From contig JAITRZ010000048.1 of NCBI GenBank assembly GCA_031288185.1, forward strand, positions 31,307 to 95,306: DNA of 64,000 nucleotides. The letters are read 5' to 3'. Positions within the stretch are counted from its first letter, which is position 1. Each line of letters starts with the position of its first letter. The notes beneath the pieces were generated by a model. That model was not told the DNA's origin and made no database searches. It was given only the letters and a program-made list of their open reading frames with translations. The position numbers and the translations under genes are program-made. Shown piece after piece: positions 1 through 64,000 of this stretch. This DNA comes from Coriobacteriales bacterium. GTDB lineage: Bacteria; Actinomycetota; Coriobacteriia; Coriobacteriales; UBA8131.

Positions 1-453
1 GTGGTGGGTGGCGCTACCCGCAGGGCACTTGGCGTTCCGGAGACGGCATTCGTTGACTTCGCGCAGACTACCCTGAGCACCACAGCGCAGACACTACCGT
101 GTGGGACTTTCTATGGCAGTGACGTGTTCTTTTTGCTTGGAGCCGGCCAACTCGCCTTTGGCTCACACATCGAAAATACTCATTTTGAGCTTTGCGGAAC
201 CTATGTAGTGAATCATGGCTTCGCGGCCAATGACATCGTAGAGGTAGATATAATGCGCACCAGCCCAGGAGTCTCCGAGGGTGTGTACAGGCGCATCTAC
301 CTGAAGGCCATCAACGCGCAGCTGGAGCAGTGGCCATCGTCTTACACCTTATACTCGCCAACGGGTGCCACATGGCGCGTCACAGCGCGCAACACAACCG
401 CAGCGCGAGGGATAATTGGGCTCACGTTTTTGCTCAAAGAAATACGATTATAG
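1..453 (+). CDS. Phage protein, C-terminal fragment (function unknown, possibly tail/structural)
   Basis: Open frame running in from the window edge, directly upstream of the lysis cassette. I recognise no motif. Confidence 0.4.
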   Translation: MVGGATRRALGVPETAFVDFAQTTLSTTAQTLPCGTFYGSDVFFLLGAGQLAFGSHIENTHFELCGTYVVNHGFAANDIVEVDIMRTSPGVSEGVYRRIYLKAINAQLEQWPSSYTLYSPTGATWRVTARNTTAARGIIGLTFLLKEIRL

Positions 454-466
454 GAAGGGAATCATT

Positions 467-712
467 ATGTGGACGAAAGAAAACTGGAAAGCAATCGCAG
501 AGCGCGCAATCAGCACGTTTGCCGAATCGCTGGTAATCGCCATAGGCGCTGGGCAAGTCGGGCTGCTGGATATAGACTGGCCGGCAGCCCTTGGCCTGGC
601 GGGCACTATGACGCTGCTATCTGTGCTCAAAAACCTCATCATCAAGCCCCCAGAGGTCACGGCACAGGCCGAGCTTGACACCTATAAAGCCCAGCGCGCT
701 AAGGAGGACTGA
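467..712 (+). CDS. Phage holin-like small membrane protein
   Basis: 81 aa from the ATG at 467, preceded by GGAAGGGA. Two hydrophobic helices (AESLVIAIGAGQVGLL, ALGLAGTMTLLSVL) and a charged C-terminal tail. Sits upstream of the endolysin. Confidence 0.6.
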   Translation: MWTKENWKAIAERAISTFAESLVIAIGAGQVGLLDIDWPAALGLAGTMTLLSVLKNLIIKPPEVTAQAELDTYKAQRAKED

Positions 713-1032
713 TGGATATTGATAGCGTGATGGGCGTTTTGGACAAACTCGAAGTAGTGGTGATATTTGCTATTCTCACTGCTTGTCTTGCCCTCAAAAA
801 ACACCTTGTTGCTTGGCTTAAAGCGGCCTTGTGCATCGACCAGCTAAGAGCAGAGACACTGCGCAACACCATCCTCATTAACATCCACAACACGCCAAAA
901 AAAGCTGAGGTCATCGAGGACGATTACACCGCGTACAAAGCCCTTGGCGGCAATGGATATCTGGATGGCGTAATCGCCGAGTGGCGCGAACACTGCGAAG
1001 GCGACCTAATTGCAAAGAGGATAGGCAAATAA
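712..1032 (+). CDS. Phage hypothetical membrane protein
   Basis: The ATG overlaps the holin TGA (TGATG), with AAGGAGG upstream. One TM helix (VVVIFAILTACLAL). Confidence 0.45.
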   Translation: MDIDSVMGVLDKLEVVVIFAILTACLALKKHLVAWLKAALCIDQLRAETLRNTILINIHNTPKKAEVIEDDYTAYKALGGNGYLDGVIAEWREHCEGDLIAKRIGK

Positions 1033-1048
1033 CCGAAAGGAGCATGAA

Positions 1049-1834
1049 ATGGGCAAAAGAGAAAAAATGGTGCAGTATGTAATTGACGCTTGCAACGATG
1101 CGAGCGTAGGCTACAGCCAGGTGCGCCGCTGGCGAGATCCTGACGTGGACTGCTCAAGTCTGATGTATCTGGCTGCCCATGCAGCGGGATACGCCATACC
1201 CCGGGCCATTGGCTCTGGATACACCGGCACCATGCGGCAAGACTTTGAGGCAGCTGGCTTTGTCTGGTACCCCTTTAATGGCCAGGTAAACGACTCTGAC
1301 CCCGGCGAAATCTACCTTAACACGCAAAACCACACCGAAATGTATGTCGGCAACGGGAAATTTGGCGGCGCGCACATCGACGAAAACGGCGGTGTCACAG
1401 GCGCCAGGGGTGGCGATCAGACCGGAAACGAGGTCTCGATGGTAAATGCTTACATCTACTCGCGAGGCTGGGATGGTGTCTTGGTGCCTCCAGACAGCGG
1501 CGGAGAATCCTCCGTGCCTTCTGCGCCTGCAAAGACCATAGACACTTTGGCCAAAGAAGTCATTGGGGGCCTTTGGGGCACAGGAGCCGAGCGTCGCCAG
1601 CGCCTGATTGATGCCGGATATGACTACGAGGCTGTGCAACGGCGTGTAAACGAAATCATCGCGGGCAGTAACGAGAGCGCCGGTAACGTCACACCAGCCC
1701 CTGATATAGATAGCATAGCCTGGGCAGTCATTAGGGGCGAGTATGGCAATGGCCAGTCGCGCATAGACGCTCTTGTATCGGCGGGATATGACGCCAGTGC
1801 CGTGCAGGCCAGCGTAAATGAGCTCCTGTCATGA
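1049..1834 (+). CDS. Phage endolysin: Pal-like (Amidase_5-type) Cys/His amidase domain plus two CW_7 (Cpl-7-type) cell-wall-binding repeats
   Basis: VGYSQVRRWRDPDVDCSSLMY ... NHTEMYVG resembles the Dp-1 Pal amidase N-terminal domain (recalled from memory). There are two C-terminal repeats: GGLWGTGAERRQRLIDAGYDYEAVQRRVNEI and RGEYGNGQSRIDALVSAGYDASAVQASVNEL. Confidence 0.85.
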   Translation: MGKREKMVQYVIDACNDASVGYSQVRRWRDPDVDCSSLMYLAAHAAGYAIPRAIGSGYTGTMRQDFEAAGFVWYPFNGQVNDSDPGEIYLNTQNHTEMYVGNGKFGGAHIDENGGVTGARGGDQTGNEVSMVNAYIYSRGWDGVLVPPDSGGESSVPSAPAKTIDTLAKEVIGGLWGTGAERRQRLIDAGYDYEAVQRRVNEIIAGSNESAGNVTPAPDIDSIAWAVIRGEYGNGQSRIDALVSAGYDASAVQASVNELLS

Positions 1835-2046
1835 AAAAGGGCACTTGGGCCTGGGCAGCGATGTTATCTATCGCACTACTTGTAGCAACTCTCACCTGCG
1901 CAATCATCATGTGCGCGAAAAAGAGCGAAGCCCAGCAACGCGTGATACAGGAGCAGGAGGCTAGACTGGACAACCTGAACGACACCCTCAAGTATGCCCT
2001 TGAGGCAGGTGATATACAGCGTCTCAGGCAGCAGATGATTGAATAG
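1831..2046 (+). CDS. Small phage membrane/coiled-coil protein
   Basis: Overlaps the endolysin stop (ATGA). N-terminal TM helix, then a charged helical tail. Confidence 0.4.
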   Translation: MKKGTWAWAAMLSIALLVATLTCAIIMCAKKSEAQQRVIQEQEARLDNLNDTLKYALEAGDIQRLRQQMIE

Positions 2047-2058
2047 AAAGGGAGCATA

Positions 2059-2292
2059 ATGGTACAGTCCACAACAGGCAAGGTAAACAAGGCCGGGCGA
2101 GGTTACATCACTGTTGCGACCTCAGACCCAACAAGAAGGCTTAATGTACGCTCGTCTCCGGAGGTGCCCGGAGGCGGCACCGACAATGTCGTGACTACGC
2201 TTGCTCACGGCACCCGCCGGCAGGTAAAGGACTATATAGAGGGCTGGGTGCGCATAAGAGAAGGCTGGGTAAGAGCCAGGTACGTGAAGTAG
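2059..2292 (+). CDS. Small SH3b-like domain protein (phage)
   Basis: GGAG upstream. The pattern LNVRSSP ... GWVRIREGWVRARYV is typical of bacterial SH3 domains. Confidence 0.45.
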   Translation: MVQSTTGKVNKAGRGYITVATSDPTRRLNVRSSPEVPGGGTDNVVTTLAHGTRRQVKDYIEGWVRIREGWVRARYVK

Positions 2293-2430
2293 CCATATCA
2301 ACGTCCGCAGGGCGCGCCAAACTCCTCCTCGTTGCGCCTAACAACAACCTCCTTGCGCCCTGTAGGACGAGATTAGCACATTATACACTCAGAGCAATTA
2401 GAGCGATATTGCTACTTTTTCGCCTTTTTC

Positions 2431-2480
2431 GTGTGCCATTGTGTGCCATTCGGTATCCAGATGTGCCATTGTGTGCCATT
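2431..2480. repeat. Four copies of (G/A)TGTGCCATT in two tandem pairs; candidate arm-type integrase/Xis sites at attR
   Basis: gtgtgccatt at 2431 and 2441, atgtgccatt at 2461, gtgtgccatt at 2471. They lie 85-130 bp from the tRNA-Lys 3' end. Confidence 0.6.
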
Positions 2481-2562
2481 TTTGAGGGGTATTATGTGGG
2501 ATTATATGCAAGTTTAAGGATCAATCTACCTGCAGAAACGTCGAAAATACCTGCAAAAACTA

Positions 2563-2638
<76 letters not shown>

Positions 2639-2726
2639 AATCAACACGCCTGGTTAGGCGCAAAGCACTTGTGCGACTGCTCCCTCCAAGGCGCAGTGTA
2701 TCTTAGCATAAGGTTCTCTCCTCTGG

Positions 2727-3392
2727 CTAAATCACGTCCAGCAGGCGGCGGTTTTGGCGCAGCCAAAGTTTGCGTTGGCGATAATCAGGCATCACAGCCG
2801 CCACGGCATCCCAAAAGCGCGCGCTGTGATTCTTCTGAAGAACATGACAAAGCTCGTGTACCACTACATAGTCAATTATCTCAGGGGGACAGAGCACCAG
2901 GCGCCAGGAAAAGTTAAGGGTATTGTTTGCGCCGCATGAACCCCAGCGCCTCCGGGCATGAGAAACGCGCACCGAGGTATAGCACACGCCCATAACACAG
3001 GCAAAGTGCTTAACGCGCTTGGTAATAACCGTTACAAAACGCCGCTGGAGCCAGGAGGCAAAATCCCCCAGGGTCATCTGGTAAGGCACAGACAGCTCAC
3101 CGTCCGCCACGTGTACGGTAGCGACATCTCTGTGCCGCACCACATACAAACGCCCCAGATAGGAAACCGTTTCACCTTCACAAAGCAATACCTCAGTGTA
3201 GCGAGAAGCGCTGCGGGCGATCTCCCCCTGCTTTGCGGCTATCCAGTGCCGTTTCTGACGGATGAAGTCGCCGATAGCCTGTTCACCCATGCCCAGCGGC
3301 GCGCGCGCTATCAGCCTGCCCTGATTATCTATGGTCAGCGCCAGCGTTCTTCGTCGGCTGCGCACCAACGTAAAATCTGTCTTGTCTATCAC
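2727..3392 (-). CDS. YgjP-like (DUF45/M48 superfamily) metal-dependent hydrolase
   Basis: Zinc motif VVHELCHVLQKNHSARFW near the C-terminus. The length (221 aa) is typical. Confidence 0.8.
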   Translation of the reverse strand: MIDKTDFTLVRSRRRTLALTIDNQGRLIARAPLGMGEQAIGDFIRQKRHWIAAKQGEIARSASRYTEVLLCEGETVSYLGRLYVVRHRDVATVHVADGELSVPYQMTLGDFASWLQRRFVTVITKRVKHFACVMGVCYTSVRVSHARRRWGSCGANNTLNFSWRLVLCPPEIIDYVVVHELCHVLQKNHSARFWDAVAAVMPDYRQRKLWLRQNRRLLDVI

Positions 3393-3650
3393 TGTCGCAC
3401 TGTCCCTATCTCTGCCTGCAGGGTTCTTCAGGCCCAGGTAGGCGTATCAGCAAACTTCTATCAAAATCCAGGCCCCCGCACATTAGCAAACATCCATCAA
3501 AGCCAGTGAGCCTGTGAACTTTTCTGTGTCCTTGCCGCACGCAACCTGCGTGGCTTGAATAGCTTGGTGAGGGAAAGCGCCACGTACAGGCATCTGCGCG
3601 CAGGGTGTGGCGCGCAGATGCCATTCTCATTATAAGGGATGCAAGAGCGC

Positions 3651-4331
3651 TTAGGAAGAAAAACGTGCCCGCTTAAGCGGCACGCTTTCTACGGGCAGCT
3701 GTCGAGACAGCAGGGGAAGCAGGACAAGAGAACACATCAGCACACAAAGCAGCGAAGGGCCAAGGTAGGCAAAATTGTACAACAATGAGTACAGCCAGAC
3801 ATTCTGATCGCCGGCATATTCAGCAAAGAAAATCACGCCAGAAAAAACATGGGTCAGATAACGAACAAAGCCAGCAAGCAGCACGGCGATAACTATCCAT
3901 GCCGAGCCACCAACCAAGCTACTGGCAAGTTCGGTGGCCCGGCCTGAGCCCGGCCTGTTGGTCGCGGCACTCTGGGCGGTGTCCGGGACGGCCTTTCGCA
4001 AGGCCCAGCGCTGGGTGCGTTGATACACAGGGGCAAACAATCCACACACAATACCAAACAGCAGATAGGGTACCGGATAGTCCAGCAGTACCTGGGTTGG
4101 AACCAAAATGACCGGCTCCATCAGCAGGTCAAAACAGCCAAAGAGAAGGCCAGCGATCGCAGCAGCGACCGCACCGCGGCGCAGGGCCACCACTGCGATG
4201 GGAAGCATGGTTAGGGATATGGATCCACCCGCCACATTGATGGGCAGTCGTAGTGCCATTAAATTTAGCACTACAGACAGGGCAACCGCCAAGGCTATGT
4301 CAGTGATTACCCTGGTTCTTTGGTCACGCAC
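3651..4331 (-). CDS. thiT: Energy-coupling-factor thiamine transporter S component ThiT
   Basis: LPIAVVALRRGAVAAAIAGLLFG, LDYPVPYLLFGIVCGLF and YLTHVFSGVIFFAEYA parallel L. lactis ThiT (recalled). The start is taken as the GTG at 4331, with GAGGAG 8 nt upstream. The longer ORF to 4535 would overlap the riboswitch. Confidence 0.75.
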   Translation of the reverse strand: MRDQRTRVITDIALAVALSVVLNLMALRLPINVAGGSISLTMLPIAVVALRRGAVAAAIAGLLFGCFDLLMEPVILVPTQVLLDYPVPYLLFGIVCGLFAPVYQRTQRWALRKAVPDTAQSAATNRPGSGRATELASSLVGGSAWIVIAVLLAGFVRYLTHVFSGVIFFAEYAGDQNVWLYSLLYNFAYLGPSLLCVLMCSLVLLPLLSRQLPVESVPLKRARFSS

Positions 4332-4384
4332 AGTGAAGCTCCTCTCAGAGATGAGAGCCGTCACACTATAGATTGCGGATGAAA

Positions 4385-4475
4385 GAACTCGCTTGGTGCC
4401 CCGCATTACCGGAACACTCCTGTCGGTCGCGAACGAATCGCCTCTCAGCCATAATGACAGCTCCCGATGGGATAT
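4385..4475 (-). promoter_or_regulatory. TPP (THI-box) riboswitch upstream of thiT
   Basis: The minus strand reads CGGGAGCTGTCATTATGGCTGAGAGGCG ... GTGTTCCGGTAATGCGGGGCAC. The conserved GGCUGAGA element and a UAAUG-loop helix (GUGUUCC/GGGGCAC) are present. A thiamine transporter lies immediately downstream. Confidence 0.55.
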
Positions 4476-4631
4476 ATGCGCCGTTTCCGCGCGTGTGTTT
4501 TGAAACACGCGTGGCAGGCGTCCTGTTAAGGGCATGATAACACAGGTTTTGCGCGTGGGAGCAGGAGCATTTTGGGGCTTTCCGGCCAGGGTATCTAAAA
4601 CAGACCTCCAAATGAGGTGGCTTCAGGTCAG

Positions 4632-5252
4632 TTAACTGCTCATAAGGTGATACACCACGTAACCCGCATTTGGATCGAGCGTGCTTGTCCCATCTATCTT
4701 GATGGCATCATGCAGATCCTGGGTATACACGAGCCCACCCACACGGCTCAACCCGTAGGTCACCACAACCGTGGGATCTCCCGGTTTGCGACCTTCAGGA
4801 TAGACCATAAATGCGTCAGCGGTTAGCGCAGTCACATCCGAGCCAAGAGGGGCCACAAAGTGGACATGGAAGCGCATGTTGGTGGCTCCAAGCCCTATGA
4901 CATCGTTCATGAAAGTTCTCGAATACCCGGTAGCTAAGGTCGAAAGATCGGCGAGACTAAAGCGTTTTACAACAAACGCGGTGATGTCTGTCATCCCAGG
5001 CGCCCACCCGGTTGTGAAGTATCCTGCAGCATCCCCTGAACTGAATTTTCCGGCAGCATAGGCTTCATCAAGTACGGAGCGAGTTGCCTGCACAATGTCT
5101 CTAGCCTCGGCGATGTACTGCTCATCCTGCGCCTTCGCTATATAGCCCGTAAGCGCGGGGATGGCTATGGCGAGCAGTATGCCCAGGATAACAATAACAA
5201 CGATAAGCTCTACCAGGGTAAAACCGGTGCGTCTTTGTGAGGTTCCTCGCAC
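4632..5252 (-). CDS. Prepilin-type N-terminal cleavage/methylation-domain protein (pilin-like), locus 1
   Basis: Class III signal MRGTSQRRTG|FTLVELIVVIVILGILLAIAIPALTGYI (G-1, F+1, E+5). GTG at 5252 with GGGAGG 6 nt upstream. The frame stays open upstream to 5282 and, apart from one TGA, up to the ATG at 5606. Confidence 0.7.
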   Translation of the reverse strand: MRGTSQRRTGFTLVELIVVIVILGILLAIAIPALTGYIAKAQDEQYIAEARDIVQATRSVLDEAYAAGKFSSGDAAGYFTTGWAPGMTDITAFVVKRFSLADLSTLATGYSRTFMNDVIGLGATNMRFHVHFVAPLGSDVTALTADAFMVYPEGRKPGDPTVVVTYGLSRVGGLVYTQDLHDAIKIDGTSTLDPNAGYVVYHLMSS

Positions 5253-5369
5253 AGGGAGCCTCCCGTGAGCTCCGCAGAGCAAGGCACCCTGGTGAGGGGA
5301 TGCAGGGGAATCAACATTACTGAGGCGAGGAGGTCGAGGACTGTCTGAGCCGGCACCCCCTGTGCGAGG
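5245..5369. repeat. Perfect 12-bp inverted repeat, CCTCGCACAGGG (5245-5256) / CCCTGTGCGAGG (5358-5369), locus 1
   Basis: Read directly from the sequence. The arms are 101 bp apart. The pilin-proximal arm contains the GTG start candidate. Confidence 0.9.
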
Positions 5370-5372
5370 GGT

Positions 5373-5606
5373 TCAAGCTAAGACAGTGCGGCTTAAACCG
5401 TCACCAGGGGCAGTGCCCTCTGTGCGCGATGCCCACGCAGCCGGTGCTTCTTGTGTTCGAATTTGTGCTATCTCAGATAACAAAAAACCGCTGGGCGCAT
5501 AAGCCTGGGCGGCGTCTTTGGCGCGTACACTCGCGCCCTCATAGATGTTGGTGGATGGGAGAAGAGCTAAGCTACGAGCCCCCCCCCCCGGCGAAATTTG
5601 TGACAT
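5373..5606 (-). CDS. Leader ORF (77 codons) containing a G11 tract, upstream of pilin-like locus 1
   Basis: AAAGGAG-N6-ATG, then TCA CAA ATT TCG CC + G11. It translates as MSQISPGGGARSLALL...SRTVLA and ends at a TGA 3 nt before the inverted-repeat arm. Whether it is translated is unproven. Confidence 0.4.
   Translation of the reverse strand: MSQISPGGGARSLALLPSTNIYEGASVRAKDAAQAYAPSGFLLSEIAQIRTQEAPAAWASRTEGTAPGDGLSRTVLA
5579..5589 (-). repeat. Homopolymer tract, 11 C on plus strand (G11 on the coding strand), locus 1
   Basis: Counted directly: cc at 5579-5580 plus nine c at 5581-5589. Confidence 0.95.
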
Positions 5607-6010
5607 GTTTTACTCCTTTCAGATTGCCTGTTGTGGTGCCTGTCTTGGTGGTGCTTTGTCTTGATGCCTGCCTTACCTGCTTTTTCTGACAGCGCGTAGT
5701 GTAGCACAAGCGCAGGAGTGTGTCACCAGAGGTGTGTCACGCCTGTGCGTGGGTGGAGGCACATGGCGGATATATGCTACACTGGCGCTTTGTGTTGCTG
5801 AACTCTTAAGTGGTAGAACTGGCTTTGGCCTGGGGCCGCCTTATTGGCTGTTTCCCGTTTTTATGTTACAACGTTGCACAGGGCAGGAAGGCGCCACTGG
5901 TATCCTCTGACCATCGGGTGCCTCTCACCAAGGCCGTTGGTTGTGCCCGTTGCATCATGCTGGCCGCACCACAGTTTAAGACCAGGAAGAAATAGAGAAG
6001 GCACAGCATA

Positions 6011-6628
6011 ATGCTTAGGGAGTTCTTTTTGAATATGCGCAGACCCAGGGGCTGGGGCGGCAGGTTGATGCTCTGGAGCATGGACACCGTTCACGGCGCG
6101 CTGGCTCAGTGGGGCTTGGGTTTTTTGATGATCCGGCCCAACAACCGCATCCTGGATATTGGCTGTGGCAGCGGGAAAACCATCGCCCGGATGTTGGTAG
6201 CCGCACCACAGGGCTGTGTCTGTGGATTGGATCCCGCCCCGCTCAGCGTCGGAAAATCCATAGAGCGCAATCTCACCGCTGTGCACCATGGTCGGTGTGA
6301 GATCAAGCAGGGCGATGTCTCCAAGATTCCCTGGCCAGATAGCAGTTTTGACCTTATCACCGCCTTTGAGACAATCTACTTTTGGCCAGATCTAACCACT
6401 GACCTGCTTGAAATCAGGCGGGCGCTGAAACCGGGTGGCACGGTTATGATCTGCAATGGGATGATGCGAGCTGAAGACAGCGCCTCACCCGTCCCCCGTT
6501 TTGAGCGAATGCTAGACATGCGAATTTATTCAGTCCACGAACTCAGGCTGGCCCTGGGTGCCTCCGGCTTTTTTGATCCCCACGTGGTAACCAAAGGCGG
6601 CTGGCTGTGCATAACAGCGATGGCCTGA
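6011..6628 (+). CDS. Class I SAM-dependent methyltransferase
   Basis: Motif I ILDIGCGSGKT and post-I/II elements (LKPGG). Confidence 0.8.
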   Translation: MLREFFLNMRRPRGWGGRLMLWSMDTVHGALAQWGLGFLMIRPNNRILDIGCGSGKTIARMLVAAPQGCVCGLDPAPLSVGKSIERNLTAVHHGRCEIKQGDVSKIPWPDSSFDLITAFETIYFWPDLTTDLLEIRRALKPGGTVMICNGMMRAEDSASPVPRFERMLDMRIYSVHELRLALGASGFFDPHVVTKGGWLCITAMA

Positions 6629-6675
6629 CAAGAACAGGCGGGTACGCTGAGGCGATGTTTGCCCTCTCAGGCAAT

Positions 6676-6701
6676 AAGCCCCGGCGGAAAGGCCGGGGCT
6701 T
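6676..6701. terminator. GC-rich hairpin between the convergent methyltransferase and era genes
   Basis: aagccccggc-ggaaag-gccggggctt forms a perfect 10-bp stem. There is no clear U-tract on either side. Confidence 0.4.
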
Positions 6702-7049
6702 AATCGCAACGTGTAACAATATGCCGAGTAGTAAAGGGTTTGCTGGAGCGCCAGTGGAAGGCAGCAGTGGGTAGGTGGTAAATCGGCTAAGGAGAGAAAA
6801 GGAAGGAGAAAAAGAAGAGCTGAATTTACAGAAAGGTTTCCTGCCTTCCACCACGGCTCCAACGCTATGAGATACCGGGGTCTGCTTGGTATCTATATCA
6901 ATGAGTATAGGTGGCTGATGTCCGGCAGCAGTAAGGCAGGTGTCAGGAAATTGCAAGAAAAAGGCAACGTCCTGATTACACGTCCTCATTACATCTTCAA
7001 CCCTACTACATACGCCTCCTGGTTCCTTGCCCGTGTCGCAGGGGGTTTT

Positions 7050-7985
7050 CTAGCCACCGTAGCCCAAGCGACGCAACTGGTTTTCATCTCGGCGCCAGTT
7101 TTTACGGAGCTTAACTCTGAGATCCAAAAAAATCCGCGCGTCTAACAGGCGCTCCATTTCCTGGCGAGCCTGACTGCCGATAGCTTTGATCATCGCGCCG
7201 TCTTTTCCCACCACGATGCCCTTTTGCGACATACGATCCACATATATCAGCGCGCTGATGTGATACCGGTTTGCACCTGCATCATAGTCCAACTGCTCAA
7301 GCTGCACGGCCACCGCATGGGGTAATTCTGCAAAACAGGTATGAAGAACCTGCTCACGGATAAGCTCCACTACCCAAACCTCCAAGGATTGATCCGTGCG
7401 CTGGTCTGGCCCAAACCACAGCGGTCCGGGGCCTAAAAGCCTGAAACAGGCCTGTACAAACACCTCGGCATCAGACTCTTCCAACACGCTCAGCACAATT
7501 TTCTCACTAAAGTCCAAACGTTGCTCGGCCGCCTGCAGCTGTGCTTTAATCTGGCTTTCCTGAGCCAACTTGGCTTTACTGCATACCAATATACAAGGCG
7601 CCGACAAGCGCTTAAGCTGTGTTAGTATCCATTCATCGCCCACACCCAAAGGACGTGTGGCATCCAGCACAAAGGCGATGGCATCGGCATCTGCCAATTC
7701 CAGCAGGGTCGTCTGGTTCAGGCACCTGCCCAAGGCATCTTTGGGCTTATGCAGCCCAGGGGTGTCAACCAAAACCAACTGTCCATCAGGACGATTGATA
7801 ACAGCGCGAATGCGTTGGCGCGTTGTCTGGACAACGGGAGACGTAATCGCCAGCTTTTTGCCCGCCGCAGCGTTAAGCAATGTGGATTTGCCCCCGTTTG
7901 GCCGTCCAACCAGAGCCACAAAGCCACTTTTGAAACCGTCGGGAGGCGTGCCGGTAGTCGCGGGCAAACCGGGCCGGGCCATCAT
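7050..7985 (-). CDS. era: GTPase Era
   Basis: G1 motif GRPNGGKSTLLN, DTPG, and a C-terminal KH domain. The ATG at 7985 overlaps the dgkA stop (ATGA). The longer ORF to 8432 is overlapped by dgkA in another frame. Confidence 0.9.
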   Translation of the reverse strand: MMARPGLPATTGTPPDGFKSGFVALVGRPNGGKSTLLNAAAGKKLAITSPVVQTTRQRIRAVINRPDGQLVLVDTPGLHKPKDALGRCLNQTTLLELADADAIAFVLDATRPLGVGDEWILTQLKRLSAPCILVCSKAKLAQESQIKAQLQAAEQRLDFSEKIVLSVLEESDAEVFVQACFRLLGPGPLWFGPDQRTDQSLEVWVVELIREQVLHTCFAELPHAVAVQLEQLDYDAGANRYHISALIYVDRMSQKGIVVGKDGAMIKAIGSQARQEMERLLDARIFLDLRVKLRKNWRRDENQLRRLGYGG

Positions 7986-8356
7986 GCGCGGCTTACCAAG
8001 CGCAGCAGGGCTGGAATGAAAATTATCAGGCCCACCACAACTGAAACAAACGCTGCCAGGAGCACCGCCCCCGCTGCCGTGTCCTTGGCCTTTTGGGCTA
8101 ACGGGCTCAATTGAGGACTGACCATATCCACCAGGGTTTCGATGGCGCAGTTGCATAACTCTGCTCCCATGACCAATGCTATCATGGTAAGCACCGCTAC
8201 CCAGCCCATAGCGCCCACATCCAACACGGCTGCGGCAAGCAGCGCGCACAACGCACAACCTGCCTCGATCTTCAAATTGCGTTCTGCGCGCACCGCCCCA
8301 ACAATCCCTCTGAGGGCACAGACAAAAGCCATACGCAGGGTGGTTGTGTTTCGCAT
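7982..8356 (-). CDS. dgkA: Diacylglycerol/undecaprenol kinase family protein
   Basis: 124 aa with three TM helices. The motif GAELCNCAIETLVD is typical of DgkA. It sits in the conserved phoH-ybeY-dgkA-era order. Confidence 0.85.
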   Translation of the reverse strand: MRNTTTLRMAFVCALRGIVGAVRAERNLKIEAGCALCALLAAAVLDVGAMGWVAVLTMIALVMGAELCNCAIETLVDMVSPQLSPLAQKAKDTAAGAVLLAAFVSVVVGLIIFIPALLRLVSRA

Positions 8357-9165
8357 CAGGTGCTTTCTGTTTGCTGGTTGACCGATGATCCGGCATCAGG
8401 AGCGTCATCGGCCAAGGGCGCTTTGTCGTCATCAGTTAACTCAGGAGTTGCGCCGGCCCCACTGGTGGCAGACACCCCGTCATCGGCAGGTAGGCCACAA
8501 CCGCCAACAGCTGCCACGTTACCGGCAGGTAGGCCACAACATGCTTCCTGTTCGCGCAGACGCAACGCGCGCCACTGCATAAGCAAACGATCCTCACGCG
8601 TTTCCATCACTTTGGCCGCAGCCTCATTGTCATGGTCATAGCCTAAGAGATGCAGGATACCATGTACGGTAAGCAGCCGCACCTCCTCTGCAAAATCTGT
8701 GTTGAGCTCCTCCGCCCGCTTTAATGCCTGCTTAGGGCAAAGTACCACATCGCCAAGCAACGGCGGGTCGCACTCAAAGGAGAGTACGTCAGTTGGACGG
8801 CTGATACCTCTATAACATCTATTTAGTGTAGCAATTTCTGCCTCATTCACGAGCGACAGCGAGAGTTCAAGGTCTAAGTCAACCTGCTCCTGCCCAAGTA
8901 CAAAGTGGGCAAGCGCAAGTACCTCTTGTTCGCTGGCTCCCGTTTGCTGCGGTAGAGGCGTGTCTCCTGACCCATTTGGCTTGCCTGGCTGATTGTCCAA
9001 GGCATCCGACAGCAGAGGTGGCACAGCAGTGCCTTGGGCCAACACGGGGGCACCAGCAGCGGCTGTACTGTCCTCTGCCAGCTCCCCCTGTCCACAGCCA
9101 GGCAGCAAACACGTACCATCAGAGGTAAAAACCCCGCTTGAGCGATTATCAAGTAAAACCGGCAT
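8356..9165 (-). CDS. ybeY: rRNA maturation endoribonuclease YbeY with low-complexity N- and C-terminal extensions
   Basis: Zinc motif HGILHLLGYDHD. The start overlaps the phoH stop (TGATG); a GTG at 9168 is also possible. Confidence 0.85.
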   Translation of the reverse strand: MPVLLDNRSSGVFTSDGTCLLPGCGQGELAEDSTAAAGAPVLAQGTAVPPLLSDALDNQPGKPNGSGDTPLPQQTGASEQEVLALAHFVLGQEQVDLDLELSLSLVNEAEIATLNRCYRGISRPTDVLSFECDPPLLGDVVLCPKQALKRAEELNTDFAEEVRLLTVHGILHLLGYDHDNEAAAKVMETREDRLLMQWRALRLREQEACCGLPAGNVAAVGGCGLPADDGVSATSGAGATPELTDDDKAPLADDAPDAGSSVNQQTEST

Positions 9166-10136
9166 CACGTATCCTGTTTTGGCCGCGTTGAGCGCTCCGC
9201 CGCATCATACGCCTCGACTATGCGCTGCACAAGGCTATGGCGCACAACATCCTTGCCGCTCAAGTCAACAAAGGCGATATCCTTGATGCCCTCAAGCACC
9301 CTGCGCACCGTTTTCAGGCCACTGGCACGCTCCGGCAGATCCAACTGGGTAACATCGCCGGTCACCACCATACGCGAGCCAAATCCCAAGCGGGTCAGAA
9401 ACATCTTCATTTGATCAGGGGTAGTGTTTTGGGCCTCATCCAAAATGATGAAACTGTCATTGAGGCTACGGCCGCGCATAAAGGCCAGGGGCGCGATTTC
9501 TATGACACCCTGTTCAATCAGTTGGTGGCCGCGCTCCATCTCGGTCATATCAAACAGCGCGTCATACAGTGGGCGTACGTAAGGGTCAAGCTTTTCAGTT
9601 AAGGTACCGGGCAGGTATCCCAGCGACTCGCCAGCTTCTACCGCCGGTCGGGTTAGGATTATCCTCCCCACCTCTTTATTTTTAAGGGCCGCCACGGCCA
9701 TCGCCATCGCCAGATAGGTCTTGCCGGTGCCGGCCGGGCCAATACCAAAGCTGACCGTATGGGTGCGAATGGCATCAACATAGCGTTTTTGGCCGGCGGT
9801 TTTTGCGCGGATCGACTTGCCTCTATAGGTCAAGAGGATATCGTCACGCAAAAGGGAAGGCACAAATTCTCCGCCACGGATAAGATCGATGGTTAGCGCC
9901 AAGCTCTCAAGCGTAATAGTGTCGCCATCCTCCGCCATTTTGATCATGTCCGCAAACACAGCCGTGAGTATCTGTATCTCCCGCGCTGTGCCAACAAGGT
10001 CAATGCGATTGCCGCGAAAGGTGATCCGCGCCTCAAACTGCTGCTCAATGGCACGCAGGAGGGCATCATTGACCCCGGTGATCAGGGCCGGATCCACTGA
10101 GTCGGGCACCGTTATCGAGATGTGAGCCTGTTCCAA
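9165..10136 (-). CDS. phoH: PhoH-like ATPase (YbeZ)
   Basis: Walker A GPAGTGKTYLAMA, plus full-length similarity to the PhoH family. Confidence 0.9.
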   Translation of the reverse strand: MEQAHISITVPDSVDPALITGVNDALLRAIEQQFEARITFRGNRIDLVGTAREIQILTAVFADMIKMAEDGDTITLESLALTIDLIRGGEFVPSLLRDDILLTYRGKSIRAKTAGQKRYVDAIRTHTVSFGIGPAGTGKTYLAMAMAVAALKNKEVGRIILTRPAVEAGESLGYLPGTLTEKLDPYVRPLYDALFDMTEMERGHQLIEQGVIEIAPLAFMRGRSLNDSFIILDEAQNTTPDQMKMFLTRLGFGSRMVVTGDVTQLDLPERASGLKTVRRVLEGIKDIAFVDLSGKDVVRHSLVQRIVEAYDAAERSTRPKQDT

Positions 10137-10187
10137 AGATTCTCCTTTACCGGCTGGTTGGGGCGGGGCCGGATTGTACAGGGATTT

Positions 10188-11615
10188 TCAAAAACCACCG
10201 GTGGGGGCGTTAGCTGGTGGCCTGCTTGTTGGGTTACGGTCACCGGCAGCCGAGGGAACCTGCGCGGTAGCAAGCAGCTTACCATTCCTGTAGCCAGAAA
10301 AACGCAGAAAATACAATCTGCCGGGCTGGAGTGTGGAGCGCAACGACACAGCCAGCTCCACCTCATGGTAACTGTCTGAGCGTCCAAGGCCGTCAGTACC
10401 CACCAAAACCCACTCGGAGCTCCCTATCCGTCGCGCGGCATCGGCGGCAGCCAGTTCTCCCGTTAGTGTGCGCAACACGCGCGAACGATACCGCATCGTC
10501 TGGCTGTCTATCTGTCCGGGCAGTTCGCTGGCTGGGGTCAAGGGGCGCCGTGAATAACGAAAAGCGTGAACGCGGCAAAACCCTAACTGGCGACAGAGCG
10601 CCAGGCTTTGCTCAAAATCAGCATCCGTCTCTCCCGGAAAGCCAACAATAACATCGGTACTCAGTGCCAGTTGGGGCACAAGACGGCGGGCAAACAACAG
10701 GCGCTCGGTATACTGATCCAGGCTGTAGCCTCGACACATGGCCGCAAGGACGCTCTTTGAGCCAGACTGCAATGGTACATGGAGATGAGCGCAAAGTCGG
10801 CCGGGATGGGCAACCATCAATGCCAGTAGCGCGTCGCTGATACTCAACGGCTCAAGGGACGAAAGGCGAACGCGAAAGTCCAAAGCTGGCTGTTCTGACG
10901 GCGCGCATAGGGTGCCAGCCACCTGTTTTGACGGCGCGCATAGGGAACCAACCAACGGGCGTGAGGCAGCAACGATTTTTTTCCCGGCCGCAAACAGGTG
11001 TAGCAACAAAGCAGGCAGATCCAGACCTTCGGCATGATAGGCACCTAGATCAATGCCACTGAGCACAAGCTCACGACAACCGGCGGCCAGGGCCTGTTCA
11101 AACTGGGCCAGGATGTCTGCTGGCGGCAGACTGCGTGCCGGGCCCCGAGCCTGCGGCACCACACAATAACTACAGGTCTTATTGCAGCCATCCTGAACCA
11201 ATATGGAAGCCCTGGTGTTAAATCCCGCGCCAAAGCGGCTGGCAAGCGGGCTGTTGTTGGATGGTGCCGCCAGATTTAGGAGCGCAAGCGATTCCTTAAG
11301 GGCCTGGGCCTTGTCAGGCAGCAATCTGACACGCTGACTGATGCCTCTAAACTGACTATCATCGAGCGCTACCGCACAGCCAGTGACAATGACCCAAGGT
11401 CTGGCAGGTGCATGAGCGGCACGGCGCACGGCTTTGCGAGACTTGGCATCAGCCGCTGAGGTGACCGTACAGGTAGTTACAACTACCAGGTCAGCCTCCT
11501 TCAAACCAGCGCGCTCGGCGCCATGCGCCACGAGAGCGGCCGTTATGCTGTCGGCCTCGGCGCGATTAACCTTACATCCTAGGTTCATCACACAAAAACG
11601 CTGGACTGCGCTCAA
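10188..11615 (-). CDS. mtaB: Radical-SAM methylthiotransferase, MtaB-type (tRNA t6A37)
   Basis: N-terminal LGCKVNRAE, radical-SAM CNKTCSYC, and a C-terminal TRAM-like end. It sits in the conserved dnaJ-rsmE-mtaB order. The start is uncertain: TTG at 11615, ATG at 11588, or ORF start at 11723. Confidence 0.8.
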   Translation of the reverse strand: MSAVQRFCVMNLGCKVNRAEADSITAALVAHGAERAGLKEADLVVVTTCTVTSAADAKSRKAVRRAAHAPARPWVIVTGCAVALDDSQFRGISQRVRLLPDKAQALKESLALLNLAAPSNNSPLASRFGAGFNTRASILVQDGCNKTCSYCVVPQARGPARSLPPADILAQFEQALAAGCRELVLSGIDLGAYHAEGLDLPALLLHLFAAGKKIVAASRPLVGSLCAPSKQVAGTLCAPSEQPALDFRVRLSSLEPLSISDALLALMVAHPGRLCAHLHVPLQSGSKSVLAAMCRGYSLDQYTERLLFARRLVPQLALSTDVIVGFPGETDADFEQSLALCRQLGFCRVHAFRYSRRPLTPASELPGQIDSQTMRYRSRVLRTLTGELAAADAARRIGSSEWVLVGTDGLGRSDSYHEVELAVSLRSTLQPGRLYFLRFSGYRNGKLLATAQVPSAAGDRNPTSRPPANAPTGGF

Positions 11616-11667
11616 CCGCTTCTCACCGCTCGAAGCCGGCTGTGAGATAACGGTGCTGTTTTGTTCA

Positions 11668-12807
11668 CTAGATGCTCGCGCGCTGATTGCCCAATCCTCC
11701 CAACTGATACAGCAAAAGGGCACTGGCTACCACTGCCGCTGTTTCCACCCGCAGAATATGCGATCCCAGACTTAACAGTTGACAGCCAGTCGCTCGCATA
11801 CGCCTGACTTCAGACAAGGAAAAACCACCCACGGGGCCAATAAACAGGGCTGCGCCGGCAACCCCACGAGCGTTTGTGGTGGTAGCCGCCTGAGCCGCTG
11901 GACTTTCTTGTATGTTTGTAGGGGAGATCTCAACGCCAAAGTTAACAGCAGTGGTGAAGATGTCCGTAAGCGATGCAGGCAGATGGGCCTCCTCCCAGGC
12001 GCACATCCTGGGCTGGCAATCGCTCACGAGCTCAAGGGCCGCGTCAAGGGAGGAGAGAGGCTCCAGCACCGGCAGCCAGGCCCGTTGGGATTGTTCAGCA
12101 GCAGCCAGGGCCACACGTTGCCAACGCTGAAGACGCTGGACGGCTTGCTCAGAATGCGGGAGCGTGGAAGCGCGTTCTGAGAGGAGGGGGATAATACGCC
12201 AGATGCCTAATTCTGTGGCCTGACGGATGATTTGATCCATGCGATTGTTGGTGACCAGACCTTGAACCAAGGTAAGGCGGGGGGCAGAAGCGGGCCTGTG
12301 ACGGCCAAGGAGTCGCACCTCAAGATGCCCGGCCCGCGCATCATCCTGCTGGCGACTGCCAGTCACGGCCAGACGCGCGTTGTCTATCTGCACCAACTGC
12401 AACAGCCAGAAGGTACCCCGGCCGTTGCCCAGGATAAAGCGCTGTCCCGGTTGCAGACGGGATGCGCGCATATGCTTGAGAATGCGCGGCTCCAGGCGCA
12501 GTTCCAGCACGGGCCCCGTGGCCTGCTGCAAGGTCTCTTGCTGTCTCGCTTGCTGAGCTTCACTGCCATTCGCATCCGCACGGTCCCACCCGGATAGGCG
12601 GCCTGTTTCTTTGAGACTGCCTGCTGGGTCATCAGGTTTTCCTGCCGTGACATCCCTCCCTGCGGCACTCCCCTGCCCCAGCATGGCGCCGTTGAGCCGT
12701 TTGGCATATCTATCAGTACCCCCGCCTGCGCCCGTTAGCAGCTTATCCGCAGCGGTATCAAGCACAACTGAAGGGGCGTTAAGGGTAATGTAGTGGGGAA
12801 CAGACAA
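11668..12807 (-). CDS. rsmE: 16S rRNA (uracil1498-N3)-methyltransferase RsmE with a roughly 100-aa N-terminal insertion
   Basis: GPVGGFSLSEV ... LGSHILRVETAAV C-terminal SPOUT motifs. It lies downstream of dnaJ. Confidence 0.8.
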   Translation of the reverse strand: MSVPHYITLNAPSVVLDTAADKLLTGAGGGTDRYAKRLNGAMLGQGSAAGRDVTAGKPDDPAGSLKETGRLSGWDRADANGSEAQQARQQETLQQATGPVLELRLEPRILKHMRASRLQPGQRFILGNGRGTFWLLQLVQIDNARLAVTGSRQQDDARAGHLEVRLLGRHRPASAPRLTLVQGLVTNNRMDQIIRQATELGIWRIIPLLSERASTLPHSEQAVQRLQRWQRVALAAAEQSQRAWLPVLEPLSSLDAALELVSDCQPRMCAWEEAHLPASLTDIFTTAVNFGVEISPTNIQESPAAQAATTTNARGVAGAALFIGPVGGFSLSEVRRMRATGCQLLSLGSHILRVETAAVVASALLLYQLGGLGNQRASI

Positions 12808-12860
12808 AGGATCACGGGCAAAATTTGATGTGCCAGCCTAATGCTCTGACAAACGCCAGA

Positions 12861-13982
12861 TTAGGACAGCACTTCTTTGATGCGCTGAGAAACTGTTTTT
12901 TTACCAACAATATTGTCGCCAAACTCCTCGGCCAGCTCCTCTAACAATTCCTGTTGGCGTTTGCTTAATGAACGCGGAACAATAACCGTGACATGCACAA
13001 ACAGGTCGCCACGGCTCTCCTTCTTAAAGATCGTCAGTCCCTTGCCGCGCACCCGTACCATCTGGTCATTTTGGCAGCCAGTCGGTATCTTTACCTCAAC
13101 CTTTTCATGAGGCATGATGCCGTCAACCACCATCGTAGCGCCCAATGCGGCCTGAGTTATGGAGATGTCAACGCGGGTGTGCAGGTTGTCACCCTCACGT
13201 TGCAGGCGACTGTGCTGATCGATGCGCACGGTAACAATCAGGTCGCCGGCCAGAGCGCCGTGGATGCCCGCCTCACCAAAACCCTTTAGGCGCAACTGCT
13301 GTCCGTCGCGAATGCCGTGGGGTACATCAATGGAAATATGCTGACGATCCGGCAGACGGCCCTGGCCTTCACAATCCGGACAGGGGGTGTCGATGGTCTT
13401 GCCGGTGCCGTTACAAACATCACAGGTGGCCTGGGTTTGCATATCTCCCAGGAAGGTGCGCTGGATGGTGACAATCCGGCCGGTGCCATTGCAGCGTTTG
13501 CAATCCACAAAATGGCCGCCGGAACCCAGGCCACTCCCCTTGCAGCTTTCACAGGGAGCCAGGCGATCATAGACGATTTCCTTTTTAGTGCCGCTGGCCA
13601 CTTCTTCCAGGGTCAGGCGCAGGCCAACGCCCATGTCGCGCCCTTCCTGACGCACTGCGGCCCGCCCCTGAGCCACTCCGCCAAAGAAGGTGCTAAACAG
13701 GTCTCCCATACCAAAGCCGCCGCCAAACAGGTCGCCGATGTCCACATACTGATAGCCGCCGTTGCCTGAGGCCACCTTGCCAAACCGGTCATACTGGACG
13801 CGCTTGTTAGAATCACTAAGCACGTCATAAGCCTCATTGAGCTCCTTGAAGCGTTCTTCTGCATCAGCGGCCTTGTTGACATCGGGGTGCAGCTGACGGG
13901 CCTTCTTGTGAAACGCCCGCTTTATTTCAGAATCAGTGGCCTGGCGAGAAACGCCAAGTATCTGGTAGTAATCAGTAGTCAA
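12861..13982 (-). CDS. dnaJ: Molecular chaperone DnaJ
   Basis: J domain (DYYQILGV, HPD), G/F region and four CxxCxGxG zinc-finger repeats. Confidence 0.93.
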   Translation of the reverse strand: MTTDYYQILGVSRQATDSEIKRAFHKKARQLHPDVNKAADAEERFKELNEAYDVLSDSNKRVQYDRFGKVASGNGGYQYVDIGDLFGGGFGMGDLFSTFFGGVAQGRAAVRQEGRDMGVGLRLTLEEVASGTKKEIVYDRLAPCESCKGSGLGSGGHFVDCKRCNGTGRIVTIQRTFLGDMQTQATCDVCNGTGKTIDTPCPDCEGQGRLPDRQHISIDVPHGIRDGQQLRLKGFGEAGIHGALAGDLIVTVRIDQHSRLQREGDNLHTRVDISITQAALGATMVVDGIMPHEKVEVKIPTGCQNDQMVRVRGKGLTIFKKESRGDLFVHVTVIVPRSLSKRQQELLEELAEEFGDNIVGKKTVSQRIKEVLS

Positions 13983-13984
13983 TC

Positions 13985-14851
13985 TTATCCTTCCGCGTCT
14001 TCGACGATTGTAGAGAGGGCACTGATCGCCTTTTGGTAGTTCATCCGGGTGGGGCCAAACAGTGCCACCACACCAAAAAAGCTGCCGGGAGCACCCGTCT
14101 TGTCAGCCAGTGTTGGCACAACATGAGCTCGCGCAGTAGAAACGCCAGTTGTGCTGGTAAGAGCGCTGGCCTCAAACCGGAGAGCAAGCAGGGAAAACGG
14201 GTAAAGCTGGGCATCGCTGTTTTCCGCGCCAATGCGAATATGCAAACCACCACTTTTGGCAACGTTTTCTAGAATGGCCAAAAGCTCACCCTGGTTTTCC
14301 AGAAGCTGCATGATAGGCAGCGCCGCTGTAACGTTTGTAAACTCCGGCTGCCCCAAAAGCAGGGGCAGACCACGATGGAAAACGGTGGTGGAAATCTGCG
14401 GCAGCCAAAGCACCAACAGGTTATCAGTATAACCGGCAAAGAAGGCCAGTGTCTCGTTAATTTGCAGTATCTTGTCCTGCGGATTGGCCAAAGCCCTGAC
14501 AGTCGCCAGCGATGGAGCGCGCTGGCCGCCACAATCAACCGGCAGTACAACTCGCTGCGTGAAAAAACCGGGATGCAGCAAAAGGCTGTTCACAAAGGTG
14601 CGATAGCCTACGTTAGTGGGGATACGTCCAGCCGACGTATGCGGCGAACAGACATACCCCTGGTTTTCCAACCACATCAACTCATTGCGCACGGTCGCGG
14701 CTGAGATCAGGGGCAGGTAGGAACGCACCAGGGTATGGGAGCCCACAGGATGCGCGCTTTGCACGTATTCCTGAACTACAGATTCTAAAACACTGTGACG
14801 ACGTTGCGATAGCATCTGATTTTCATCCAAGGCTTTTTGACTCCAGGGCAA
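13985..14851 (-). CDS. hrcA: Heat-inducible transcription repressor HrcA
   Basis: N-terminal LSQRRHSVLESVVQEYVQSAHPVGS winged helix. It lies immediately upstream of dnaJ. An alternative start is the ATG at 14815. Confidence 0.85.
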   Translation of the reverse strand: MPWSQKALDENQMLSQRRHSVLESVVQEYVQSAHPVGSHTLVRSYLPLISAATVRNELMWLENQGYVCSPHTSAGRIPTNVGYRTFVNSLLLHPGFFTQRVVLPVDCGGQRAPSLATVRALANPQDKILQINETLAFFAGYTDNLLVLWLPQISTTVFHRGLPLLLGQPEFTNVTAALPIMQLLENQGELLAILENVAKSGGLHIRIGAENSDAQLYPFSLLALRFEASALTSTTGVSTARAHVVPTLADKTGAPGSFFGVVALFGPTRMNYQKAISALSTIVEDAEG

Positions 14852-14985
14852 AACTCCAAGACAGAGCGCCCAGCCAAACCAATAACATCATGCTGATAGT
14901 AGCAGGAAGTTTGCAGATGACGGGGCAGGGCCGATGTATCGTAACAAAACCGTAAATAGCGACAGGCTGGCTGGATGCTGGTGAG

Positions 14986-16233
14986 TTACCGAATGGAATG
15001 ACAGGTGCTGTTGTTGGCGGGAGCGCGCATGAGGACATCCGGCATAAGGCGCAGGAAGATTTCATTGCCAAGAAGCCAGCCACAGGTGCTGGGTACCAGT
15101 CGGTCGTCCTTGCGCTCAACCAATGCGAGGGCTTCTAGCTCCTGGATGGCTGCGTCAAGGCCGGGCAACAAGGTGGCCGCGTCATTGATCTGCTTCAGGC
15201 TCAGGCCGCGCATCATGCGCATTCCCAGCATCAGATCCTCAGCAAGGGCCTGTTTGCGGTTGAGCGCCTCGGTGTTGATGTTGGAAGGATTGTCGTTCGC
15301 CGGATGCAAGCGCAGCCTGCTTCCATCGCTCAGGTTAAACATGCTGGCTGCCCCAGCGCCTACGCCCAGATAAGCCTGACCCGTCCAATAGCAGATATTA
15401 TGCTGGCACTCTCTATCGCGGGTGGCATAGGAGGCTGTTTCGTAGCGGTGCAGGCCGGCTGCCTGCAACCTGTCGGCCGCGACAAGGAGCATGGTAGCCA
15501 CCTCATCCTCATCTGCCAGCACCAGATGACCGCTGCGTGCTTGAGCCTCCAGGACGGTATGCGGCTCAATTTGAAGTGGATAGACGCTGACATGCGACAC
15601 CTCGGCCGCCACAGCCGCCTCCAGGCTCTGCTGCCAACTGCTCAGGCTTTGGGTGGGAATGCCGCAGATGAGATCCAGGCTAATGTTGTCAAAGCGCAAA
15701 CGGGCCGCCTGCAGGGCACGTTGAATCTGCGCGGCATCATGTATGCGGCCGAGTGCGCGAAGCTCGCTGTCGTGAAAACTCTGCGCGCCCAGGGCCAGGC
15801 GGTTTACACCCAGAGCATAGAGATCCGCAACTAGGCGCGGGGTCAGAGACTCCGGGTTGGCTTCACAGGTAAACTCAACAACGCGCGTTAAGTCCAAAGA
15901 TAGCCCAAGAGTATAGGCTAGCTGCACCAATCGCCCGTGCCCAAAGTAGCTGGGTGTGCCACCGCCAATATAGATAGTTGTGATGTCCGCCAGCAGACCA
16001 CAGGCAGCGCTCCGGCGAATGGCCTGTATCACAGCCGCCAGGTGGGTATCCATAGCTGCCTCAGAGCCAGGGGCCTGGGCAAAGAAATCGCAATAATAAC
16101 AGCGACAGGCACAAAAGGGGATATGAATATACAGGCCAGAAATCCGCGCAAGACCGGAACCTCCGGCCTTCAGGTCACGGGCAAGGTGAACGGTATTCAC
16201 CTTGGCTCTTGAAGCGTCCTCAGAAATTGACAT
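14986..16233 (-). CDS. hemW: Radical-SAM heme chaperone HemW (HemN-like)
   Basis: LYIHIPFCACRCYYCDF radical-SAM motif. The ATG at 16233 lies 14 nt inside the end of dus. The longer ORF to 16404 overlaps dus. Confidence 0.85.
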   Translation of the reverse strand: MSISEDASRAKVNTVHLARDLKAGGSGLARISGLYIHIPFCACRCYYCDFFAQAPGSEAAMDTHLAAVIQAIRRSAACGLLADITTIYIGGGTPSYFGHGRLVQLAYTLGLSLDLTRVVEFTCEANPESLTPRLVADLYALGVNRLALGAQSFHDSELRALGRIHDAAQIQRALQAARLRFDNISLDLICGIPTQSLSSWQQSLEAAVAAEVSHVSVYPLQIEPHTVLEAQARSGHLVLADEDEVATMLLVAADRLQAAGLHRYETASYATRDRECQHNICYWTGQAYLGVGAGAASMFNLSDGSRLRLHPANDNPSNINTEALNRKQALAEDLMLGMRMMRGLSLKQINDAATLLPGLDAAIQELEALALVERKDDRLVPSTCGWLLGNEIFLRLMPDVLMRAPANNSTCHSIR

Positions 16234-17260
16234 ATTTAATAGCAGATTTGTAAGGCTGGTGGTAAAGCCGGTCGCCAGCGCGTGGCAGGTCGCGGCAGGT
16301 CTCCCCGACCAATTCCCTCTGCATACCGCGCAGGGTTTCAAGCAGGGACAGGTAATCATCGAGATGGGTACAGGCACAGACAAACCTGCGTGCGGCCGCA
16401 GCAACCGACGTTCCCTTGAAGTACCAGGCCAGGTGGCGACGCATGGTTACCAACCTCTGAGGCTGGAGAAGGTAAAGGCCCCGGATGTGTTCTTCAGATA
16501 GAGCGACACGCTCTTCAAAACTCACTTCCGACACGTGCATGGTTGGATCGCGCAGCAACGCCTGGGTCTGTTTGAATATCCAGGGGTTGCCTCTGGCCCC
16601 AGTCGCAAACATCACAGCAGCAGCACCAGAGTGCAGGTAGGCAAGAGCGTTGGCGGGTGTATGGACATCTCCGTTGGCAATCACGGGAATATCCAGGGCT
16701 TGGGCTAGCCGTCCCGGTAACTCTTTGTCCGCCTCTCCCCGATACAGCTGAGCCGCTGTGCGGCCATGCACCGCCACCGCCGCCACGCCGCTGGCTTGAG
16801 CCATCAGGGCAAACTCCAGGGCCGTGTTGTCAGAGGCGGCAAAACCCTTGCGAAACTTCACGGTTACGGGCAGGTTGACACTGGCGACTACCGCCTCAAT
16901 GACTTGTTGGGCCAGGCTGGGGTTTGCCATCAAAGCCGCACCGCTGCCAGAAGCCAGAATTTTTCTGGCGGGACAGCCCATGTTGATGTCGATATGCGCC
17001 AGGTCATCACCAAATCTGTGTTCCAAACGCCGCGCTTGTAGCGCCATTATTTTGGGTTCAGCGCCAAACAGTTGGATGGCAAAGGGTCTGTCCCTGGGCA
17101 GCGTTTCGAGCAGTTCCCAGGAACGAATATGGTCAGAGGCTAAAGCCCTGGCGCTGACCATTTCCGTACAGGTTAACTCTGCGCCCAGGCGGCGGCAGAT
17201 AGCGCGAAACACTGGATCGTTTACGCCCGCCATCGGCGCCAGTAACAGACGTCTCATCAC
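16220..17260 (-). CDS. dus: tRNA-dihydrouridine synthase
   Basis: LAPMAGVNDPVFRAICRRLGAELTCTEMVSA, plus an FMN-binding TIM-barrel pattern. Confidence 0.88.
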   Translation of the reverse strand: MMRRLLLAPMAGVNDPVFRAICRRLGAELTCTEMVSARALASDHIRSWELLETLPRDRPFAIQLFGAEPKIMALQARRLEHRFGDDLAHIDINMGCPARKILASGSGAALMANPSLAQQVIEAVVASVNLPVTVKFRKGFAASDNTALEFALMAQASGVAAVAVHGRTAAQLYRGEADKELPGRLAQALDIPVIANGDVHTPANALAYLHSGAAAVMFATGARGNPWIFKQTQALLRDPTMHVSEVSFEERVALSEEHIRGLYLLQPQRLVTMRRHLAWYFKGTSVAAAARRFVCACTHLDDYLSLLETLRGMQRELVGETCRDLPRAGDRLYHQPYKSAIKYVNF

Positions 17261-18225
17261 GGCGATGTATCGCTGGCCTGCCAGTTTTCGCTGGCGGCAC
17301 CGTCAGATTGATCGCTGGCCTGACAGTTTTTGCTGGCGGCACCGTCAACCAGTGTCTCGTTCATGCTGCCGCTGCGATAGCCGCACAGATCCAGGGCCAC
17401 GTATGTAAAGCCCAGGGCGCGCAGGCGCGCGCTAATCTGTTCGCGTAGCGCGGCATCTGAGAAAAGCGCAAATCCGTCGGCATCGGTTTCAATACGAGCC
17501 AGGGTTTCGTGGCTACGCACCCGAACCTGCCTACAGCCTGCGTCCAAAAGCAGTTGTTCAGCCTGCTCGACCATTGACAGGGCCTCCGGGCTGATCCTGG
17601 TGCCATAGGCAAAACGCGAAGCCAGGCAGGCAAACGACGGTTTATCATGGGTCGCCAAACCCAGGTGGCGGGACAGCGCGCGTACATCAGCCTTGGTAAG
17701 CCGCGCCGCGCAGAGCGGACTAAGCACGTCCTGCTCGCGCAGGGCCTGAAGCCCCGGGCGATAGTCACTTAGATCGTCCAGGTTAGAGCCCTCGATTACC
17801 TGGGCCAGACCGCGCTGGCGGGCAAACTGCCAAACTTGCGCAAACAGTTCACGCTTGCAGAGATAACAGCGATTTGGCGGGTTTTCCCTAAACTGCGCAT
17901 TATCCATCTCGGTGGTGTCCACACAGGCCAGTTCTATCCCTTCCTGCGTGCAAAAGGTTCGTGCTGCCTGCAGCTCACGCTCTGGAAAGGTCAGGGAACG
18001 AGCCACGACGGCAACAGCCATCCGGCCCAGCTCAAGGTATGCCACCTTAAGTAACAGGGTAGAGTCCACACCGGCAGAGAAAGCTACCGCCACGCTGCCT
18101 AGTTCAGACAGATAATCCCTAAGATTGCTATACTGCTTGGCTAATTTGACGGTTAGAGATGCGGTGCCTGCGGGATGCGCGCTGGTTTGCAGGGGCGACG
18201 TTTGAGAGCTGTCGTGTGGTCTCAT
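17257..18225 (-). CDS. larE: PP-loop ATP-utilising enzyme, LarE-like sulfur transferase
   Basis: PP-loop VAFSAGVDST and a LarE-like CxxC region. The start is uncertain: the ORF is open to a GTG at 18438 through a tandem-repeat segment. The C-terminus carries a 14-aa tandem repeat. Confidence 0.65.
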   Translation of the reverse strand: MRPHDSSQTSPLQTSAHPAGTASLTVKLAKQYSNLRDYLSELGSVAVAFSAGVDSTLLLKVAYLELGRMAVAVVARSLTFPERELQAARTFCTQEGIELACVDTTEMDNAQFRENPPNRCYLCKRELFAQVWQFARQRGLAQVIEGSNLDDLSDYRPGLQALREQDVLSPLCAARLTKADVRALSRHLGLATHDKPSFACLASRFAYGTRISPEALSMVEQAEQLLLDAGCRQVRVRSHETLARIETDADGFALFSDAALREQISARLRALGFTYVALDLCGYRSGSMNETLVDGAASKNCQASDQSDGAASENWQASDTSP

Positions 18226-18391
18226 CCGTACGGAATGTACGCCAGCCTGCACGGGCAACAAATCCGTAGCACAGGTATGACCTTCGCCAGCGGGCGCGTC
18301 AAGCTGGCCGGCGCACGTATCAAGATAGCCGCCAGCAGGCACGTCAAGCTGGCCGGCGCGCGTATCCGCATCCCAGCGCGGATTGCTACGG

Positions 18392-19030
18392 TCAAGTATC
18401 ACGGGTTGTCTCGCAGCAATTATCACAGGTTGCCTCACAGGCCCTAAGCGCCAAGATGGTCTGTTCTATCAGATAGTCCAGATCCCAGCCAAGCATTTTA
18501 GCGCCGCGCTCTATCACCGGCCGCGAACAGCCAGCGGCAAATCGGGCGTTTTTATACTTCTTGCGCACAGATTTAACTTCTATATCTTGTACGCTGCGCG
18601 ATGGCCGCATCAGGGCCACAGCGCCAATCAGCCCGGTTAATTCATCAACCGCATACAGCACCTTTTCCATTTCGTGCTCCGGCGCGATGTCCACCGTTAG
18701 CTGATAGCCATGTGAGGCACAGGCTCGAATTAGGCGCTCGCTCAGGCCCGCCCCTCGCATCAGTTCCTGCTGCTTGACACAATGTTCTTGGGGGTATAAC
18801 TCAAAATCCAGATCATGCAAGAGGCCAACCAAAGCCCAAAAGTCAGCTTCATCACCGTAGCCCAGCCGCTCGGCAAACCAGCGCATCGCACACTCCACCG
18901 TGTGAGCGTGGCTGATGTGAAAAGAAGCCCTGTTGTAGGTAAGAAGCAGCTCCAATGCCTGTTCCCTGCTGGGTAGGCCGTCTTCATGGGCGGCCATGCT
19001 GCTGCTATCGGTAATCACGGTTTTTTTCAC
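18392..19030 (-). CDS. HD-domain phosphohydrolase
   Basis: H...HD motif (LHDLDFELYPQEHC). The start is uncertain, with candidates at 19030 (GTG), 18997 and 19075 (ATG). Confidence 0.6.
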   Translation of the reverse strand: MKKTVITDSSSMAAHEDGLPSREQALELLLTYNRASFHISHAHTVECAMRWFAERLGYGDEADFWALVGLLHDLDFELYPQEHCVKQQELMRGAGLSERLIRACASHGYQLTVDIAPEHEMEKVLYAVDELTGLIGAVALMRPSRSVQDIEVKSVRKKYKNARFAAGCSRPVIERGAKMLGWDLDYLIEQTILALRACEATCDNCCETTRDT

Positions 19031-19052
19031 CCTCTTTTCCACCCTTCCCTTC

Positions 19053-21662
19053 CTAACATGGCTCCAATCCTTCATCTTTGTTCTGGGCAAAGAAGCGATT
19101 GGCGATGAGCACACCCTCCATGGCGTCGCGAGCATAAAAGTCAGCGCCAACCATCTGGGCATAGTCCTCATTTAAGACAGCGCCGCCTACAAAAAATGCG
19201 CAATCCAGATGGGCCTCGCGCACAGCCGTAATGGTTGCCTGCATACTCCTTACGGTGGTGGTCATCAGCGCGCTCAGGCCCACCAGACGGATGCCGTCTT
19301 TGCGCACCGCCTCTACAATGCGCGCCGCAGGTACATCCTTACCCAGGTCAATGACTTTATAGCCGTAATTTTCCAGCAACATTTTAACAATATTTTTGCC
19401 AATATCATGAATGTCACCCTCGACGGTGGCCAACAGGATAGTGCCCTTCGCCTGCAAGACTCCGTCAGAACAGGCACTTGCCTGGCTTAACACGGCAAAG
19501 CCGCTTTGCGCGCTTTGCGCCGCCTGCAGCAATTGAGGCAAGAATATCTCGCCGCTCTCATAGCGCTCCCCCACCCTGTTTAATGCCGGAATAAACGCAC
19601 GGTTGATAATCTGCAGGGGTTCGCTGTCCTTAAGCAGGTTCTCTGTCAGCTGGGCCGCCAGTTCACGCTGCCCCCGCTCAATGGCCAGGGATAGTGATTG
19701 CTCAGATGCCGTCTCTGCCTCATGGTGGCTGGCGATCTCGCCAGCCTGCTTAATGGGCTCAACGGATGGGTGGGCGAACAATGTGGCATCCGTCAGGGCT
19801 GTGGTGGCTATTGGAGCCATGTTGGTGCCTGTTGGGACTGTGGCATCCGTCAGGGCTGTGGTGGCTATTGAAGCTGTGCTGGCTACCAGGGCCACACTAG
19901 TTGCAGCCTGCGCCACGCTGCCAGCCCGCGCCTGGCGTTGTAGAAAGAGGCGGGCTCCCTTATCCTCACTGTTAAGCAGCCTGAACACCGCCAACACGTC
20001 CTGATAGCGCCAAGAAAGTGGGTTCAAAATAGCGGCGTCTAATCCCGCTCCCAGACAGGCCGCCAGAAACGTGGCATTTATCACCTCGCGCTCAGGCAGT
20101 CCGTAGGACACATTACTGATACCCAAAACCGTTTTGAGTCCAAGTTGGTCTTTAACCAGCGCCACGGCCTTTAGGGTCTCACGCACCTGTTCTTGCTGAG
20201 CGGAGGCTGTCAAAACCAGGCAGTCGATCAGCAGGTTTTCTCTGGCAATGCCGTATTCCTTGGCTGTTTCAAGGATACGTTGGGCGATGGCCAAACGACC
20301 TTCAGCACTTGATGGAATGCCGTTTTCATCCAAGGTAAGCCCTATCACTGCCGCCCCATAGCGCCTGACAATTGGAAAGATGGCGTCCATAACCTCCTGT
20401 TTGCCGTTAACGGAGTTTATCAATGGCTTACCGTTATAGATACGGGCGGCGGCCTCTATGGCTGCGGGATCGGCGCTGTCGATCTCAAGGGGCGTGGTCA
20501 CTACAGCTTGCAGCTCTCTGATGGCTGTGGGTAAAACTACGGACTCATCAATCTCAGGAATGCCAACATTAACGTCCAGTATCTGAGCGTTTGCCTCCTG
20601 TTGGCGCAACGCTTCATCCAAAAGATAGGAAAGAGTGCCCTCACGCAGGGCCTGCTGCATCCGCTTTTTGCCGGTAGGATTCAGCCGCTCGCCAATGGCT
20701 ACAATGCCTTCATCAAAAATAACACTTTTTGATCCGGAGCTGGCGGCGCACACCCGGAGAGGACGCGGCGGCCGGGGCTTAATGCCAGCCAGTCCTTCAC
20801 AAATCAATTGAATGTACGCCGGTGTAGTACCGCAGCAGCCGCCCACAATGCCTACCCCCTGATCAACAAGCTCTAGTACCTCGCGCGCGTACTGCTCAGG
20901 GCCGGTTGCATAGACAGTCTGGCCTTCGCGGATGACGGGCATACCAGCATTGGCCTGAAGTACAACGGGGAGTTGGCAATATTCCAGCATCACTTTGATA
21001 ATTGGCCTAAGAGCAGACGGACCCAAAGAACAATTTGCACCAAAGGCGGCAAGGCCCAATTCCTGTAGCGAGAGCACGGCCGTGCGCGCGTCACAACCCA
21101 CAAAGGTACGGCCATTGGCGTCAAAGGTCAGGGTGCAGATAATGGGCAGTTGGGTAGTTTCCCTGGCGGCCAAAATAGCGGCCTTGGCTTCGTAGGGGTC
21201 GGCGATGGTCTCAATGATTATCAAGTCGGCACCCGCTCGCTCACCAGCTTGCATCTGAACCTGAAAGGCCGCATAGGCCCGCTCAAAGCTCAGGCTGCCC
21301 ATAGGGGCAAGCAGCTGGCCCAAGGGGCCCACATCCAACGCCACATGGCGGGCGCCAGCCGCGCGCGCACAGCCCACTGCGGCTGCCACCACCTCATTAA
21401 CCAGGGCCTGGCTTCCCAGCTTATATTCATTTGCCTGGAAGGTATTGGTGGTAATGACGTTGGCTCCGGCCTTTAGGTAGGCAGCATGAATGGCGGTGAT
21501 GTCGTCTGGGGCGCTGAGGTTTAATAATTCCGGCAGTTCTCCAGGCTCAAGCCCACGCCGCTGAAGCATGGTGCCCATGGCACCGTCAAGCAGCAGGACG
21601 TTTTCTCTAACGAATGATCGGATGTCGAACATCGGCGGCCTTTTTGATAGATGTTTTGGCAT
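19053..21662 (-). CDS. metH: Cobalamin-dependent methionine synthase, short form (Hcy-binding, pterin-binding and B12-binding domains; no AdoMet reactivation domain)
   Basis: LLLDGAMGTMLQ, GGCCGTTP, pterin-binding barrel, and the B12 motif DIHDIGKNIV ... SALMTTT. At about 860 aa it is too short for the reactivation domain. Confidence 0.88.
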   Translation of the reverse strand: MPKHLSKRPPMFDIRSFVRENVLLLDGAMGTMLQRRGLEPGELPELLNLSAPDDITAIHAAYLKAGANVITTNTFQANEYKLGSQALVNEVVAAAVGCARAAGARHVALDVGPLGQLLAPMGSLSFERAYAAFQVQMQAGERAGADLIIIETIADPYEAKAAILAARETTQLPIICTLTFDANGRTFVGCDARTAVLSLQELGLAAFGANCSLGPSALRPIIKVMLEYCQLPVVLQANAGMPVIREGQTVYATGPEQYAREVLELVDQGVGIVGGCCGTTPAYIQLICEGLAGIKPRPPRPLRVCAASSGSKSVIFDEGIVAIGERLNPTGKKRMQQALREGTLSYLLDEALRQQEANAQILDVNVGIPEIDESVVLPTAIRELQAVVTTPLEIDSADPAAIEAAARIYNGKPLINSVNGKQEVMDAIFPIVRRYGAAVIGLTLDENGIPSSAEGRLAIAQRILETAKEYGIARENLLIDCLVLTASAQQEQVRETLKAVALVKDQLGLKTVLGISNVSYGLPEREVINATFLAACLGAGLDAAILNPLSWRYQDVLAVFRLLNSEDKGARLFLQRQARAGSVAQAATSVALVASTASIATTALTDATVPTGTNMAPIATTALTDATLFAHPSVEPIKQAGEIASHHEAETASEQSLSLAIERGQRELAAQLTENLLKDSEPLQIINRAFIPALNRVGERYESGEIFLPQLLQAAQSAQSGFAVLSQASACSDGVLQAKGTILLATVEGDIHDIGKNIVKMLLENYGYKVIDLGKDVPAARIVEAVRKDGIRLVGLSALMTTTVRSMQATITAVREAHLDCAFFVGGAVLNEDYAQMVGADFYARDAMEGVLIANRFFAQNKDEGLEPC

Positions 21663-21722
21663 AAAAGCGGCAGACCAGCGGCAGAAAACCGGGCAGAATG
21701 CGCCAAGGATAACGGAGTTTAC

Positions 21723-22169
21723 CTAAAGATTGCACATGAAAGCCAGATCGCTGTGCTGCTGCAGGGTCGCATCCAGCAGATCCTGTATGCTAACAGAGGA
21801 CAAACTATTCCTGATGCTTTGATCAAGACGATCCCAGACATTCTCTCTCAGCGCCCCCTCCAGCGCGGGGGCTCTCTCAGCAACGGTGGAATCAGCCCGT
21901 TCTAACAAGATGTTTTCCACTGCCGCCAACGCATCTAAAACGGTGATTGCGCGCGGTGAGCGAGCCAGCTTGTAGCCGCCCTTGGGCCCCTTGGTTGAAA
22001 GCAGGAGGCCAGCCTTTTTTAACTGGGCTATGGCCTGCTCCAAAAATATCTTGGAGATGCCCAGCCTGTCCGCAACATCAACAACTGAAACCGTTTCTTC
22101 GGCTCCCGACTGCGCGGCTATCTCAACTATCGCGGCCAGTGCGTAGCGTCCTTTGGCGGTAATGCGCAT
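21723..22169 (-). CDS. Rrf2-family transcriptional regulator (CymR/IscR-like)
   Basis: MRITAKGRYALAAIVEIA ... ISKIFLEQAIAQLKKAGLL. It is divergent from cysK. Confidence 0.85.
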   Translation of the reverse strand: MRITAKGRYALAAIVEIAAQSGAEETVSVVDVADRLGISKIFLEQAIAQLKKAGLLLSTKGPKGGYKLARSPRAITVLDALAAVENILLERADSTVAERAPALEGALRENVWDRLDQSIRNSLSSVSIQDLLDATLQQHSDLAFMCNL

Positions 22170-22248
22170 GGTTTGCTCCTAATCAGGTAAGACGGTGTAA
22201 CGCGTGGCCTTGATGGCAAGCGTACCTTACCTATCATAATAATCTGCC

Positions 22249-22277
22249 TTTACAAATTTGGTCAAGCGGTGTATGAT
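22249..22277 (+). promoter_or_regulatory. Candidate sigma-70-type promoter for cysK
   Basis: TTTACA (22249-22254), a 17-nt spacer, then TATGAT (22272-22277), about 55 nt upstream of the cysK ATG. Confidence 0.45.
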
Positions 22278-22330
22278 GGCATTTATTATCCTAGTTAGTT
22301 GCTATGTCTACTTATTTTGGAGGCCCTACC

Positions 22331-23263
22331 ATGACAAAAATTGCCAATAACCTTACCGAATTGATAGGTAAAACCCCTCTCCTCAACCTGCGCAAATACG
22401 CGGCAAAGCACAAGCTGAAGGCAGATGTGGTGGGTAAACTGGAATATTTCAATCCCGCCGGCAGCGTGAAGGATCGCATCGCGTTGGCAATGATCGATGA
22501 CGCTGAGCGCAGCGGTAAGTTGCAACCGGACTCGGTGATCATTGAGCCAACCAGCGGCAATACCGGTATTGGCCTAGCGGCTGTGGCGGCAGCGCGCGGC
22601 TATCGCGTCATCTTGACCATGCCGGAAACCATGAGCCTGGAACGTCGCAAACTGCTGGCCGCCTATGGTGCTGAACTGGTGCTCACCGAGGGCGCCAAGG
22701 GCATGAAGGGCGCTATCGCCAAGGCCGAAGAACTGGCCGCTGAAACACCCCGATCCTTCATTCCGGGACAATTTGTTAATCCAGCAAATCCTTTCATCCA
22801 CAAACAGACCACCGGACCGGAAATATGGGAGGACACCGGCGGCAAGATAGACATCTTTGTTTCTGGCATTGGCACCGGCGGCACCATCACCGGCGCAGGA
22901 GAATACCTAAAATCCAAAAACCCTGCGATACGTATCATAGCGGTGGAGCCTTTCGACTCGCCCGTGCTCTCTGAGGGCAGACCTGGCCCACACAAGATAC
23001 AGGGTATCGGCGCCGGATTTGTTCCCGATGTTTTGGACACCTCTATCTATGATGAGATACTAACGGTTAAAAACGAGGACGCCTTTGCCGCCGGACGCGA
23101 CATAGCAAAGGCGGAGGGACTGCTTGTGGGCATCTCTTCTGGCGCCGCTGTCTGGGCGGCGGCACAGATTGCCGCGCGGCCTGAAAATGACGGCAAGACC
23201 ATCGTTGTTATCCTGCCGGATACCGGTGAGCGCTATCTCTCTACCGCCCTGTTTGAGGTCTGA
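22331..23263 (+). CDS. cysK: Cysteine synthase A (O-acetylserine sulfhydrylase)
   Basis: PLP lysine motif [11 protein letters not shown] and the GTGGT loop. The ATG at 22331 is preceded by GGAGG. Confidence 0.92.
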
Positions 23264-23442
23264 TTGCTGAGGTCTTGTTTGACTATCCAAAGGCTCCTAT
23301 CTAAACGGGGGTGGGGCAAGGTAGGTACGGCTCATAGGCACATGGGCAAACAGGCGTGGGACAGGCGGACAAAAGGGGGCGAGAAGGGGGACTAGAGGGA
23401 CACGGTGATGCGCAACGTGTTCCTCTACAGCTCCCCTGTGCG

Positions 23443-23481
23443 CCTCCTGGGGCGGGCTTTAAGCCCGCCCCAGGAGGTTTT
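23443..23481. terminator. 17-bp perfect hairpin between the convergent cysK and pilin-like locus 2
   Basis: cctcctggggcgggctt / aagcccgccccaggagg, followed by tttt on the + strand. It begins 9 nt beyond the locus 2 stop on the minus strand. Confidence 0.55.
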
Positions 23482-23485
23482 GCAT

Positions 23486-25279
23486 CTATTGTTTCCAGTT
23501 AGCGTCAAGTGTACTCCAGTCTGCTCCGCTACTAAAGCTGGCGCCAAAGGTATCTTTATCGCTCGCAGGCACGTTATTGCCGTTGATGATACTTGTTGCC
23601 GTGCGGGTTTGTGCGGTGGCGATATCAAGGAAAGTGCCGGTGAAGACCGTCGCTTTATTGAGCTCAGTATCGCTCAGTTTTGGGAAGGTAAACACAGAAT
23701 TTACCTGAAAGATGAACACACCACTCATGGAACCCCGAGAAAACATCCGCTCACAAAAGTTGCTGTCTACGGTTGTTATGTTTTGGGGCAGGCTAAATAC
23801 ACTATTCATCGTAAAGGCAGTACCGTAGATATGAAACATGCCAAAGCAGAAGGTTTCTCCTGTAGACGTAATGCCCGAAGGGATAGTGAAAATTGAGTTC
23901 ATGTTAAAGGCGTCACCATCGGCATTGGAAAACATCATTGCGCAGAAACCACCTCCTACAGCACCTGTTATCTTTTGGGGCAGGTTAAAGATGCTATTCA
24001 TCGTAAAGGTGTCGCCCCACACGCCACGAAACATACCGCTGCAAAAATTTCCAGGTGCACCTGTTATCTTCTGGGGCAGGTTAAAGCTTGCACCCATGTT
24101 AAAAGCGGCTCCATTACATCCTAAAAACATATTGTTGCAAAAGTAAACTCCCACGGTATCTATGCTCTGGGGAATAGTAAAGGCATCTCCCATCGTAAAG
24201 AAGTTGCCGCCACAACCCCAAAACATCTCATTGGCGTAGTAGTTACCCGCGTTGTTTTCTGAGACATTCATACCCCTTTCAGGAAGGGGGCTTATAAGGG
24301 TGGCAACTTCAACGCTGGTGCCGGGTGTGTTCCGATACGCAAGGGCTCTAAGCCACTGATAGGTGTTTTCATCCCCTGTGACGTTTTCTTCTATCTTTAT
24401 GGTATGCTCACCGGGTGTGCCAACAGAAACAACAATGCCGGCGGTGTTATTGTTGCTCTGATAGGCGACGGGAAACCCGCTATCGACCGACACAAGCCAG
24501 TTGTATTTGCCTTCTGCACTCCCGCTACTAAATAAGCCGACTGTTGGTATGGTATGGGTGGTGCCCGCGGTCTGAACCATAAAGGAGAAAGACTCCAGAG
24601 TGGTGCCATAGGTTAGAGAGTCTTGTGAGGATTCATTTTTCAGGCGAAAACCGAGAAGTTTGTTGCTTTCATCAAAGCGTATGTCTACGATAGACCACTC
24701 AGTTGGGTCAAGATTGAGTTTGGCATATTCCTCTACAATCCCCAGCCAGGTTTCAGCAGTATAAGGAAAGAGGCTTGGTTTGTAAGGGGCAGGGGGATGG
24801 GTGAGGTTTTTGGCTGCGTCTGTGGCATTTGCTGGAGGTTTAACAAGGGCGCTGTTCCCTATAAGCCCATCAGCATATCTTTCTGTTGCCCAGGTTTGTA
24901 GCGCTTTTGCGATGGTGTCAGTGTAGGCTTGTTCTTTTATAGCTCCTGCCTTTTGTATATACCCTGTAAGCGCGGGTATGGCTATGGCGAGTAGGATGCC
25001 CAAAATGACAATGACAACTATCAGTTCTACGAGAGTAAAACCTTTAGGGTTAGTTTGTCTATGTATTTGTGGTGGGTCTTGTGCAGCGCCTCGCACAGGG
25101 GGCATCCGGTGAGTTCCACGGGCCGAGGAGCCCTGTTGATGGATCGAAGGGAATTTGCACGCAACGTTATCGAGGCAACGAGGACGAGGACTGTTTGAGC
25201 TGGCGTTCCCTGTGCGAGGTGCCCACGCGGCGACAGTCCCAGCGAGGTCGTTCTTTCCAAGAGATGAATCCGCATACAA
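23486..25279 (-). CDS. Pilin-like (class III signal) surface protein with a C-terminal array of roughly 26-residue repeats, locus 2
   Basis: NPKG|FTLVELIVVIVILGILLAIAIPALTGYI. About eight repeats of the form FCxxMFxGxxGxAFxMxSxFxLPQxITG span roughly 23644-24247. The open frame has no good start of its own at 25279. It joins the RBS-ATG at 25403 only if the G tract is 11, not 12. Confidence 0.75.
   Translation of the reverse strand: MYADSSLGKNDLAGTVAAWAPRTGNASSNSPRPRCLDNVACKFPSIHQQGSSARGTHRMPPVRGAAQDPPQIHRQTNPKGFTLVELIVVIVILGILLAIAIPALTGYIQKAGAIKEQAYTDTIAKALQTWATERYADGLIGNSALVKPPANATDAAKNLTHPPAPYKPSLFPYTAETWLGIVEEYAKLNLDPTEWSIVDIRFDESNKLLGFRLKNESSQDSLTYGTTLESFSFMVQTAGTTHTIPTVGLFSSGSAEGKYNWLVSVDSGFPVAYQSNNNTAGIVVSVGTPGEHTIKIEENVTGDENTYQWLRALAYRNTPGTSVEVATLISPLPERGMNVSENNAGNYYANEMFWGCGGNFFTMGDAFTIPQSIDTVGVYFCNNMFLGCNGAAFNMGASFNLPQKITGAPGNFCSGMFRGVWGDTFTMNSIFNLPQKITGAVGGGFCAMMFSNADGDAFNMNSIFTIPSGITSTGETFCFGMFHIYGTAFTMNSVFSLPQNITTVDSNFCERMFSRGSMSGVFIFQVNSVFTFPKLSDTELNKATVFTGTFLDIATAQTRTATSIINGNNVPASDKDTFGASFSSGADWSTLDANWKQ
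25089..25219. repeat. Perfect 12-bp inverted repeat, CCTCGCACAGGG (25089-25100) / CCCTGTGCGAGG (25208-25219), locus 2
   Basis: Read directly from the sequence. The arms are 107 bp apart. Confidence 0.9.
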
Positions 25280-25374
25280 AAAACCGCCTGGCGCACGGGC
25301 CTGGGCGGCATCTTTGGCGCGTACATTTGCGCCCTCATAGGTGCTGGTGGACTGAAGGAGAGCTAAGCTATGAG

Positions 25375-25386
25375 CCCCCCCCCCCC
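25375..25386 (-). repeat. Homopolymer tract, 12 C on plus strand (G12 coding strand), locus 2
   Basis: Counted directly: six c at 25375-25380 plus six c at 25381-25386. Confidence 0.95.
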
Positions 25387-25647
25387 GGCGAAATTTGTGA
25401 CATGTTTTACTCCTTTCAGATAGCCTGTCTTACCTGTCTTTTGTGATAGCACGTAGTATAGCACGCCGCAGGGAAGGGTGCATGCGGGACATTTTGTTTT
25501 AGCTTGGAGTATGTCACCTTGTAAATGGGGTACAGAAGAACCCATATTGCAGCACAAAAGAACCGACAGGCTGTGTCGCTGGTCGCTGCCGCGTCACCGT
25601 ACATGCTGTCTTTGCCTAGCGGCATAGGTGGGCGCTATAATGCGAGT

Positions 25648-25863
25648 ATGAATACAAATCAGATCATAGCCATGTGGGCAAGCAACATCATACTTGACTA
25701 TGCGGCGGACAAGGCGGTTCAGGTAGATGAACTGCCACAGCTTGTGGAGAAGCACAAACTCGCGGCTTTTTTGATTGATAACTACGAGTTGTTCCATCTG
25801 TACCCCGATGCAGCAGTGTTCGATGAAATCGATAAGGAAATTGCGAGAGCGGCCGATGGCTGA
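25648..25863 (+). CDS. DUF3791-like small helical protein
   Basis: MNTNQIIAMWASNIILDYAADK... It sits directly upstream of, and overlaps, a DUF3990-like gene, which is a commonly seen pairing (recalled). Confidence 0.6.
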   Translation: MNTNQIIAMWASNIILDYAADKAVQVDELPQLVEKHKLAAFLIDNYELFHLYPDAAVFDEIDKEIARAADG

Positions 25864-26362
25864 ACTGCTTTATCACGGTTCTACGGTTCTGGTAGAGCAT
25901 GCCAACTTATCATTGGCGAATCCTAAACGTGATTTTGGCGTGGGTTTTTATACCACCTCATCTTATGAGCAGGCAGTCCGTTTTAGTAAGATTGTGGCCA
26001 GAAGGTTAGGAAGTGCCCAGGGCGTGGTCAACAGGTATTCCTTTAGGGCGGTCAACGATCTCGTCGTCCTTCGGTTTGAGCGCGCAGATCAGGAGTGGTT
26101 AGACTTTGTACTTTCAAACCGTAGGCATACCGCCGGATCCAAAAACCCTCCAAATGGGGATCTGATTATCGGCCCAGTCGCAAATGACCAGGTGGGGCGC
26201 ACTTTGAATCTCTTGGCAACCGGCGCATACGGTGACCCAAATTCAAACAGGGCAAAAAGTTTCGCCTTGTCCCTACTGATGCCGGAGAATCTGACCGATC
26301 AGTGGGTATTCAAGACTGAAAAGGCCGTACAATGTCTCGAATTTTTGGGAGCTGATGAATAG
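25856..26362 (+). CDS. DUF3990-like protein with a PARP-like H-Y-type ADP-ribosyltransferase signature
   Basis: MAELLYHGS ... DFGVGFYTTSSYEQAVRFS parallels the PARP WHGS ... FGKGIYFAD block. The start overlaps the upstream stop. Confidence 0.65.
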   Translation: MAELLYHGSTVLVEHANLSLANPKRDFGVGFYTTSSYEQAVRFSKIVARRLGSAQGVVNRYSFRAVNDLVVLRFERADQEWLDFVLSNRRHTAGSKNPPNGDLIIGPVANDQVGRTLNLLATGAYGDPNSNRAKSFALSLLMPENLTDQWVFKTEKAVQCLEFLGADE

Positions 26363-26567
26363 GAACTCTGACAATCCCGCTCTTATCAGATTGCTGACCG
26401 CGAATATCATCGGATACCTGGCGGCCGAATATTCGCATGAGCACGGTCTGCGGCTGGCAGAAGGAATGCAGCATGTGCTGGATTCTCCACTCTACCCAAA
26501 GCTCATGGATTCGGCAAATGTCCTTTTCGAGGAAAGCCTGCCTTTGCTCTATGAGCAGATTTGCTAA
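26355..26567 (+). CDS. Second DUF3791-like small helical protein
   Basis: 70 aa. Overlaps the DUF3990-like gene's stop by 8 nt. Confidence 0.55.
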   Translation: MNRNSDNPALIRLLTANIIGYLAAEYSHEHGLRLAEGMQHVLDSPLYPKLMDSANVLFEESLPLLYEQIC

Positions 26568-26633
26568 GAAAGCACCGATGTACTCCCGTCGCGTCACGTG
26601 GAGAGGCAAAGGAAGGTTGTTTGTCCCGGCCCT

Positions 26634-28445
26634 TTAGTTGTCAATCCTCAAGAGAGCCATAAAGGCTTCCTGGGGCACCTCAACATTGCCAATACTTTTC
26701 ATGCGCTTTTTACCGGCTTTCTGCTTTTCCAACAGTTTGCGCTTGCGGGTGATGTCGCCACCATAACATTTGGCTAAAACATCCTTACGCCGGGCTTTGA
26801 CCGTCGTGCGAGCCAGTATGCGGCCACCCACCGCCGCCTGTATTGGCACCTCAAACAGCTGGCGAGGAATAATCTCCTTTAGCTTGGTGGTGAGCGCGTT
26901 GCCGCGCTCATACGCTTTTTCTCTGGGCAAAATGAAACTTAGGGCATCCACCGGCTTGCCGGCCAACAGGATGTCCAAACGCACCAGATCGGCGGGTTCA
27001 TAGCTGCTAAATTCGTAGTCGAGGGTAGCATATCCACGGGTGCGGCTCTTGAGTTGGTCAAAGAAGTCAAGGATCAGCTCGCTTAAGGGTATACGCCATT
27101 TCATTTCCACAGTTTTAGGCGAAAGATACTGCATGGTTTGAAAGACGCCACGACGAGAGATGCTTAACTCCATCACTGCGCCTACATAATCCGGAGGAAT
27201 CAGGATGGTCACGGCCAGGAACGGTTCTTCAATGCGATCAATGCTGCTTGTGTCTGGCAGATCCTGAGGAGTATGCAAAGAAAGCATCGGCCCCTGTGTG
27301 GTATAGACGTGATATTCCACGCTGGGAGAGGTGGCCAGAAGCTCCAGATTGAACTCCCGCTCCAGGCGCTCCTTAACCACCTCCAGGTGTAGAAGTCCCA
27401 GCAGGCCCACCCTAAAGCCAAATCCCAGGGCGTGACTGGTTTCCGGCTCGTAGACCAGCGCCGGATCGTTTAACGTCAACTTGGCCAGGGCCTCGCGCAG
27501 TGCTTCATATTGGTCGCCATCCAGGGGATACAGGCCGGTAAAAACCATCGGCTTGATGTCTCGGTAGCCAGGCAAGGGTTCTCTGGCACCATTTTTGGCC
27601 AGCGTCACGGTGTCGCCAACCTTAACAACGCGAGGATCCTTCAAGCCGGTGATCAAATAGCCAACCTCTCCGGCCGTCAGACTGTCCACAGCCTCATTGG
27701 CTGGACGACGCACTCCCACCTCTTCAACCTGGGTTAGGGCGCCCGTTGCCATCAAACTGGTGCGTTGGCCGCGCACGAGCCGTCCCTCAATCACCCTCAC
27801 CAGGGCTACCACACCACGGTAAGGATCAAAGTAGGAGTCAAAAATCAGAGCTCGTAGTGTCTGTTCAGCAGTACCAGCAGGCGGACGAACGCGCTGGATG
27901 ATCGCCTCCAGGAGTTCAGGAACACCCGCGCCAGTCTTGGCGGAGGCTAAGATGGCATCATCGGCTGGCAAAGCCAATCCTTCTTCAATCTCGGCGCGCG
28001 CCCGTTCTATATCGGCGGCAGGCAGATCAATTTTGTTAATAAGAGGGATAATATCCAGACCGGCGTTAATGGCCAGGGTAGCATTGGCGAGAGTCTGAGC
28101 CTCAACACCCTGGCTGGCATCTACCACCAACACCGCGCCCTCACAAGCAGCCAGCGACCGGGATACCTCGTAGGTAAAATCAACGTGGCCGGGCGTGTCA
28201 ATCAGATTAAGTTGGTAGGTTTGACCATCCAGCGCGGTGTAGAGCACACGCACTGCCTGGGCCTTGATGGTAATACCGCGTTCTCGCTCAATGTCCATGG
28301 AGTCCAGTACCTGTTCAACCATGTCGCGCTCGGACAGCGTATGGGTATATTCCAACACACGATCAGCAAGCGTTGACTTGCCATGGTCAATATGGGCGAT
28401 AATGCAGAAATTACGAATGTGTAAACGATCCACCAGCTGGGCCAA
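26634..28445 (-). CDS. lepA: Translation elongation factor 4 (LepA)
   Basis: [28 protein letters not shown], and the LepA-specific C-terminal domain. Confidence 0.95.
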
Positions 28446-28465
28446 ATTTCCTCAGCCCGTACCGC

Positions 28466-30097
28466 TCATTGTTGGTTAGCGACAGTTGCCTGGACATCTT
28501 GCGCTGCAGAAGGAGCAGGCGAAGCAGTATCAACGTGAGGATCCGTAGTGTCTGTGGACTCAGCGCTTTGATCAAGCGCACCGTCGCTGTGGGCAGCAGT
28601 CTCCGCCTTATCCGTGGCACTGACAGCTTCCTCATGCGCAGGAAGAGTGGCCTCGCCCTGCCCTTTCGCATCCTCAGCGAGCATTGGGCGAGAGCGGCTG
28701 CCCCTTCCGGCATCCGCAACCGCCGCCTCGTCCCTGTCTACGAACCCCTGGCTGGCCTGGGCTTCCTGAGCTGTGGCTTTCTCAGCAGGCTCTCTGTCAA
28801 GGGTTGCTGTAGCACTTTTGTCAACGCCCTCGGCTTCTGCTCCGCGTGCGGCTTCCTGAGTCTCGTGCTTTGCCCTGCCTCCCTTGCCGCCCTCATCCTT
28901 CTTTGTCGCGGCCTCGCCCGTCTGGTGCCCTTTCTTTTTGCCCTTGCCCGTTTTGATCATTGACGGCTCAATCTCAGCCACCGTTATCTCCAGGCCCAGA
29001 TCCTCTGCCGCCTGCTTCATAGACAACGACACCCGGCGTCTACCCGGATCAATATCAATCACCTTTACCTGCACAATATCGCCAACCTTCACAACCTGCG
29101 CCGGCGCCACAACATGCCGCTGCGCCATCTCAGAGATATGCACCAGCCCCTCAATGTTGGCACCCAACTCAACAAAGGCACCAAAGGTGACCAGCTTGGT
29201 AACTCGTCCCTCCAGAAGGGACGAAATGGGATAATTTTTGACAAGCGCTCGCCAGGGATCTTCGGTGGTCTGTTTCAAGCCAAGAGAAATGCGCTCACGA
29301 CTGAGATCGACATCCAATACCTCAACATCAACCTCATCGCCTACTTTAACGACCTCTGAAGGATGGTTAACGTGGTTCCAGGACAATTCTGAGATGTGCA
29401 CCAGGCCGTCGATGCCTCCCAGGTCAACAAAGGTACCAAAATCAACGATAGAGGATACCGTACCCTTCAGGCGCATCCCCTTGGTGAGTTTTTCGAGGAT
29501 CTCGGAACGCTCGTTTTTGCGCCCCTCTTCCAAAACCACCCGCCGTGAGAGCACGACATTATTGCGGTTACGATCCATCTCGATAACGCGAGCCTCAATC
29601 TGTTCGCCGGTAAAGGACTCCAGATCCTTGACCCGACGCAGGTCAACCAGCGAGGCAGGCAAAAAGCCGCGCAGGCCGATGTCCACAATTAAACCGCCCT
29701 TAACCACCTCTATGACCTCGCCCACGACACTTTCCGCCGCGTTGAACTTCTGCTCTACATCAATCCAGGCCCGCTCATACTCAGCGCGCCTCTTTGAGAG
29801 GATCAGTCGCCCGTCCTTGTCCTCCTTGAGCAACACCAGTGCCTCTATTTTATCACCTAAGGTAACAATATCGGCTGAGCCGGCATCTTTGCGTATTGAC
29901 AACTCGCGAAGCGGTATAACGCCTTCTGACTTAAAGCCGATGTCTACAAGCACCTCATCACGCTCTATATTGACAACCGTACCCTCAACCAGATCACCAT
30001 CGTCAAAATCAGTGATGGTGCTTTCGATCATTTCGCTGAAGGCAGCATCGTCAATGTCATCCAACTCGATAACTGACGTGTTTACAATCTCGCTCAA
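28466..30097 (-). CDS. rpsA: 30S ribosomal protein S1 with a roughly 170-aa low-complexity C-terminal tail
   Basis: Four S1 (OB-fold) repeats (GxVxxxxxxGxxVDxG patterns), followed by an A/E/K/T-rich tail. Confidence 0.9.
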   Translation of the reverse strand: MSEIVNTSVIELDDIDDAAFSEMIESTITDFDDGDLVEGTVVNIERDEVLVDIGFKSEGVIPLRELSIRKDAGSADIVTLGDKIEALVLLKEDKDGRLILSKRRAEYERAWIDVEQKFNAAESVVGEVIEVVKGGLIVDIGLRGFLPASLVDLRRVKDLESFTGEQIEARVIEMDRNRNNVVLSRRVVLEEGRKNERSEILEKLTKGMRLKGTVSSIVDFGTFVDLGGIDGLVHISELSWNHVNHPSEVVKVGDEVDVEVLDVDLSRERISLGLKQTTEDPWRALVKNYPISSLLEGRVTKLVTFGAFVELGANIEGLVHISEMAQRHVVAPAQVVKVGDIVQVKVIDIDPGRRRVSLSMKQAAEDLGLEITVAEIEPSMIKTGKGKKKGHQTGEAATKKDEGGKGGRAKHETQEAARGAEAEGVDKSATATLDREPAEKATAQEAQASQGFVDRDEAAVADAGRGSRSRPMLAEDAKGQGEATLPAHEEAVSATDKAETAAHSDGALDQSAESTDTTDPHVDTASPAPSAAQDVQATVANQQ

Positions 30098-30217
30098 GGG
30101 TAGCCCCTCTCAATGCCGGGGCCCCACGTCTCATGCTTCTTGTCTAGGTCTTGCGCTTTACAAACATGTCGGGGCCAATATGAACAGACGGTACGCCTTT
30201 TGCGCACACTTAAGAAG

Positions 30218-30246
30218 AGTATAGAGCTTGTGGCGTTTTAGTACAA
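30218..30246 (-). promoter_or_regulatory. Candidate rpsA promoter with an AT-rich upstream element
   Basis: The minus strand reads TTGTAC (30246-30241), a 17-nt spacer, then TATACT (30223-30218). An unusually AT-rich 50 bp lies just upstream (30250-30300). Confidence 0.45.
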
Positions 30247-30493
30247 GCAAATTTTCGAGAAATAGATATAGGTAAATAATTTAGCTATATTGAAGGAAAG
30301 AGCCTCGCTACATGACAAGAGGTTGTGAACAGACAGTGCGAAAACCAATTGTCAAATGCCGAACCGTCTGCCATCCCCTTGTGCCTTGGGGCCGATGAAA
30401 AGGTCAGTCGTGACGGTAGCGGCGCTTCCCTCCTTTCGCAGGAATCACGGGCGATGCAGGTGGGTGGGTGGTTTTGAGCCGCAGTTTTCCTAC

Positions 30494-32155
30494 CTATGAC
30501 AAATCCATGCGAAAAGCGGGGCGGACACCAAACCCGTTGAGCGCATTGTAGTTAGCGGCCAAGCCCGTAGTACCAAGAACCGCAATGACGCTGGAAGCGT
30601 CACCGCGCGGAGAGCGGAGCCAGTATTGAAAGAGAGTGTAAGGGTTTACCCCGGAGGTCTTTCGTGCGTTGGCATCAGCAAAGAGGACAACGCTTGAGCC
30701 GTAGAGGTTCTTGGTGAGATCCATGCTTGCGGCATCGGTGGCAGGGTAGTCCAGCGCGCGAAACACCTCTTCCTGGCTGAGAAAGAACAGCTTCTGGTTG
30801 GTGAGTTCATAGTAGCCGTTGTGTCCGCTGTCAGAGGCACCTCCTGTCTTATAGGGCGCTGTGCGTGCGTCACTAAAGCCTATTCTTGTATAGAGGGTGG
30901 TATCGAGTATCTTTGCCTTGATGTCTGTGAGGTTGTCATAGCTGTAGGCATAGGTGTTGCTATTGAGGGACGCTCTGAGCGTGCTGCCATCCCAGCGGAT
31001 GTCGGTATCCCAGTTGGTGCTGGGATAGTTGATTGATTTGGCATCTATGATGTGTTCTGCGATGACCAGGACATCAGCGTCGCTTTCCTTGTGTAAGATA
31101 CGCCAGTCATAGCCGTTGGCGGCAAAGGTGTCGCCACGCTTCAGGTTCTTGGAGGGCTGGCGGCTCGCCTGAACATCAAAGGTTATGGTGTAGGAATCTG
31201 CGGTGAGAGTGGCCATGCCGGTGGCGCCTGCCGGGATGGACACAGAGGCTGAGGCACCTGATGGTATCAGTGCAGCGCCGGTTGAGCCCGCGTTAAGCTG
31301 CCAGCCTCCTGCAGGAGGTTCACTGGCCGTGAAGTAGCGCACTGTCGGGTATCCCGCAGGGCTCGTGAGGCTGATAATATGGCTCAGGGAGGTCAGATTA
31401 GAGCCGCCTTCACTGTAGAAAAGGTCATAGGGCATCTCCCCGTAGTCTGCAAAGTCACTTATGTCCTTTGTGTTTATGATGCGCAGGCTCAAGAGTTTGT
31501 TTTTGCTATCAAAGGCAACATTCACCAGTCTCCAGTCACCCGTGCGCAGATCTAACTTTGAGTACGAGGCGACAATACCCTCCCAGCTCTCTTCATCTGT
31601 CGTACCACCGTAGGAGGCAGGGTCAACCGGGTCAGAGGCATTTTCCAAGGGGTCAGCGGCATCAGGAACTACTAGGGCTATCTGTCCTATGAGGTTTTGT
31701 GCCAGTCTCTCTGCGGCCCAGGTTTGGATGGCTTTAACAGAGGTGTTGAGGTCTGCTTCTTTTTTTACGCTTCCTGCTTTTCCTATGTATCCCGTAAGGG
31801 CAGGTATGGCTATAGCAAGGAGGATACCTAAGATAACTATCACTACGATAAGTTCTACTAAGGTAAAACCTTCAGGGTGAGCTATCCTGCGGGTGTATGG
31901 AGGGTCTTGTGTAGCCCCTCGCACAGGGAACGTCCGGTGAGTTCCGCAGACCGAGGAGCCAGGTTGTGGGGCCGCAGGATAGGTAGAGCTACCAAGGCGA
32001 CGAGGTCGCAGAGTGTTTGAGTCGGCATCCCCTGTGTGAGGAGCCCACGCTAAGACGGTGCGGCTTAAACCGGCACCAGGGGCAGTTCTCCCTGTGCGTG
32101 GGGCCCACGCGGCCAGTGCTTCTTGTGTTCCCATTTGTGCTATCTCAGATAACAA
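30494..32155 (-). CDS. Pilin-like (class III signal) surface protein with a DUF6273-like C-terminal domain, locus 3
   Basis: HPEG|FTLVELIVVIVILGILLAIAIPALTGYI. The N-terminal roughly 170 aa after the signal are homologous to locus 2. The C-terminus (WRILHKE...LFFLSQEEV...YWLRSPRG...GVRPAFRMDL) resembles DUF6273 (recalled). The open frame joins the RBS-ATG at 32279 only if the G tract is 11. Confidence 0.75.
   Translation of the reverse strand: MLSEIAQMGTQEALAAWAPRTGRTAPGAGLSRTVLAWAPHTGDADSNTLRPRRLGSSTYPAAPQPGSSVCGTHRTFPVRGATQDPPYTRRIAHPEGFTLVELIVVIVILGILLAIAIPALTGYIGKAGSVKKEADLNTSVKAIQTWAAERLAQNLIGQIALVVPDAADPLENASDPVDPASYGGTTDEESWEGIVASYSKLDLRTGDWRLVNVAFDSKNKLLSLRIINTKDISDFADYGEMPYDLFYSEGGSNLTSLSHIISLTSPAGYPTVRYFTASEPPAGGWQLNAGSTGAALIPSGASASVSIPAGATGMATLTADSYTITFDVQASRQPSKNLKRGDTFAANGYDWRILHKESDADVLVIAEHIIDAKSINYPSTNWDTDIRWDGSTLRASLNSNTYAYSYDNLTDIKAKILDTTLYTRIGFSDARTAPYKTGGASDSGHNGYYELTNQKLFFLSQEEVFRALDYPATDAASMDLTKNLYGSSVVLFADANARKTSGVNPYTLFQYWLRSPRGDASSVIAVLGTTGLAANYNALNGFGVRPAFRMDLS
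31917..32101. repeat. Inverted repeat set at locus 3: CCTCGCACAGGG (31917-31928) versus CCCTGTGTGAGG (32030-32041) and CCCTGTGCGTGG (32090-32101)
   Basis: Read directly from the sequence. Each distal arm has one mismatch, and the upstream unit is duplicated. Confidence 0.85.
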
Positions 32156-32250
32156 AAAACCGCCTGGCGCACGGGCCTGGGCGGCGTCTTTGGCGCGTAC
32201 ACTCGCGCCCTCATAGGTGTTAGTGGATGGGAGAAGAGCGAAGCTATGAG

Positions 32251-32262
32251 CCCCCCCCCCCC
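32251..32262 (-). repeat. Homopolymer tract, 12 C on plus strand (G12 coding strand), locus 3
   Basis: Counted directly: ten c at 32251-32260 plus two c at 32261-32262. Confidence 0.95.
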
Positions 32263-32686
32263 GGCGAAATTTGTGACATGATTTGCTCCTTTCAGATTAA
32301 CTGTTTTGATGTCTGTTTTGGTAATGCGTGTCTTAGTGGTGCCTGTCTTGGTGCCTATCTTGCCTGTCTTTTGCGGCAGCACGCAGTGTAGCACAGGCGT
32401 GGGCAAAAGGACACAAGCGCCTAGGGACGTGTCCCACGCGACACAAGGCAAAGAGATGCGCACAGGGAAGCGGCACACCGACGGGGAGAAGCATGCGAGG
32501 GGGGGGCGGTCGCCTGTGTTGCAAGGTTGTCAGCCCTGCCAGAGGAGCGCACGCCCTGTTTTTGATGATGCCAACAACAAGGGCCGGATACAGAGCGCCG
32601 CCTTGGGGAAGTTATTTTTAAGTACCATTCAAACGGGCCGGTTTTGCCCCTCGCGTGACAGTTCCCCAAGGCGACTGCGCGGCTAC

Positions 32687-34099
32687 TTAAATACCAAGCA
32701 CTCCTACAATGAAGGGAACCCAAAGGGCAATGAGTAGTATCAGCGCGGCGGCCGGCACAATGCCGGTCTTGAACATGTCGCCAAACCTATAATAGCCTTC
32801 CTGATAGGTCAGCATAACAACCGGGTTGACGGGCAATAGCATATTGCCAGCAACAACTATCGCCAAAGAGATGGTTGGCACGGCGGGCGAGACACCAAAG
32901 CCGGCGCAGAGGGTGATAAAGATAGGAATGAAGATGCCAAGGATCGCCACGCCTATCGGGCAGATGGTGTGCAGGATATAGACCAGGGTCATCAAAACAA
33001 TAACGGAGCCGACGAAGCCCAGTGAGGTCACGCCGCTGTCCATAAAGACATCGGCCATCCACTGCGCGCCGCCGGTTTCCTGCACCACATTGCCCAGCGT
33101 CATAATAGCTCCACACATAATGACGATGCCCCAGGGCACGGCGTTTTGGAATTCCTTCCAGGTGAGCAGGTCGATCCCCGGCAAAAACATCACCGTTAGA
33201 CCAAGGAGCGCCACGGCGCTGACATTTAACACGGGTATCCAGTTGCTCAGTATCCACAACACGATGAGCAAAACGATCATCAGCAGGGCCTTTATGTCGT
33301 AGACAGAAACCTTCTTTGCCGCTGAGGCTTCGGCGCGGATCTCCTCAAAACTGCTTTCCTTGATTGGCTCTGGTTTGAGTATTCTGGTGATGAAAAACCA
33401 GCTGATGGGCGTCAGGATAATCGCCACGGGCAGGCCGATGATCATCCAATCAAAAAAGCTGATGGTCTGTCCGGTTATCTGCTGCATAAGGTTCATCGCG
33501 ACAACGTTGAACGAGCTGCCAGCAGGCGTCGCTATGCCGCCAGTGACGGAGGCCACCGGGATGCCAATCATCAGGCATTTACCTAGATTGGAGTGTCCTG
33601 GCCTGGCATTGGACGCCTTGAGAATGGTCATGGCAAAGCCAAGAAAGAGCACAGTGGTGGGCGAGTCTGACATCACGGTGGACACCAGGGCGGTGGCCGC
33701 CATAAAGCCCAAAACCAGCCTGCGCGTGTTTGTTCCTGTCCAGGTAAGCAGCCGAGCTATTATGCGCACGCCCCATTGGGTCTTTTGCATGACTGCGGGC
33801 AATGCGAATATGGAGATGATAAAGAAGAGCGCGGGGCTGCTAAAGCCGCTAAATGCCGCTCCAAAACTTGTAACCACCCCCAAAAGCGGCAACAAAACAA
33901 GAATCAGCAACGCGATAGCACCAAGGGGCAGGGTGTTTGTCATCCAAAGCATGACCAGAGCAAGCAGCAGGCCCAGGGTCATAATGCCCGCATGACTCAA
34001 GGTCTCCGTTGCAGGTAAAAGCACGGAGGTGACGATGCAGAGCAGTGCCAACACAATTCCAACAAGTCGTTTTTGCGGGGAAACTTCTAACGATTCCAT
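32687..34099 (-). CDS. SLC13/DASS-family anion (di/tricarboxylate or sulfate) permease
   Basis: 470 aa and highly hydrophobic, with the two-fold repeat architecture and GIATPAGSSFN / hairpin-type motifs of the family. Confidence 0.8.
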   Translation of the reverse strand: MESLEVSPQKRLVGIVLALLCIVTSVLLPATETLSHAGIMTLGLLLALVMLWMTNTLPLGAIALLILVLLPLLGVVTSFGAAFSGFSSPALFFIISIFALPAVMQKTQWGVRIIARLLTWTGTNTRRLVLGFMAATALVSTVMSDSPTTVLFLGFAMTILKASNARPGHSNLGKCLMIGIPVASVTGGIATPAGSSFNVVAMNLMQQITGQTISFFDWMIIGLPVAIILTPISWFFITRILKPEPIKESSFEEIRAEASAAKKVSVYDIKALLMIVLLIVLWILSNWIPVLNVSAVALLGLTVMFLPGIDLLTWKEFQNAVPWGIVIMCGAIMTLGNVVQETGGAQWMADVFMDSGVTSLGFVGSVIVLMTLVYILHTICPIGVAILGIFIPIFITLCAGFGVSPAVPTISLAIVVAGNMLLPVNPVVMLTYQEGYYRFGDMFKTGIVPAAALILLIALWVPFIVGVLGI

Positions 34100-34200
34100 T
34101 TTTCCTCCTCATGACGGCATAAAACCGCCGGCGTAATCGGGACTCAAACCAAAGGGCACGGGCGGTCCCAAAGCAAGACCGCAGGCATACCCAACTTAGA

Positions 34201-34224
34201 CGTAAGGCCACGAGCGGCCTTACG
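34201..34224 (-). terminator. Hairpin downstream of the molybdoenzyme beta subunit
   Basis: cgtaaggcc-acgagc-ggccttacg forms a 9-bp stem. The U-tract is weak. Confidence 0.35.
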
Positions 34225-34401
34225 TAAGGAAACAGATAGGAGGGGGGCTCGGCGGGGGGTCGCAGAGGGGGTGTGCCAAAACGTCATCAAATCTTGAAGG
34301 CACGGTGGCCCACTTAAAGGGTGCGAGGGTCATAGTCATAATAACGGTTGTGGTACTGCGATCAAGCCGCAGGTTCAGTTCTTCCATGACCTGCCAGGAA
34401 A

Positions 34402-35217
34402 TCAGATGCTGGTAAGGGCGATGTCGCCCAGTGAGCGGTCGATATCCCGCAGGTCGGCTGTTAGCGTATGCTCCTGAAAGCCTTTGGCAGAGATGGTGAG
34501 CTGATACATGTCGGGCGCTATCTGGTCAAACTTGAAGTCACCAAGGTCATCGGTCATGAGCGTGAGCTCTGTGCCATCTGAGGCACGAGCCTTCACCTCG
34601 GCACCTATCAGCAGCTCGTCAGCCTTCAGATCGACCACAGAGCCAGCCATAAAGCGCCGGGGCAGATTGCGGTAATAGACCCTGGCACCACAGCCGTCCA
34701 TCGCCGGCAATGTCTCCGCGTCGCGCAAAAGATCGCCAAATTCACTTTCTTCCGCATAGCGAATAACCTCATGCGCGCAGGCATCAACGCAGCGCGGAAC
34801 CTCCCAACCGTTGTCAAGCAGATGGGCGCAGCCTGTGCATTTCTGGGCGATGTTCAGCTGCTCGTTAAAGTAGATGACGCCAAGCGGGCAGGCATCCAGA
34901 CAGTCCCTGCAGCCTGTGCATTTCTGCGGTGAGAGAACAATCAGGCCGTCGTCGCGCCGCTCAAACGCATTTGAGGAACACGCCGCCGCACAGGCAGGAT
35001 CAGCGCAATGAGAACAAAATATCGGTGTATGGGCCACGCGCACCCAGGGTACCTGTCCGCGCTCCTTTTCATCCAACCGCATCCAGAACTGCCCGGTATC
35101 GGGCTGGGCTGCGGCATAGGGCTGCCAGTCTTGTCCGCAATGCTCGTCTTTGCAGACAATCTGGCAGTTGTAACAACCGTTGCAGTGCGATAGGTCAACA
35201 AGAAATACCTTAGTCAT
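34402..35217 (-). CDS. 4Fe-4S cluster beta subunit with a C-terminal carboxypeptidase-regulatory-like beta-barrel (pyrogallol transhydroxylase BthL-like)
   Basis: Several Cys clusters (CNGCYNCQIVC, CSHCADPAC, CTGCRDCLDACP, CTGCAHL..C). The C-terminal region GSVVDLKADELLIGAEVKA...YQLTISAKGF is Ig-like. The gene is translationally adjacent to the alpha subunit. Confidence 0.8.
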   Translation of the reverse strand: MTKVFLVDLSHCNGCYNCQIVCKDEHCGQDWQPYAAAQPDTGQFWMRLDEKERGQVPWVRVAHTPIFCSHCADPACAAACSSNAFERRDDGLIVLSPQKCTGCRDCLDACPLGVIYFNEQLNIAQKCTGCAHLLDNGWEVPRCVDACAHEVIRYAEESEFGDLLRDAETLPAMDGCGARVYYRNLPRRFMAGSVVDLKADELLIGAEVKARASDGTELTLMTDDLGDFKFDQIAPDMYQLTISAKGFQEHTLTADLRDIDRSLGDIALTSI

Positions 35218-35219
35218 GG

Positions 35220-37820
35220 TTATACCTCCTCAACAATGCGTCCGGCGGCCGAGAGCCCGGTTTCGGGACAGTAGGGACGCGCGAAAGCTTCAGGATATTT
35301 TTGAGCGAGCTCGTCTAAATCGACCTTTTTAATGCCCACGAGAAAACCATTGGTAACCTCACCGGGAGCGTTTTTTGAGGTCGGAGCGGTGGGACAGATA
35401 AGGTTGTTGGCACCGCCGCGATCCAGTCCGCCAACGCCATACTCAAGAATGTCAGTACGCGCGCCATGATCCTGATACAACACGCCGGGCATGATACGCT
35501 CCGTTACCAACACCCCACCAAGAACCCGGCCACGTTCGTTGAACAGCTCGGCAATATCTCCGTCAACCAGACCGAGCTGTGCGGCATCCTGCGGATGCAC
35601 CCAGATTGGTTCATAGAGATAGCCGTCAGCCCCGCGCACCTTGCAGGTGCGTATCTCACGCGTCCAGGGAATGTCATCGTGCTGAGCGTGTACCCGCCAG
35701 CGCGGATGGTTGCTCATCAGCAGATAGGGGTACTTCTTTGCGCGCTCAGAGCTGATGCGCTCCTGGTGACCGTCCCCTTCCTCAATCCACTTGGGCACCG
35801 GCCCGCGAATTTTGTCTCCAGGGTAGTTTGCCGCCAGGCCGGTGGCATAAAACTCAAGTTTGCCCGTAGGGGTGTTAAGGGGAAAATCTTCAGGGTGCTC
35901 GTAGAATAGCTGCAGGCCAACAGGCTTCTCCTCCCAGTCCTTCTCGGTGGGAAAACAGATGAACTTTTGCTCCTGAAACAGCTCAAAGGGGTATTCATCA
36001 AGCGGGGCACCGCAGCGTTCATAGCCGTATTTGACGTCTTCTTCGGGCGTGCGGCCGCCGGTGTAGCGCTCGAAGAGTCCCGTGTAGGGGCCGCCGAGCA
36101 CTTCCAACTTCTTTGCCACCTCGCCTACCGCCTGATAGTCATCAAGCGACTCGACCACTGGCTCAATGGCCTGCTCCTCAATGGCGACCATGGTAAACTG
36201 ACCGTTATAGATGTCTGTGCAGACATCCATCGTCTCAAAAACAGTGGAGATGGGCAAAATGATGTCGGCCAGGAGTGTGTCGTTTTCCATCCAGGGGTGC
36301 TGCACCAGGTAAAACTCAATGCTGGAGTCCCGCACTGCGTCCTGATAGGCGTTGCCGCCGTTCCAACAGGTTTCCCAGCAGGGTGTATCGCTCCAGATCA
36401 TGTGAACGCGTGGGCCATCGCCCGGGTAAACGAAGGTTAGAAACTGGTCTTCTTTGGGCATCGAGCAAACCACATGACCGCTCCAGGAGACCGGCGGGTT
36501 GGTGATGGCTTCAGGCGTTAACGTCTTGGGAAAGAAGTAACGCGGCGCGCTCATCTTCCAGCCGTGAAAGATGTCAGCAAACATCGGATAGATCGATGAA
36601 CGCGGCACAGGGTTGATGTCGCGCAGCACCCATTCGATAAACTTGAACTGGTTGACACCCGGCTTGCCCAGGCCCTGCATACCCAGTAGACAGACCTCAA
36701 GGCGGGCGGGTTCGTGGGAAAAACAGGAGCGGATATAGCCGCCGCCGTTGCAGTGAGCGATGGTGATGGCGTGTTTGCCCCAGTAGCGCGCGAACGCCTT
36801 GATGCGGTAGGAGGGAACGCCGCACTTCTCTGCAGCCCATTCAGGAGTTTTGGGGATGCCGTCCTCATGACCCAATACGTAGTATTCAAACCAGTCAAAA
36901 CCCTCGACATGCGTAGCCACGTATTCCTTGTCGTAGAGATCCTCAGTCATCCAGACGTAAGCGATGGCCAGCTGAAACGCGGCATCGGTATTGGGCAGGA
37001 TGGGTATCCAGCGATCAGCGTGAACCGCATTGGTGTAGTTGACATCCGGCGCGATGTGTATCTGCTTGAGGCCGATGTCAGTAAACCAGAAGCAGAGCCG
37101 GCTGGGTTGCAGGCCGCCCCAGCCCCACGGAGTGGTCTCCGGGTCAGCTCCCCAAAAGAGCACTGCGTCGGAGTTTTGGGCGGCATCAAGTATCACGTTG
37201 TCCTGGGGATTTTGCTGACCGTGAAACTCACAGCCCCAGACATGCTTGGCACCCCAGTACCAGCCTTCCCAACTGTCGGGTTGGCGCGCCTGAACCGTAT
37301 AGTTGCCCGGCTCAGGACCGATGCAGTCGAGCATCATCGACTGGCAGCCATGGCCGCCGCTGATAACCTTGGTCTCGCCGTGGCCCTCACCCTGCACCAA
37401 TATCGCTCGGCCGCCGTATGTTTGGATGACGCGGTCGACCTCACTGGCGATGATGCTTGTTGCCTCGTCCCAACTGATGCGGACGTAATTGCTGATACCA
37501 CGATTTTGCGGATTGCGCTTGCCGTCTGGATCCCAATCCACGCGCTTCAGCGGATACGGCACGCGGTTGGGTGAGGATGCCCGCTTCTTGTAGGCCAGCG
37601 ACAACGGCGGCAACAGGCTCTTCAACTTGGGATCAAAGCGATGCCCGCGAACGTCAAAGCTCCAGGCGTTGAGGCTCTCCTCGGTATAAAACTCGCTGTA
37701 ATGCAGCGGCCTGATGCGGACTATCTTACCGTCCATGACATCGACATTGGCCAGATTGGTGCCATTGCCAAAGCCGTTACTGCTGAGATTTTGAATTACG
37801 GTTTTATCCTTGATTTTCAC
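35220..37820 (-). CDS. Bis-MGD molybdopterin oxidoreductase, pyrogallol-phloroglucinol transhydroxylase (AthL)-like alpha subunit, no Tat signal
   Basis: DSWEGWYWGAKHVWG resembles the P. acidigallici AthL DSWEGWHWGGMHMWG (recalled), with similarity continuing through YPLKRVDWDP, WIPILPNTDAA and ITERIMPGV. GTG at 37820 with GGAGG 6 nt upstream. There is no RR motif. Confidence 0.85.
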   Translation of the reverse strand: MKIKDKTVIQNLSSNGFGNGTNLANVDVMDGKIVRIRPLHYSEFYTEESLNAWSFDVRGHRFDPKLKSLLPPLSLAYKKRASSPNRVPYPLKRVDWDPDGKRNPQNRGISNYVRISWDEATSIIASEVDRVIQTYGGRAILVQGEGHGETKVISGGHGCQSMMLDCIGPEPGNYTVQARQPDSWEGWYWGAKHVWGCEFHGQQNPQDNVILDAAQNSDAVLFWGADPETTPWGWGGLQPSRLCFWFTDIGLKQIHIAPDVNYTNAVHADRWIPILPNTDAAFQLAIAYVWMTEDLYDKEYVATHVEGFDWFEYYVLGHEDGIPKTPEWAAEKCGVPSYRIKAFARYWGKHAITIAHCNGGGYIRSCFSHEPARLEVCLLGMQGLGKPGVNQFKFIEWVLRDINPVPRSSIYPMFADIFHGWKMSAPRYFFPKTLTPEAITNPPVSWSGHVVCSMPKEDQFLTFVYPGDGPRVHMIWSDTPCWETCWNGGNAYQDAVRDSSIEFYLVQHPWMENDTLLADIILPISTVFETMDVCTDIYNGQFTMVAIEEQAIEPVVESLDDYQAVGEVAKKLEVLGGPYTGLFERYTGGRTPEEDVKYGYERCGAPLDEYPFELFQEQKFICFPTEKDWEEKPVGLQLFYEHPEDFPLNTPTGKLEFYATGLAANYPGDKIRGPVPKWIEEGDGHQERISSERAKKYPYLLMSNHPRWRVHAQHDDIPWTREIRTCKVRGADGYLYEPIWVHPQDAAQLGLVDGDIAELFNERGRVLGGVLVTERIMPGVLYQDHGARTDILEYGVGGLDRGGANNLICPTAPTSKNAPGEVTNGFLVGIKKVDLDELAQKYPEAFARPYCPETGLSAAGRIVEEV

Positions 37821-37833
37821 CGCGTTCCTCCAA

Positions 37834-39234
37834 TCATTTGTTTTCTGCGGTTGCGCTGGCTTCTGCAACCGCCTTGCCACCCGCGATAGCCCTGTCGCCT
37901 GAGCGCGTCTTGTCACCCACCGCCATCTGATGGTCGGGTTTGGGGAAACGCACTACCAAGCTGGCGATAAGGCTAAGGGAGATAAAGCTGGCAGCGATAA
38001 TGAAGCCAAGGATGAGCGTGCCGTTGGCATCATAGACCGCGCCGGCCATGGCACCTGCCCAGGAGGTGATAAGACCACTAAACAGCATCGTTGTCCCCAG
38101 ATTCTTTGGGAAAGACGCGGGGCCAAAATAATTGGCAACGGCGGTTGGCAGGTTGGTCGAGATGCTGCCAAAGCAGACGCCAATGCAGATGTAGTAGAAG
38201 AAAATGACCCAGGTTGCATTCACAAAGGCCGCCGTGAGCAAGGCGATGATTATCAGCGTTAGGGCGGCAGTTATCAGGCGTATGGGCTCGATGCGATCAG
38301 AAAGCATGCCGATAAAAAACACGCCGACCATCAGGGCCAAGCCAAGAAGGGCCGTTGCGCTAACGATCAGTGCGGGGTCAAAACCTTGGGTAGTAAAGTG
38401 AAGCACACCGGCTGATGTGGTAAAGCCGTAGGAGAAAAATCCGCCGGAACCGGCAAAGGCGATAAGCCAGAAACAGGGGTTTTTGATCGCCTGCCTATAC
38501 GTGACCGATGTGGTGTTCTTAAACACCTTGGATTTCCTGGTGCCCGCAGGTTGCGCACCCGCCCCTGAGGTGGCGGCCGAAGCGCTATCTGCTGCGTTCC
38601 TTGCAGCCTCCTGCGGGGTGATTCCATCGGGATACTGCCCAAGATCCGCAGGCTTATTCTTTACAAACAGCAGTGCGAGAATGATAGAGAGCACGCCCAG
38701 GGCGGCCATCAGGTACCAACCGTTACGGTAATCGCCCAACGCCAGTGCCGTTCCAACGGCGATTGGGGCAATAAAGGCACCCAGACGACCGATGGCCATC
38801 GCAAGAGTCATGGCTTTGCCACGGTGCCGGTTAAACCAGATGCCCACCGTCGACTGAATGGTTATCTGCCCAACAAGAATGGTGGCGATGGATAAAAAGC
38901 AGCCAAAGAAGATAAAGTACCCTATCGTACCTCTGACAAAGAGCGCCAGAGCCAACGCACTGATAACGCCCAGGGTGCCCCCAATGACAACGGTCAGGCG
39001 GGCACCGAGCCTGGCGTTAAGCCAGCCGGCCAGAGGGCTTGCCAGACCCTGGAAGATAACAAAGACCGTAAAACCGGTACCCATGACCGTGCCAGTCATC
39101 TCCATTGCCGGATCCTTGAGCATCGCCGGATTGATGAGCTGGGCAGAACTGAGCACAGATCCTGATGAGCAGAGATAGAGAATGCCGCAGACTACCGCCA
39201 TTACCCATCCATAGAAGTGCTTCTTTCCTGTCAT
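37834..39234 (-). CDS. MFS transporter
   Basis: 12-TM profile. ATG at 39234 is preceded by GGAAAGGAA. The stop lies 13 nt before the alpha-subunit start. Confidence 0.85.
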   Translation of the reverse strand: MTGKKHFYGWVMAVVCGILYLCSSGSVLSSAQLINPAMLKDPAMEMTGTVMGTGFTVFVIFQGLASPLAGWLNARLGARLTVVIGGTLGVISALALALFVRGTIGYFIFFGCFLSIATILVGQITIQSTVGIWFNRHRGKAMTLAMAIGRLGAFIAPIAVGTALALGDYRNGWYLMAALGVLSIILALLFVKNKPADLGQYPDGITPQEAARNAADSASAATSGAGAQPAGTRKSKVFKNTTSVTYRQAIKNPCFWLIAFAGSGGFFSYGFTTSAGVLHFTTQGFDPALIVSATALLGLALMVGVFFIGMLSDRIEPIRLITAALTLIIIALLTAAFVNATWVIFFYYICIGVCFGSISTNLPTAVANYFGPASFPKNLGTTMLFSGLITSWAGAMAGAVYDANGTLILGFIIAASFISLSLIASLVVRFPKPDHQMAVGDKTRSGDRAIAGGKAVAEASATAENK

Positions 39235-39479
39235 TACATTTCCTTTCCCTAAAGGGTTACATACGTGCACGTACTTCCAAAAATCCCGTGCACGTTTTTT
39301 TCAGGCTACAGCGGCACACTGCCGCGTTGGTTCGCGCTAGTGTTACGACTCCCCTGGCCTATCCGGCAGCTGTTGTTTGCCTGGCCGGCATTTCTCGATA
39401 CACGCGATGTTCTCAAGAGGGCGTCGCGCTCAGCGCGTCTCGCAAAAGCGACGGGGTTCATCACCGTTTCTCTTGCCAA

Positions 39480-39818
39480 TTACCGCTGCCCTACACCCTG
39501 CAACAGCTGCGAGGGTTTTGCCGTCATCTGCTTTTGCAGCTCGTCAAGTTCGCCAAAGACAAGGCATTTGGCTTGGCAGTGCGCGACGCAATAGGGTTGA
39601 CCGGTAGCGGTCTCAAGGCCAGCGCAGCAGGTGCATTGTTCAGTGAAGAAAGGGACATTGGTAAAAATCCACTTATCATCTTCATACGGCCAGGGCCCAA
39701 GAATTGATAGCTTGACGCCAAATTGTCCCGGCGGAAAATCGTTGACCATCTGACAGGCCACCTCGCACGAATGGCAGCCGGTGCACCATTCGTAGTCGAT
39801 AAGAAACGCCTTGCTCAT
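39480..39818 (-). CDS. Small 4Fe-4S ferredoxin-type subunit
   Basis: CTGCHSCEVAC plus a second Cys cluster (CTCC...CVAHC...C). It lies 25 nt downstream of the second molybdoenzyme. Confidence 0.75.
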   Translation of the reverse strand: MSKAFLIDYEWCTGCHSCEVACQMVNDFPPGQFGVKLSILGPWPYEDDKWIFTNVPFFTEQCTCCAGLETATGQPYCVAHCQAKCLVFGELDELQKQMTAKPSQLLQGVGQR

Positions 39819-39843
39819 TTTTAACCTTCCTTCTGCTGACGCA

Positions 39844-42078
39844 CTAAGCCGTCACCTTGTAGATTTTGCAGAGCATCACCTTGTAATTTGCGCCAACGCC
39901 GATCTTTGACATGTCTTCCCAGGCGATAAGACTGTTGATGTTGAGCTCCCTGGTGTCATAGAGGCGCTCCGGCCCCGCCTCGGGATGTGACCAGCCGTGC
40001 GAGGTCGAGACAACACGCGGGTCAAGGCCCAGGTTAAGGGAGACGATACGCTTGGCGCGGCCCCGGTGTCCCTCTAGCCAGACCCACTCGCCCTCGGTTA
40101 GCCCGTACTTTTTAGCGGTGTCTGGATGCATCTCAACCACCGGTTCGGGACGTAGCGCGCGCAGGTGCTCCTGACGGCGATTCTCAGAATGAAAGTACAT
40201 CCAGTCCCTGGCACCCGTGATGATGATCAGCGGGTATTCCTCATACAGTTCCGGCGTTGAGTAAGGGCTGGGGGTGGGTTCGTAGAATTCAGGCAACGGA
40301 TCCAGGCCAAGGCGAGAATACATGGTCGAATACAGCTCAACTCTGCCCGTTAGGGTATTAAACCCAACCTGGCCGTCCCTGCGCAGCTTGCCGGTTTTGT
40401 ACTTGTGGTACTCGTAGGGCAAAAACACCGGCGCGGCCTCCTGCATCTCGGCAAAGCTCAGGCCTGAGTCGGTGAGGATGTAGGAATACATATCCTCGAC
40501 GGTTTCCCATGGCCAGGCCTCGGGATTAAAGCGTCTGCCCATCTCAAGCAGGATCTCCATGTCGGCCTTGCACTCCCCCGGATCAGCGGCCTGGTTTATC
40601 GTCTCGCCTCTCTGACAGCCATCACCAACGCGAATGCCGTTGCGCTCTGGATAAGTGGCGGCCGGCAAAAGCACATCGGCCAAAGCCATCATGGTGGCCG
40701 TCATAAAGAGATCGACTCCAACGATAAACTCCAGCTTCTCAAACGCCTCTTTCGCGCGCTGCGGGTCGGGGCCGGTTCCGGTAATGATGTCGGTGGTTTG
40801 AATCCAGGCAGCCTTCATTGGATAGGGCTCGCCCTTTTCGATAGCCTCAAGAACGGTTAGCGCTGCGGCACTGACTACGCCGGTGCGGTAAAACGAGTAT
40901 TTATCGATGCCCAGGCGCTTTTCTTCCTGTTCTTGTGGCAGGAACTCCTGGCCCCAACCGCCAAGATAGTTGAGAAGTTCAGGCGGTTTTATCATGCCGC
41001 CGGGGTTGTCGAGATTGCCGGTTATCATTATCAGGGCAGAGAGCGCCTGACATGCCGGCAGCGCCTCAGTGGTCTGATCCACTGCCACACCCCACTGCAG
41101 GGCAAAGCCGTCACTTGCGGCTATCATCCGGGCGGCCTGAACGATCTTTTCTGGCGGTATCCAGGTGATCTCCGAGGTCTTCTCCAACGTATAGGGAGAC
41201 ACGCGCTCTGAGAACTCATCAAAGCCGTAGCACCATAAGTCGACAAATTCCTTGTCGTAGATTTCTTCTTGGATCATATAGTTGGCCAGCCCCATGGCCA
41301 GCGCCGCATCAGTGCCCGGACGGATTTGCAGCCAGAGCGCAGACTTTGCCGCCAGCCAGGTACACTTTGGGTCAACAACCAGCAGATGCGAGCCACGCTT
41401 CATGCAGTCGATTATCCAATGACCATAGAGTCCATCGGAGTTTGAAATCAGGGGGTTATTGCCCCAGATGGCGATGGTTCCCGGCGGCTTCCACTGCGGG
41501 TTCTCATAGCGATCCGCAAACTGCTGCGAGTAGTCGCCAACCCAAAACGAGCCGCTCGTCGAAGCACAGCCAAACACTCGGGGCGCGTAACAGGCGATGC
41601 CATTTATCCCCGATGTCAGGTTGGGACTTCCGTATGACCAAGCAAAGCGCGATATGTAGGTAGCGATGTCGCGCCCGGTGCCGCGCCAGAAAACCACCGA
41701 CTCAGCACCAAAGTTATCCTTGTAATAACGGAGCTTTTCTTCGATAAAATCATAGGCCTCACTCCAGGTTATCCTCTCAAACGCCTCTGTTCCCCTCTTC
41801 TTTGGGTCGCGCTTCATCGGATAACGCAGTCTGTCCGGATGATTGACCGCCTCTGTCAGCGCAAGGCAACGCACGCAGAGACGACCCTGGTTATAGGGAT
41901 TTTCCGGATCACCCTCCACACGCACCAGTTTGTCCTCGGCATTGGTGTAGAGCAACACGCCACACCCATCGTGGCAACCCGGTCCCGACCATGAAGCGCC
42001 CCTCGTTACCTTTAGATCGCCTGACAGATAACGAAAGGGTTTTTCATGGGTAACCATCGTGTATCCCTCGTTTGGCAT
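39844..42078 (-). CDS. Bis-MGD molybdopterin oxidoreductase, acetylene-hydratase-like clade, cytoplasmic (no Tat signal)
   Basis: N-terminal FeS Cys group (GCHDGC...CVRC). VELYSTMYSRLGLDPLPEFYEP...EYPLIIITGAR...GEWVWLEGHRGR parallels P. acetylenicus acetylene hydratase (recalled). ATG at 42078 with GGGAGG 6 nt upstream; an ATG at 42057 is also possible. Confidence 0.85.
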   Translation of the reverse strand: MPNEGYTMVTHEKPFRYLSGDLKVTRGASWSGPGCHDGCGVLLYTNAEDKLVRVEGDPENPYNQGRLCVRCLALTEAVNHPDRLRYPMKRDPKKRGTEAFERITWSEAYDFIEEKLRYYKDNFGAESVVFWRGTGRDIATYISRFAWSYGSPNLTSGINGIACYAPRVFGCASTSGSFWVGDYSQQFADRYENPQWKPPGTIAIWGNNPLISNSDGLYGHWIIDCMKRGSHLLVVDPKCTWLAAKSALWLQIRPGTDAALAMGLANYMIQEEIYDKEFVDLWCYGFDEFSERVSPYTLEKTSEITWIPPEKIVQAARMIAASDGFALQWGVAVDQTTEALPACQALSALIMITGNLDNPGGMIKPPELLNYLGGWGQEFLPQEQEEKRLGIDKYSFYRTGVVSAAALTVLEAIEKGEPYPMKAAWIQTTDIITGTGPDPQRAKEAFEKLEFIVGVDLFMTATMMALADVLLPAATYPERNGIRVGDGCQRGETINQAADPGECKADMEILLEMGRRFNPEAWPWETVEDMYSYILTDSGLSFAEMQEAAPVFLPYEYHKYKTGKLRRDGQVGFNTLTGRVELYSTMYSRLGLDPLPEFYEPTPSPYSTPELYEEYPLIIITGARDWMYFHSENRRQEHLRALRPEPVVEMHPDTAKKYGLTEGEWVWLEGHRGRAKRIVSLNLGLDPRVVSTSHGWSHPEAGPERLYDTRELNINSLIAWEDMSKIGVGANYKVMLCKIYKVTA

Positions 42079-42346
42079 AACTGACCTCCCATCCTTACTG
42101 CTGTTGTCCATCATTTTTCTTAAGCAATCAGGCAAATGTCTTGACAGGCGCAGATGTCTTAAGCCCAGTAGCCGACAGCAACCGACGGCAACCCGACATA
42201 CGCCCTTCGCTCAAGCTTTTTGCCTTTGCTCAGGTTCTATAATAGGAAGCGTTCAAAAAAACGCTTCAAACTCTAAGTTAGAATCCGCCGTACTGCCCTC
42301 AACTTTCCTCCTACTTAGAGTTGTATCCTGGCAAAATGGAGCAACT

Positions 42347-44260
42347 ATGCCTCGAATCTCTGCCCTGTTGACCGCTGAAAAACGCTGTCTACTCGACCCC
42401 GCCACCGCTAAGCGCGTCGCCACCGCCGACCCGGCAGACACACGCGACACCGGCGACGACAGCGACGCGTCCGATGCCGCTGGCACCGCCGCAGACAGGG
42501 ACACATCGCACGCAACGGGCAACCTGGATGGTAGAGAGATTGGCAAACAGCCTCATGTAGGCAGGGGCGCATCACACGCAACGGGCAACGGCGCGCTTCA
42601 CGCGTCGATCTCAAGGGCGCTTGCAGGCAAGGGCGTGTCCCACGCTATAGGCAACGGTGCTCCTGTTGGCGCAGGCAACACAAACGAGGCTGACACCCTC
42701 ACCATCGCCTATCGCCTGGAGGCAACGGAGTCCAACGACACGGCGGACACTTCGCGCGTTGAGCACCTGCAATACCAGGGAATCCTCGCGACCATTGGGT
42801 TTGCGCTGTACTTTGCCTGGGAACTGTTGGGGATCTTTGGCATGCTCCTCCCCCTTGCCACCTACCTGCCCCTGCAGGAAGCCGTAATCGCCCGCATGAT
42901 TTTTCTTATCTGCATCGCCATCTCGCTAACCGCCGCGTATCTGCTGGCTGACCGGCTGCTCAAACGCTGTGATCTGCTGTTTTCTGTGGGCACACTGCTT
43001 TCTTGCGTTCCTATCATCATCGCTCTTGTCAGCTTCACCTCAGAAGTTAGGATACCCATCGGCATTGTAGCCTTCGGGTGGATCTGCCTGGGCATCTCCT
43101 TTAGCTCGCTGATGCTGTATTGGGGTAGTTTCTTTAGCCTTGTCCCCACGCGCTACACGCGCGTCGCCATCGTCTCCGCCTCCACCGGCGGAACCTTCCT
43201 CTTTATCATCGTCGCCTGTATAGCGTCTGAATCGATCTTTTTGCTCAGCTACGCTCTGCTCGCCGCACTGTCTTTGGCGCTCGCCTACTATCTGTCCCTT
43301 AAAATCAGGCCGCAGATGGAGCTTTCCAGCCAGCATTTCTGGCCCATACCCCCCACCACCTGGAAGCGCGGGCTTTCCATTGGCTCGCACAGCCTGGCGC
43401 ATGGTTTTGTGGTCACTGCGCTGTTTCATATGGGATTTGAGGCGGTCATCATCGGGTGCGCCAGCGGTTTGATTGGCGACGCGCTGTGCTTTGTTTGGCT
43501 GCGCAACAAGAAAATTGACGTTGATGTCAGTCTCTTTCAGCGCATCACCTTGCCTCTCATCCTCTTGGGACTGCTGCTCTTTCCCGTTGTCAGCGACACG
43601 GGGCGCCTGCTCCGTTGTTGTCTCATCAACATCTGCCTCGCACACTTTATCACGATGACCTGGGCAAATTCCGCCGTTGCCAACTCTGAGTTCAAGTTTC
43701 ACCCGCTCAAAGCCTTCGCCTCCAACCGCATCCCCAACATGCTCGGATTTCTGGTTGGCACGATATACGCGGTGGCCATTTTTTTCTACTTTAGTCTGGA
43801 TACTGGGCAGCTCTATCTGGCGATAGCGGGCATCGTGGTGTTGATAGTCTCCGTCTCCATGATCTATGGCATGGACGACTCCACCATCAAACGGCGACTC
43901 GCCAACCTTTTGACCTACGAGAACAAGGTGGGGATGGGAGTTGGTGATGCACGGGCGGGCGTTGATGGTGGCGGCGCTTCTGGCAGCGCGGAGACCGACG
44001 GTGCCCTCTCAGAAAGAAGAGTGGCCTGGTATCGAATGAAATGTGAGGCGATAGTTGAGCGCTATGACCTCTCGCCGCGCGAGGCGGAGGTGTTCATGCT
44101 GCTGGCGAAAGGTCGCACGGCGGACTATATCGGCTCCAAACTGGTTATCTCCAACTCAACAGCCAAGACGCACATCTATCACATCTACCAGAAATTGGGC
44201 ATTAACACTCAGCAGCGCCTGATGGATATTGTTGAGGATGATGCGGGCGCCGGCGGATGA
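42347..44260 (+). CDS. Membrane-embedded LuxR-family transcriptional regulator (about 10 TM helices plus a C-terminal HTH)
   Basis: C-terminus LSPREAEVFMLLAKGRTADYIGSKLVISNSTAKTHIYHIYQKLG, a long polytopic middle region, and an N-terminus with SHATGN repeats. ATG at 42347 with GGAG upstream. It is divergent from the molybdoenzyme operon. Confidence 0.8.
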   Translation: MPRISALLTAEKRCLLDPATAKRVATADPADTRDTGDDSDASDAAGTAADRDTSHATGNLDGREIGKQPHVGRGASHATGNGALHASISRALAGKGVSHAIGNGAPVGAGNTNEADTLTIAYRLEATESNDTADTSRVEHLQYQGILATIGFALYFAWELLGIFGMLLPLATYLPLQEAVIARMIFLICIAISLTAAYLLADRLLKRCDLLFSVGTLLSCVPIIIALVSFTSEVRIPIGIVAFGWICLGISFSSLMLYWGSFFSLVPTRYTRVAIVSASTGGTFLFIIVACIASESIFLLSYALLAALSLALAYYLSLKIRPQMELSSQHFWPIPPTTWKRGLSIGSHSLAHGFVVTALFHMGFEAVIIGCASGLIGDALCFVWLRNKKIDVDVSLFQRITLPLILLGLLLFPVVSDTGRLLRCCLINICLAHFITMTWANSAVANSEFKFHPLKAFASNRIPNMLGFLVGTIYAVAIFFYFSLDTGQLYLAIAGIVVLIVSVSMIYGMDDSTIKRRLANLLTYENKVGMGVGDARAGVDGGGASGSAETDGALSERRVAWYRMKCEAIVERYDLSPREAEVFMLLAKGRTADYIGSKLVISNSTAKTHIYHIYQKLGINTQQRLMDIVEDDAGAGG

Positions 44261-44308
44261 GAGATGGCGGCGGCCAAAGTGACGAGTGACGGCGCATGAG
44301 CCTTATGC

Positions 44309-45142
44309 TCAGGCGGTTGTACCCGCTTCCCGGTTGCGCGCGCGGGCCATGTAGGTGTTCCAGACCAGCAGAGAATCCGGGTGGATAAAGCGATGGCGCC
44401 GAATCAGATGTTCCAGGGTAGTTTGAAAGCACTTGAGAAACAAATCCTCCAGGGGCACCTTACCGGCAATAGAGCGCAGCGGCTGGAGGCTGGATTGAGA
44501 ACGTAGGGGCTCAATCATGTCAGCACTATAGATAATCATGTCCAGATCACTCATGTCCGGGGCAGCAGAGGTATGGCGGGCAATGGCCTGGATGATACAG
44601 GCGGGCAACTCAGGATACTCACGGGCTACGGCGCAGGCACCGGTTTGAGCATGAAGCAGGGCCGCCGTTGCTAGGTGCTGCTCAGGAAGCGTAATGCCAA
44701 AATCTGCAGCCCGCGCCAACAACTCGTCATCGGTGTAGTTTTTGTCCCAATCATGCAGGAGGCCGGCGATGCGGGCCTGCTCAAAATCAACGCCATAGAC
44801 GTTAGCCATCAAGGCGGCGATGTCAGAAACACTGATGGAATGCAGCAGGCGAAACCCCGTCAGGCGCTGCTCTAGCTTTTTGCGCGCGTCCCGATATACC
44901 GCCTCATAATCCACGTTGGATGGGGCATTGCCGCTCACCTGATGGATAACCGCCTGCTGGCTGCAGGTCTTGCTCCCTACGCTCGCCTGCTGGCTGCGGG
45001 CCTTGCTCTCTGTGGCCGCTTCGCGGTTGCAGGTCTTATTCCCTGCGGCCGTCTGACGGTTGCGGGTCTTAGGCTCTGCACTCGCTTGAGGGACGTTGGA
45101 TGGATGGTCTGTGGCAGGTGTGGAGTTACGAGAGCTTGGCAT
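44309..45142 (-). CDS. yqeK: HD-domain Ap4A hydrolase YqeK with a repetitive N-terminal extension
   Basis: HSISVSD...LLHDWDK HD motif. It lies immediately downstream of nadD, the conserved pairing. Confidence 0.8.
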   Translation of the reverse strand: MPSSRNSTPATDHPSNVPQASAEPKTRNRQTAAGNKTCNREAATESKARSQQASVGSKTCSQQAVIHQVSGNAPSNVDYEAVYRDARKKLEQRLTGFRLLHSISVSDIAALMANVYGVDFEQARIAGLLHDWDKNYTDDELLARAADFGITLPEQHLATAALLHAQTGACAVAREYPELPACIIQAIARHTSAAPDMSDLDMIIYSADMIEPLRSQSSLQPLRSIAGKVPLEDLFLKCFQTTLEHLIRRHRFIHPDSLLVWNTYMARARNREAGTTA

Positions 45143-45734
45143 ACAGACCCCGGCTTTGAATATAGGTCAAAACCGCCGCCGGCAGTTGACCTTCGACGGA
45201 GCGTCCGGTAGCCAAAGCCGTCCTAACAGAGCTGGATGAAAGGGGGTTTTCTGGCAGATGAAGCACGGCCATCATAAAGGCAGAGTTGGCCGGCTGAAAG
45301 CCCGCCCCCCCTCTGTGCGCGCCCAAGCGTGGCGCAACCAGCACGGTGGCCAGTTGCGCAATGCGTGTGGCTCCCTGCCAGGTTGGGAGATCGGCTGCAG
45401 CATCCTCGCCGCACAGTAAAATAAGCGCGGTATCAGGGCCGGTACGCATGGCAAGCTCTTCCAGGGTGTCTACGGTATAGCTGGGGCCGGGACGCCCTGT
45501 CTCTAAGGTCGAGACGGCAAATTCCTTTCTGCCGGCGATAGCCAAATGGAGCATTTCCAGTCTAGCGTCTGCCGATGCCAGGGTTCCATGGGGCTTGCGT
45601 ACAGGTTCACCGCTGGGCACAAAGAGCACTTCATCCAGAGCCTTTTGATCCAATGCCGCCTGCGCTATCGTCAGGTGGGCGTTGTGTACCGGGTCAAAGG
45701 CCCCACCAAATATGCCCAGACGCCGCACATTCAC
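45126..45734 (-). CDS. nadD: Nicotinate-nucleotide adenylyltransferase
   Basis: GIFGGAFDPVHNAHL (HxGH-type) and the SSSxVR motif. Confidence 0.9.
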   Translation of the reverse strand: MNVRRLGIFGGAFDPVHNAHLTIAQAALDQKALDEVLFVPSGEPVRKPHGTLASADARLEMLHLAIAGRKEFAVSTLETGRPGPSYTVDTLEELAMRTGPDTALILLCGEDAAADLPTWQGATRIAQLATVLVAPRLGAHRGGAGFQPANSAFMMAVLHLPENPLSSSSVRTALATGRSVEGQLPAAVLTYIQSRGLYAKLS

Positions 45735-47101
45735 CTAATCTGCCCTTCGCCTTCCAGAATAAATTTGCTTGAGGTTAAGGCCGTAAGTCCCATCGGACCC
45801 CGAGCGTGCAGTTTTTGGGTAGAGATACCAATTTCAGCCCCCAGGCCAAACTCTCCGCCGTCTGTAAAACGCGTCGAAGCGTTGGCATAGACGGCCGCTG
45901 AGTCTACGTCTCGCAAAAAACGGTTGACGGCCGCATAGTCCTGACTCAGGATGCTCTCGGAGTGATGGGTTGAATAGCGGTTGATGTGGGCAATGGCCTC
46001 ATCCAACCCTTCCACACACTTTACGGCTATCTCTAAAGCCAGATATTCCTGAGCCCAATCCGCCTCTGTGGCTTTCTCTAACAAGGCCGTGGGAGCGGGA
46101 AGGGCCGCCGCCAGGGCGTAAGTTGTTGGGTCAGCATGCACCTTGACCCCAGCCGCAAAGAGGGCCTCAAGCATCTGTGGCAAGCGCTCGGTGGCGATAG
46201 ACGCATCAATGAGCAGGGTCTCAATGGCATTGCAGACACCGGGACGCTGAGTCTTAGCATTGAGCATGATAGGAATGATTATCTCCGGATCAGCTGTATT
46301 GTGCACATACAAATGACAGTTTCCTTCCCCGGTCTCAATCACTGGCACCTTGGCCTCTTGCACCGTGGTTCTAATGAGAGAAGCTGAACCGCGCGGAATG
46401 AGCACATCGATGAGGCCGTGCAGCTGCATCAACTCAGTGGTGACGGCGCGATCCGTACTCTCAATGCATTGCAGCCAGCCTGTGGGCAAGCCATGGTCGA
46501 TGCCAGCCTGGGCCAAAACTGCGGTCATAGACAGGTTTGAATGCAAAGCCAACGAGCCGCCGCGCAACAGGCAGGCATTGGCGGTTTTTAGACAGAGACC
46601 AGCGGCATCAGCAGTAACATTGGGACGCGCCTCATAAATCATCGCCACAACGCCAAGGGGCACCCGCACGCGACGCAGACGAATGCCGTTGGCGAGAGTG
46701 TGGCCCTCCAGCACCGTACTGAGAGGATCGGGGCTGGCGGCCAGCTGACGCAGGGCCGTAGCGATGTCAGCAATGCGTTCTGACGTTAGCAGCAGTCTGT
46801 CTATCAACGGCTCAGCCACCCCCGTCTGCTGGGCCGCCTCGACATCTCGGCCGTTTTCGAGCAAGAGGTAATCCTGATGCTCAAGCAATGCCGTAGCCAG
46901 GGCCTCCAGGGCTATCTGGCGTTCCGTTGCAGAAGTGGTGGCCAGGGTTTGGGCCGCCTGCTGTGCCACCAGTGCTTTTTGATACGCCTCGCCTCCCTGA
47001 TGATTACCGGTCTGCCTGGCGGCCGTGCCGGCTGTGCCTTTTTCCTGTTGATCCTGGTTCATTATCGCTTGTCCTCCTAGCGTATTCATATCCTCTCCCA
47101 T
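45731..47101 (-). CDS. proA: Glutamate-5-semialdehyde dehydrogenase
   Basis: Aldehyde dehydrogenase fold with a catalytic Cys context (PGVCNAIETLL). Overlaps the nadD start and follows proB. Confidence 0.9.
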   Translation of the reverse strand: MGEDMNTLGGQAIMNQDQQEKGTAGTAARQTGNHQGGEAYQKALVAQQAAQTLATTSATERQIALEALATALLEHQDYLLLENGRDVEAAQQTGVAEPLIDRLLLTSERIADIATALRQLAASPDPLSTVLEGHTLANGIRLRRVRVPLGVVAMIYEARPNVTADAAGLCLKTANACLLRGGSLALHSNLSMTAVLAQAGIDHGLPTGWLQCIESTDRAVTTELMQLHGLIDVLIPRGSASLIRTTVQEAKVPVIETGEGNCHLYVHNTADPEIIIPIMLNAKTQRPGVCNAIETLLIDASIATERLPQMLEALFAAGVKVHADPTTYALAAALPAPTALLEKATEADWAQEYLALEIAVKCVEGLDEAIAHINRYSTHHSESILSQDYAAVNRFLRDVDSAAVYANASTRFTDGGEFGLGAEIGISTQKLHARGPMGLTALTSSKFILEGEGQIR

Positions 47102-47122
47102 CCTGCTTTCACTCCTCCCACG

Positions 47123-48271
47123 CTAAAAAACAACCATTTCATCGCGATGGATAACTATGGCCGTATCCTGATCATTAAGTAGTTTAGCATCGGTTAGACG
47201 GGTGCTGGTTAAACCGGCGGCACTGCGCAGGACAGCGCTGGAATAACTGCTCAGGCCACGGCCGATCAAAAGCCCTTCCGGGTTACGGATGTCAAGGGCG
47301 CTGCCGGGCGCGAACTCACCCTGCACCTCCCTAACACCCACCGCCAACAACGAGCCACCGCGTTCTCTCAACGCGCGCGCCGCCCCAGCGTCCACCTTGA
47401 CCGCGCCCTGAATAGGGCCTGCCAACGCCAACCAGAGCTTGCGCGCCCCGGCCTGGCGCCGGTCGCCATCGGTTAAAAAGCGCGTACCGCGCACCTCGCC
47501 GCGTGCGGCGCTGAGCAGAGCATTGGTAACGCGGCCAGAACAGATGACCGTGGGAATGGAAGCGGCCTTCAGCATCCGCGCGGCCTCAATCTTTGTAAAC
47601 ATGCCGCCACTGCCCTTTTCGGTGCCCGCTTCTCCGGCCGCGTCAACGATCTCAGCGCTAAATATTGCTACTTGTTCAAGCAATTCTGCATCGGCTTCAA
47701 GGCGCGGGTCAGCGCTATAAAGTCCCTCAATATCACTAAGCAACACCACCAGATCAGCTTTTACCATCATAGCCACCTGGGCCGCCAGACTGTCGTTGTC
47801 GCCAAAACGGATCTCATCAATGGCGACGGTGTCATTTTCATTGATAAGCGGGATCACTCCCAGGTTTAACAGTCGATACAGGGTGTCGCGGGCATGCAGG
47901 TATGATTGGCGGTTTTGGATGTCAGCCCTAGTTAGAAGGATCTGCGCTAGACGCAATTCCTGAAGTTCAAAGGATTGGGCATAGTGACGAGCCAGCTCAA
48001 TCTGACCAACAGCCGCCGCCGCCTGCAAAGTGGGCACATCATCCGGCCGTTTGGGCGGCATCGCCAGGGCCTCAAGCCCGGCGATGATGGCACCGGAGGA
48101 TACGATGAGCAACTCTACCTGCTCATCAACCAGTTGTCTTGCCTGCGCGGCAAGGTCATTGAGATAGCTTGCGTCCAACTGACCCGCAGCGTTGGTCAAC
48201 GTGGATGAACCAATTTTGACCACCAACCGCCTAACCTGCGCCTGGGCCGCACCGGCCCTCTCGGCGCTCAT
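47123..48271 (-). CDS. proB: Glutamate 5-kinase (with PUA domain)
   Basis: VVKIGSSTLT amino-acid kinase N-terminus and a C-terminal PUA domain. ATG at 48271 with AAGAGG 5 nt upstream. Confidence 0.9.
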   Translation of the reverse strand: MSAERAGAAQAQVRRLVVKIGSSTLTNAAGQLDASYLNDLAAQARQLVDEQVELLIVSSGAIIAGLEALAMPPKRPDDVPTLQAAAAVGQIELARHYAQSFELQELRLAQILLTRADIQNRQSYLHARDTLYRLLNLGVIPLINENDTVAIDEIRFGDNDSLAAQVAMMVKADLVVLLSDIEGLYSADPRLEADAELLEQVAIFSAEIVDAAGEAGTEKGSGGMFTKIEAARMLKAASIPTVICSGRVTNALLSAARGEVRGTRFLTDGDRRQAGARKLWLALAGPIQGAVKVDAGAARALRERGGSLLAVGVREVQGEFAPGSALDIRNPEGLLIGRGLSSYSSAVLRSAAGLTSTRLTDAKLLNDQDTAIVIHRDEMVVF

Positions 48272-48364
48272 GTGGGCCTCTTAGCCTGGGCCGCACCGGC
48301 CCTCTCGGCGCTCATGTGCACCGTGCTCGCTTTCTCATGTGAACTGCACCAGCTTTCTTGGCAC

Positions 48365-50008
<1,644 letters not shown>

Positions 50009-50039
50009 TCAAGAGATGTCCTTAAGAGACGTTTTTGCC

Positions 50040-50080
50040 AGAGAATACAAAGCCCTCTGCGAGGCGAGAGCAGAGGGCTT
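50040..50080 (-). terminator. Hairpin/attenuator between rpmA and obg
   Basis: The minus strand reads AAGCCCTCTGC-tctcgcctc-GCAGAGGGCTT, followed by TGTATTCTCT. Confidence 0.45.
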
Positions 50081-50106
50081 AAGACATACATTTTGGGCGA
50101 CGGTCC

Positions 50107-50355
50107 TCAGACCGCGCGCACATGCACCTTCCGCTTGGTGCCACGGGTAAATTCAAGCACACCATCGCTTAGCGCAAACAGAGTATCGTCACTGCCTCTG
50201 CCAACATTATCGCCGGGATGAATATGGGTGCCGCGCTGCCTGACGATGATATTGCCCGTTTTAACGCGCTGGCCAGCAAACATCTTGACGCCCAGTCGCT
50301 TGCCCCTGGAATCACGCCCATTGCGGCTAGAACCCAGACCTTTCTTATGTGCCAT
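50107..50355 (-). CDS. rpmA: 50S ribosomal protein L27
   Basis: [24 protein letters not shown]. Confidence 0.95.
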
Positions 50356-50397
50356 ATGCTACCTTACCTTTCTCAGTATCTGTTGTGCCGCGCTCAC

Positions 50398-51348
50398 TTA
50401 AGCGTCCTTGCGCGCGTCGTTTTCTTTTGCCTGAGCAGTCTTTGACTTTCTGGAAGCGGCGGTCGCTGAACCCTGTTCTTTGTCTGCGTCTAACTCAGAG
50501 CCATCCAAGGCGGTATCCTTGCCTGCGGCTTGGTCGGAAACAGACTTCCCGGCACGCTTGCGCGCAGGGAGCTCAGGGGAAGGGGCAGCGTCTGCGGCAT
50601 TCTCCGCTGGTGAGAGCGCTGGCTCACCATCACTGGCGGCGCCTTTGGACTGTCTGACGGCGGCAGAGCTTTTTCTTGCGCCGGCCCTGGTCTTGTGCGT
50701 GGCCTCGGTATCCGCAGCTTTAGGCCCAGACTTGGTGCCTTTGCTTTTGGCCGCAGGTTGCACGTTCGCATCCTTGCTGGTACCGTCGGCTTCACCGGTA
50801 CGAGCTGCGTCTGCCTGATCACTACCAGCCTTTGCGCGGGACTTTCTGGCTCCTTTGCCTTGTGCGGTGGCGCGCGCGGAGCCTTTTGGTGTGTCTTTGG
50901 AGGTCGAGCCGCCTGAGCCTTGCGCCGGGGATGTATCGGCAGTCACAGCGCTAGAAGCCTCATCCACCGTTTTGGCAGCAGAAGAAGCGGTAGCCTGCAG
51001 ATCGCCTGTGGCCTTTTTGCGAGGAAGGGGCGCCTTACCATCCAAACTGATGGATTCCACAACCAGCCGGGTTAGCTGTTGGCGATGGCCCTTGAGTCGC
51101 TTGTAGCCTTTACGCTTCCTAAACTTGAAGATTAGCTGCTTGTCGCCTTTGAACTGCTCGGTGATGGTGGCAAAAACCTTGGCCTCGCCCAGCTCGTCCG
51201 GGCTGCTAAGAATCCTGCTGCCGTCAGCGATGAAAACAACCTCCAATTCAGCTGATGCTCCAGCCTTGCCCGGCAGCTTCTCAACCTCAAGAGTAGTGCC
51301 CTGCTCAACGCGATATTGTTTGGCTCCCGTTACGACTATTGCGTACAT
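50398..51348 (-). CDS. rplU: 50S ribosomal protein L21 with a roughly 210-aa K/A/S/T-rich C-terminal extension
   Basis: MYAIVVTGAKQYRVEQG...FKFRKRKGYKRLKGHRQ is the canonical L21 core (about 100 aa). The frame then continues for about 210 further codons of low complexity. Confidence 0.85.
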   Translation of the reverse strand: MYAIVVTGAKQYRVEQGTTLEVEKLPGKAGASAELEVVFIADGSRILSSPDELGEAKVFATITEQFKGDKQLIFKFRKRKGYKRLKGHRQQLTRLVVESISLDGKAPLPRKKATGDLQATASSAAKTVDEASSAVTADTSPAQGSGGSTSKDTPKGSARATAQGKGARKSRAKAGSDQADAARTGEADGTSKDANVQPAAKSKGTKSGPKAADTEATHKTRAGARKSSAAVRQSKGAASDGEPALSPAENAADAAPSPELPARKRAGKSVSDQAAGKDTALDGSELDADKEQGSATAASRKSKTAQAKENDARKDA

Positions 51349-51429
51349 CTATTGCCTTTCATTTGCATGGCGCATCCGACGCTGCGCTATTGGCTATCAG
51401 ACCCTGCCCGTGGCAAGGTGACTACTGTC

Positions 51430-51504
51430 TGGCTCCCCGGGTAGGATTCGAACCTACAACCCATCGGTTAACAGCCGATTGCTCTGCCATTGAGCTACCG
51501 AGGA
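51430..51504 (-). tRNA. tRNA-Asn (anticodon GTT)
   Basis: TCCTCGGTAGCTCAATGGCAGAGCAATCGGCTGTTAACCGATGGGTTGTAGGTTCGAATCCTACCCGGGGAGCCA. It forms a cloverleaf with an ATCGG/CCGAT anticodon stem. Confidence 0.9.
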
Positions 51505-51601
51505 ATAAAGTCGCTTGAGCGCTAAGTATAACAAACTGCCCAACGCTTGACTGGCGATAGAAAAGAGGCAACTTGCCTGATAAACATGCCGCCTGGCTGT
51601 G

Positions 51602-51676
51602 TGGTGGGCCCTGCAGGATTCGAACCTGCAACCAAGGGATTATGAGTCCCCTGCTCCGCCATTGAGCTAAGGGCCC
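51602..51676 (-). tRNA. tRNA-Met, elongator type (anticodon CAT; an Ile2-lysidine tRNA cannot be excluded)
   Basis: GGGCCCTTAGCTCAATGGCGGAGCAGGGGACTCATAATCCCTTGGTTGCAGGTTCGAATCCTGCAGGGCCCACCA. The 1:72 pair is G-C, so it is not an initiator. Confidence 0.85.
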
Positions 51677-51751
51677 ACCGGCTAAAAAGCTCCCAGATTG
51701 TAGCATACCCTCAACACCAGAAGCTGTTTGGGCCAGGAAGAAAGAGCAGGG

Positions 51752-51814
51752 GGAAAGCAAAAGGCCAGCTCACCGTGCCGAGCGTATCAGCTCTGAGCGT
51801 GTCAGCTGGCCTTT
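51752..51814 (-). terminator. Candidate terminator after htrA
   Basis: 11-bp stem aaaggccagct / agctggccttt with a large loop, followed on the minus strand by TTTTGCTTT. Confidence 0.4.
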
Positions 51815-51893
51815 GAGCCAAAGAAAAATATAACAACGGCGTAGCTACTTGAAGGTAAGCAGGAAGCGCGCGTCTACAATGCGAGGCAAGCGT

Positions 51894-53648
51894 CTAACTG
51901 GAACCCAGGGTTACGCCAATACCCAGAGTCTCGTTGCCTCTGAGAACAGCCAGTCCAATCGTGTCGCCAACTTCATGGGTACGAATCTGAATGATCAATT
52001 CATCTGAGGTAGTCACCTTGATGCCGTCAATGGCCGTTATCACATCACCGGTCTTAATGCCGGCGGTGAAGGCAGGTGAACCGTCTACGACGCTGGCAAC
52101 ATAGGCTCCGCTGGTGGCACTGACGCCCAGGGTAGCGGCATTGCGAGAGGTCACCGTGCCTACCGTAACCCCTAAGGAGGGGTGCTCGACTTCCTCGCCC
52201 TGCATTATCTGCTGGGCCACCTTGATGACATAGTTACTTGGCAGGGCAAAGCCTACCCCAGCGCTGGAGCCAGAGGTGCTTTGGATAACGGTATTGATGC
52301 CTATCAATTTACCTTCATTATCAACCAGCGCACCGCCAGAATTGCCGGGATTGATGGCAGCGTCAGTTTGGATCATGTTGGCATAAACGCTGATGCCATC
52401 TGAAGATTGCATGGCAGTGGAGCGGTAGAGGGCTGAAACAATGCCGGTGGAAACAGATTTCTCCAACCCAAAGGGACTTCCCACAGCCATCACCCAGTCA
52501 CCAACCACTACCTTGTCAGAATCGGCTACCTCTATGGGGGTAAGTCCGGTGGCATTGACCTTGAGCACCGCCAGATCGCTGGATTCATCGGTACCAACCA
52601 GCGTGGCTTCCATCTGCTGGTCTCCCAGGCTCACTATGAACTGCTGGCCATCAGCGACCACATGAGCATTGGTAACAATATAGCCATCGGCGCTGATGAT
52701 AACCCCAGAACCCAGACTGGTCTTGTCCAGAGAACTGGCCTCATCACCACCGGGATAGTTATTGCCAAAAAAGGAATCAAAGGGGCTGGGAGAAGGCGCG
52801 GTGTAGACGTCTATATTGACCACTGAGGGCGTCACCTTGATGGCGACCACCTCAGCCAATTCACTGTCTTCATTGGGCGGCTGGATAGTCAGGCTGAAGG
52901 GATTTGTGCTATTAGAAAAAACAAAACCGTTGGTGGCATAATACAGGATACCAACGGCGAGCCCCGCCCCAACAAGTACGCCAAGCAGGCCCATCACAAA
53001 CGCCAGGCCATGACCACCTTTCTGCGGGGGCTCCTGACTATGATGATGGGGGGAGGCATAGGGATTGGAAGGAATCGAGGTGGGTGGAGCGCTGGCGGTA
53101 TACGGTGGCGTGTTGGCTGTTTCCGAGGCCGGTGAGTTTGCGCTGGGGGATGGCTGGCCAAAAGCTCCGGCAGCCGTGTAGGACGAAGAGGGATTTTGGC
53201 TGGTATAGCCCTGTTGCGCGGGGGCTCCTTCAGGGTTAGGATAAGCCGACGGTTGGGGCTGGGAAGGCGGTGGGTACACGGGGCTGGGGCTGGCATAGAC
53301 CGATGCCTGGGACTCTGGGGTGGTGAAGGCTGACGGCTGAGGAGAGGCCGATGGCGTAGGATAGGCCGCAGCAGACGACTGATACGGAGCTGATGGCTGA
53401 TACGGAGCCGATGGCTGCTCGCTCTCATACGGCTGGGGCGCCTGAGCGCTCGCGGAGGAGGCAGTAGCCGCCTGCTGCTCACCGGCGTAGGGCTGGGCGG
53501 AGGCCTGAACATACTGATCAGACGGAGCGTTGAGAGAGGCTGACGGCTGCGGAGAGGACGGTTCAGCCCCGAAGGGCTGGGCGTGTGGATCAGGCTGCTG
53601 AGTGGAGGATTCGCCTTGAGGTGGAAAATCTTGAGTTGCGTCCGACAT
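51894..53648 (-). CDS. htrA: HtrA/DegP-family serine protease with a PDZ domain and a long P/Q/S/A-rich N-terminal region
   Basis: Trypsin-like triad context (TNAHVV, DLAVLK, GNSGGALVD), a C-terminal PDZ domain, and one TM helix after about 210 low-complexity residues. Confidence 0.85.
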   Translation of the reverse strand: MSDATQDFPPQGESSTQQPDPHAQPFGAEPSSPQPSASLNAPSDQYVQASAQPYAGEQQAATASSASAQAPQPYESEQPSAPYQPSAPYQSSAAAYPTPSASPQPSAFTTPESQASVYASPSPVYPPPSQPQPSAYPNPEGAPAQQGYTSQNPSSSYTAAGAFGQPSPSANSPASETANTPPYTASAPPTSIPSNPYASPHHHSQEPPQKGGHGLAFVMGLLGVLVGAGLAVGILYYATNGFVFSNSTNPFSLTIQPPNEDSELAEVVAIKVTPSVVNIDVYTAPSPSPFDSFFGNNYPGGDEASSLDKTSLGSGVIISADGYIVTNAHVVADGQQFIVSLGDQQMEATLVGTDESSDLAVLKVNATGLTPIEVADSDKVVVGDWVMAVGSPFGLEKSVSTGIVSALYRSTAMQSSDGISVYANMIQTDAAINPGNSGGALVDNEGKLIGINTVIQSTSGSSAGVGFALPSNYVIKVAQQIMQGEEVEHPSLGVTVGTVTSRNAATLGVSATSGAYVASVVDGSPAFTAGIKTGDVITAIDGIKVTTSDELIIQIRTHEVGDTIGLAVLRGNETLGIGVTLGSS

Positions 53649-53855
53649 ATACCGGTACTCCTAATTGTTGGTTATCTGCGAAATTGCAGGTAGCTCAAGC
53701 GTCCCCGGCACTCCGTGGCAGCTGTTGAACTGAGACTGTCTCTAACCAAGCCGGCAAAACTCACCGTGTAGCGCGCCCGCGAAACAAACGCACCGCACCG
53801 GCGCACACAGGTGCCGACCGGTCGAGAAGGAATCTGCGACAGATATACTGATTGG

Positions 53856-54089
53856 TCAGAGAAATCTTTCAGTTAGGTAAGCGATAATAGCGTCAGATTC
53901 ATACAGGGGCTCACCGTCGATGAAAAGACAGGGGACCTGGTTTTTGCCACCGTGCTCTAAAAGATACTCCCGGTTTTCTGGCTCAGTAGTAGAATGCAGA
54001 TCAAGCACAATACCATTGTTCTCCAAAAAACCCAGAACTTTAAGTGAAAAAGGGCAGGTAGGCAGGTAATAGAGCTTCAGGTCGGGCAT
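53856..54089 (-). CDS. Glutaredoxin-like small thioredoxin-fold protein (CPFS motif)
   Basis: LYYLPTCPFSLKV ... VPCLFIDGEPLYESDAII. Confidence 0.75.
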   Translation of the reverse strand: MPDLKLYYLPTCPFSLKVLGFLENNGIVLDLHSTTEPENREYLLEHGGKNQVPCLFIDGEPLYESDAIIAYLTERFL

Positions 54090-54340
54090 AATGGCTCCCT
54101 TCGATGGGTCAATAGTAATGCCTATGATAGCAGTTCACGCTGAAAAATAGGTTACGAATGCCTGACATCTATACGGGCCTGCTCCCCTACCCGTCGGGTT
54201 GGGGTCTGTACCGTAACCCCCTACCCCTTTATCCCCTCGGCAAAAAGCGCCAACGTCATGGTGGGTTTTGTCCCCTACTGTCGCAATCAGGGTTTTTGCT
54301 ACTATTAACCAGACAGTTACGATAGTAAGGAGACAATACC

Positions 54341-54580
54341 ATGAGTGTTGATACACTAACGGCCATCAGAGACGTATTTGCGGACAAGTTGGGGGTGGAT
54401 CCGGCCGTTGTGGTTTTGGAGGCCGAGCTGGCCGGTGACCTGGGTGCAGATTCGCTGGATGCCATTGAGGTAATTATGGCTTTGGAAGAACTCTATGGGA
54501 TAGAGTTTGACGGTGAGCAGGTTGAGAATCTAAAGACGGTGGCCGATGTGGTAGAGCTGGTGGATACGCTCACCGCCTGA
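54341..54580 (+). CDS. acpP: Acyl carrier protein
   Basis: LGADSLDAIEVIMALEE phosphopantetheine-attachment motif. 79 aa, with AAGGAG upstream. Confidence 0.85.
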   Translation: MSVDTLTAIRDVFADKLGVDPAVVVLEAELAGDLGADSLDAIEVIMALEELYGIEFDGEQVENLKTVADVVELVDTLTA

Positions 54581-54621
54581 GATCTGTGCTGTGGGGTTGA
54601 AAGCACCGGAGAGGGGTACAC

Positions 54622-55905
54622 ATGGTCTCTGTCAGATTCGCTCGCGACGGGTGGCGGGCGGCGTTGGATAGTGCTGCGACCACTGCGGGAGCGCCCGATG
54701 TCAAACGCACGCGCGACGGGTGGCATCCAACGCGCGTGGTGCATTTGGCTGCGGGGGAGATAGTGGCAAAAACGTTTGTGATGTCACGGCATCTGACGCG
54801 CGTGGTGCATTTGGCTGCGGTAGCTTGCGTCACGCCTTTTCAGCCCGCTTCTTCCCTAGCTACATACTGGGTTGGCCACCTGCGCCAGACTGCTGCTCAG
54901 GCTGGCCGTTGGCTTTTTGCTCTGCTGCTTCTGTTAGTGGTGTGTGGCCCTTTGCTCTCTGGCTGCGGTGGCGGATTGGCTATTCCAAATGATGAAGCAT
55001 CAACCGATGGCAGACTCAAGGTGATCGCTTCCATCTTTGCTCCCTATGATTTTTGTCAACAGGTGACTAAAGATAAGGCTGACGTTTCGATGTTGGTGCC
55101 TCCTGGCATAGAGACGCATTCCTATGAACCAACTCCTGCGGACATCGTGGCCCTTGGTCAAGCTGACGTGTTTGTATACACCGGTGGTGAGTCCGATGCC
55201 TGGCTGGAGGATACGCTGGCTTCACTGGACAATGACAACCTGAAGCTGGTGCGCCTGATGGATAGTGTCCCTCTGTTGGAAGAGGTGCAACTGGAGGGGA
55301 TGCAGGAAGAAGTAGATGAGGCAGCGCCCACCAACAGCGAGGCTACCGACAAAAGGGAACCGGCCAAAGAGGACCCTGAGGCCGATGAGCATGTCTGGAC
55401 GAGCGTAGCTAACGCTGAGATAATCGTAAAACAGCTCTCTGGCATCCTTGGTTCCTTAGACCCGGCCAACGCCGAGGACTACCAGCACAACGCCCTGACA
55501 TATCTGGATGAACTCAAGCAGCTGGATGCCCGTTTTCGCGCGGTAGTTGACGGCGCGGCGCGCAAGACAGTTGTTTTTGCTGATCGTTTTCCCTTTCGCT
55601 ACCTTGCCCATGAATATGGCCTGGAGTGCTATGCGGCCTTTTCCGGCTGCTCCACCGCCGTGGACACCAATCCCCAGACCATTGCCTTTTTGATTGATCA
55701 GGTTAACGAGCGCAGGCTCCCATCCGTGTTCTATATCGAACTGTCCAGCCACAGGATAGCCGATACCGTTGCTGAGGCTACCGGCTGCGGCAAGCTGCTG
55801 CTTCATTCATGTCACAACATCAGCCAAAGCGACTTTGAAGCCGGCCTGGACTATCTAACGTTGATGTACAGAAATGCCAATAATCTCGAAGCGGCGCTCA
55901 GTTGA
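54622..55905 (+). CDS. znuA: Metal (Zn/Mn) ABC transporter substrate-binding lipoprotein, ZnuA/TroA family
   Basis: Lipobox LLSGC, cluster-9 SBP fold, and an acidic loop (EEVDEAAPTNSEATDKREPAKEDPEADEH). The start is uncertain: ATG at 54622 has GGAGAGGGG upstream, and ATG at 54781 is the alternative. The N-terminus contains a 66-bp repeat. Confidence 0.8.
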   Translation: MVSVRFARDGWRAALDSAATTAGAPDVKRTRDGWHPTRVVHLAAGEIVAKTFVMSRHLTRVVHLAAVACVTPFQPASSLATYWVGHLRQTAAQAGRWLFALLLLLVVCGPLLSGCGGGLAIPNDEASTDGRLKVIASIFAPYDFCQQVTKDKADVSMLVPPGIETHSYEPTPADIVALGQADVFVYTGGESDAWLEDTLASLDNDNLKLVRLMDSVPLLEEVQLEGMQEEVDEAAPTNSEATDKREPAKEDPEADEHVWTSVANAEIIVKQLSGILGSLDPANAEDYQHNALTYLDELKQLDARFRAVVDGAARKTVVFADRFPFRYLAHEYGLECYAAFSGCSTAVDTNPQTIAFLIDQVNERRLPSVFYIELSSHRIADTVAEATGCGKLLLHSCHNISQSDFEAGLDYLTLMYRNANNLEAALS

Positions 55906-55927
55906 GGCGACACGAAGGTGCTGACAT

Positions 55928-56689
55928 ATGAACAGTCTGATTGAATCAGACAACGCTGCCTTTGCCTATGCTGGTCGCACCGTGGTGAAGGGACTAAATT
56001 TCTGCCTGGAAACCGGTGACTACCTGTGTATCGTGGGCGAGAACGGTAGTGGCAAAACTACTCTGGTCGATGGCATTTTAGGGTTGAAGCAACCCTGTGC
56101 CGGCGCCATTCGCTACCGGCCCGATTTACGACGTTCAAGCATCGGCTTTCTTCCCCAGAGCCGCGACCTTGATCGCGACTTTCCCGCCAACGTCAGCGAA
56201 ATAGTGCTAAGCGGTCGCCTGGGACACAAAGGGTTGGCACCGTTTTATACCAGGGCTGATAGACGCGCTGCCGCAGAGGCCCTGATGATGTGCGGCATAA
56301 AAGACCAGAAGAAATGCTTCTTTGGCGCCCTGTCCGGCGGACAAAAACAGCGGGTGTTGCTGGCCCGGGCCCTGGCCACCGCCCCAGACGGGCTAAAATT
56401 GCTTATCCTGGATGAACCGATGAACAGTTTGGATCCGGCCGCCAAAAGCGACCTCTATGCCCTAATTGCTGAGTTAAACAGCTGCCGGCAGATTACCGTT
56501 ATCATGGTGACCCATGATGTCAACACAGCCCTGCATTATGCCAACAAGGTCCTGATGCTGGGCTCTGAACAGGTATTCTTTGGCACAAGTGCTGAGTTTT
56601 TGCAAACTGCCGGCGCCCGTGAACTGCTGCGTGATGCCTGCGCTGATAACTGCGCGGTCTGCGGCCTGGATCACCGGCCACAGGCTTAG
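55928..56689 (+). CDS. znuC: Metal ABC transporter ATP-binding protein
   Basis: Walker A GENGSGKTT, signature LSGGQKQR, Walker B LLILDEP. Confidence 0.88.
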   Translation: MNSLIESDNAAFAYAGRTVVKGLNFCLETGDYLCIVGENGSGKTTLVDGILGLKQPCAGAIRYRPDLRRSSIGFLPQSRDLDRDFPANVSEIVLSGRLGHKGLAPFYTRADRRAAAEALMMCGIKDQKKCFFGALSGGQKQRVLLARALATAPDGLKLLILDEPMNSLDPAAKSDLYALIAELNSCRQITVIMVTHDVNTALHYANKVLMLGSEQVFFGTSAEFLQTAGARELLRDACADNCAVCGLDHRPQA

Positions 56690-56842
56690 CGCTCTATCGA
56701 AGGAAAGATACTCCGGAGGGTTTTTGTTGCGCGATACACGATATAAGCTGTGCCCACAAAGCGAGGGCAAGACGGCGCGCCACCAGCAAAGACCCTCCTT
56801 ATCCCCTGGCAAACATCCTAGCGCAAGGAGAAACAGCGAGCG

Positions 56843-57658
56843 ATGCCGGAATTGCTAAATACGATTTTTTCCTACGAGTTTCTCACCAGGGCCTTGGGGG
56901 TGGGATTGCTGATTTCACTGTGTTCAGCATTGCTGGGGGTGAGTCTGGTGCTTAAACGCTTCGCGATGATTGGCGACGGGCTGGGACATGTTGGCTTTGG
57001 ATCCCTGGCGGTTGCCACAGCCCTCAACTGGGCTCCGCTGGCCCTATCCATGCCGGTTACGGTGGTGGCCGCTTTTTTCCTCCTGCGTATTTCAGCCAAC
57101 CGCCAGATCAGGGGTGACGCTGCCATCGCCCTGCTTTCGGCCAGCTCTTTGGCTATTGGCGTGTTTGTAATTTCTGCCACTACCGGTATGAACACTGACG
57201 TTGACAGTTACCTGTTTGGCTCCATTTTAACCCTCACCAGCGCCGACGTAGTGCTTGCTGTGGGGCTTTGTGTCCTGGTGTTAGGGCTGTTTGTAGTGTT
57301 TTATAACCGCATTTTTGCCATGACCTTTGACGAGCGTTTCGCCCAGGCCACCGGCGTGCCAACGGGCCTGTACAACAGTCTGCTGGCAGCACTGGTTGCC
57401 TTGACCATTGTTGTGGGAATGCGCATGATGGGGGCGCTGCTGATCTCATCGTTGATCATTTTTCCGGCGTTGAGCGCCATGCGGCACGGTCGCAGCTTCA
57501 AGACGGTAACCTGGCAGGCGGCGCTGATTTCAACGGCCTGTTTTCTGGTGGGCCTTTTGGCCTCAGTACACTTTGCCACTCCCACCGGCGCCAGTGTTGT
57601 GTTGATAAATCTGTTAGTTTTTCTGGCGCTTTCTATCAGCGCGCGAAGGCGCTTTTGA
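56843..57658 (+). CDS. znuB: Metal ABC transporter permease
   Basis: ABC-3 family polytopic membrane protein, 271 aa. Confidence 0.88.
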   Translation: MPELLNTIFSYEFLTRALGVGLLISLCSALLGVSLVLKRFAMIGDGLGHVGFGSLAVATALNWAPLALSMPVTVVAAFFLLRISANRQIRGDAAIALLSASSLAIGVFVISATTGMNTDVDSYLFGSILTLTSADVVLAVGLCVLVLGLFVVFYNRIFAMTFDERFAQATGVPTGLYNSLLAALVALTIVVGMRMMGALLISSLIIFPALSAMRHGRSFKTVTWQAALISTACFLVGLLASVHFATPTGASVVLINLLVFLALSISARRRF

Positions 57659-57869
57659 AGCTGCGCCTTGAGACTGCGCCCGACCCTAACCCATCGGATT
57701 GTTGCAAAAGCGGCTGGCGCCCGGTATACCAGGCGCCAGCCGCGCAGGTGACGGGCCGTGATGATGTCCTCAGGCGGCCAGTGAGCCTGAAGTTTGATGA
57801 GGCCCTAAGAAGGAACCTGACGCTGTCCGCTAACAGGGGCCGTGATGGTGTCCTGAGACGCCCGTAAGC

Positions 57870-58490
57870 CTAGAGCTTGACAAAGGCGCCAGAAGCGAAC
57901 ATCAAATCCAGGTAGGCTGGGCCCGTAGCGTTACGGTTCCAATCTCGTTGCAGCTCACAGAGTATTTGCGGTATGGTAACCAATTTGGCACCAGCCTGTT
58001 CCATGCGCCTTAACCCAGTCTTGTGCGCTAGATAGCTTGTTCCACCCACAGCATCAACCACGGGATAGACGTCGTAGCCATCCTTGATGGCATCCAGGGT
58101 TGGCAAGGTCAGACAAACTTCAGTCCACAGCGCGCAGATTATCAGTTTCTTGCGCCCGGTTTCCTTGACTGCTGCCAGATATTGAGCATCTTCCCAGGCA
58201 TTTATCGCGGTGCGGTCGTAAGAAGGCACACCCTGAAGCTGCTCCTTGATTGGCTCAATGGTGTCCTTATTGCGTCCGTTTTCGACATTTACCGTAGACA
58301 AAACAACAGGAAGTCCAAAGGCGTTGGCAATTTTGGCCACCAGAACGATATTTTCAACAAGCCGGTTGGTGCGCATAGAATTGATGGAGTGTATCTGGGT
58401 TGGCTGATAGTCAATGATGGTTAAAAGGGAATTTTGAGGTGTCAGCAGATGATCGGTTTTTGGATCGCGAATGGGTTGGATACTAGTCAT
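57870..58490 (-). CDS. Isochorismatase-family (YcaC-like) hydrolase, paralog 1
   Basis: 206 aa from the ATG at 58490. About 65 percent identical by eye to the 59979..60599 product. Contains CALWTEVC (the catalytic Cys context). Confidence 0.8.
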   Translation of the reverse strand: MTSIQPIRDPKTDHLLTPQNSLLTIIDYQPTQIHSINSMRTNRLVENIVLVAKIANAFGLPVVLSTVNVENGRNKDTIEPIKEQLQGVPSYDRTAINAWEDAQYLAAVKETGRKKLIICALWTEVCLTLPTLDAIKDGYDVYPVVDAVGGTSYLAHKTGLRRMEQAGAKLVTIPQILCELQRDWNRNATGPAYLDLMFASGAFVKL

Positions 58491-58688
58491 GTTAAGTACC
58501 TTTCTCAATAAGGCTGCCAGGTTCGGCAGTGGGAAGCGGCGATAAGGTACGTCCTTAAAATTTCCCCCCTCCCCTCGCCTGCTATGATACAACTCCCACC
58601 ACGCTCACACAAACGCCGGGGCATTCATCGACCGTTCACTGGCCGCTGAGCGTGTTAAGCCATGGAAACAGATGGGTGGTTGCCCAAT

Positions 58689-59933
58689 TTAAGAAGCTGC
58701 CGTTGCAACAAAACGTTCGGCCACGGTACGCTGTTTGAGAATCAGGTCTGCGGGAACCAACTGCTGTATCCTGATGGCCTTGTGCGCACAGGCCGCCGCG
58801 CAACGACCACACTGCACGCAGCGCCAGGGACGGATGTCCAGGCCCGTGACACGGGCACCAACCCGTACCTGGGTGATAGCCTGCATGGGACAAAGGGTAC
58901 TGCACACCTTGCATTTGACGCATTTTTGGGGGTTAACGTGGGGATAACCCCAGAGTCTGCTGGGCAGCTGTGCCGCAGATCCTTTGTTGGTATCACGGCC
59001 GCCTTCAGTATCGCAGCCCGTAGTATCGGCTGCGAGATCGACACAGGCTGCGGGATCGGCCGCAGCATCAAGTAGAGTCAACAGACAGCGCCGAGCCATT
59101 TCCTGACGAAAGGGCGGAGGCTGTGACTCAGGCGTCTGTTCAACCCTGGCAAGTGAAGCGCCCTGGCCCAGCGAGGCTTCCAGGAACTCTGAGGTAGCCT
59201 GGGTCGCCACACGACTGAAGATGCCCAGGGCCTGAGTCTTGAGAGCGCTAAAGGCTTCCCGCCGATCCACCTCACCCTCAGCAGAAACAACCGGGCTAGA
59301 TGACAGCGCACGAAGAGGTCGGCTACTGGCCAAGACAGGAAGAACCTCATTGAGGGTCTTGGCACTAACACGATGCGCCCGCACCGCTGCATTAACACCC
59401 AGCGCGTCAATGATTGCGGTGGTGTATTCGCAGATCAACTCTGACATGCCAAAATCGCATCCAATGGCGCAGGTAGAGCAGTTTTCTGTGACCAGGTCAA
59501 CCTGTCCGTCTCCCAAAACAAGCAGGTACAACAGCTGCGCCTCATCCAACCTGTCCAGACATTCCAGCACCGTTACCATCCCTTCGGGCTCAGCACCCGC
59601 TGTTTTCAGGCACTCGGCGGCAGGCTCACAAAGCAGCAGGGTGGAACCCCCCGCCAAACGGGCGTACAGGCGCTCATCGTCCAGCCAGTGCGAGCGCACC
59701 GCCTGCACAGGACAAACCGTGAGACAGGCGCCACAATGGCTGCACGCATCATGGTCAAGAGATATCTGGGTGCTTTTGTGAAACGTGATAGCCTGCTGGG
59801 GGCAGATGTCCGCGCACAGGCGACAATAGTTCCTGGTTCGATTGACGCCAATACACGCCGCGCGATCAATCTCAATATCGGTGCCACTATAGGCAGAAGG
59901 AACAACAGTTTCTATCAGCGAGATAATATCCAT
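58689..59933 (-). CDS. Multi-cluster 4Fe-4S ferredoxin-domain protein of unknown function
   Basis: Four CxxCxxCxxxCP-type motifs: two N-terminal (CRLCADICP, CSHCGACLTVCP) and two C-terminal (CVKCKVCSTLCP, CVQCGRCAAAC). Confidence 0.7.
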   Translation of the reverse strand: MDIISLIETVVPSAYSGTDIEIDRAACIGVNRTRNYCRLCADICPQQAITFHKSTQISLDHDACSHCGACLTVCPVQAVRSHWLDDERLYARLAGGSTLLLCEPAAECLKTAGAEPEGMVTVLECLDRLDEAQLLYLLVLGDGQVDLVTENCSTCAIGCDFGMSELICEYTTAIIDALGVNAAVRAHRVSAKTLNEVLPVLASSRPLRALSSSPVVSAEGEVDRREAFSALKTQALGIFSRVATQATSEFLEASLGQGASLARVEQTPESQPPPFRQEMARRCLLTLLDAAADPAACVDLAADTTGCDTEGGRDTNKGSAAQLPSRLWGYPHVNPQKCVKCKVCSTLCPMQAITQVRVGARVTGLDIRPWRCVQCGRCAAACAHKAIRIQQLVPADLILKQRTVAERFVATAAS

Positions 59934-59978
59934 AATGCGTGTTTCCTTGATGGCACTCTCATAGAGCCAAAACCTCGC

Positions 59979-60599
59979 CTACAGGCCAACAAAGGCTCCG
60001 TTGGCAAACATCAGGTCAAGAAAGTCGTTGACGGTGGCCTGGCGATTCCAGTCGCGCTGCAATTCGCATATGAGCTGGGGAATGGTTATAAGGCGCGCAC
60101 CGGCCTGTTGCAGGCGATCCAGCGCTGTTTCATGCGCGCGTTGGCTGGTGCCACCCACGGCATCCACCACTACAAACACCTCCAGACCCTCATGCAGGGC
60201 ATCCAGGGCCGGAAAGGTCAGGCAGGCTTCAGTCCACAGCGCGCACATGATCAGCTTTTTACGGTTAGTGTTGCGCACAGCGGCAAGAAACTGGGCATCT
60301 TCCCAGGCGTTGATGGAAGTGCGATCATAGGATGGAAGGTCGGCCAGCTCCTGCTTGAGCGGCGGGATGGTTTCCTGGTTGCGGGTGGTGGCGACATTGA
60401 CCGTTGAAAGCACGATGGGAAGGTTATAGGCTTTGGCCGCCTGAGCCACAATAACGATGTTGCGAATCAGCTCGCTGGTGTTGATGGAATTGACGGAATG
60501 TATCTGTGTTGGCTGATAGTCAATTATCACTACGGCGGCGTTTTCCGGCGTTAGAAGCCAGTCGGTCTTGGGGGAGCGGATGGGGGTGATACTGGTCAT
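59979..60599 (-). CDS. Isochorismatase-family (YcaC-like) hydrolase, paralog 2
   Basis: MTSITPIRSPKTDWLLTPENAAVVIIDYQPTQ ... CALWTEAC. Confidence 0.85.
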   Translation of the reverse strand: MTSITPIRSPKTDWLLTPENAAVVIIDYQPTQIHSVNSINTSELIRNIVIVAQAAKAYNLPIVLSTVNVATTRNQETIPPLKQELADLPSYDRTSINAWEDAQFLAAVRNTNRKKLIMCALWTEACLTFPALDALHEGLEVFVVVDAVGGTSQRAHETALDRLQQAGARLITIPQLICELQRDWNRQATVNDFLDLMFANGAFVGL

Positions 60600-60686
60600 G
60601 GGGTCTCCTCAGGATGGCGGGTAGCAGTGACAGGTGGTGGCGGGTGGTGGTGGCGACAGGTAGTGACGGGCAACGGGCGAGAATGC

Positions 60687-60872
60687 TTAGAACTGATTAT
60701 AAATGAACTCCGGCGGGCCGCTGTAGGGTGAAAATATGAAAAACCAAATCAGTATGACCGCGCCGCACAACATCGCCAGCCCGTACAGCACAACAAGCAG
60801 AAAGGGGCGCTTGTCCAAAAACCTTGCAATGGCAACGCGCAAGTCGATTGTTTTAGGAGCAGGTGGCATCAT
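60687..60872 (-). CDS. dltX: DltX-like small membrane protein (C-terminal FIYNQF)
   Basis: One TM helix and a C-terminal motif EFIYNQF that matches the DltX FxYxxF signature (recalled). It lies 12 nt downstream of dltD. Confidence 0.65.
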   Translation of the reverse strand: MMPPAPKTIDLRVAIARFLDKRPFLLVVLYGLAMLCGAVILIWFFIFSPYSGPPEFIYNQF

Positions 60873-60884
60873 GGTAGGTCACCT

Positions 60885-62042
60885 TCAGTCGCGCGCAAAA
60901 TCATACATCGCCTCTTCCAGGCGTGTCCAGCCTATCCAGCCCAGGTGCATGACATCGCGCAGGAAATAGGTCTCATATTCACTGGCTGAAAAGTCGACAG
61001 AGTTAACGTGGTGACTTTCGCAGAGCGCGCGGATCTGAGCGTAATACTGTTGGCGCATTGGTGCAGAAACGCCAGTGTAGTCATACCACGGGCCATTTAC
61101 CGGCACTATCGCTATCAGGGGCTCCAGGCCGCTTTGTTTGCAGACCTCCAAGAAGAGCTCCAGATCGCCGTATTCGCGTGAATGGAGAAATGAGGTGTCT
61201 GCGGCCGCGCCGGCGTACGTATCCAGGCTAGAGGCGATATAGTCGTTATAATAACTATTTAATATACCAAAATTATTGTTGGTGCTGGCCGCCTGTCCAT
61301 CACGCGCAGCCTGGGCCAGCCACTCAGACCAATCCGGTGCTGTATTGAGTGTAAGGTAGGTGTCTGCCGGTTCTTGTCCTTGTTCACGCACTACGGCCAG
61401 CCCCTGCCTGAGCTTGATATCCTCCAGTCCGCCGTAGAAAAAACCATCCAGGGCTTCGATGAGCCCTGAAGGATTGAGGGCCGCCAGATGGGCCGAGTCC
61501 ACCCCCAACTGAACAAGGCGAGCGCCTACCGCAGCCTGCAATTCAGAGGAAAGGGCGCTGTTAGCTAAAAACTGCTGGTAAACCTCCCATGAAAAACGTG
61601 ATCGAAAGGCGGCGGGCTCAATGTCTACGGTCTGAAACCACTGCGGTGAGAGAATCAGCACCACTTTACGCTGTTCAGGTCGCAGTTTATCAGCCAATGC
61701 GCCAGCGTACAGCGCAAATTGAAGTGACTGTGTATGAGCGCTGCCCACCATCATCGGTACAGAGCCAATGTTCTGCTCCCGAAAAAAGCGCAGGGGATGT
61801 GCGGCCATGTCGCCACCGGCGCTGAGTTCTGAAGATCCAAACAGTAAAAGCGACTGCGGACGCATGGCCGCAGCCAGGAAGGTGGCACTCTGCATCTTTT
61901 CTTCTGTCAACACCAGGTCATAGGAAAGTGCTGGGGGAGCCGCCGCGCTTTCCGGCAGGGTGTGCGTCCAGCTCGCAAGCCCACAGCCTGCCAGCAGCAG
62001 GGCAAGGAGCAGGGCAATCAAACGGTGGGCCGCCGCTTTCAT
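60885..62042 (-). CDS. dltD: D-alanyl-teichoic acid biosynthesis protein DltD
   Basis: N-terminal anchor/lipobox LLAGC, FGSSEL and DVMHLGWIGW motifs. Overlaps the dltC stop. Confidence 0.85.
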   Translation of the reverse strand: MKAAAHRLIALLLALLLAGCGLASWTHTLPESAAAPPALSYDLVLTEEKMQSATFLAAAMRPQSLLLFGSSELSAGGDMAAHPLRFFREQNIGSVPMMVGSAHTQSLQFALYAGALADKLRPEQRKVVLILSPQWFQTVDIEPAAFRSRFSWEVYQQFLANSALSSELQAAVGARLVQLGVDSAHLAALNPSGLIEALDGFFYGGLEDIKLRQGLAVVREQGQEPADTYLTLNTAPDWSEWLAQAARDGQAASTNNNFGILNSYYNDYIASSLDTYAGAAADTSFLHSREYGDLELFLEVCKQSGLEPLIAIVPVNGPWYDYTGVSAPMRQQYYAQIRALCESHHVNSVDFSASEYETYFLRDVMHLGWIGWTRLEEAMYDFARD

Positions 62043-62293
62043 ACCGTAAAACGCTCTATCTGTGTGACGATAGAATTGATGGTACGTATATCGTCACGTT
62101 CTACGGCTGTTGGCGGAATCTCCACGCTAAACTCGTCTTCCAACGCTACCAGCAGCTCTACCGCTGCCAGAGAATCCAAAAGCCCGCTGGCAAACAGATC
62201 GCTGTTGGGCTCTGTAGCTATCTGCGGCTCACCGGTCATATCCACAATAAGCGCTGTCACCCTGTCTACAATATCTGAACGTTGCATCCGCAT
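62039..62293 (-). CDS. dltC: D-alanyl carrier protein DltC
   Basis: LLDSLAAVELLVALEDEF (Ppant serine). About 80 aa; the second ATG at 62287 is also possible. Confidence 0.85.
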   Translation of the reverse strand: MRMQRSDIVDRVTALIVDMTGEPQIATEPNSDLFASGLLDSLAAVELLVALEDEFSVEIPPTAVERDDIRTINSIVTQIERFTV

Positions 62294-62494
62294 CCCTTTC
62301 TGGCGCCTCTTTGTGCGCTCGTTTCATGCACCTGGTGCCTGCACCTGTTGTGCGCATCTGCTACATGCGCCTGGTGCCTGCGCTGGTCGCCTGCCACCCG
62401 CGCTCGCCTCAGACTCCTGTTTCATAAGCCAGTTTTGTGCGCGCTTGTTCTCCCCAGAATGAAAGAACCCATTTTCTACAAAAAGACCCAGCAC

Positions 62495-63739
62495 CTAAGA
62501 CCCCAGCACCTGGCCTGAAAAGAGCGCAAAACCAAAGAATACCAGGTTGATAGTAATGGCCCAGGACAGTAGTTTATACCAACGCCTGTCGCGATAGCGC
62601 CTATAAAATTGAGATTTCTTTTGGTAAATTTCAGTGCCGGCCAAAAACAGGCCGTGAAACAGGCCATAAGCGATGTAGTCCAGGGTCAGACCATGCCAAA
62701 CACCCATCAACCCCATATTGAGCAGATAGCCCAGGCAGGCTGGTGTCAGACGCGAGGTAAACCACTTACGTCGCAACGCTATGCGTGTAAAGCGCATGAA
62801 CACAAAATCCCGCAGCCAAAACGACAGGCTGATATGCCAACGATTCCAAAAATCCTTAATGTCCACGGCTAAAAAAGGCGCGCGAAAATTGCGAGGTAGC
62901 CGGATGCCAAAACAAAAGCCTACCCCCATCGCCATCAATGAATATCCAGCAAAGTCAAAAAAGAGGTAGATCCCGTAACCATAGGTATCCTTCAAAAGCA
63001 AAATAAGGTCAAAGATGCCGGTCATCGTACGCGTTGGCTGCCATGAATAGGCTTCAAAAATGATCGCGGCCAACACCACCTTATACAGTAGGCCGGCTAA
63101 AAACAGCAGGAGACCCTTACCAAACATATCCAGATAGGTAGCGCGCGGCAGCGCCGTGGTTACCTCAGTAATAAAACGGCGCGAACGATCAATGGGCCCA
63201 GAGGTAAAGGGTGCGAAAAAGAGGAGAAAGTAGAGGTAGTCTGTCAGACGCATCGTTGTGATAAGGCCGTCTTTGCTTTCCAAAAAGACCTGAACAGTCT
63301 TAAAGGTCATGTAGGAGATACCAATGAATCCCAGAAAGTCAGCAGAGAAGGCCGTTGGCAAAAAGATGGTGAAGGGCAAACCTTCGGGCGGGAGGGTGAC
63401 GGCTGGAAAGTCTATCTCAGATGCCGCTAGGCTGCTACCCCAAAGGGCGCTTGTTAGTTTGTAGACGGCCAGCGGCAGAAGCAGGAGGAAGGGGCCAACG
63501 CGTCCCAGAAGCGGCGGGCGGGCGCGCAGATACACAAAGGTGATGGTGGTTGAGAAAAGCAGAAAGAATAGCAGAGCCACCAAACCGGGAACGTTGTGGG
63601 AAAAAAGCAGAAACAAAAATGCGAGGGAGACGGCAAATCCATAGGGTTTAATGCGCCTGCCGGTTGCACCCAGCACAAACGCCGGCACCACGGCCAGCGC
63701 TAAAAGCGCAAAAAATGCGGGCTGTGCGTAAAACTCCAA
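62495..63739 (-). CDS. dltB: MBOAT-family D-alanyl transfer protein DltB
   Basis: Polytopic protein containing FWNRWHISLSFWLRDFVF, the MBOAT catalytic His region. Confidence 0.9.
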   Translation of the reverse strand: MEFYAQPAFFALLALAVVPAFVLGATGRRIKPYGFAVSLAFLFLLFSHNVPGLVALLFFLLFSTTITFVYLRARPPLLGRVGPFLLLLPLAVYKLTSALWGSSLAASEIDFPAVTLPPEGLPFTIFLPTAFSADFLGFIGISYMTFKTVQVFLESKDGLITTMRLTDYLYFLLFFAPFTSGPIDRSRRFITEVTTALPRATYLDMFGKGLLLFLAGLLYKVVLAAIIFEAYSWQPTRTMTGIFDLILLLKDTYGYGIYLFFDFAGYSLMAMGVGFCFGIRLPRNFRAPFLAVDIKDFWNRWHISLSFWLRDFVFMRFTRIALRRKWFTSRLTPACLGYLLNMGLMGVWHGLTLDYIAYGLFHGLFLAGTEIYQKKSQFYRRYRDRRWYKLLSWAITINLVFFGFALFSGQVLGS

Positions 63740-63754
63740 ACCCGTCTGCCGGCT

Positions 63755-64000
63755 CTATGCCTCGATGATCCGGCTTAAAGCGGTGCGGTCAACCTTGCCG
63801 TTTCCCGTTAGCGGAAAGCTATCAAAAAATCGAAACAAACGGGGAAGCATATAGGCGGGCAGCGTCTGGCTCAATTGCGCTCTCAATGCTTGTGCGCGCT
63901 GGAGATTGGTGAGTGAAGGAGCAGAGGTGTCTGACCTCGCACTGATGACACAGGCGATCAGGTGCGTTATCTTGCCATCCTGGCCTGAAGCCGCAAGCAC
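63755..64000 (-). CDS. dltA: D-alanine--D-alanyl carrier protein ligase DltA, C-terminal fragment (continues beyond the window)
   Basis: Adenylation-domain C-terminus LPAYMLPRLFRFFDSFPLTGNGKVDRTAL. It sits upstream of dltB. Confidence 0.8.
   Translation of the reverse strand: MLAASGQDGKITHLIACVISARSDTSAPSLTNLQRAQALRAQLSQTLPAYMLPRLFRFFDSFPLTGNGKVDRTALSRIIEA

What the first reader, a model, noticed from the sequence alone, without database searches (positions are those of the whole stretch)
5245..5703. Locus 1: a G11 tract keeps the leader ORF open, but it ends at a TGA (TGG in the paralog) 3 nt before a stem arm that can mask the pilin GTG start
Seen:
- The ATG at 5606 with G11 (5579-5589) gives a 77-codon ORF ending ...LSRTVLA-TGA (stop at 5373-5375).
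- In locus 3 the homologous codon is TGG (..RTVLAWAPHTG..).
- The leader ORF and the pilin ORF are in the same frame (both at coordinate mod 3 = 2) and are separated only by that TGA.
- Three nt after the stop comes CCTCGCACAGGG (5369-5358 on the coding strand). It is perfectly complementary to CCCTGTGCGAGG (5256-5245).
- The second arm contains the GTG at 5252. That GTG sits 6 nt after GGGAGG and begins a canonical short prepilin, MRGTSQRRTG|FTLVEL.

Inference, alternative 1: translational coupling. A ribosome terminating at the TGA melts the upstream arm and unmasks the pilin start, so leader translation, set by the G-tract length, gates pilin translation.

Inference, alternative 2: a decayed copy of the fused arrangement (W to stop) that now depends on the internal GTG.
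Basis: partly seen in the sequence, partly recalled or inferred. Interest (0 to 1): 0.85.

Follow-up and report, generated by a model that had tools for sequence, protein, structure and literature searches.

The report
Split copy of phase-variable long-leader pilin
Locus 1 is one of three copies of an unusual pilin gene family from an uncultured gut-type Coriobacteriales bacterium, in which a run of G's near the start switches the gene on or off; this copy has picked up a stop codon that cuts the long leader from the pilin, so the pilin probably now starts at an internal GTG hidden in a conserved RNA helix.

Summary
Locus 1 is not a stand-alone design. It is a derived, split copy of a gene family whose normal form is one ORF: strong SD, ATG, a poly-G tract (G10-G15) 6-12 codons in, a 60-138-aa disposable leader, then the prepilin cleavage site G|FTLVEL. 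That form occurs in loci 2 and 3 (G12, off), in other Coriobacteriales MAGs and in JGI metagenome contigs. In two relatives no other in-frame start exists. The TGA replaces a conserved Trp codon. The 12-nt inverted repeat is real and inherited. It forms robustly in loci 2 and 3 and in a distant relative, L084, where four pairs changed on both sides. In locus 1 it covers the GTG and a locus-specific GGGAGG. My reading: the G-tract acts through frame, probably also through attenuation, and in locus 1 through partial unmasking of the GTG. The coupling step is plausible but unproven.

The parts
5698..5726 (-). Promoter-like site: -35 GTGACA (5726-5721), 17-nt spacer, TG-extended -10 TACACT (5703-5698)
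   Evidence: it is the only sigma-70-like site found in 4400-6000. The extended -10 box TGCTAYAMT is conserved in loci 2 and 3 and in L001, L003 and L081.
5613..5618 (-). Shine-Dalgarno AAGGAG of the leader ORF, 6 nt before the ATG
   Evidence: CTGAAAGGAG(T/C)AAA(A/T)CATGTCACAAATTTCGCC is nearly invariant in loci 1-3 and L081.
5373..5606 (-). Leader ORF, 77 codons plus TGA (ATG 5606-5604; stop 5375-5373)
   Evidence: It is homologous to the N-terminal 77 residues of the fused leaders of loci 2 and 3.
5579..5589 (-). G11 homopolymer tract, the frame switch
   Evidence: G11/G14 keep the leader frame open. G12 stops after 11 codons and G10/G13 after 12-13 codons.
5567..5574 (-). Two TAG stops, one in each off frame, just after the tract (TAG 5574-5572 and 5569-5567), within the conserved CTC(G/A)TAGCTTAG
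   Evidence: The off-frame stops lie 79-84 nt before the T-run. The same arrangement is found in locus 2, L001, L003 and L005.
5482..5513 (-). Intrinsic-terminator-like hairpin (5513-5487, dG -11.2 kcal/mol) plus T6 (5487-5482) inside the leader ORF
   Evidence: Equivalent hairpin/T-run elements occur in loci 2 and 3, L001, L003, L004, L005, L082, L083 and L084, with different stem sequences. The element sits in a different codon phase in window and relative loci.
5373..5375 (-). TGA stop at the position of a conserved TGG (Trp)
   Evidence: Trp is present in locus 2, locus 3, P0001, P0003, P0004 and P0062. TGA is the commonest stop codon in the window.
5358..5369 (-). Arm A (CCTCGCACAGGG) of the long-range helix; pairing can extend 3' to about 5348
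5259..5264 (-). GGGAGG Shine-Dalgarno, specific to locus 1, 6 nt before the GTG, within the 3' strand of the extended helix
   Evidence: Loci 2 and 3 and L084 have CCGGA(T/C) at this position.
5245..5256 (-). Arm B (CCCTGTGCGAGG), containing the GTG start at 5252-5250
   Evidence: It is invariant in loci 1-3 and covaries with arm A in L084.
4632..5252 (-). Pilin-like ORF, 206 aa from the GTG. Leader MRGTSQRRTG; predicted cleavage between Gly 5225-5223 and Phe 5222-5220; stop TAA 4634-4632
   Evidence: The body belongs to a large family (556 hits; 12,101 at E<=0.001).
4604..4618 (-). Terminator-like hairpin at the 3' end of the pilin gene
23486..25403 (-). Paralogous locus 2: ATG 25403, G12 25386-25375 (off), T-run 25283-25278, arm A 25219-25208, arm B 25100-25089. 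G11/G14 would give a single 638/639-aa ORF
30494..32279 (-). Paralogous locus 3: ATG 32279, G12 32262-32251 (off), T-run 32159-32154, arm A homolog 32041-32030 (one mismatch), arm B 31928-31917. G11/G14 would give a single 594/595-aa ORF with a C-terminal DUF6273 domain

Best explanation
Locus 1 is a split copy of a phase-variable, long-leader prepilin gene. SHOWN: the family's normal form is a single ORF that runs from an SD-preceded ATG, through a poly-G tract a few codons in, through a 60-138-aa hydrophilic leader that evolves almost neutrally as protein, to the prepilin peptidase site G|FTLVEL. Tract length sets the frame: one length class gives the full ORF, and the other two stop within 1-10 codons in most loci. 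Most leaders carry a terminator-like hairpin plus T-run 91-126 nt after the tract. Window-type leaders also carry a conserved, covarying long-range helix whose 3' strand contains an in-frame GTG. Locus 1 has an in-frame G11, a TGG-to-TGA change 115 nt after the T-run and 3 nt before the helix, and a locus-specific GGGAGG before the GTG. INFERRED: when the tract is in frame, ribosomes follow RNA polymerase through the hairpin and prevent termination. When it is out of frame, they drop off early, the terminator forms, and the gene is silenced at the RNA level as well as the protein level. In the untranslated state the helix hides the internal GTG. In locus 1 the leader ribosomes now stop at the foot of the helix and loosen it, and the strengthened SD lets the pilin start at the GTG with an ordinary 10-aa leader. 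The G-tract would therefore still gate the locus-1 pilin, through attenuation plus partial unmasking rather than through reading frame.
For: Fused architecture: with G11/G14, loci 2 and 3 give single ORFs of 638 and 594 aa. Fused leader-pilin proteins exist in another MAG (P0001, P0003) and in JGI data (P0062, P0039, P0100, P0025). The same cassette occurs in L001, L003, L005 and L081-L084. L005 and L081 have no in-frame ATG/GTG/TTG between the tract and G(-1), so their pilin can be made only through the tract. Pilins from other taxa have 5-15-aa leaders and no tracts. The frame is kept open (0, 0 and 1 stops against 1-6 in other frames; P about 0.023 per locus in shuffles). Leader dN/dS is 0.67-0.83 with even codon-position changes, against 0.06-0.17 in the adjacent pilin N-terminus. 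Tract lengths of G10-G15 occur between conserved flanks. Both off-frame stops lie 79-113 nt before the T-run in 5 of 6 loci. A hairpin plus T5-6 is present in 9 of 10 loci with different stems (dG -11 to -15), and the GCGGT-T element sits in codon phase 2 in window loci and phase 1 in relatives, so it is conserved as nucleotides. No second promoter was found between the T-run and the GTG. Helix: P(A:B) is 0.76-1.0 in loci 2 and 3 and L084 in all contexts. The L084 fold has z=-4.5. 85.7% of cells are paired against 32-55% when slid, and 4 pairs changed on both sides. In locus 1, with only post-TGA RNA free, the GTG is 1% unpaired; a ribosome at the TGA raises this to 26% and the SD from 25% to 42%. 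The GGAGG is unique to locus 1. There is no accelerated divergence after the TGA.
Against: Everything is in silico. By energy alone, the terminator-like hairpins are not exceptional for this GC-rich DNA: 14-23% of T-runs in the window have a comparable hairpin under my permissive criteria, and z-scores are -0.1 to -2.0. L081 lacks the element entirely. In locus 3 one off frame reads through the T-run. Formal covariation in the terminator stem could not be scored because MAFFT cannot align the variable upper stems. The helix covariation rests on 4 sequences (shuffle controls 16/500 and 32/500). In locus 1 the A:B pairing probability falls to 0.01 or less once 120 nt or more of free upstream RNA is included. 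A ribosome at the TGA should unwind only about the first 4 nt of arm A. In the other MAG, some paralogs have PQQG or PVQG in place of PVRG, so the GTG and arm B are not universal. Copies of the arm motif upstream of the predicted promoters are not explained by an RNA role. Tract lengths and the TGA could not be checked against reads.
Confidence: 0.5

Rival explanations
1. Dead copy. The TGA simply inactivates locus 1. The GTG, the GGGAGG and the helix are inherited or incidental, and no pilin is made from this locus.
For: The TGA interrupts an ORF that is continuous in every other family member seen. The GTG is masked with P>0.8 in all folding contexts. The leader evolves almost neutrally, so chance creation of GGAGG is not impossible.
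Against: The 206-aa pilin ORF is intact. There is no excess of locus-1-specific substitutions after the TGA. Consecutive nonsynonymous changes turn the otherwise conserved THRTF motif into AHGRL and create a full GGAGG at ideal spacing from the GTG. The GTG gives a canonical basic 10-aa prepilin leader.
Confidence: 0.22
2. Pure translational coupling, as the first reader proposed (alternative 1). The stop codon is placed so that terminating ribosomes melt arm A, and this alone gates the pilin. The arrangement is an evolved design rather than a by-product.
For: The helix is real and masks the SD and GTG. The TGA lies 3 nt before arm A. Blocking the ribosome footprint raises GTG accessibility 0.01 to 0.26. 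There is precedent in MS2 coat-replicase and IF3-L35-L20 coupling (PMC9894550).
Against: The helix is present, and more stable, in loci 2 and 3 and L084, where ribosomes read through it, so it was not built around a stop. The ribosome reaches only the first few pairs, and the GTG pairs with arm A positions 6-8. In longer contexts, blocking arm A has no effect on accessibility in the model. This explanation ignores the terminator-like element upstream.
Confidence: 0.12
3. UGA read-through. Near-cognate tRNA-Trp occasionally reads the TGA and regenerates exactly the ancestral fused prepilin at a low level, so locus 1 is a down-tuned but otherwise normal family member.
For: The stop replaces a Trp codon, and the whole frame downstream is open. 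From general knowledge, UGA is the leakiest stop codon in bacteria, and when misread it is mostly read as Trp.
Against: Nothing in the sequence indicates enhanced read-through. TGA is the commonest genuine stop here (22 of 46). Rfam found no recoding element. The expected yield is low. It does not explain the locus-specific SD.
Confidence: 0.08
4. Assembly or sequencing artefact. The TGA, or the G11 call, is a consensus error, and locus 1 is really an ordinary fused, phase-variable copy.
For: Long G homopolymers are error-prone and heterogeneous in populations. The TGA is a single base away from TGG. L004 shows homopolymer assembly junk in a related MAG.
Against: The TGA is not in or next to a homopolymer. 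The locus-specific GGGAGG and the surrounding substitutions are independent differences that fit a split gene.
Confidence: 0.06
5. The repeated CGCACAGG-type motif acts at the DNA level, as a binding site for a regulator or recombinase, rather than or as well as an RNA helix.
For: There are 12 copies in the window against 3.5 expected (0 of 100 shuffles reached 12), and 9 are in or beside the three loci. These include copies upstream of the predicted promoters of loci 1 and 3 and one just 3' of locus 2.
Against: The compensatory changes in L084 preserve complementarity rather than motif sequence. The motif is absent from L001-L005. No recombinase or obvious regulator lies next to the loci.
Confidence: 0.1

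Closest known systems
Neisseria opa genes (and, from my own knowledge, pilC): repeat tracts in the leader/signal-peptide coding region
   Same: There are several paralogous surface-protein genes scattered in the genome, each with a slippage-prone repeat a few codons after the start. The repeat number sets the reading frame and so switches the gene on or off (opa CTCTT repeats in the leader-peptide region: PMC3960869). Here the equivalent is a G10-G15 tract 6-12 codons after the ATG, between conserved flanks.
   Different: The leader here is a class III (prepilin) leader of 60-138 aa rather than a Sec signal peptide. It also carries a terminator-like hairpin and, in window-type copies, a start-masking helix. 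The organism is an uncultured Gram-positive Coriobacteriales lineage. Switching has not been observed directly.
Leader-peptide transcription attenuation (trp/his/leu-type operons; general knowledge)
   Same: A short stretch translated from a strong SD lies upstream of an intrinsic-terminator-like hairpin plus U-run, and the ribosome's position relative to the hairpin would decide read-through.
   Different: I identified no alternative antiterminator hairpin and no regulatory codons. The signal would be a heritable frameshift rather than tRNA charging. The terminator lies inside the ORF of the regulated protein itself rather than in a separate leader.
MS2 coat-replicase and E. coli IF3-L35-L20 translational coupling
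   Same: A downstream start site is hidden by pairing with an upstream segment, and translation of the upstream cistron exposes it (PMC9894550). In locus 1, arm A/arm B hide the GGGAGG and GTG, and the leader ORF ends at the foot of the helix.
   Different: In locus 1 the upstream arm lies just after the stop, not inside the upstream ORF, so only partial opening is expected. The helix is inherited from copies in which both 'cistrons' are a single ORF.
Clostridioides difficile flagellar switch acting through Rho in the leader RNA
   Same: The phase state is read out after transcription initiation, by premature termination within a long 5' leader (PMC7446863).
   Different: That switch is a DNA inversion with Rho-dependent termination. 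Here it is a homopolymer frameshift with a candidate intrinsic terminator. Rho may contribute in C-rich, G-poor leaders such as L081.
Modular type IV pilins of Streptococcus sanguinis (PilB, PilC)
   Same: A pilin N-terminal module is fused to a large grafted C-terminal domain (PMC10191384; PMC8179133, listed). Locus 2 (597 aa, repeat-rich) and locus 3 (DUF6273) have this build.
   Different: The review calls the S. sanguinis major-pilin leaders very long, but from my own recollection they are about 18 aa, far shorter than the 60-138 aa here. The window genes are orphan, monocistronic and apparently phase-variable.

Membership tests
Type IV pilin-like proteins (class III signal peptide) | N-terminal motif G/A | F-x-L-x-E followed by about 20 hydrophobic residues | tested here: met
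   Pfam PF07963 E=2.4e-8 to 3.5e-7 and TIGR02532 in all three proteins.
Type IV pilin-like proteins (class III signal peptide) | Hydrophilic, usually short, basic leader peptide ending in Gly/Ala | tested here: met
   From the GTG, locus 1 gives MRGTSQRRTG|. The fused copies end in Gly but have leaders of 60-138 aa, well beyond the 5-15 aa of the other taxa and the leaders the review calls 'very long'.
Type IV pilin-like proteins (class III signal peptide) | Prepilin peptidase and assembly machinery in the same genome | not testable with these tools
   None was seen among the window ORFs scanned. The rest of the genome is not available.
Simple-sequence-repeat contingency locus (translational phase variation) | Long repeat tract inside the 5' coding region, whose length sets the frame between a full ORF and an early stop | tested here: met
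Simple-sequence-repeat contingency locus (translational phase variation) | Tract-length polymorphism between copies or relatives with conserved flanks | tested here: met
   G11, G12, G12 and G14 occur with identical ATGTCACAAATTTCGCC / CTC(A/G)TAGCTTAG flanks. G10-G15 occur in other relatives. Both on and off states are represented.
Simple-sequence-repeat contingency locus (translational phase variation) | Reversible, high-frequency length change within a population | not testable with these tools
   No reads and no isolates are available.
Ribosome-controlled transcription attenuation | Intrinsic terminator (GC-rich hairpin plus U-run) between the leader start and the regulated coding sequence | tested here: inconclusive
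   Present in 9 of 10 loci at a conserved position with different stems. Energies are unremarkable for this GC content, and the element is absent in L081.
Ribosome-controlled transcription attenuation | Mutually exclusive antiterminator structure | not tested
   I did not search for one. The model proposed here needs only ribosome occupancy.
Ribosome-controlled transcription attenuation | Termination depends on leader translation | not testable with these tools
   This needs Term-seq or reporters. The geometry is compatible: the off-frame stops lie 79-113 nt upstream of the T-run.
Translational coupling by a start-masking long-range helix | Conserved helix that sequesters the SD and start of the downstream cistron | tested here: met
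   In locus 1 the pairing is context-sensitive.
Translational coupling by a start-masking long-range helix | Upstream arm lies where translating or terminating ribosomes disrupt it | tested here: inconclusive
   Arm A starts 3 nt after the TGA. A realistic footprint covers about 4 of its 12 nt. Modelled GTG accessibility rises 0.01 to 0.26.
Translational coupling by a start-masking long-range helix | Downstream expression depends on upstream translation | not testable with these tools
   This needs reporters, toeprinting or Ribo-seq.

The most novel reading that the evidence does not exclude
A clade of Coriobacteriales uses an exceptionally long (60-138 aa), disposable prepilin leader as a built-in expression cassette. 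A poly-G switch sets the frame, a ribosome-sensitive intrinsic terminator converts the frame state into a transcriptional on/off, and a conserved helix locks an internal start. This would be the first case I am aware of in which repeat-tract phase variation is read out by leader-peptide attenuation, and the longest class III leaders I know of. Locus 1 would be a natural 'split' variant showing that the parts can work as a separate leader ORF plus a short-leader pilin.
Probability: 0.3. Interest if true: 0.8.

Novelty: new variant of a known kind. Interest (0 to 1): 0.55.

Why it matters
Repeat-tract phase variation is well known in a few Gram-negative pathogens but, in the literature I searched, has not been described in Coriobacteriia or linked to type IV pilin-like adhesins there. 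If the cassette works as inferred, it shows how a heritable frameshift can be amplified into tight transcriptional silencing by a terminator placed inside the coding leader. It would also show that prepilin leaders can be tenfold longer than the 5-15 aa seen in other taxa, because they are cytoplasmic and are cleaved off. The family is large in gut-type metagenomes, so this may be a common way for these uncultured bacteria to vary their surface adhesins. Locus 1 offers a naturally dissected version for experiments.

Tried and rejected
1. Scans of genome contigs and metagenome contigs with leader peptide patterns, and of metagenome contigs with the start-cassette DNA pattern, found nothing. The window-type leader is absent from those collections.
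2. Contig look-ups failed for P0001, P0002, P0003, P0005, P0006, P0009, P0062 and P0131. I therefore have no DNA for the other MAG's paralogs or for the closest locus-1 ortholog.
3. Rfam at gathering threshold found only three tRNAs: no known leader, riboswitch or recoding element.
4. An alternative genetic code or selenocysteine at the TGA was rejected. TGA ends 22 of 46 large ORFs, the codon replaces Trp in a near-neutral leader, and no recoding element was found.
5. No second promoter was found between the T-run and the GTG.
6. Decay after the TGA was not seen in a relative-rate count.
7. The profile search was dominated by the pilin body, because P0062's C-terminus entered the profile. It added only one new leader-type hit (P0218).
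8. RNAalifold on the terminator elements was uninformative, because MAFFT misaligns the variable upper stems.
9. The upstream WAPRTG unit as arm B's partner in locus 3 (16 nt, 94%) was rejected, since its pairing probability is about 0 in partition-function folds.
Full report
CHECK OF THE OBSERVATION. The ATG is at 5606 behind a strong AAGGAG, and the G11 tract is at 5589-5579. The 77-codon ORF ends ...LSRTVLA-TGA at 5375-5373. CCTCGCACAGGG at 5369-5358 starts 3 nt after the stop, and its perfect reverse complement CCCTGTGCGAGG is at 5256-5245. That second arm contains GTG 5252, 6 nt after GGGAGG, which opens MRGTSQRRTG|FTLVEL. The pilin-type N-terminal domain is confirmed (PF07963, TIGR02532). 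The leader and pilin share one frame, and the TGA is the only stop in it; the other five frames carry 1-6 stops. A perfect 12-nt inverted repeat within 150 nt is expected about 0.7 times per window, and 7 are seen, several of them gene-end terminators.

THREE PARALOGS, AND WHAT IS NORMAL FOR THE FAMILY. The window holds three copies of the same 5' cassette: ATGs at 5606, 25403 and 32279, with tracts G11, G12 and G12. With G11 or G14, loci 2 and 3 become single ORFs of 638 and 594 aa. These run from the ATG through a leader of about 120-136 aa straight into G|FTLVEL. With G12 they stop after 11 codons. Both have TGG where locus 1 has TGA.

The only database proteins with this leader are partial genes from one other Coriobacteriales MAG, and two of them are fused in frame (P0001, P0003). 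A search anchored on the pilin N-terminus found the same layout in other Coriobacteriales MAGs: an extended -10 box, SD, ATG, 6-12 codons, G11-G15, a leader of 60-99 aa, then G|FTLVEL. L003 and L005 are in frame and L001 is out of frame. The 75 pilin genes from other taxa in that search have 5-15-aa leaders and no tracts.

The locus-1 pilin body belongs to a large family (556 hits; 12,101 at E<=0.001). Of 111 listed members with a recognisable cleavage motif, 28 are called with leaders of 30-140 aa, though gene-caller start sites are imprecise. P0062 is among them: a window-type leader fused to a locus-1-like pilin, with Trp at the TGA position. DNA retrieved for four of these members (L081-L084) shows the same cassette, and L081 shares the UTR, SD, ATGTCACAAATTTCGCC and CTCATAGCTTAG with the window. 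In L005 and L081 there is no in-frame ATG, GTG or TTG between the tract and G(-1), so their pilin can be made only from the upstream ATG through the tract.

The fused long-leader ORF is therefore the family norm, and locus 1 is a Trp-to-stop derivative. The host is an uncultured Coriobacteriales lineage (best LepA match 83% identity) that uses the standard code (TGA ends 22 of 46 large ORFs).

HOW THE LEADER EVOLVES. Between paralogs the leader has dN/dS 0.67-0.83, with changes spread evenly over codon positions. The adjacent 41 pilin codons have dN/dS 0.06-0.17 and nearly saturated synonymous sites. Yet the leader frame stays open (P about 0.023 per locus in shuffles), and the indels visible in the alignments sum to multiples of three. 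The leader thus looks translated but almost indifferent to its peptide sequence. Its nucleotides are better conserved than synonymous sites next door. This fits a cytoplasmic leader that is cleaved off (PMC10191384) and whose job lies in the nucleic acid.

A GC-rich hairpin followed directly by T5-T6 sits 91-126 nt after the tract in 9 of the 10 loci for which I have DNA. In locus 1 the hairpin is at 5513-5487 and the T6 at 5487-5482. Hairpin energies are -11 to -15 kcal/mol. The basal stem is shared, but the upper stems differ, and L083's stem is entirely different. The GCGGT-T element sits in codon phase 2 in the window and phase 1 in the relatives, so it is conserved as nucleotides. Its peptide trace, [VAP]F[LF][RC], recurs in many more family members. 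Directly after the tract, the conserved CTCATAGCYTAR supplies stops in both off frames, 79-113 nt before the T-run in 5 of 6 loci.

I infer a ribosome-sensitive terminator. With the tract in frame, ribosomes follow the polymerase and suppress it. With the tract out of frame, they leave early and the hairpin forms. The weaknesses are these. By energy such hairpins are not rare in this GC-rich DNA (14-23% of T-runs). L081 lacks the element and is instead C-rich and G-poor. One off frame of locus 3 reads through the T-run.

In locus 1 the TGA lies 115 nt after the T-run, and no second promoter is predicted before the GTG. The tract could therefore still gate pilin transcription there.

THE HELIX. 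Folded locally, arm A pairs with arm B in all three paralogs. The test came from L084, a distant relative with a different leader start but a window-type second half. Its arms are GCGCGCACAAAGGG and CCCTTGTGCGCGC. The fold is a helix of about 24 bp with z=-4.5 (0 of 200 shuffles). On the four-sequence alignment, 85.7% of cells pair against 32-55% when the partner is slid, and four pairs changed on both sides while staying paired. The shuffle controls reached the observed values 16/500 and 32/500 times. The pairing probability is 0.76-1.0 in loci 2 and 3 and L084 whatever the flanking context. The helix is therefore real and older than the TGA.

Locus 1 is the exception. Its A:B probability is 0.79 in a short excerpt but 0.01 or less once 120 nt or more of free upstream RNA is included, although arm B remains paired (>0.8). 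If ribosomes cover the leader, so that only post-TGA RNA is free, A:B forms and the GTG is 99% masked. A ribosome parked at the TGA, unwinding to +7 past the stop, raises the unpaired probability of the GTG from 0.01 to 0.26 and of the SD from 0.25 to 0.42. In the other MAG some paralogs have PQQG or PVQG instead of PVRG, so arm B and the GTG are not universal.

WHAT IS SPECIAL ABOUT LOCUS 1. Besides the TGA, locus 1 alone has a full GGAGG before the GTG. The conserved THRTF(P)V motif has become AHGRLPV through consecutive nonsynonymous changes, while loci 2 and 3 and L084 keep CCGGA(T/C). The pilin ORF is intact, and the stretch after the TGA shows no excess of locus-specific substitutions (15, against 15 and 13). 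This favours a working split gene over a decaying one, but it does not prove expression.

MECHANISM, WITH CONFIDENCE. I rate the steps as follows:
- Locus 1 derives from the fused, tract-controlled form: about 0.9.
- The family is phase-variable through the tract: about 0.8. This rests on architecture and on G10-G15 polymorphism between conserved flanks; switching itself was not observed.
- The hairpin/T-run attenuates transcription in the off phase: about 0.5.
- The helix is a functional RNA element that hides the internal start when the leader is not translated: about 0.5.
- The locus-1 pilin is made from the GTG and still depends on leader translation: about 0.4.

The rival explanations are a dead copy, pure evolved coupling, UGA read-through by tRNA-Trp, an assembly error, and a DNA-level role for the motif. 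One further caveat from general knowledge: RNA polymerase can slip on long homopolymers, which would blur the on and off states.

COMPARISON AND NOVELTY. The switch principle matches Neisseria opa (repeats in the leader-peptide coding region; PMC3960869) and, from my own knowledge, pilC. The attenuation idea resembles leader-peptide attenuation, and the post-initiation read-out resembles the C. difficile flagellar switch (PMC7446863). The masking helix resembles MS2 and IF3-L35-L20 coupling (PMC9894550). Loci 2 and 3 resemble modular pilins (PMC10191384). Literature searches found nothing on pilin phase variation in Coriobacteriia or Eggerthella, and nothing on class III leaders of this length. 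I file it as a new variant of a known kind. The locus-1 detail is a single derived mutation, and the interest lies in the family-wide cassette that it exposes.

Noticed in passing
window 5742-5753, 32459-32469, 23435-23442: Extra copies of the arm motif (CGCACAGG core) lie upstream of the predicted promoters of loci 1 and 3 and just 3' of the locus-2 stop. There are 12 copies in the window against 3.5 expected, and 9 are at the three loci. An RNA helix does not explain them.
   Followed up: partly
window 32496-32511 versus 32248-32263: A C8/G8 run with flanks upstream of the locus-3 promoter is 81-91% complementary to the locus-3 G12 tract region, 232 nt away (repeat finder I2/I5/I6). Its significance is unknown.
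   Followed up: no
window 5621-5697, 25420-25450, 32300-32370: The 5' UTRs are CA-rich and built from 12-nt AAGACAGGCACC-like units whose copy number varies between loci (three tandem copies in locus 3). L081 shares the same UTR.
   Followed up: no
L001 about 1380-1390, L003 about 1483-1492, L082 about 1710-1720, L084 about 1515-1525: A conserved SD-like TCTGGGGAG (peptide SGE) follows the T-run in several relatives. In L082 it precedes an in-frame GTG by 6 nt, inside a local hairpin GGGACAGG...CCTGTCC. This may be a second example of a masked internal start.
   Followed up: partly
L081 2525-2655: This leader variant has no hairpin/T-run and is strongly C-rich and G-poor (C 34%, G 11% in the 70 nt after the tract). 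It looks like a Rho-loading region and could be an alternative route to off-phase termination.
   Followed up: no
window 23486-25279 and 30494-32155: Loci 2 and 3 are large modular pilins. Locus 2 has a C-terminal array of repeats of roughly 26 aa (F-N-M-x-x-x-F-x-L-P-Q-K-I-T...F-C-x-x-M-F) with no Pfam hit. Locus 3 ends in DUF6273. All three genes are orphan and monocistronic among housekeeping genes.
   Followed up: partly
window 1-2640: The window starts with what looks like a prophage end: small holin-like ORFs and an endolysin with CW_7 repeats (1049-1834), next to tRNA-Lys (2563-2638).
   Followed up: no
window 32140-32279 (locus 3, G13/G10 frame): In locus 3 the second off-frame stop after the tract is lost (TTAG to TTCG). 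That frame runs 46 codons, through the T-run, and stops 20 nt after it. One off state of locus 3 might therefore escape attenuation.
   Followed up: partly
L004 125-184: A 44-nt C run and a C11 run sit near the start of this contig, where the cassette's ATG and G-tract would be. This is probably an assembly artefact at the homopolymer, and a reminder that tract lengths in MAGs are unreliable.
   Followed up: no
window 35220-37916, 39844-42135, 34402-35217, 58689-59933: Several molybdopterin oxidoreductases and Fe-S proteins are present. From general knowledge, this fits the respiratory reductase richness of Eggerthellaceae-like Coriobacteriia.
   Followed up: no

What the first reader, a model, noticed from the sequence alone, without database searches (positions are those of the whole stretch)
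25089..25460. Locus 2: a G12 tract six codons into a well-initiated leader puts a 597-codon pilin-like adhesin out of frame; G11 would fuse them
Seen:
- On the minus strand, AAAGGAG-N6-ATG (ATG at 25403) is followed by TCA CAA ATT TCG CC and then 12 G (plus-strand C run 25375-25386).
- With 12 G the frame reads MSQISPGGGGS and then TAG.
- With 11 G it reads MSQISPGGGAHSLALLQSTSTYEGANVRAKDAAQARAPGGF and continues without a stop into ORF 23486..25279. By coordinate arithmetic the ATG is at mod 3 = 2 and the ORF codons at mod 3 = 1, so a 1-nt deletion joins them.
- The large ORF has no convincing RBS or start of its own at its upstream end.

Established: homopolymer tracts of about 8 nt or more placed early in an ORF are the classic slipped-strand phase-variation switch for pili and adhesins in Neisseria, Haemophilus, Campylobacter and Helicobacter.

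Inference: this is an ON/OFF contingency switch, OFF in this assembly, for a surface protein. I do not recall this arrangement being described for this bacterial group.

Caveat: homopolymer length is the most error-prone feature of many assemblies.
Basis: partly seen in the sequence, partly recalled or inferred. Interest (0 to 1): 0.85.

Follow-up and report, generated by a model that had tools for sequence, protein, structure and literature searches.

The report
Poly-G on/off switch in pilin genes
A run of 12 G six codons into the true start of a type IV pilin-like gene puts it out of frame; the same cassette sits on all three pilin genes here and on about a dozen in related termite-gut Coriobacteriales, so it is most likely a slipped-strand on/off switch of a known kind in a new setting.

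Summary
On the minus strand, AAAGGAG-N6-ATG (25403) is followed by five codons and then G12 (25386-25375). This reads MSQISPGGGGS-TAG. G11 opens the frame through to the pilin motif G|FTLVEL (25042) and on to the stop at 23486.

The window holds three paralogous copies, with G11, G12 and G12, one on each of its only three N_methyl pilin genes. Ten more loci in termite-gut Coriobacteriales MAGs and metagenome contigs have the same plan, with G9 to G15.

In 11 of the 13 loci, one tract-length class gives an ORF that is open and in frame from the SD-ATG to the pilin. The other two classes stop 4-30 nt after the tract, except that one of them runs 108 nt in window locus 3. The pilin frame has 4 stops in 1036 codons; the other frames have 96 in 2071 (p = 5e-13). 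Three loci have no alternative start codon.

Two things are new:
- The leader peptides would be 56-131 aa long.
- A conserved hairpin plus U-run sits about 80-150 nt after the tract. It probably terminates transcription when early stops uncouple the ribosome.

Actual switching was not shown, because no reads were available. The closest precedent is the intragenic G-tract of Bifidobacterium breve sortase pili.

The parts
25455..25463 (-). Predicted extended -10 promoter element TGCTATACT of locus 2
   Evidence: Conserved as TGCTA(C/T)ACT in all three window leaders. Promoter activity is inferred only.
25410..25416 (-). Shine-Dalgarno AAAGGAG, 6 nt before the ATG
   Evidence: Identical in loci 1 and 3. 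Every related locus has a strong SD before its leader ATG.
25401..25403 (-). Proposed true start codon of the pilin-like gene (ATG)
   Evidence: With G11 the ORF is open from here to 23486.
25375..25386 (-). G12 homopolymer, the proposed slipped-strand switch. It is OFF at 12 or 13 G and ON at 11 or 14 G.
25362..25374 (-). CTCATAGCTTAGC, which supplies TAG stops in both non-productive frames (25370-25368 and 25365-25363)
   Evidence: G(n)CTCATAGC is also kept in the Gx485_bin20 loci.
25316..25333 (-). Small hairpin H2 (GGCGC-AAATGTAC-GCGCC)
   Evidence: RNAfold. It is absent from more distant loci, so its role is unclear.
25278..25315 (-). Terminator-like element inside the leader-coding region: AAAGA-GCCGCC...GGCGG-U6
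   Evidence: RNAfold gives -18.6 kcal/mol. An analogous hairpin plus T5-7 lies 78-147 nt after the tract in 12 of 13 loci, with different stem sequences. Termination itself is inferred.
25043..25277 (-). Variable, weakly constrained part of the long leader peptide coding region. It contains in-frame ATG 25105 and GTG 25096, neither with an SD.
   Evidence: Substitutions are spread evenly over codon positions, yet the frame is stop-free. ATG 25105 is the gene caller's start (P0001).
23486..25042 (-). Mature pilin-like protein (518 aa plus stop). It starts at G|FTLVELIVVIVILG and has a beta-sandwich and a C-terminal repeat module.
   Evidence: Pfam N_methyl, homologues, AF2 model.
4632..5706 (-). 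Locus 1, a paralogous cassette with its pilin gene. ATG 5606, G11 5589-5579, terminator 5519-5482, in-frame TGA at 5375-5373, own SD GGGAGG 5264-5259 plus GTG about 5252, G|FTLVE at 5225.
30494..32393 (-). Locus 3, a paralogous cassette with its pilin gene (C-terminal DUF6273 domain). ATG 32279, G12 32262-32251, terminator 32191-32154, G|FTLVE at 31870. OFF as assembled; G11 fuses.

Best explanation
The gene at 23486-25403 (minus strand) is one of a family of type IV pilin-like genes. Its coding sequence starts at the SD-ATG at 25403 and carries a poly-G tract in codons 6-10.

Slipped-strand mispairing during replication changes the tract length. G11 or G14 gives a full-length prepilin. This has a leader of about 120 aa, largely unconstrained and cytoplasmic, which would be cut off at G|FTLVEL by a prepilin peptidase. 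G12 (as assembled) or G13 ends translation 4-9 nt after the tract.

In the OFF frames the ribosome leaves the mRNA about 40-50 nt before a conserved hairpin plus U6 at 25315-25278. That element can then fold and terminate transcription, so the pilin is silenced at both levels. In the ON frame the translating ribosome runs through it.

The three independently switching copies in this genome would give combinatorial expression of different pilin tip or adhesin modules.

Shown here: the anatomy, frame conservation, tract diversity and hairpin conservation. Inferred: actual switching, termination, cleavage and adhesion.
For: - Anatomy and in-silico frames.
- The window has three paralogous cassettes, one on each of its only three pilin genes.
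- The same plan occurs in L083 (two genes), L097, L084 (two genes), L085, L092, L095 and L100 (two genes), with G9-G15. L087 has it with a 33-aa leader.
- No other pilin locus among 281 pilin motifs in 166 loci has a G run of 8 or more within 600 nt upstream.
- In 11 of 13 loci one length class is open and in frame to G|FTLVE. The other two classes stop within 4-30 nt, except one class in window locus 3, which runs 108 nt.
- Stop codons: 4 in 1036 codons in the pilin frame against 96 in 2071 elsewhere, p = 5e-13.
- L083a, L083b and L092 have no in-frame ATG, GTG or TTG within 45 codons of the cleavage site.
- Codon-usage score is best in the pilin frame in 13 of 13 loci.
- Paralogs in one genome are in different states. 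In Nm470_bin152 one is ON and two are OFF. In Gx485_bin20 two are ON and two are OFF.
- The leader core differs by only 7-12% between window paralogs, although 57-73% of third codon positions differ in the adjacent pilin N-terminus.
- A hairpin plus T-run is present in 12 of 13 loci, with unrelated stems such as GCCGCC/GGCGG, GAAGCA/TGCTTC and GCACGG/CCGTGC. This is about 14-fold over the window background.
- Precedent: the B. breve G-tract pilus switch with polarity in the OFF state (PMC9187656).
- The type IV pilin leader peptide is cytoplasmic and variable in length (PMC10191384).
Against: - No read-level or same-locus population data, so tract-length heterogeneity is unproven. Homopolymers are error-prone in assemblies.
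- All four tracts in Gx485_bin20 are exactly 15 G, which is odd for independently slipping tracts.
- The leader between the terminator and the pilin shows no amino-acid constraint: 31 non-synonymous against 8 synonymous changes, spread evenly over codon positions.
- A class III leader of 56-131 aa is longer than any I know of. That comparison rests on my own knowledge.
- Two loci have decoupled. Window locus 1 has an in-frame TGA and its own SD-GTG. L084a has stops and its own strong SD-ATG. So fusion is not obligatory for the family.
- Locus 2 does have an in-frame ATG at 25105.
- No prepilin peptidase or pilus machinery lies in the window.
Confidence: 0.66

Rival explanations
1. Phase-variable attenuator only. 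The pilin is translated from its own start (ATG 25105 or GTG 25096). The SD-ATG-polyG unit is a separate leader ORF. Its frame decides only whether a ribosome covers the terminator and so lets transcription read through. No fusion protein is needed.
For: - The hairpin plus U-run keeps a roughly constant distance from the tract while the distance to the pilin varies from 131 to 380 nt.
- Window locus 1 and L084a, and probably L127, keep the poly-G leader and terminator although the pilin has its own SD and start and cannot be fused.
- There is no amino-acid constraint on the spacer.
- Ribosome-blocked terminators are an established principle (pyrBI attenuation, from my own knowledge).
Against: - An attenuator does not need the leader ORF to be in frame with the pilin and stop-free all the way to it. 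Yet this holds in 11 of 13 loci (p = 5e-13).
- Three loci have no start codon between tract and pilin.
- ATG 25105 and GTG 25096 lack an SD, whereas most genes in the window have one.
- L083b has no terminator but keeps the in-frame design.
Confidence: 0.15
2. Assembly or sequencing artefact. The real tract is G11 and the gene is simply intact and constitutively expressed. The apparent frameshift is a homopolymer miscall.
For: - Homopolymer length is a known weak point of assemblies.
- The only other assembly of this region (Logan contig L081, 100% identical) stops just before the tract and cannot arbitrate.
- The identical G15 in four Gx485 loci hints at technical influence.
Against: - Out-of-frame states are seen in 8 of 13 loci from several independent assemblies, next to in-frame paralogs in the same genomes.
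- Even if this one call is wrong, a G tract of 9-15 kept at the same codon position in paralogs whose synonymous sites are saturated is not explained by error. Such a tract would be hypermutable anyway.
- Stop codons placed immediately after the tract in both other frames are conserved.
Confidence: 0.08
3. Non-heritable recoding. RNA polymerase slippage or ribosomal frameshifting on the G run yields a fixed fraction of in-frame product from a G12 gene, without DNA-level switching.
For: - Long homopolymers can support transcriptional slippage.
- A hairpin followed by a U-run shares features with slippage stimulators. I saw only the title of Penno et al. 2015 in the reference list of PMC9187656.
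- This can coexist with DNA slippage.
Against: - The assembled genomes themselves differ in frame state between paralogs, which is DNA-level variation.
- The hairpin and U-run lie downstream of the OFF-frame stops, so slippage there could not rescue an OFF gene.
- In the B. breve precedent the cause was replication slippage (PMC9187656).
Confidence: 0.07
4. Decaying pseudogenes. The pilin genes are being lost and the frameshifts are fixed inactivating mutations.
For: Two of the three window copies are out of frame and the third has an in-frame TGA.
Against: - The only lesion in loci 2 and 3 is one base in the tract. About 600 downstream codons remain open.
- The pilin N-terminal domains show strong purifying selection, with changes concentrated at third positions.
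- The cassette is conserved across genomes.
Confidence: 0.04

Closest known systems
Intragenic G-tract switch of Bifidobacterium breve UCC2003 sortase-dependent pilus genes bbr_0113 and bbr_1889 (Penno et al. 2022, PMC9187656)
   Same: - Same phylum.
- A short, well-initiated upstream ORF runs into a G tract.
- A large pilin ORF follows that lacks an SD of its own.
- One base more or less fuses the two ORFs.
- The OFF state is accompanied by reduced downstream transcription.
   Different: - Here the genes are type IV pilin-like, with a class III signal and no LPXTG or Sec signal.
- Several unlinked single-gene copies share one cassette.
- The tract lies in a very long leader peptide that is presumably removed.
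- A discrete hairpin plus U-run follows the tract, whereas B. breve shows dispersed, polarity-type termination.
- Switching has been demonstrated in B. breve but not here.
Neisseria pilC poly-G tract in the signal-peptide coding region, and other Neisseria, Haemophilus, Campylobacter and Helicobacter contingency loci
   Same: A homopolymeric G tract early in the CDS of a pilus-associated surface protein, with ON/OFF frameshifting by slipped-strand mispairing. This comparison rests on my own knowledge; the general literature was listed.
   Different: - PilC is a pilus tip or assembly protein with a Sec signal, not a pilin.
- Those organisms are Gram-negative pathogens.
- No embedded terminator is known there.
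- The pilin PilE itself varies by recombination, not by a tract.
Leader-ORF attenuation in which a ribosome physically blocks an intrinsic terminator (E. coli pyrBI leader)
   Same: An SD-initiated ORF reads across a hairpin plus U-run upstream of the regulated coding sequence. Ribosome position decides whether the terminator can form. This comparison rests on my own knowledge, and the role here is inferred.
   Different: In pyrBI the signal is a physiological one, UTP-dependent pausing. Here the signal would be a heritable reading-frame state, and in most loci the leader ORF is the gene itself.
Modular type IV pilins, such as Streptococcus sanguinis PilB (PMC8179133)
   Same: A pilin N-terminal module fused to a large extra C-terminal module, which is proposed to give the pilus an adhesive function (abstract seen). 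The locus 2 and locus 3 proteins are 500-aa-class pilins with different C-terminal modules.
   Different: The modules here are a repeat domain with no PDB match and a DUF6273 domain. They are unrelated to the PilB vWA module. Adhesion has not been tested.

Membership tests
Slipped-strand (SSM) translational phase-variable contingency locus | Homopolymeric tract of about 8 nt or more inside the 5' part of the coding sequence | tested here: met
   G12 in codons 6-10 after SD-ATG 25403.
Slipped-strand (SSM) translational phase-variable contingency locus | A change of one repeat unit toggles between a full-length and a truncated ORF | tested here: met
   G11 or G14 gives a 638-aa ORF. G12 gives 11 aa and G13 gives 13 aa. 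The same holds in 11 of 13 related loci.
Slipped-strand (SSM) translational phase-variable contingency locus | Tract-length polymorphism at the same locus within a population or between strains | tested here: inconclusive
   Lengths and frame states differ between paralogs: 11/12/12, 9/10/10, 9/9 and 15 four times. No second assembly spans the same tract, because L081 ends before it. No reads were available.
Slipped-strand (SSM) translational phase-variable contingency locus | Heritable, reversible ON/OFF expression | not testable with these tools
   This needs culture or single-cell data.
Type IV pilin (class III signal peptide protein) | N-terminal methylation / cleavage motif G|F-T-L-x-E followed by a hydrophobic helix of about 20 aa | tested here: met
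   PF07963, E = 2.7e-8. The motif reads KG|FTLVELIVVIVILGILLAIAIPALTGYI. The AF2 model has a helix at residues 25-78 of P0001.
Type IV pilin (class III signal peptide protein) | Short hydrophilic leader peptide at the extreme N-terminus, ending in Gly or Ala | tested here: inconclusive
   The leader ends in Gly and is preceded by basic or hydrophilic residues. From ATG 25403 it would be 120 aa, and 56-131 aa across the family (33 aa in L087). From the SD-less ATG 25105 it would be 21 aa. The review states only that the length is variable.
Type IV pilin (class III signal peptide protein) | Prepilin peptidase and pilus assembly genes in the genome | not testable with these tools
   None was found among the 30 long window ORFs scanned with Pfam.
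B. breve-type intragenic G-tract pilus switch | Short SD-initiated upstream ORF, then a G tract, then a large pilin ORF without its own SD | tested here: met
   compared with PMC9187656.
B. breve-type intragenic G-tract pilus switch | Sortase-dependent (LPXTG, Sec-signal) pilin in a cluster with its sortase | tested here: not met
   The protein is a class III-signal pilin. Its neighbours are housekeeping genes and no sortase is present.
Intrinsic (Rho-independent) terminator | G+C-rich hairpin directly followed by a U-run | tested here: met
   The element at 25315-25278 has a GCCGCC/GGCGG stem plus U6, at -18.6 kcal/mol. It was not reported by the generic scan, whose loop limit is 3-8 nt.
Intrinsic (Rho-independent) terminator | Structure rather than sequence conserved among homologous sites | tested here: met
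   12 of 13 loci have a hairpin plus T5-7, with differing stems. The strict scan finds 8 in 3.3 kb of leader against 0.17 per kb in the window.
Intrinsic (Rho-independent) terminator | RNA 3' ends or termination activity at the site | not testable with these tools
   This needs Term-seq, Northern blots or in vitro transcription.

The most novel reading that the evidence does not exclude
Termite-gut Coriobacteriales carry a portable phase-variation cassette: promoter, SD-ATG, poly-G, twin stops and an intrinsic terminator. It is written into the 5' coding region of every type IV pilin gene.

In this reading the intragenic terminator turns the reading-frame state into a transcriptional ON/OFF decision, a hard-wired form of polarity. 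The resulting prepilins would carry leader peptides of 56-131 aa, the longest class III leaders I know of. The leaders would exist mainly to house this nucleic-acid device rather than for any protein function.
Probability: 0.35. Interest if true: 0.72.

Novelty: new variant of a known kind. Interest (0 to 1): 0.58.

Why it matters
Phase variation by homopolymer slippage is textbook for pathogens. It has been shown for only a few commensal Actinomycetota, namely Bifidobacterium sortase pili.

Here the same logic appears on type IV pilin genes of Coriobacteriia from lower-termite guts. It takes the form of a multi-copy cassette that could let one cell line sample different pilus tip or adhesin modules.

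If the two inferred twists hold, they bear on two open points:
- how far a class III signal peptide can be extended at its N-terminus and still be processed;
- whether bacteria build defined terminators into coding regions so that a frameshifted gene is also transcriptionally silent.

There is also a practical consequence for annotation. Gene callers split or truncate these genes. For example, P0001 starts at an SD-less internal ATG. These genes should be flagged as phase-variable rather than as pseudogenes.

Tried and rejected
**Known RNA family.** I first suspected a riboswitch or sRNA leader, because of the three hairpins, the U-run and a CGCACAGGG motif. Rfam at gathering threshold found only three tRNAs in the window. 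E-value scans of loci 2 and 3 gave only chance hits. I dropped the idea once the frame conservation appeared.

**Exact-pattern scans.** Scans for the H2 hairpin region (TATGAGGGCGCNNNNGTACGCGCCAAAGA) found nothing in genome contigs or metagenome contigs.

**Metagenome pilin search.** It returned 80 loci, none with the leader or a G tract upstream.

**Contig look-ups.** The look-up of encoding contigs failed for P0002, P0009 and P0001. So the DNA of the two closest leader-bearing homologues was never seen, and their state is inferred from the protein sequences only.
- P0002 begins MPGGGAHSLALL..., in frame with the pilin.
- P0009 has TQISGWGG, an interrupted tract, and is also in frame.

**Synteny route through ribosomal protein S1.** This gave the Logan contig L081, identical to the window but ending at ...ATGTCACAAATT. 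It probably breaks at the three-copy repeat, so it says nothing about tract length. A relative with 84% identical S1 (L082) has no pilin at that position.

**Codon-position test.** This initially argued against coding for the spacer. I now read it as translated but unconstrained.

**MAFFT alignment of the terminators (A4).** It was out of register between groups, so I did not run the count of structure pairs on it. I used per-locus folds and a background scan instead.

**Function of the C-terminal module.** Pfam at E = 10 found nothing credible. The AF2 model (pLDDT 70) had no PDB match better than E = 0.14, with only weak CBM or jelly-roll-like hits. The adhesin label therefore stays an inference.

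**Pilus machinery.** None was found in the window.
Full report
**1. The observation**

On the minus strand the sequence reads ...TGCTATACT (25463-25455)...CTGAAAGGAGTAAAAC ATG TCA CAA ATT TCG CCG GGG GGG GGG GGC TCA TAG.
- The SD AAAGGAG lies at 25416-25410 and the ATG at 25403-25401.
- The G12 run lies at 25386-25375 and the TAG at 25370-25368.
- Removing one G gives a 638-codon ORF that runs without a stop to 23486.
- The 597-aa ORF listed from TTG 25279 carries a Pfam N_methyl motif (PF07963, E = 2.7e-8) at residues 79-101. The motif reads KG|FTLVELIVVIVILGILLAIAIPALTGYI, starting at 25042.

**2. It is one of three copies**

The window (55.6% GC) has only three G or C runs of 11 or more: C11 at 5579-5589, C12 at 25375-25386 and C12 at 32251-32262.
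- Each sits in the same leader of about 190-240 nt, upstream of one of the only three pilin motifs in the window.
- From the SD to the U-run the leaders differ by only 7-12%. In the adjacent, strongly conserved pilin N-terminus, 57-73% of third codon positions differ.
- So either the leader core is held by selection at the nucleotide level, or it is homogenised between copies.

**3. First impression: an RNA leader**

RNAfold predicts three hairpins after the ATG:
- the G run paired with a pyrimidine run;
- a small GGCGC/GCGCC hairpin;
- AAAGA-GCCGCC...GGCGG-UUUUUU, which looks like an intrinsic terminator.

Between this element and the pilin, substitutions are spread evenly over codon positions. 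Loci 1 and 3, for example, differ at 14, 16 and 19 sites in positions 1, 2 and 3, with 31 non-synonymous and 8 synonymous changed codons. The pilin N-terminus shows the usual third-position excess.

A conserved GTG (P-V-R-G) lies 9-18 codons before G|F, and locus 1 has GGGAGG in front of it. A gene caller started the locus 2 protein at ATG 25105 (P0001). This suggested a non-coding attenuator. Rfam found nothing.

**4. Relatives change the picture**

Protein homologues are few, and those that carry an organism name come from Coriobacteriales MAGs.
- P0002 begins MPGGGAHSLALLPSTNTYEGAHVRAKD... and continues into the pilin.
- DNA for P0010, P0005 and P0011 and a pilin-based scan of GTDB genomes yielded ten more loci with the same plan. 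These are L083 (two genes), L097, L084 (two genes), L085, L092, L095 and L100 (two genes).
- Each has a strong SD and an ATG, then 5-12 codons of unrelated sequence, then G9-G15.
- L087 is a short version: 22 codons, G9, six codons, then G|FTLVE, in frame as assembled.
- L092, L095, L097 and L100 come from Coriobacteriales MAGs Gx485_bin20 and Nm470_bin152. L083 appears to be the same 52,204-nt contig as L097. L084 and L085 are JGI metagenome contigs with no organism label. L087 and L127 are binned as Family XIII.
- Gx485 and Nm470 are gut samples of the lower termites Glyptotermes sp. and Neotermes meruensis (PMC11707648).
- Among 281 pilin motifs in 166 fetched loci, no other pilin has a G run of 8 or more within 600 nt upstream.

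**5. The frame test**

For each of the 13 loci I translated from the leader ATG with tract lengths from n-2 to n+2.
- In 11 loci exactly one length class (mod 3) is open and in frame right through to G|FTLVE.
- The other two classes stop 4-30 nt after the tract. The one exception is a class in window locus 3, which runs 108 nt.
- The motif G(n)CTCATAGCTTAGC supplies TAG in both other frames. Its core G(n)CTCATAGC is shared by the window and the Gx485 loci.
- Between tract and pilin, the pilin frame has 4 stops in 1036 codons. The other two frames have 96 in 2071 (Fisher p = 5e-13). Leaving out the first 36 nt gives 2 in 880 against 69 in 1759 (p = 2e-10).
- L083a, L083b and L092 have no in-frame ATG, GTG or TTG within 45 codons of the cleavage site.
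- A codon-usage score is best in the pilin frame in 13 of 13 loci. It is only about 0 bits per codon, against 0.16-0.36 for real genes.

The spacers of the different groups have very different lengths (131-380 nt). The open frame has therefore been kept in several lineages. The stretch is translated, even though its amino-acid sequence hardly matters.

**6. States as assembled**
- ON: L083a (G9), L092 (G15), L100b (G15) and L087 (G9).
- OFF: window loci 2 and 3 (G12), L083b and L097 (G10), L084b (G9), L085, L095 and L100a (G15).
- Window locus 1 (G11) is in frame but has a TGA at 5375-5373. It also has its own GGGAGG-N6-GTG.
- L084a has stops in all frames and its own strong SD-ATG. L127 also has its own strong SD-ATG far downstream of its G9 tract.

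So paralogs in one genome are in mixed states, as expected for a contingency family. A few copies have escaped the fusion while keeping the leader.

**7. The embedded terminator**

A hairpin followed by T5-7 lies 78-110 nt after the tract (147 nt in L097) in 12 of 13 loci. L083b lacks it.
- The stems are unrelated between groups: GCCGCC/GGCGG, GAAGCA/TGCTTC and GCACGG/CCGTGC.
- The inner stems in the Gx485 paralogs differ in a compensatory way: CGTC/GACG, GGTC/GGCC and TGTC/GACG.
- A strict scan finds 8 such elements in 3.3 kb of leader, against 0.17 per kb of strand in the window.
- The tool's generic scan missed it, because the loop is longer than 8 nt.
- The OFF-frame stops lie about 40-50 nt upstream of the hairpin.

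My reading is as follows. After an early stop the RNA is ribosome-free, the hairpin forms and transcription ends. In the ON frame the ribosome runs through it. This is inferred. In B. breve the OFF state shows polarity with dispersed 3' ends and no defined terminator (PMC9187656).

**8. What the protein is**

The mature product (518 aa) has three parts: the pilin N-terminal helix, a beta-sandwich (P0001 residues 137-240) and a confidently modelled C-terminal domain of roughly 25-33-aa F-T-M-N-S-x-F-N-L-P-Q-x-I-T repeats.
- No Pfam family was found for the repeat domain, and no PDB match better than E = 0.14.
- Locus 3 has a different module (DUF6273), and locus 1 is a short 216-aa pilin.
- "Modular pilin, possibly adhesive" is reasonable by analogy with S. 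sanguinis PilB (PMC8179133). It is untested.
- The window encodes no pilus machinery or prepilin peptidase.
- The type IV pilin leader peptide stays in the cytoplasm and is cut by a peptidase acting at the cytoplasmic face (PMC10191384). A long N-terminal extension is therefore topologically possible, but 56-131 aa is far beyond the usual length.

**9. Limits**
- No reads were available, and no second assembly spans the tract. L081 is identical but ends just before it. Length heterogeneity at this locus is therefore unproven.
- The identical G15 in four loci of one MAG is unexplained.
- The DNA of P0002 and P0009 could not be fetched.

**10. Verdict**

This is a slipped-strand poly-G contingency switch at the true 5' end of a type IV pilin-like gene, and it is OFF as assembled.

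It belongs to a known kind of mechanism. The closest precedent is in the same phylum, the B. breve sortase pili. A literature search found no description for Coriobacteriia or for type IV pilins of this type.

The family-wide cassette, the very long leader and the conserved intragenic terminator make it a new variant that is worth testing.

Noticed in passing
window 25420-25447 (locus 2), about 5620-5690 (locus 1), about 32295-32380 (locus 3), minus strand: The 5' UTR between the predicted -10 and the SD is made of CA-rich units (AAGACAGGCA/ACCAC). Locus 2 has about 2 copies and loci 1 and 3 have 5-8, so UTR length varies from about 40 to 95 nt. This could be a translational enhancer or a protein-binding array. 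It is unexplained.
   Followed up: no
window 5375-5450 and 32050-32130 (minus strand): Loci 1 and 3 carry an internal in-frame duplication of about 60 nt in the spacer (AWAPRTG...AWAPHTG; the motif GCGTGGGCNCCNCGCACAGGG occurs twice). Locus 2 lacks 54 nt here. All indels between the copies net to multiples of 3.
   Followed up: partly
L092, L095, L100 (two loci), all from MAG Gx485_bin20; also L085: All five tracts are exactly G15, although the pre-tract lengths differ (31-33 nt), so two loci are ON and three are OFF. Equal lengths are unexpected for independently slipping tracts. Possible causes are a length optimum, gene conversion or a sequencing or assembly effect.
   Followed up: no
L081 (Logan SRR14710895), equal to window 30524..25392: An independent short-read assembly is 100% identical to the window but ends at ...ATGTCACAAATT, 5 nt before the tract. 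The break probably falls at the three-copy repeat. The run is a source of reads for checking tract length.
   Followed up: partly
window 25564-25578, minus strand: A terminator-like hairpin (CGACACAGCCTGTCG plus GTTCTTTTGT) lies just upstream of the locus 2 promoter. It may insulate the cassette from upstream transcription.
   Followed up: no
window 32499-32506, plus strand: A G8 run (C8 on the minus strand) lies about 105 nt upstream of the locus 3 promoter, in the gap before the transporter gene 32687-34099.
   Followed up: no
L127 703-711 (MAG Im510_bin135) and L084 2662-2670: These are decoupled versions of the cassette. G9 plus twin stops plus a terminator lie 300-465 nt upstream of a pilin that has its own strong SD-ATG. 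They may be relics, or pure attenuators.
   Followed up: partly
L036 4422-4437; L102 1853-1861; L134 4100-4110; L151 80-89; L155 2220-2231: Other G or C runs of 9-16 occur near pilin genes in unrelated metagenome or MAG loci (Lachnospiraceae, Oscillospiraceae, Ruminococcus, Phycisphaerae and an unlabelled metagenome contig). They were not examined and could be independent cases of the same strategy.
   Followed up: no
window 23486-24300 (locus 2 C-terminal domain): About 25-33-aa repeats (F-C-x-x-M-F...F-T-M-N-S-x-F-N-L-P-Q-x-I-T) were modelled by AF2 at pLDDT 80-95. They have no Pfam family and no PDB fold match, and only about two dozen homologues among 5.8 billion proteins. This may be an uncharacterised repeat fold.
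   Followed up: partly
window 28466-30097, with L082: In a relative whose S1 protein is 84% identical, the S1-LepA block is preceded by TetR and molybdopterin-enzyme genes instead of the locus 3 pilin. The pilin cassettes therefore appear to be lineage-specific single-gene insertions among housekeeping genes.
   Followed up: partly

Follow-up and report, generated by a model that had tools for sequence, protein, structure and literature searches.

A 12-base inverted repeat in the poly-G leaders of type IV pilin-like genes from a termite-gut Coriobacteriales bacterium: a candidate long-range RNA helix over an internal GTG

Introduction

In MS2 and Qbeta, the ‘Min Jou’ interaction, a long-distance RNA pairing of the coat gene with the start of the replicase, couples use of the downstream start to translation of the upstream open reading frame. 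In the pyrBI and pyrE leaders of E. coli, translation through an intrinsic terminator prevents termination. Translational phase variation in Neisseria relies on genic poly-G/poly-C tracts, as in the pilC, pgl and lgt genes, with G tracts of 9 to 21 residues (PMC5953494). DNA inversion provides a further switch: classical invertons include fimS, hin and the Mpi targets of Bacteroides, and intragenic invertons of the premature-stop type have been described (10.1101/2023.03.11.532203).

The leaders described here, found upstream of pilin-like genes in a 64-kb stretch of a Coriobacteriales genome (hereafter the window), share features with each of these systems. They resemble the Neisseria loci in that a G tract (11 or 12 residues) lies in the first codons of a surface/pilus gene, one length class is in frame and the others meet early stops, and many contingency loci occur in one genome. 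They differ in the host, a termite-gut actinobacterium (Coriobacteriales), in the 110- to 127-codon, sequence-unconstrained leader that parts the tract from the protein and holds a terminator-like hairpin and an inverted repeat, and in a 5′ module that is common to dozens of pilin-like genes with differing C-terminal domains. As in the Min Jou pairing, one strand of the candidate helix covers the downstream start and its partner lies ∼100 nt away in an upstream, apparently translated region, either within the open leader frame or, at locus 1, one codon past its stop, and ribosome passage would open the start. Unlike in that pairing, the upstream and downstream parts share one frame (a fusion) at loci 2 and 3, and only locus 1 comprises two cistrons; the upstream frame would moreover be gated by poly-G, and the helix is known from sequence and predicted folds, with zero covarying pairs. 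The likeness to pyrBI and pyrE lies in a GC-rich hairpin and U-tract placed inside an open reading frame with a strong Shine-Dalgarno (SD) sequence and an ATG, where a close-following ribosome would block the hairpin. Here, however, the switch would respond to the reading frame that poly-G sets, not to nucleotide pools, and termination is predicted from folding. As in invertons, short inverted repeats flank a coding segment whose inversion adds a stop, and the identical arms recall the targets of a global invertase, whereas the contigs examined hold a single orientation, no recombinase is encoded nearby and the segment is unusually short.

Results

Pilin-like genes and their distribution

The window encodes three type IV pilin-like proteins with the junction G|FTLVE:

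4632 to 5225, minus strand: locus 1, Gly(-1) codon (5223-5225) and pilin-like protein (Pfam PF07963, E = 2.6e-8)
23486 to 25042, minus strand: locus 2, Gly(-1) codon (25040-25042) and mature pilin-like protein with an N_methyl motif (Pfam PF07963, E = 2.7e-8)
30494 to 31870, minus strand: locus 3, Gly(-1) codon (31868-31870) and pilin-like protein with a C-terminal DUF6273 (Pfam PF07963, PF19789)

All three match PF07963 (E = 2.6e-8 to 3.5e-7), and a motif scan finds just these three in the window. The C-terminal region of the locus 2 protein carries 32-residue repeats (repeat family D7). The termite-gut Coriobacteriales genome as a whole holds roughly several dozen members of the family. Protein searches across 5.8 billion protein clusters, including one with a leader-only profile, found the leader nowhere outside one NCBI Coriobacteriales MAG. 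A DNA pattern for the conserved module gave 0 matches in GTDB species representatives and JGI metagenome contigs, and in the same genome and metagenome contig collections the leader protein profile gave pattern matches of which none was confirmed. The closest relatives by the neighbouring S1 gene (protein 83-84% identical) keep the S1-LepA-Dus synteny and lack the pilin loci. With the leader confined to one MAG and the loci absent from relatives, the family is therefore young. The sequence is present, as contigs, in one sequencing run only, which the Logan record names indicate to be SRR14710895, and in no RNA run. For the paralog P0009, the contig starts exactly in the proximal arm of the repeat described below, so it has no upstream sequence.

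A shared 5′ module with a poly-G tract

All three loci share a 5′ module made up of an extended -10 box, a strong SD sequence, an ATG, a poly-G tract, wrong-frame stops, a hairpin followed by U6, and an open leader. Its elements are as follows:

25455 to 25463, minus strand: locus 2, extended -10 promoter-like box TGCTATACT, kept in all three loci and a putative promoter
5698 to 5706 and 32385 to 32393, minus strand: counterparts of the -10 box at loci 1 and 3, TGCTACACT
25410 to 25416, minus strand: locus 2, Shine-Dalgarno sequence AAAGGAG, 6 nt before the ATG (25401-25403)
5613 to 5619 and 32286 to 32292, minus strand: Shine-Dalgarno counterparts at loci 1 and 3
5579 to 5589, minus strand: locus 1, poly-G tract of 11 G, in the leader/pilin frame
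25375 to 25386, minus strand: locus 2, poly-G tract of 12 G, out of frame
32251 to 32262, minus strand: locus 3, poly-G tract of 12 G, out of frame
25316 to 25333, 5520 to 5537 and 32192 to 32209, minus strand: conserved hairpin GGCGCG/CGCGCC, just upstream of the terminator-like one
25278 to 25315, minus strand: locus 2, terminator-like hairpin (AAAGA-GCCGCC..GGC-loop-GCC..GGCGG, then U6), within the leader frame
5482 to 5519 and 32154 to 32191, minus strand: terminator-like counterparts at loci 1 and 3

The poly-G tracts are the sole homopolymers of 9 or more residues in the 64 kb. Each occupies codons 6 to 9, starting 17 nt after the ATG and lying ∼270-350 nt upstream of the proximal arm of the inverted repeat. 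With 11 G (3n+2), the ATG frame enters the G|FTLVE pilin after an uninterrupted leader of 110 to 127 codons. A tract of 12 G brings a stop two codons past the tract, as at loci 2 and 3, which are OFF; at locus 2, the ATG frame reads MSQISPGGGGS and then TAG (25368-25370). The 13-G frame meets a stop within 4 codons at loci 1 and 2 and runs for 31 codons at locus 3, where one stop is mutated. Tract length differs between paralogs (11 versus 12), and one contig variant carries an extra C (a 13-C form), which has no locus assignment because the tract flanks are common to all paralogs. The terminator-like substructure is predicted at all three loci, with a loop sequence that differs between them, and may terminate transcription. 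The preliminary description of this DNA was silent on the poly-G tract, the dominant feature of the module.

An open leader frame

The distance from the poly-G tract to the Gly codon varies (356, 335 and 383 nt) and is in every case 2 mod 3. Stops in the leader frame number 0, 0 and 1 across the three loci, and 1 to 6 in the other frames; P0001 and P0002, two further paralogs with full-length leaders, are also open. Neutral drift of 25% would be expected to produce ∼2.5 stops, the probability of none being 0.075 per lineage. Judged by these lengths and stop counts, the leader appears to be translated. The exception is locus 1, where the frame is broken by a TGA (5373-5375) one codon upstream of the distal arm; an independent contig of 2902 nt shows 0 differences from this locus, which confirms its sequence. 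Leader differences are spread evenly over codon positions, with a nonsynonymous to synonymous ratio of ∼3:1, and those in the mature pilin next to it are heavily skewed to third positions. The leader peptide is thus unconstrained, and conservation of the arms is therefore at the nucleotide level. Because 11 G joins the ATG to the pilin and other lengths hit stops, and because the frame stays open while the peptide drifts neutrally, we infer that slipped-strand variation of the poly-G tract is the primary ON/OFF switch.

The inverted repeat

The coordinates of the preliminary description refer to the plus strand. The pilin genes lie on the minus strand, and the higher-coordinate arm is therefore the transcript-upstream (distal) one:

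5358 to 5369, minus strand: locus 1, distal arm, perfect, with a degenerate extra copy at about 5415-5426
5245 to 5256, minus strand: locus 1, proximal arm, with GTG 5250-5252
25208 to 25219, minus strand: locus 2, distal arm CCTCGCACAGGG (PRTG), from the arm search
25101 to 25207, minus strand: locus 2, inter-arm segment of 107 nt, in the apparently translated leader frame, with stops if inverted
25089 to 25100, minus strand: locus 2, proximal arm CCCTGTGCGAGG, with in-frame GTG 25094-25096, which would give the leader MRGAAQDPPQIHRQTNPKG|FTLVE
32090 to 32101, minus strand: locus 3, distal arm copy A, CCACGCACAGGG, one mismatch
32030 to 32041, minus strand: locus 3, distal arm copy B, CCTCACACAGGG, one mismatch that gives an A.C pair
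31917 to 31928, minus strand: locus 3, proximal arm, with in-frame GTG 31922-31924

The 12-base inverted repeat (CCTCGCACAGGG/CCCTGTGCGAGG) is real at all three leaders: a search of the 64-kb window allowing at most one mismatch returned 8 matches against 0.49 expected, and none of 100 shuffles reached 8. The perfect pairs first described at loci 1 and 2 were recovered, as were the two one-mismatch partners of the proximal arm at locus 3, and in the leader frame the arms are indeed translated as PRTG and PVRG. The eighth match (50053-50064) is partnerless and unrelated. The lengths between arms are 101, 107 and 101 nt, with 161 nt to the distal-most copy, all of them 2 mod 3. At locus 3, copy A and its flanks form a 16-nt stretch with 94% complementarity to the proximal arm; the base at the mismatch is the canonical one in most paralogs (T32099>A in 131.5 of 141.4 depth).

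In the three-locus alignment from the T-run to the pilin start, the arms are the top two of 277 12-column windows (12/12 and 11/12 columns invariant), the background invariant fraction of this region being 0.55. The leader outside the arms diverges by ∼31% among the three loci. Conservation of the arms was thus correctly recognized earlier, whereas the statement that the sequence between them is poorly conserved was too strong: the inner segment is 68-69% identical pairwise, both its ends are well kept among the paralogs, at very high summed depth, and only the central ∼40 nt are truly variable. Derivation of the arms from the ends of a MITE or transposon was considered and rejected, as target-site duplications are not consistent and the arms recur elsewhere in the window only as one partnerless one-mismatch match.

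The internal GTG and the predicted helix

At each of the three loci, the GTG of the proximal arm shares the pilin frame, and initiation there would give canonical short basic leaders ending in Gly, of 10-19 residues compared with ∼120-137 from the ATG. At locus 1, the GTG is preceded by a strong SD sequence (GGGAGG, 5259-5264, 6-nt spacer), and the short leader would be MRGTSQRRTG|FTLVE. This is the sole strong pre-GTG SD sequence among the three loci, and it coincides with the TGA one codon before the distal arm. At loci 2 and 3, the SD sequence before the GTG is weak (GGA), so that a helix may have hardly any internal initiation to suppress.

The preliminary description had proposed that an RNA helix occludes the pilin-proximal GTG, and none of the present results conflicts with this. 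The GTG does lie within an arm, and the helix is present in both the MFE and the centroid structure of the 411-nt locus 2 leader, but covariation lends the proposal nothing. The helix appears in all three local folds (z = -1.75, -1.58 and -3.77), with arm pair probabilities of 0.94-1.0 at loci 2 and 3. At locus 1, the proximal arm prefers the degenerate upstream copy in predicted pairing. The whole-leader fold is no stabler than shuffled sequence (z = -0.03). With the distal arm blocked, the SD-GTG region is predicted to become only modestly more accessible, from 0.22 to 0.36-0.40, with no change at locus 1.

No pair of the arms covaries among the three loci: 11 of 12 pairs are invariant, the lone change (locus 3) breaks its pair, and the RNAalifold covariation term is unfavourable (+2.89). 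The covariation analysis first suggested for homologous loci of other genomes was run on paralogs of one genome, which gene conversion may homogenise, and gave no support; homologs from other genomes were not found in the databases searched. The invariant pairs are uninformative on the helix, not contrary to it. Across the family, changes in the arms are one-sided and mostly pair-breaking, both those deduced from paralog proteins (PHTG, PVQG, PQQG and SPTE) and those seen in contigs (25094 C>T, 25209 C>T and 25217 A>C). Three paralogs of the PQQG type (P0002, P0004 and P0005) lack the GTG and also lack arm complementarity, a link that is partly circular because the GTG lies within the arm.

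An Rfam scan of the window at gathering thresholds returned 3 tRNAs only, and permissive scans of two leaders gave chance-level matches only (E >= 0.39, that is, at least 0.39). A separate 9-nt complementarity at locus 2, between the upstream ribosome-binding site and the GFTL codons, was rejected, being at chance level and not kept in locus 3.

The reading that we favour, tentatively and with a probability of roughly 0.4, is that a long-range RNA helix masks the internal GTG and makes pilin synthesis depend on leader translation. The two 12-nt arms would pair in the mRNA, and the in-frame GTG of the downstream arm, which could otherwise start a normal short prepilin, would be covered; at locus 1, the adjoining fold would cover the SD sequence of the GTG as well. 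In the OFF phase, with no ribosome in the leader, the helix would form and suppress leaky internal initiation; in the ON phase, leader-translating ribosomes would melt it. Locus 1 may be a coupled version, in which poly-G is in frame and a ribosome terminating at the TGA would open the helix and allow initiation at the GTG. The terminator-like hairpin within the leader may add a transcriptional layer, since translation through the hairpin would prevent termination. It is a good deal more doubtful that these elements make up a two-tier, translation-gated switch in which poly-G sets ribosome entry into a spacer frame of irrelevant amino-acid sequence and ribosome passage both blocks the terminator and melts the start-masking helix. 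Slippage by a single base would then be converted into a tight ON/OFF decision at several levels, by a device repeated for dozens of pilin-like adhesins of a single gut symbiont.

Alternative explanations

The repeat may have no function of its own, having arisen once in an ancestral leader, persisting through recent expansion and gene conversion and decaying where conversion stops. This is unlikely, although several observations fit it. The leader is known from one MAG and its relatives lack the loci, as expected of a young family; the 5′ module is 83% invariant, suggesting homogenisation; and the arms are degenerate, with no compensation, in 5 of the 11 paralogs for which both are known. By our estimate, chance alone would place ∼0.8 perfect inverted repeats of 12 bp, with arms within 200 bp, in every 64 kb, so the origin of the repeat needs no selection. 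Its retention is harder to explain in this way: 23 of 24 arm positions are invariant across three loci whose inner segments differ by 31%, the two arms rank above all other windows of the alignment, chance conservation of both partners is improbable (∼1e-4 before correction for window choice), and gene conversion would need patches that fall on both arms at each of the three loci. Such retention of sequence identity, beyond complementarity, across many paralogs would also be expected if the arms were recognized by a protein, either as oppositely oriented sites for a family-wide regulator (a DNA operator pair or loop, or an RNA site) or as an RNase III-type processing or stability helix. The flanks extend the dyad imperfectly to 15-16 nt at loci 2 and 3, and the substitutions show no helix-preserving bias, both in keeping with recognition of this kind. 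We nonetheless consider it quite unlikely, as arm spacing that varies and keeps no helical phase tells against a DNA loop, the loci have no regulator gene beside them and known RNA families are unmatched.

The preliminary description had also raised a DNA inversion switch. In this case, a recombinase encoded elsewhere would flip the 101- to 107-bp segment and add a stop to the leader, giving dozens of loci a second ON/OFF switch. Its reading of the inverted locus 2 segment (GGC ATC CGG TGA) is correct, and inversion, which preserves length, makes an early stop at all three loci; identical inverted arms at many loci are what the sites of one global invertase would look like, intragenic invertons of the premature-stop type are already described (10.1101/2023.03.11.532203), and extra direct arm copies together with paralogs lacking the intervening unit could reflect site-specific deletion. 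Contig orientation and the recombinase scan nevertheless gave this reading no positive support. In the source metagenome, ∼100 contigs over the three loci, drawn from dozens of paralogs, showed neither a strand-changing joint nor a loose end of the inverted type, as judged from six contig layouts of Logan contigs, which drop rare variants. One unbranched 2902-nt contig at 12x spans the locus 1 repeat in the reference orientation, and the same orientation is seen at the 3 window loci and in 10 paralog proteins, the protein search being biased towards it. As noted earlier, no recombinase gene lies beside the loci, and no recombinase, integrase or resolvase family appears among the ∼50 open reading frames scanned in the 64-kb window. 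The segment is short for an invertible one, and the centre-to-centre spacing of the arms (113, 119 and 173 bp) keeps no constant helical phase. Inversion would, in addition, be redundant, since the poly-G ON/OFF switch of the same leader already does what it proposes. We therefore regard an inverton as improbable. Two related candidates were rejected: an invertible promoter, as the inter-arm segment has conserved promoter-like hexamers on neither strand, and an attC-like folded site, as that segment lacks the form of a long imperfect palindrome.

Discussion

Taken alone, the inverted repeat is a modest finding, and its value lies in having served as the handle that exposed the module. If the reading is right, the module would also carry a warning for annotation, as NCBI lists the retrievable paralogs as partial or as started at arbitrary internal codons. 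This genome would then hold one of the largest contingency-gene repertoires described, with dozens of pilin-like proteins each independently switched by a poly-G tract and carrying differing C-terminal, adhesin-like domains. The design would be an unusual one, a long, unconstrained translated spacer whose terminator and start-masking helix could sharpen the switch, and the family would then provide a compact natural case of slipped-strand variation coupled to RNA structure.

Pilin-like loci and their shared 5′ module

The inverted repeat is real and is maintained by selection in, at a minimum, all three loci of the window; it lies within a translated leader that is gated by poly-G and belongs to a large contingency family of pilin-like genes. 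The three leaders (loci 1, 2 and 3) are all on the minus strand, each upstream of an ORF with G|FTLVELIVV, the motif of type IV prepilins (Pfam N_methyl, E about 1e-8), and a motif scan of the window returned these three prepilin motifs and no others. The C-terminal parts are unlike one another: locus 1 is short, locus 2 carries 32-aa repeats, and locus 3 contains DUF6273. The neighbors are housekeeping genes (ThiT, Era, YbeY; MetH, CysK, an Rrf2-family regulator; LepA, S1, a symporter).

The C-terminal region of locus 2 (23774–24201) holds four 96-nt (32-aa) tandem repeats, FCxxMF...F.M...F.LPQ.IT-like, which have no Pfam match and, by eye only, look similar to BspA/LRR-type surface repeats. 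Elsewhere in the window, tandem repeats occur within a LuxR-family ORF (66 nt, 42493–42655) and an HD-domain ORF (33 nt, 44951–45082), and an exact 35-nt direct repeat (48240–48274 and 48284–48318, 44 nt start to start) is located between glutamate-5-kinase-like and Obg genes. Positions 1049–1834 code for a CW_7 endolysin-like protein, and the L21 ORF (50398–51348, 316 aa) has its L21 domain confined to the first 100 residues.

The preliminary description rightly placed the arms in the leaders; the common 5′ architecture, which was read from an alignment of the three upstream regions, was absent from that finding as written.

Elements of the shared 5′ module, from the promoter side to the arms
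All three loci, minus strand: extended -10 box TGCTAYACT
5620–5700 (locus 1), 25417–25450 (locus 2), 32293–32380 (locus 3), minus strand: 5′ UTR between the -10 box and the SD, with a variable count of AAGACAGGCA-like repeats
All three loci: strong SD AAAGGAG, then ATG TCA CAA ATT TCG CC
5579–5589 (11 G, locus 1), 25375–25386 (12 G, locus 2), 32251–32262 (12 G, locus 3), minus strand: poly-G tract, beginning 17 nt after this ATG
3′ of the poly-G: CTCATAGCTTAGC, which places stops in two frames
3′ of CTCATAGCTTAGC: two small conserved hairpins
5482–5519, 25278–25315, 32154–32191, minus strand: terminator-like hairpin AAAGA-GCCGCC...GGCGG-U6
Last element: a more variable stretch, which holds the arms

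Of the AAGACAGGCA(CC)-like repeats, each ~12–14 nt long, locus 1 has about 5, locus 2 about 2 and locus 3 about 7. The three poly-G tracts are the only homopolymers of at least 9 nt in the 64 kb. The terminator-like hairpin (A-tract, GC-rich bulged stem, U6) is predicted identically at all three loci, with inter-locus differences confined to its loop, and sits within the open leader reading frame; transcription read-through at this predicted terminator may depend on leader translation.

Reading frame and translation of the leader

Counted from the first base 3′ of the poly-G up to the Gly(-1) codon, the leaders of loci 1, 2 and 3 span 356, 335 and 383 nt (each 2 mod 3), and the frame that joins the pilin contains 1, 0 and 0 stops, respectively (other frames, 1–6). 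A tract of 11 G puts the ATG into the pilin frame; locus 1 is such a case and begins MSQISPGGGARSL... When the tract has 12 G, translation halts at a TAG after MSQISPGGGGS, and loci 2 and 3 are therefore OFF as assembled. The locus 1 stop is a TGA (5373–5375, minus strand) one codon before the distal (transcript-upstream) arm, where locus 3 has TGG, and was verified by an independent 2902-nt contig with 0 differences. Two paralog proteins from a single NCBI Coriobacteriales MAG, P0001 and P0002, have full-length leaders that are likewise open. Indels between loci keep the frame, and a simple drift simulation at 25% divergence gave 2.5 stops, with P(no stop) = 0.075. These observations indicate that the leader frame is held open by selection, so that the leader appears to be translated.

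Differences within the leader are spread evenly over the three codon positions (nonsynonymous:synonymous about 3:1), and those in the first 45 mature pilin codons show a strong third-position bias. Judged from this codon pattern, the leader peptide itself is unconstrained; the leader thus behaves as a translated spacer, and any conservation inside it is at the nucleotide level.

Conservation of the inverted repeat

The 12-nt arms CCTCGCACAGGG/CCCTGTGCGAGG were confirmed, positions included. With at most one mismatch, the window contains eight arm matches against 0.49 expected, a count reached by no shuffle; seven of them form the three described sets, and the eighth, at 50053, is solitary. The inter-arm segments measure 101, 107 and 101 nt (loci 1, 2 and 3), or 161 nt when that of locus 3 is taken to its second upstream copy; every one of these lengths is 2 mod 3. 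Of the 288 alignment columns from the T-run to the pilin start of the three loci, a fraction of 0.55 is invariant, and pairwise identity in the inner segment is 68–69%; the two best 12-column windows are the two arms (12/12 and 11/12 invariant).

Loci 1 and 3 each contain an extra inverted repeat interleaved with the main arm pair (5287–5298/5398–5409, 12 nt, 1 mismatch; 31882–31892/31972–31982, 11 nt, perfect). Both are locus-specific, with no conservation between loci, and may represent alternative RNA pairings or have arisen by chance.

Across the paralog family (ten proteins, all from the one MAG, compared at the two arm positions), arm conservation is "less clean" than in the three window loci. 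PRTG/PVRG is shared by P0130 and the two window loci whose arms are perfect, and single changes occur in locus 3 (PHTG), P0001 (PCTG, which would leave a G.U pair) and P0131 (PVQG). The arms are degenerate in P0006, P0007 and three PQQG-type paralogs, the latter also lacking the GTG. Arm variants among the source-metagenome contigs are one-sided too. Covariation analysis of the arms yielded zero covarying pairs (in the formal count, 11 pairs invariant and one broken), and the RNAalifold covariation term is unfavourable.

Candidate functions of the repeat

Firm findings are the poly-G switch and the leader with its long open frame; the function of the repeat is what we infer. Our tentative reading, with a probability of about 0.4, is that a long-range RNA helix masks the internal GTG of the proximal (pilin-side) arm and that pilin output tracks leader translation. 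The arms are paired in the MFE and centroid structures of the 411-nt locus 2 leader and in the local fold of each locus (z = -1.75, -1.58 and -3.77), with pair probabilities of 0.94–1.0 at loci 2 and 3. The GTG is in frame with the pilin, and starting there would yield prepilin leaders of an ordinary kind: MRGTSQRRTG|F, MRGAAQDPPQIHRQTNPKG|F and MRGATQDPPYTRRIAHPEG|F. A strong SD before the GTG is peculiar to locus 1 (GGGAGG, 5259–5264, minus strand, 6-nt spacer), and locus 1 alone has its leader ORF cut by a stop, despite an in-frame poly-G. This arrangement is the one expected for coupling via helix melting, and gives locus 1 the look of a coupled module with two cistrons. Against the helix, the whole-leader fold is no stabler than shuffles (z = -0.03), the predicted accessibility gain is modest, the proximal arm of locus 1 favours a degenerate upstream copy once more context is folded, the SDs that precede the GTG at loci 2 and 3 are weak, and there is no match to a known RNA family. 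It is unlikely that the repeat is inherited and functionless in itself, and slightly less likely still that it serves as a protein-recognition or RNA-processing site.

The arms could also be recombination sites of an invertible segment, corresponding to premature-stop intragenic invertons (10.1101/2023.03.11.532203). The flipped segment would give stops at all three loci, hence inversion would be workable as a switch; it would duplicate the existing job of the poly-G tract. Among about 100 source-run contigs, aligned to the three loci in six layouts, there is neither a strand-changing joint nor a loose end fitting an inverted junction; contigs suppress rare variants, so inversion at low frequency could escape such layouts. 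Each arm is crossed by several contigs in the reference orientation, and locus 1 is spanned by a single unbranched contig (12x); the sole joint ('skips 50', locus 3) reflects a paralog whose two direct arm copies lie closer together. An active invertase acting on dozens of loci should leave some flipped, and none was seen. A scan of roughly 50 ORFs in the window turned up no recombinase. We consider inversion very unlikely.

The RNA helix would work like the long-distance coat–replicase interaction of MS2 RNA, and the embedded predicted terminator resembles the leader-ORF attenuators of the pyrBI type. The poly-G part would operate in the manner of genic G-tract phase variation in Neisseria (PMC5953494). 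As a combination, the leader varies known kinds of system and does not make a category of its own.

Family size and distribution

Among public runs (Logan contigs), a single one, a termite-gut metagenome, contains the sequence. Word depth is 8–14 in the unique flanks, 300–530 in the 5′ module and 680–790 in parts of the inner segment, with a summed depth of 300–790 over 25266–25413 and 31934–32023 in the source-metagenome contigs. From a module depth so far above flank depth we deduce that the source metagenome has several dozen paralogous leaders, which seem to belong to a single Coriobacteriales genome. Neither the 185,579 GTDB species representatives nor the JGI metagenome contigs yielded the leader, and a search of 5.8 billion protein clusters found it in this MAG and nowhere else. 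Loci 2 and 3 flank S1-LepA in this genome (23486–32480). Relatives with an 83–84% identical S1 keep the S1-LepA-Dus-HemN synteny and have no pilin genes at S1-LepA-Dus; by comparison with them, locus 2 is accompanied by additional genes over ~9 kb (DUF3791, DUF3990, CysK, the Rrf2-family regulator, MetH and two unknown ORFs). The restriction of the leader to this genome and the pilin-free locus of its relatives therefore mark the family as a young, lineage-specific expansion.
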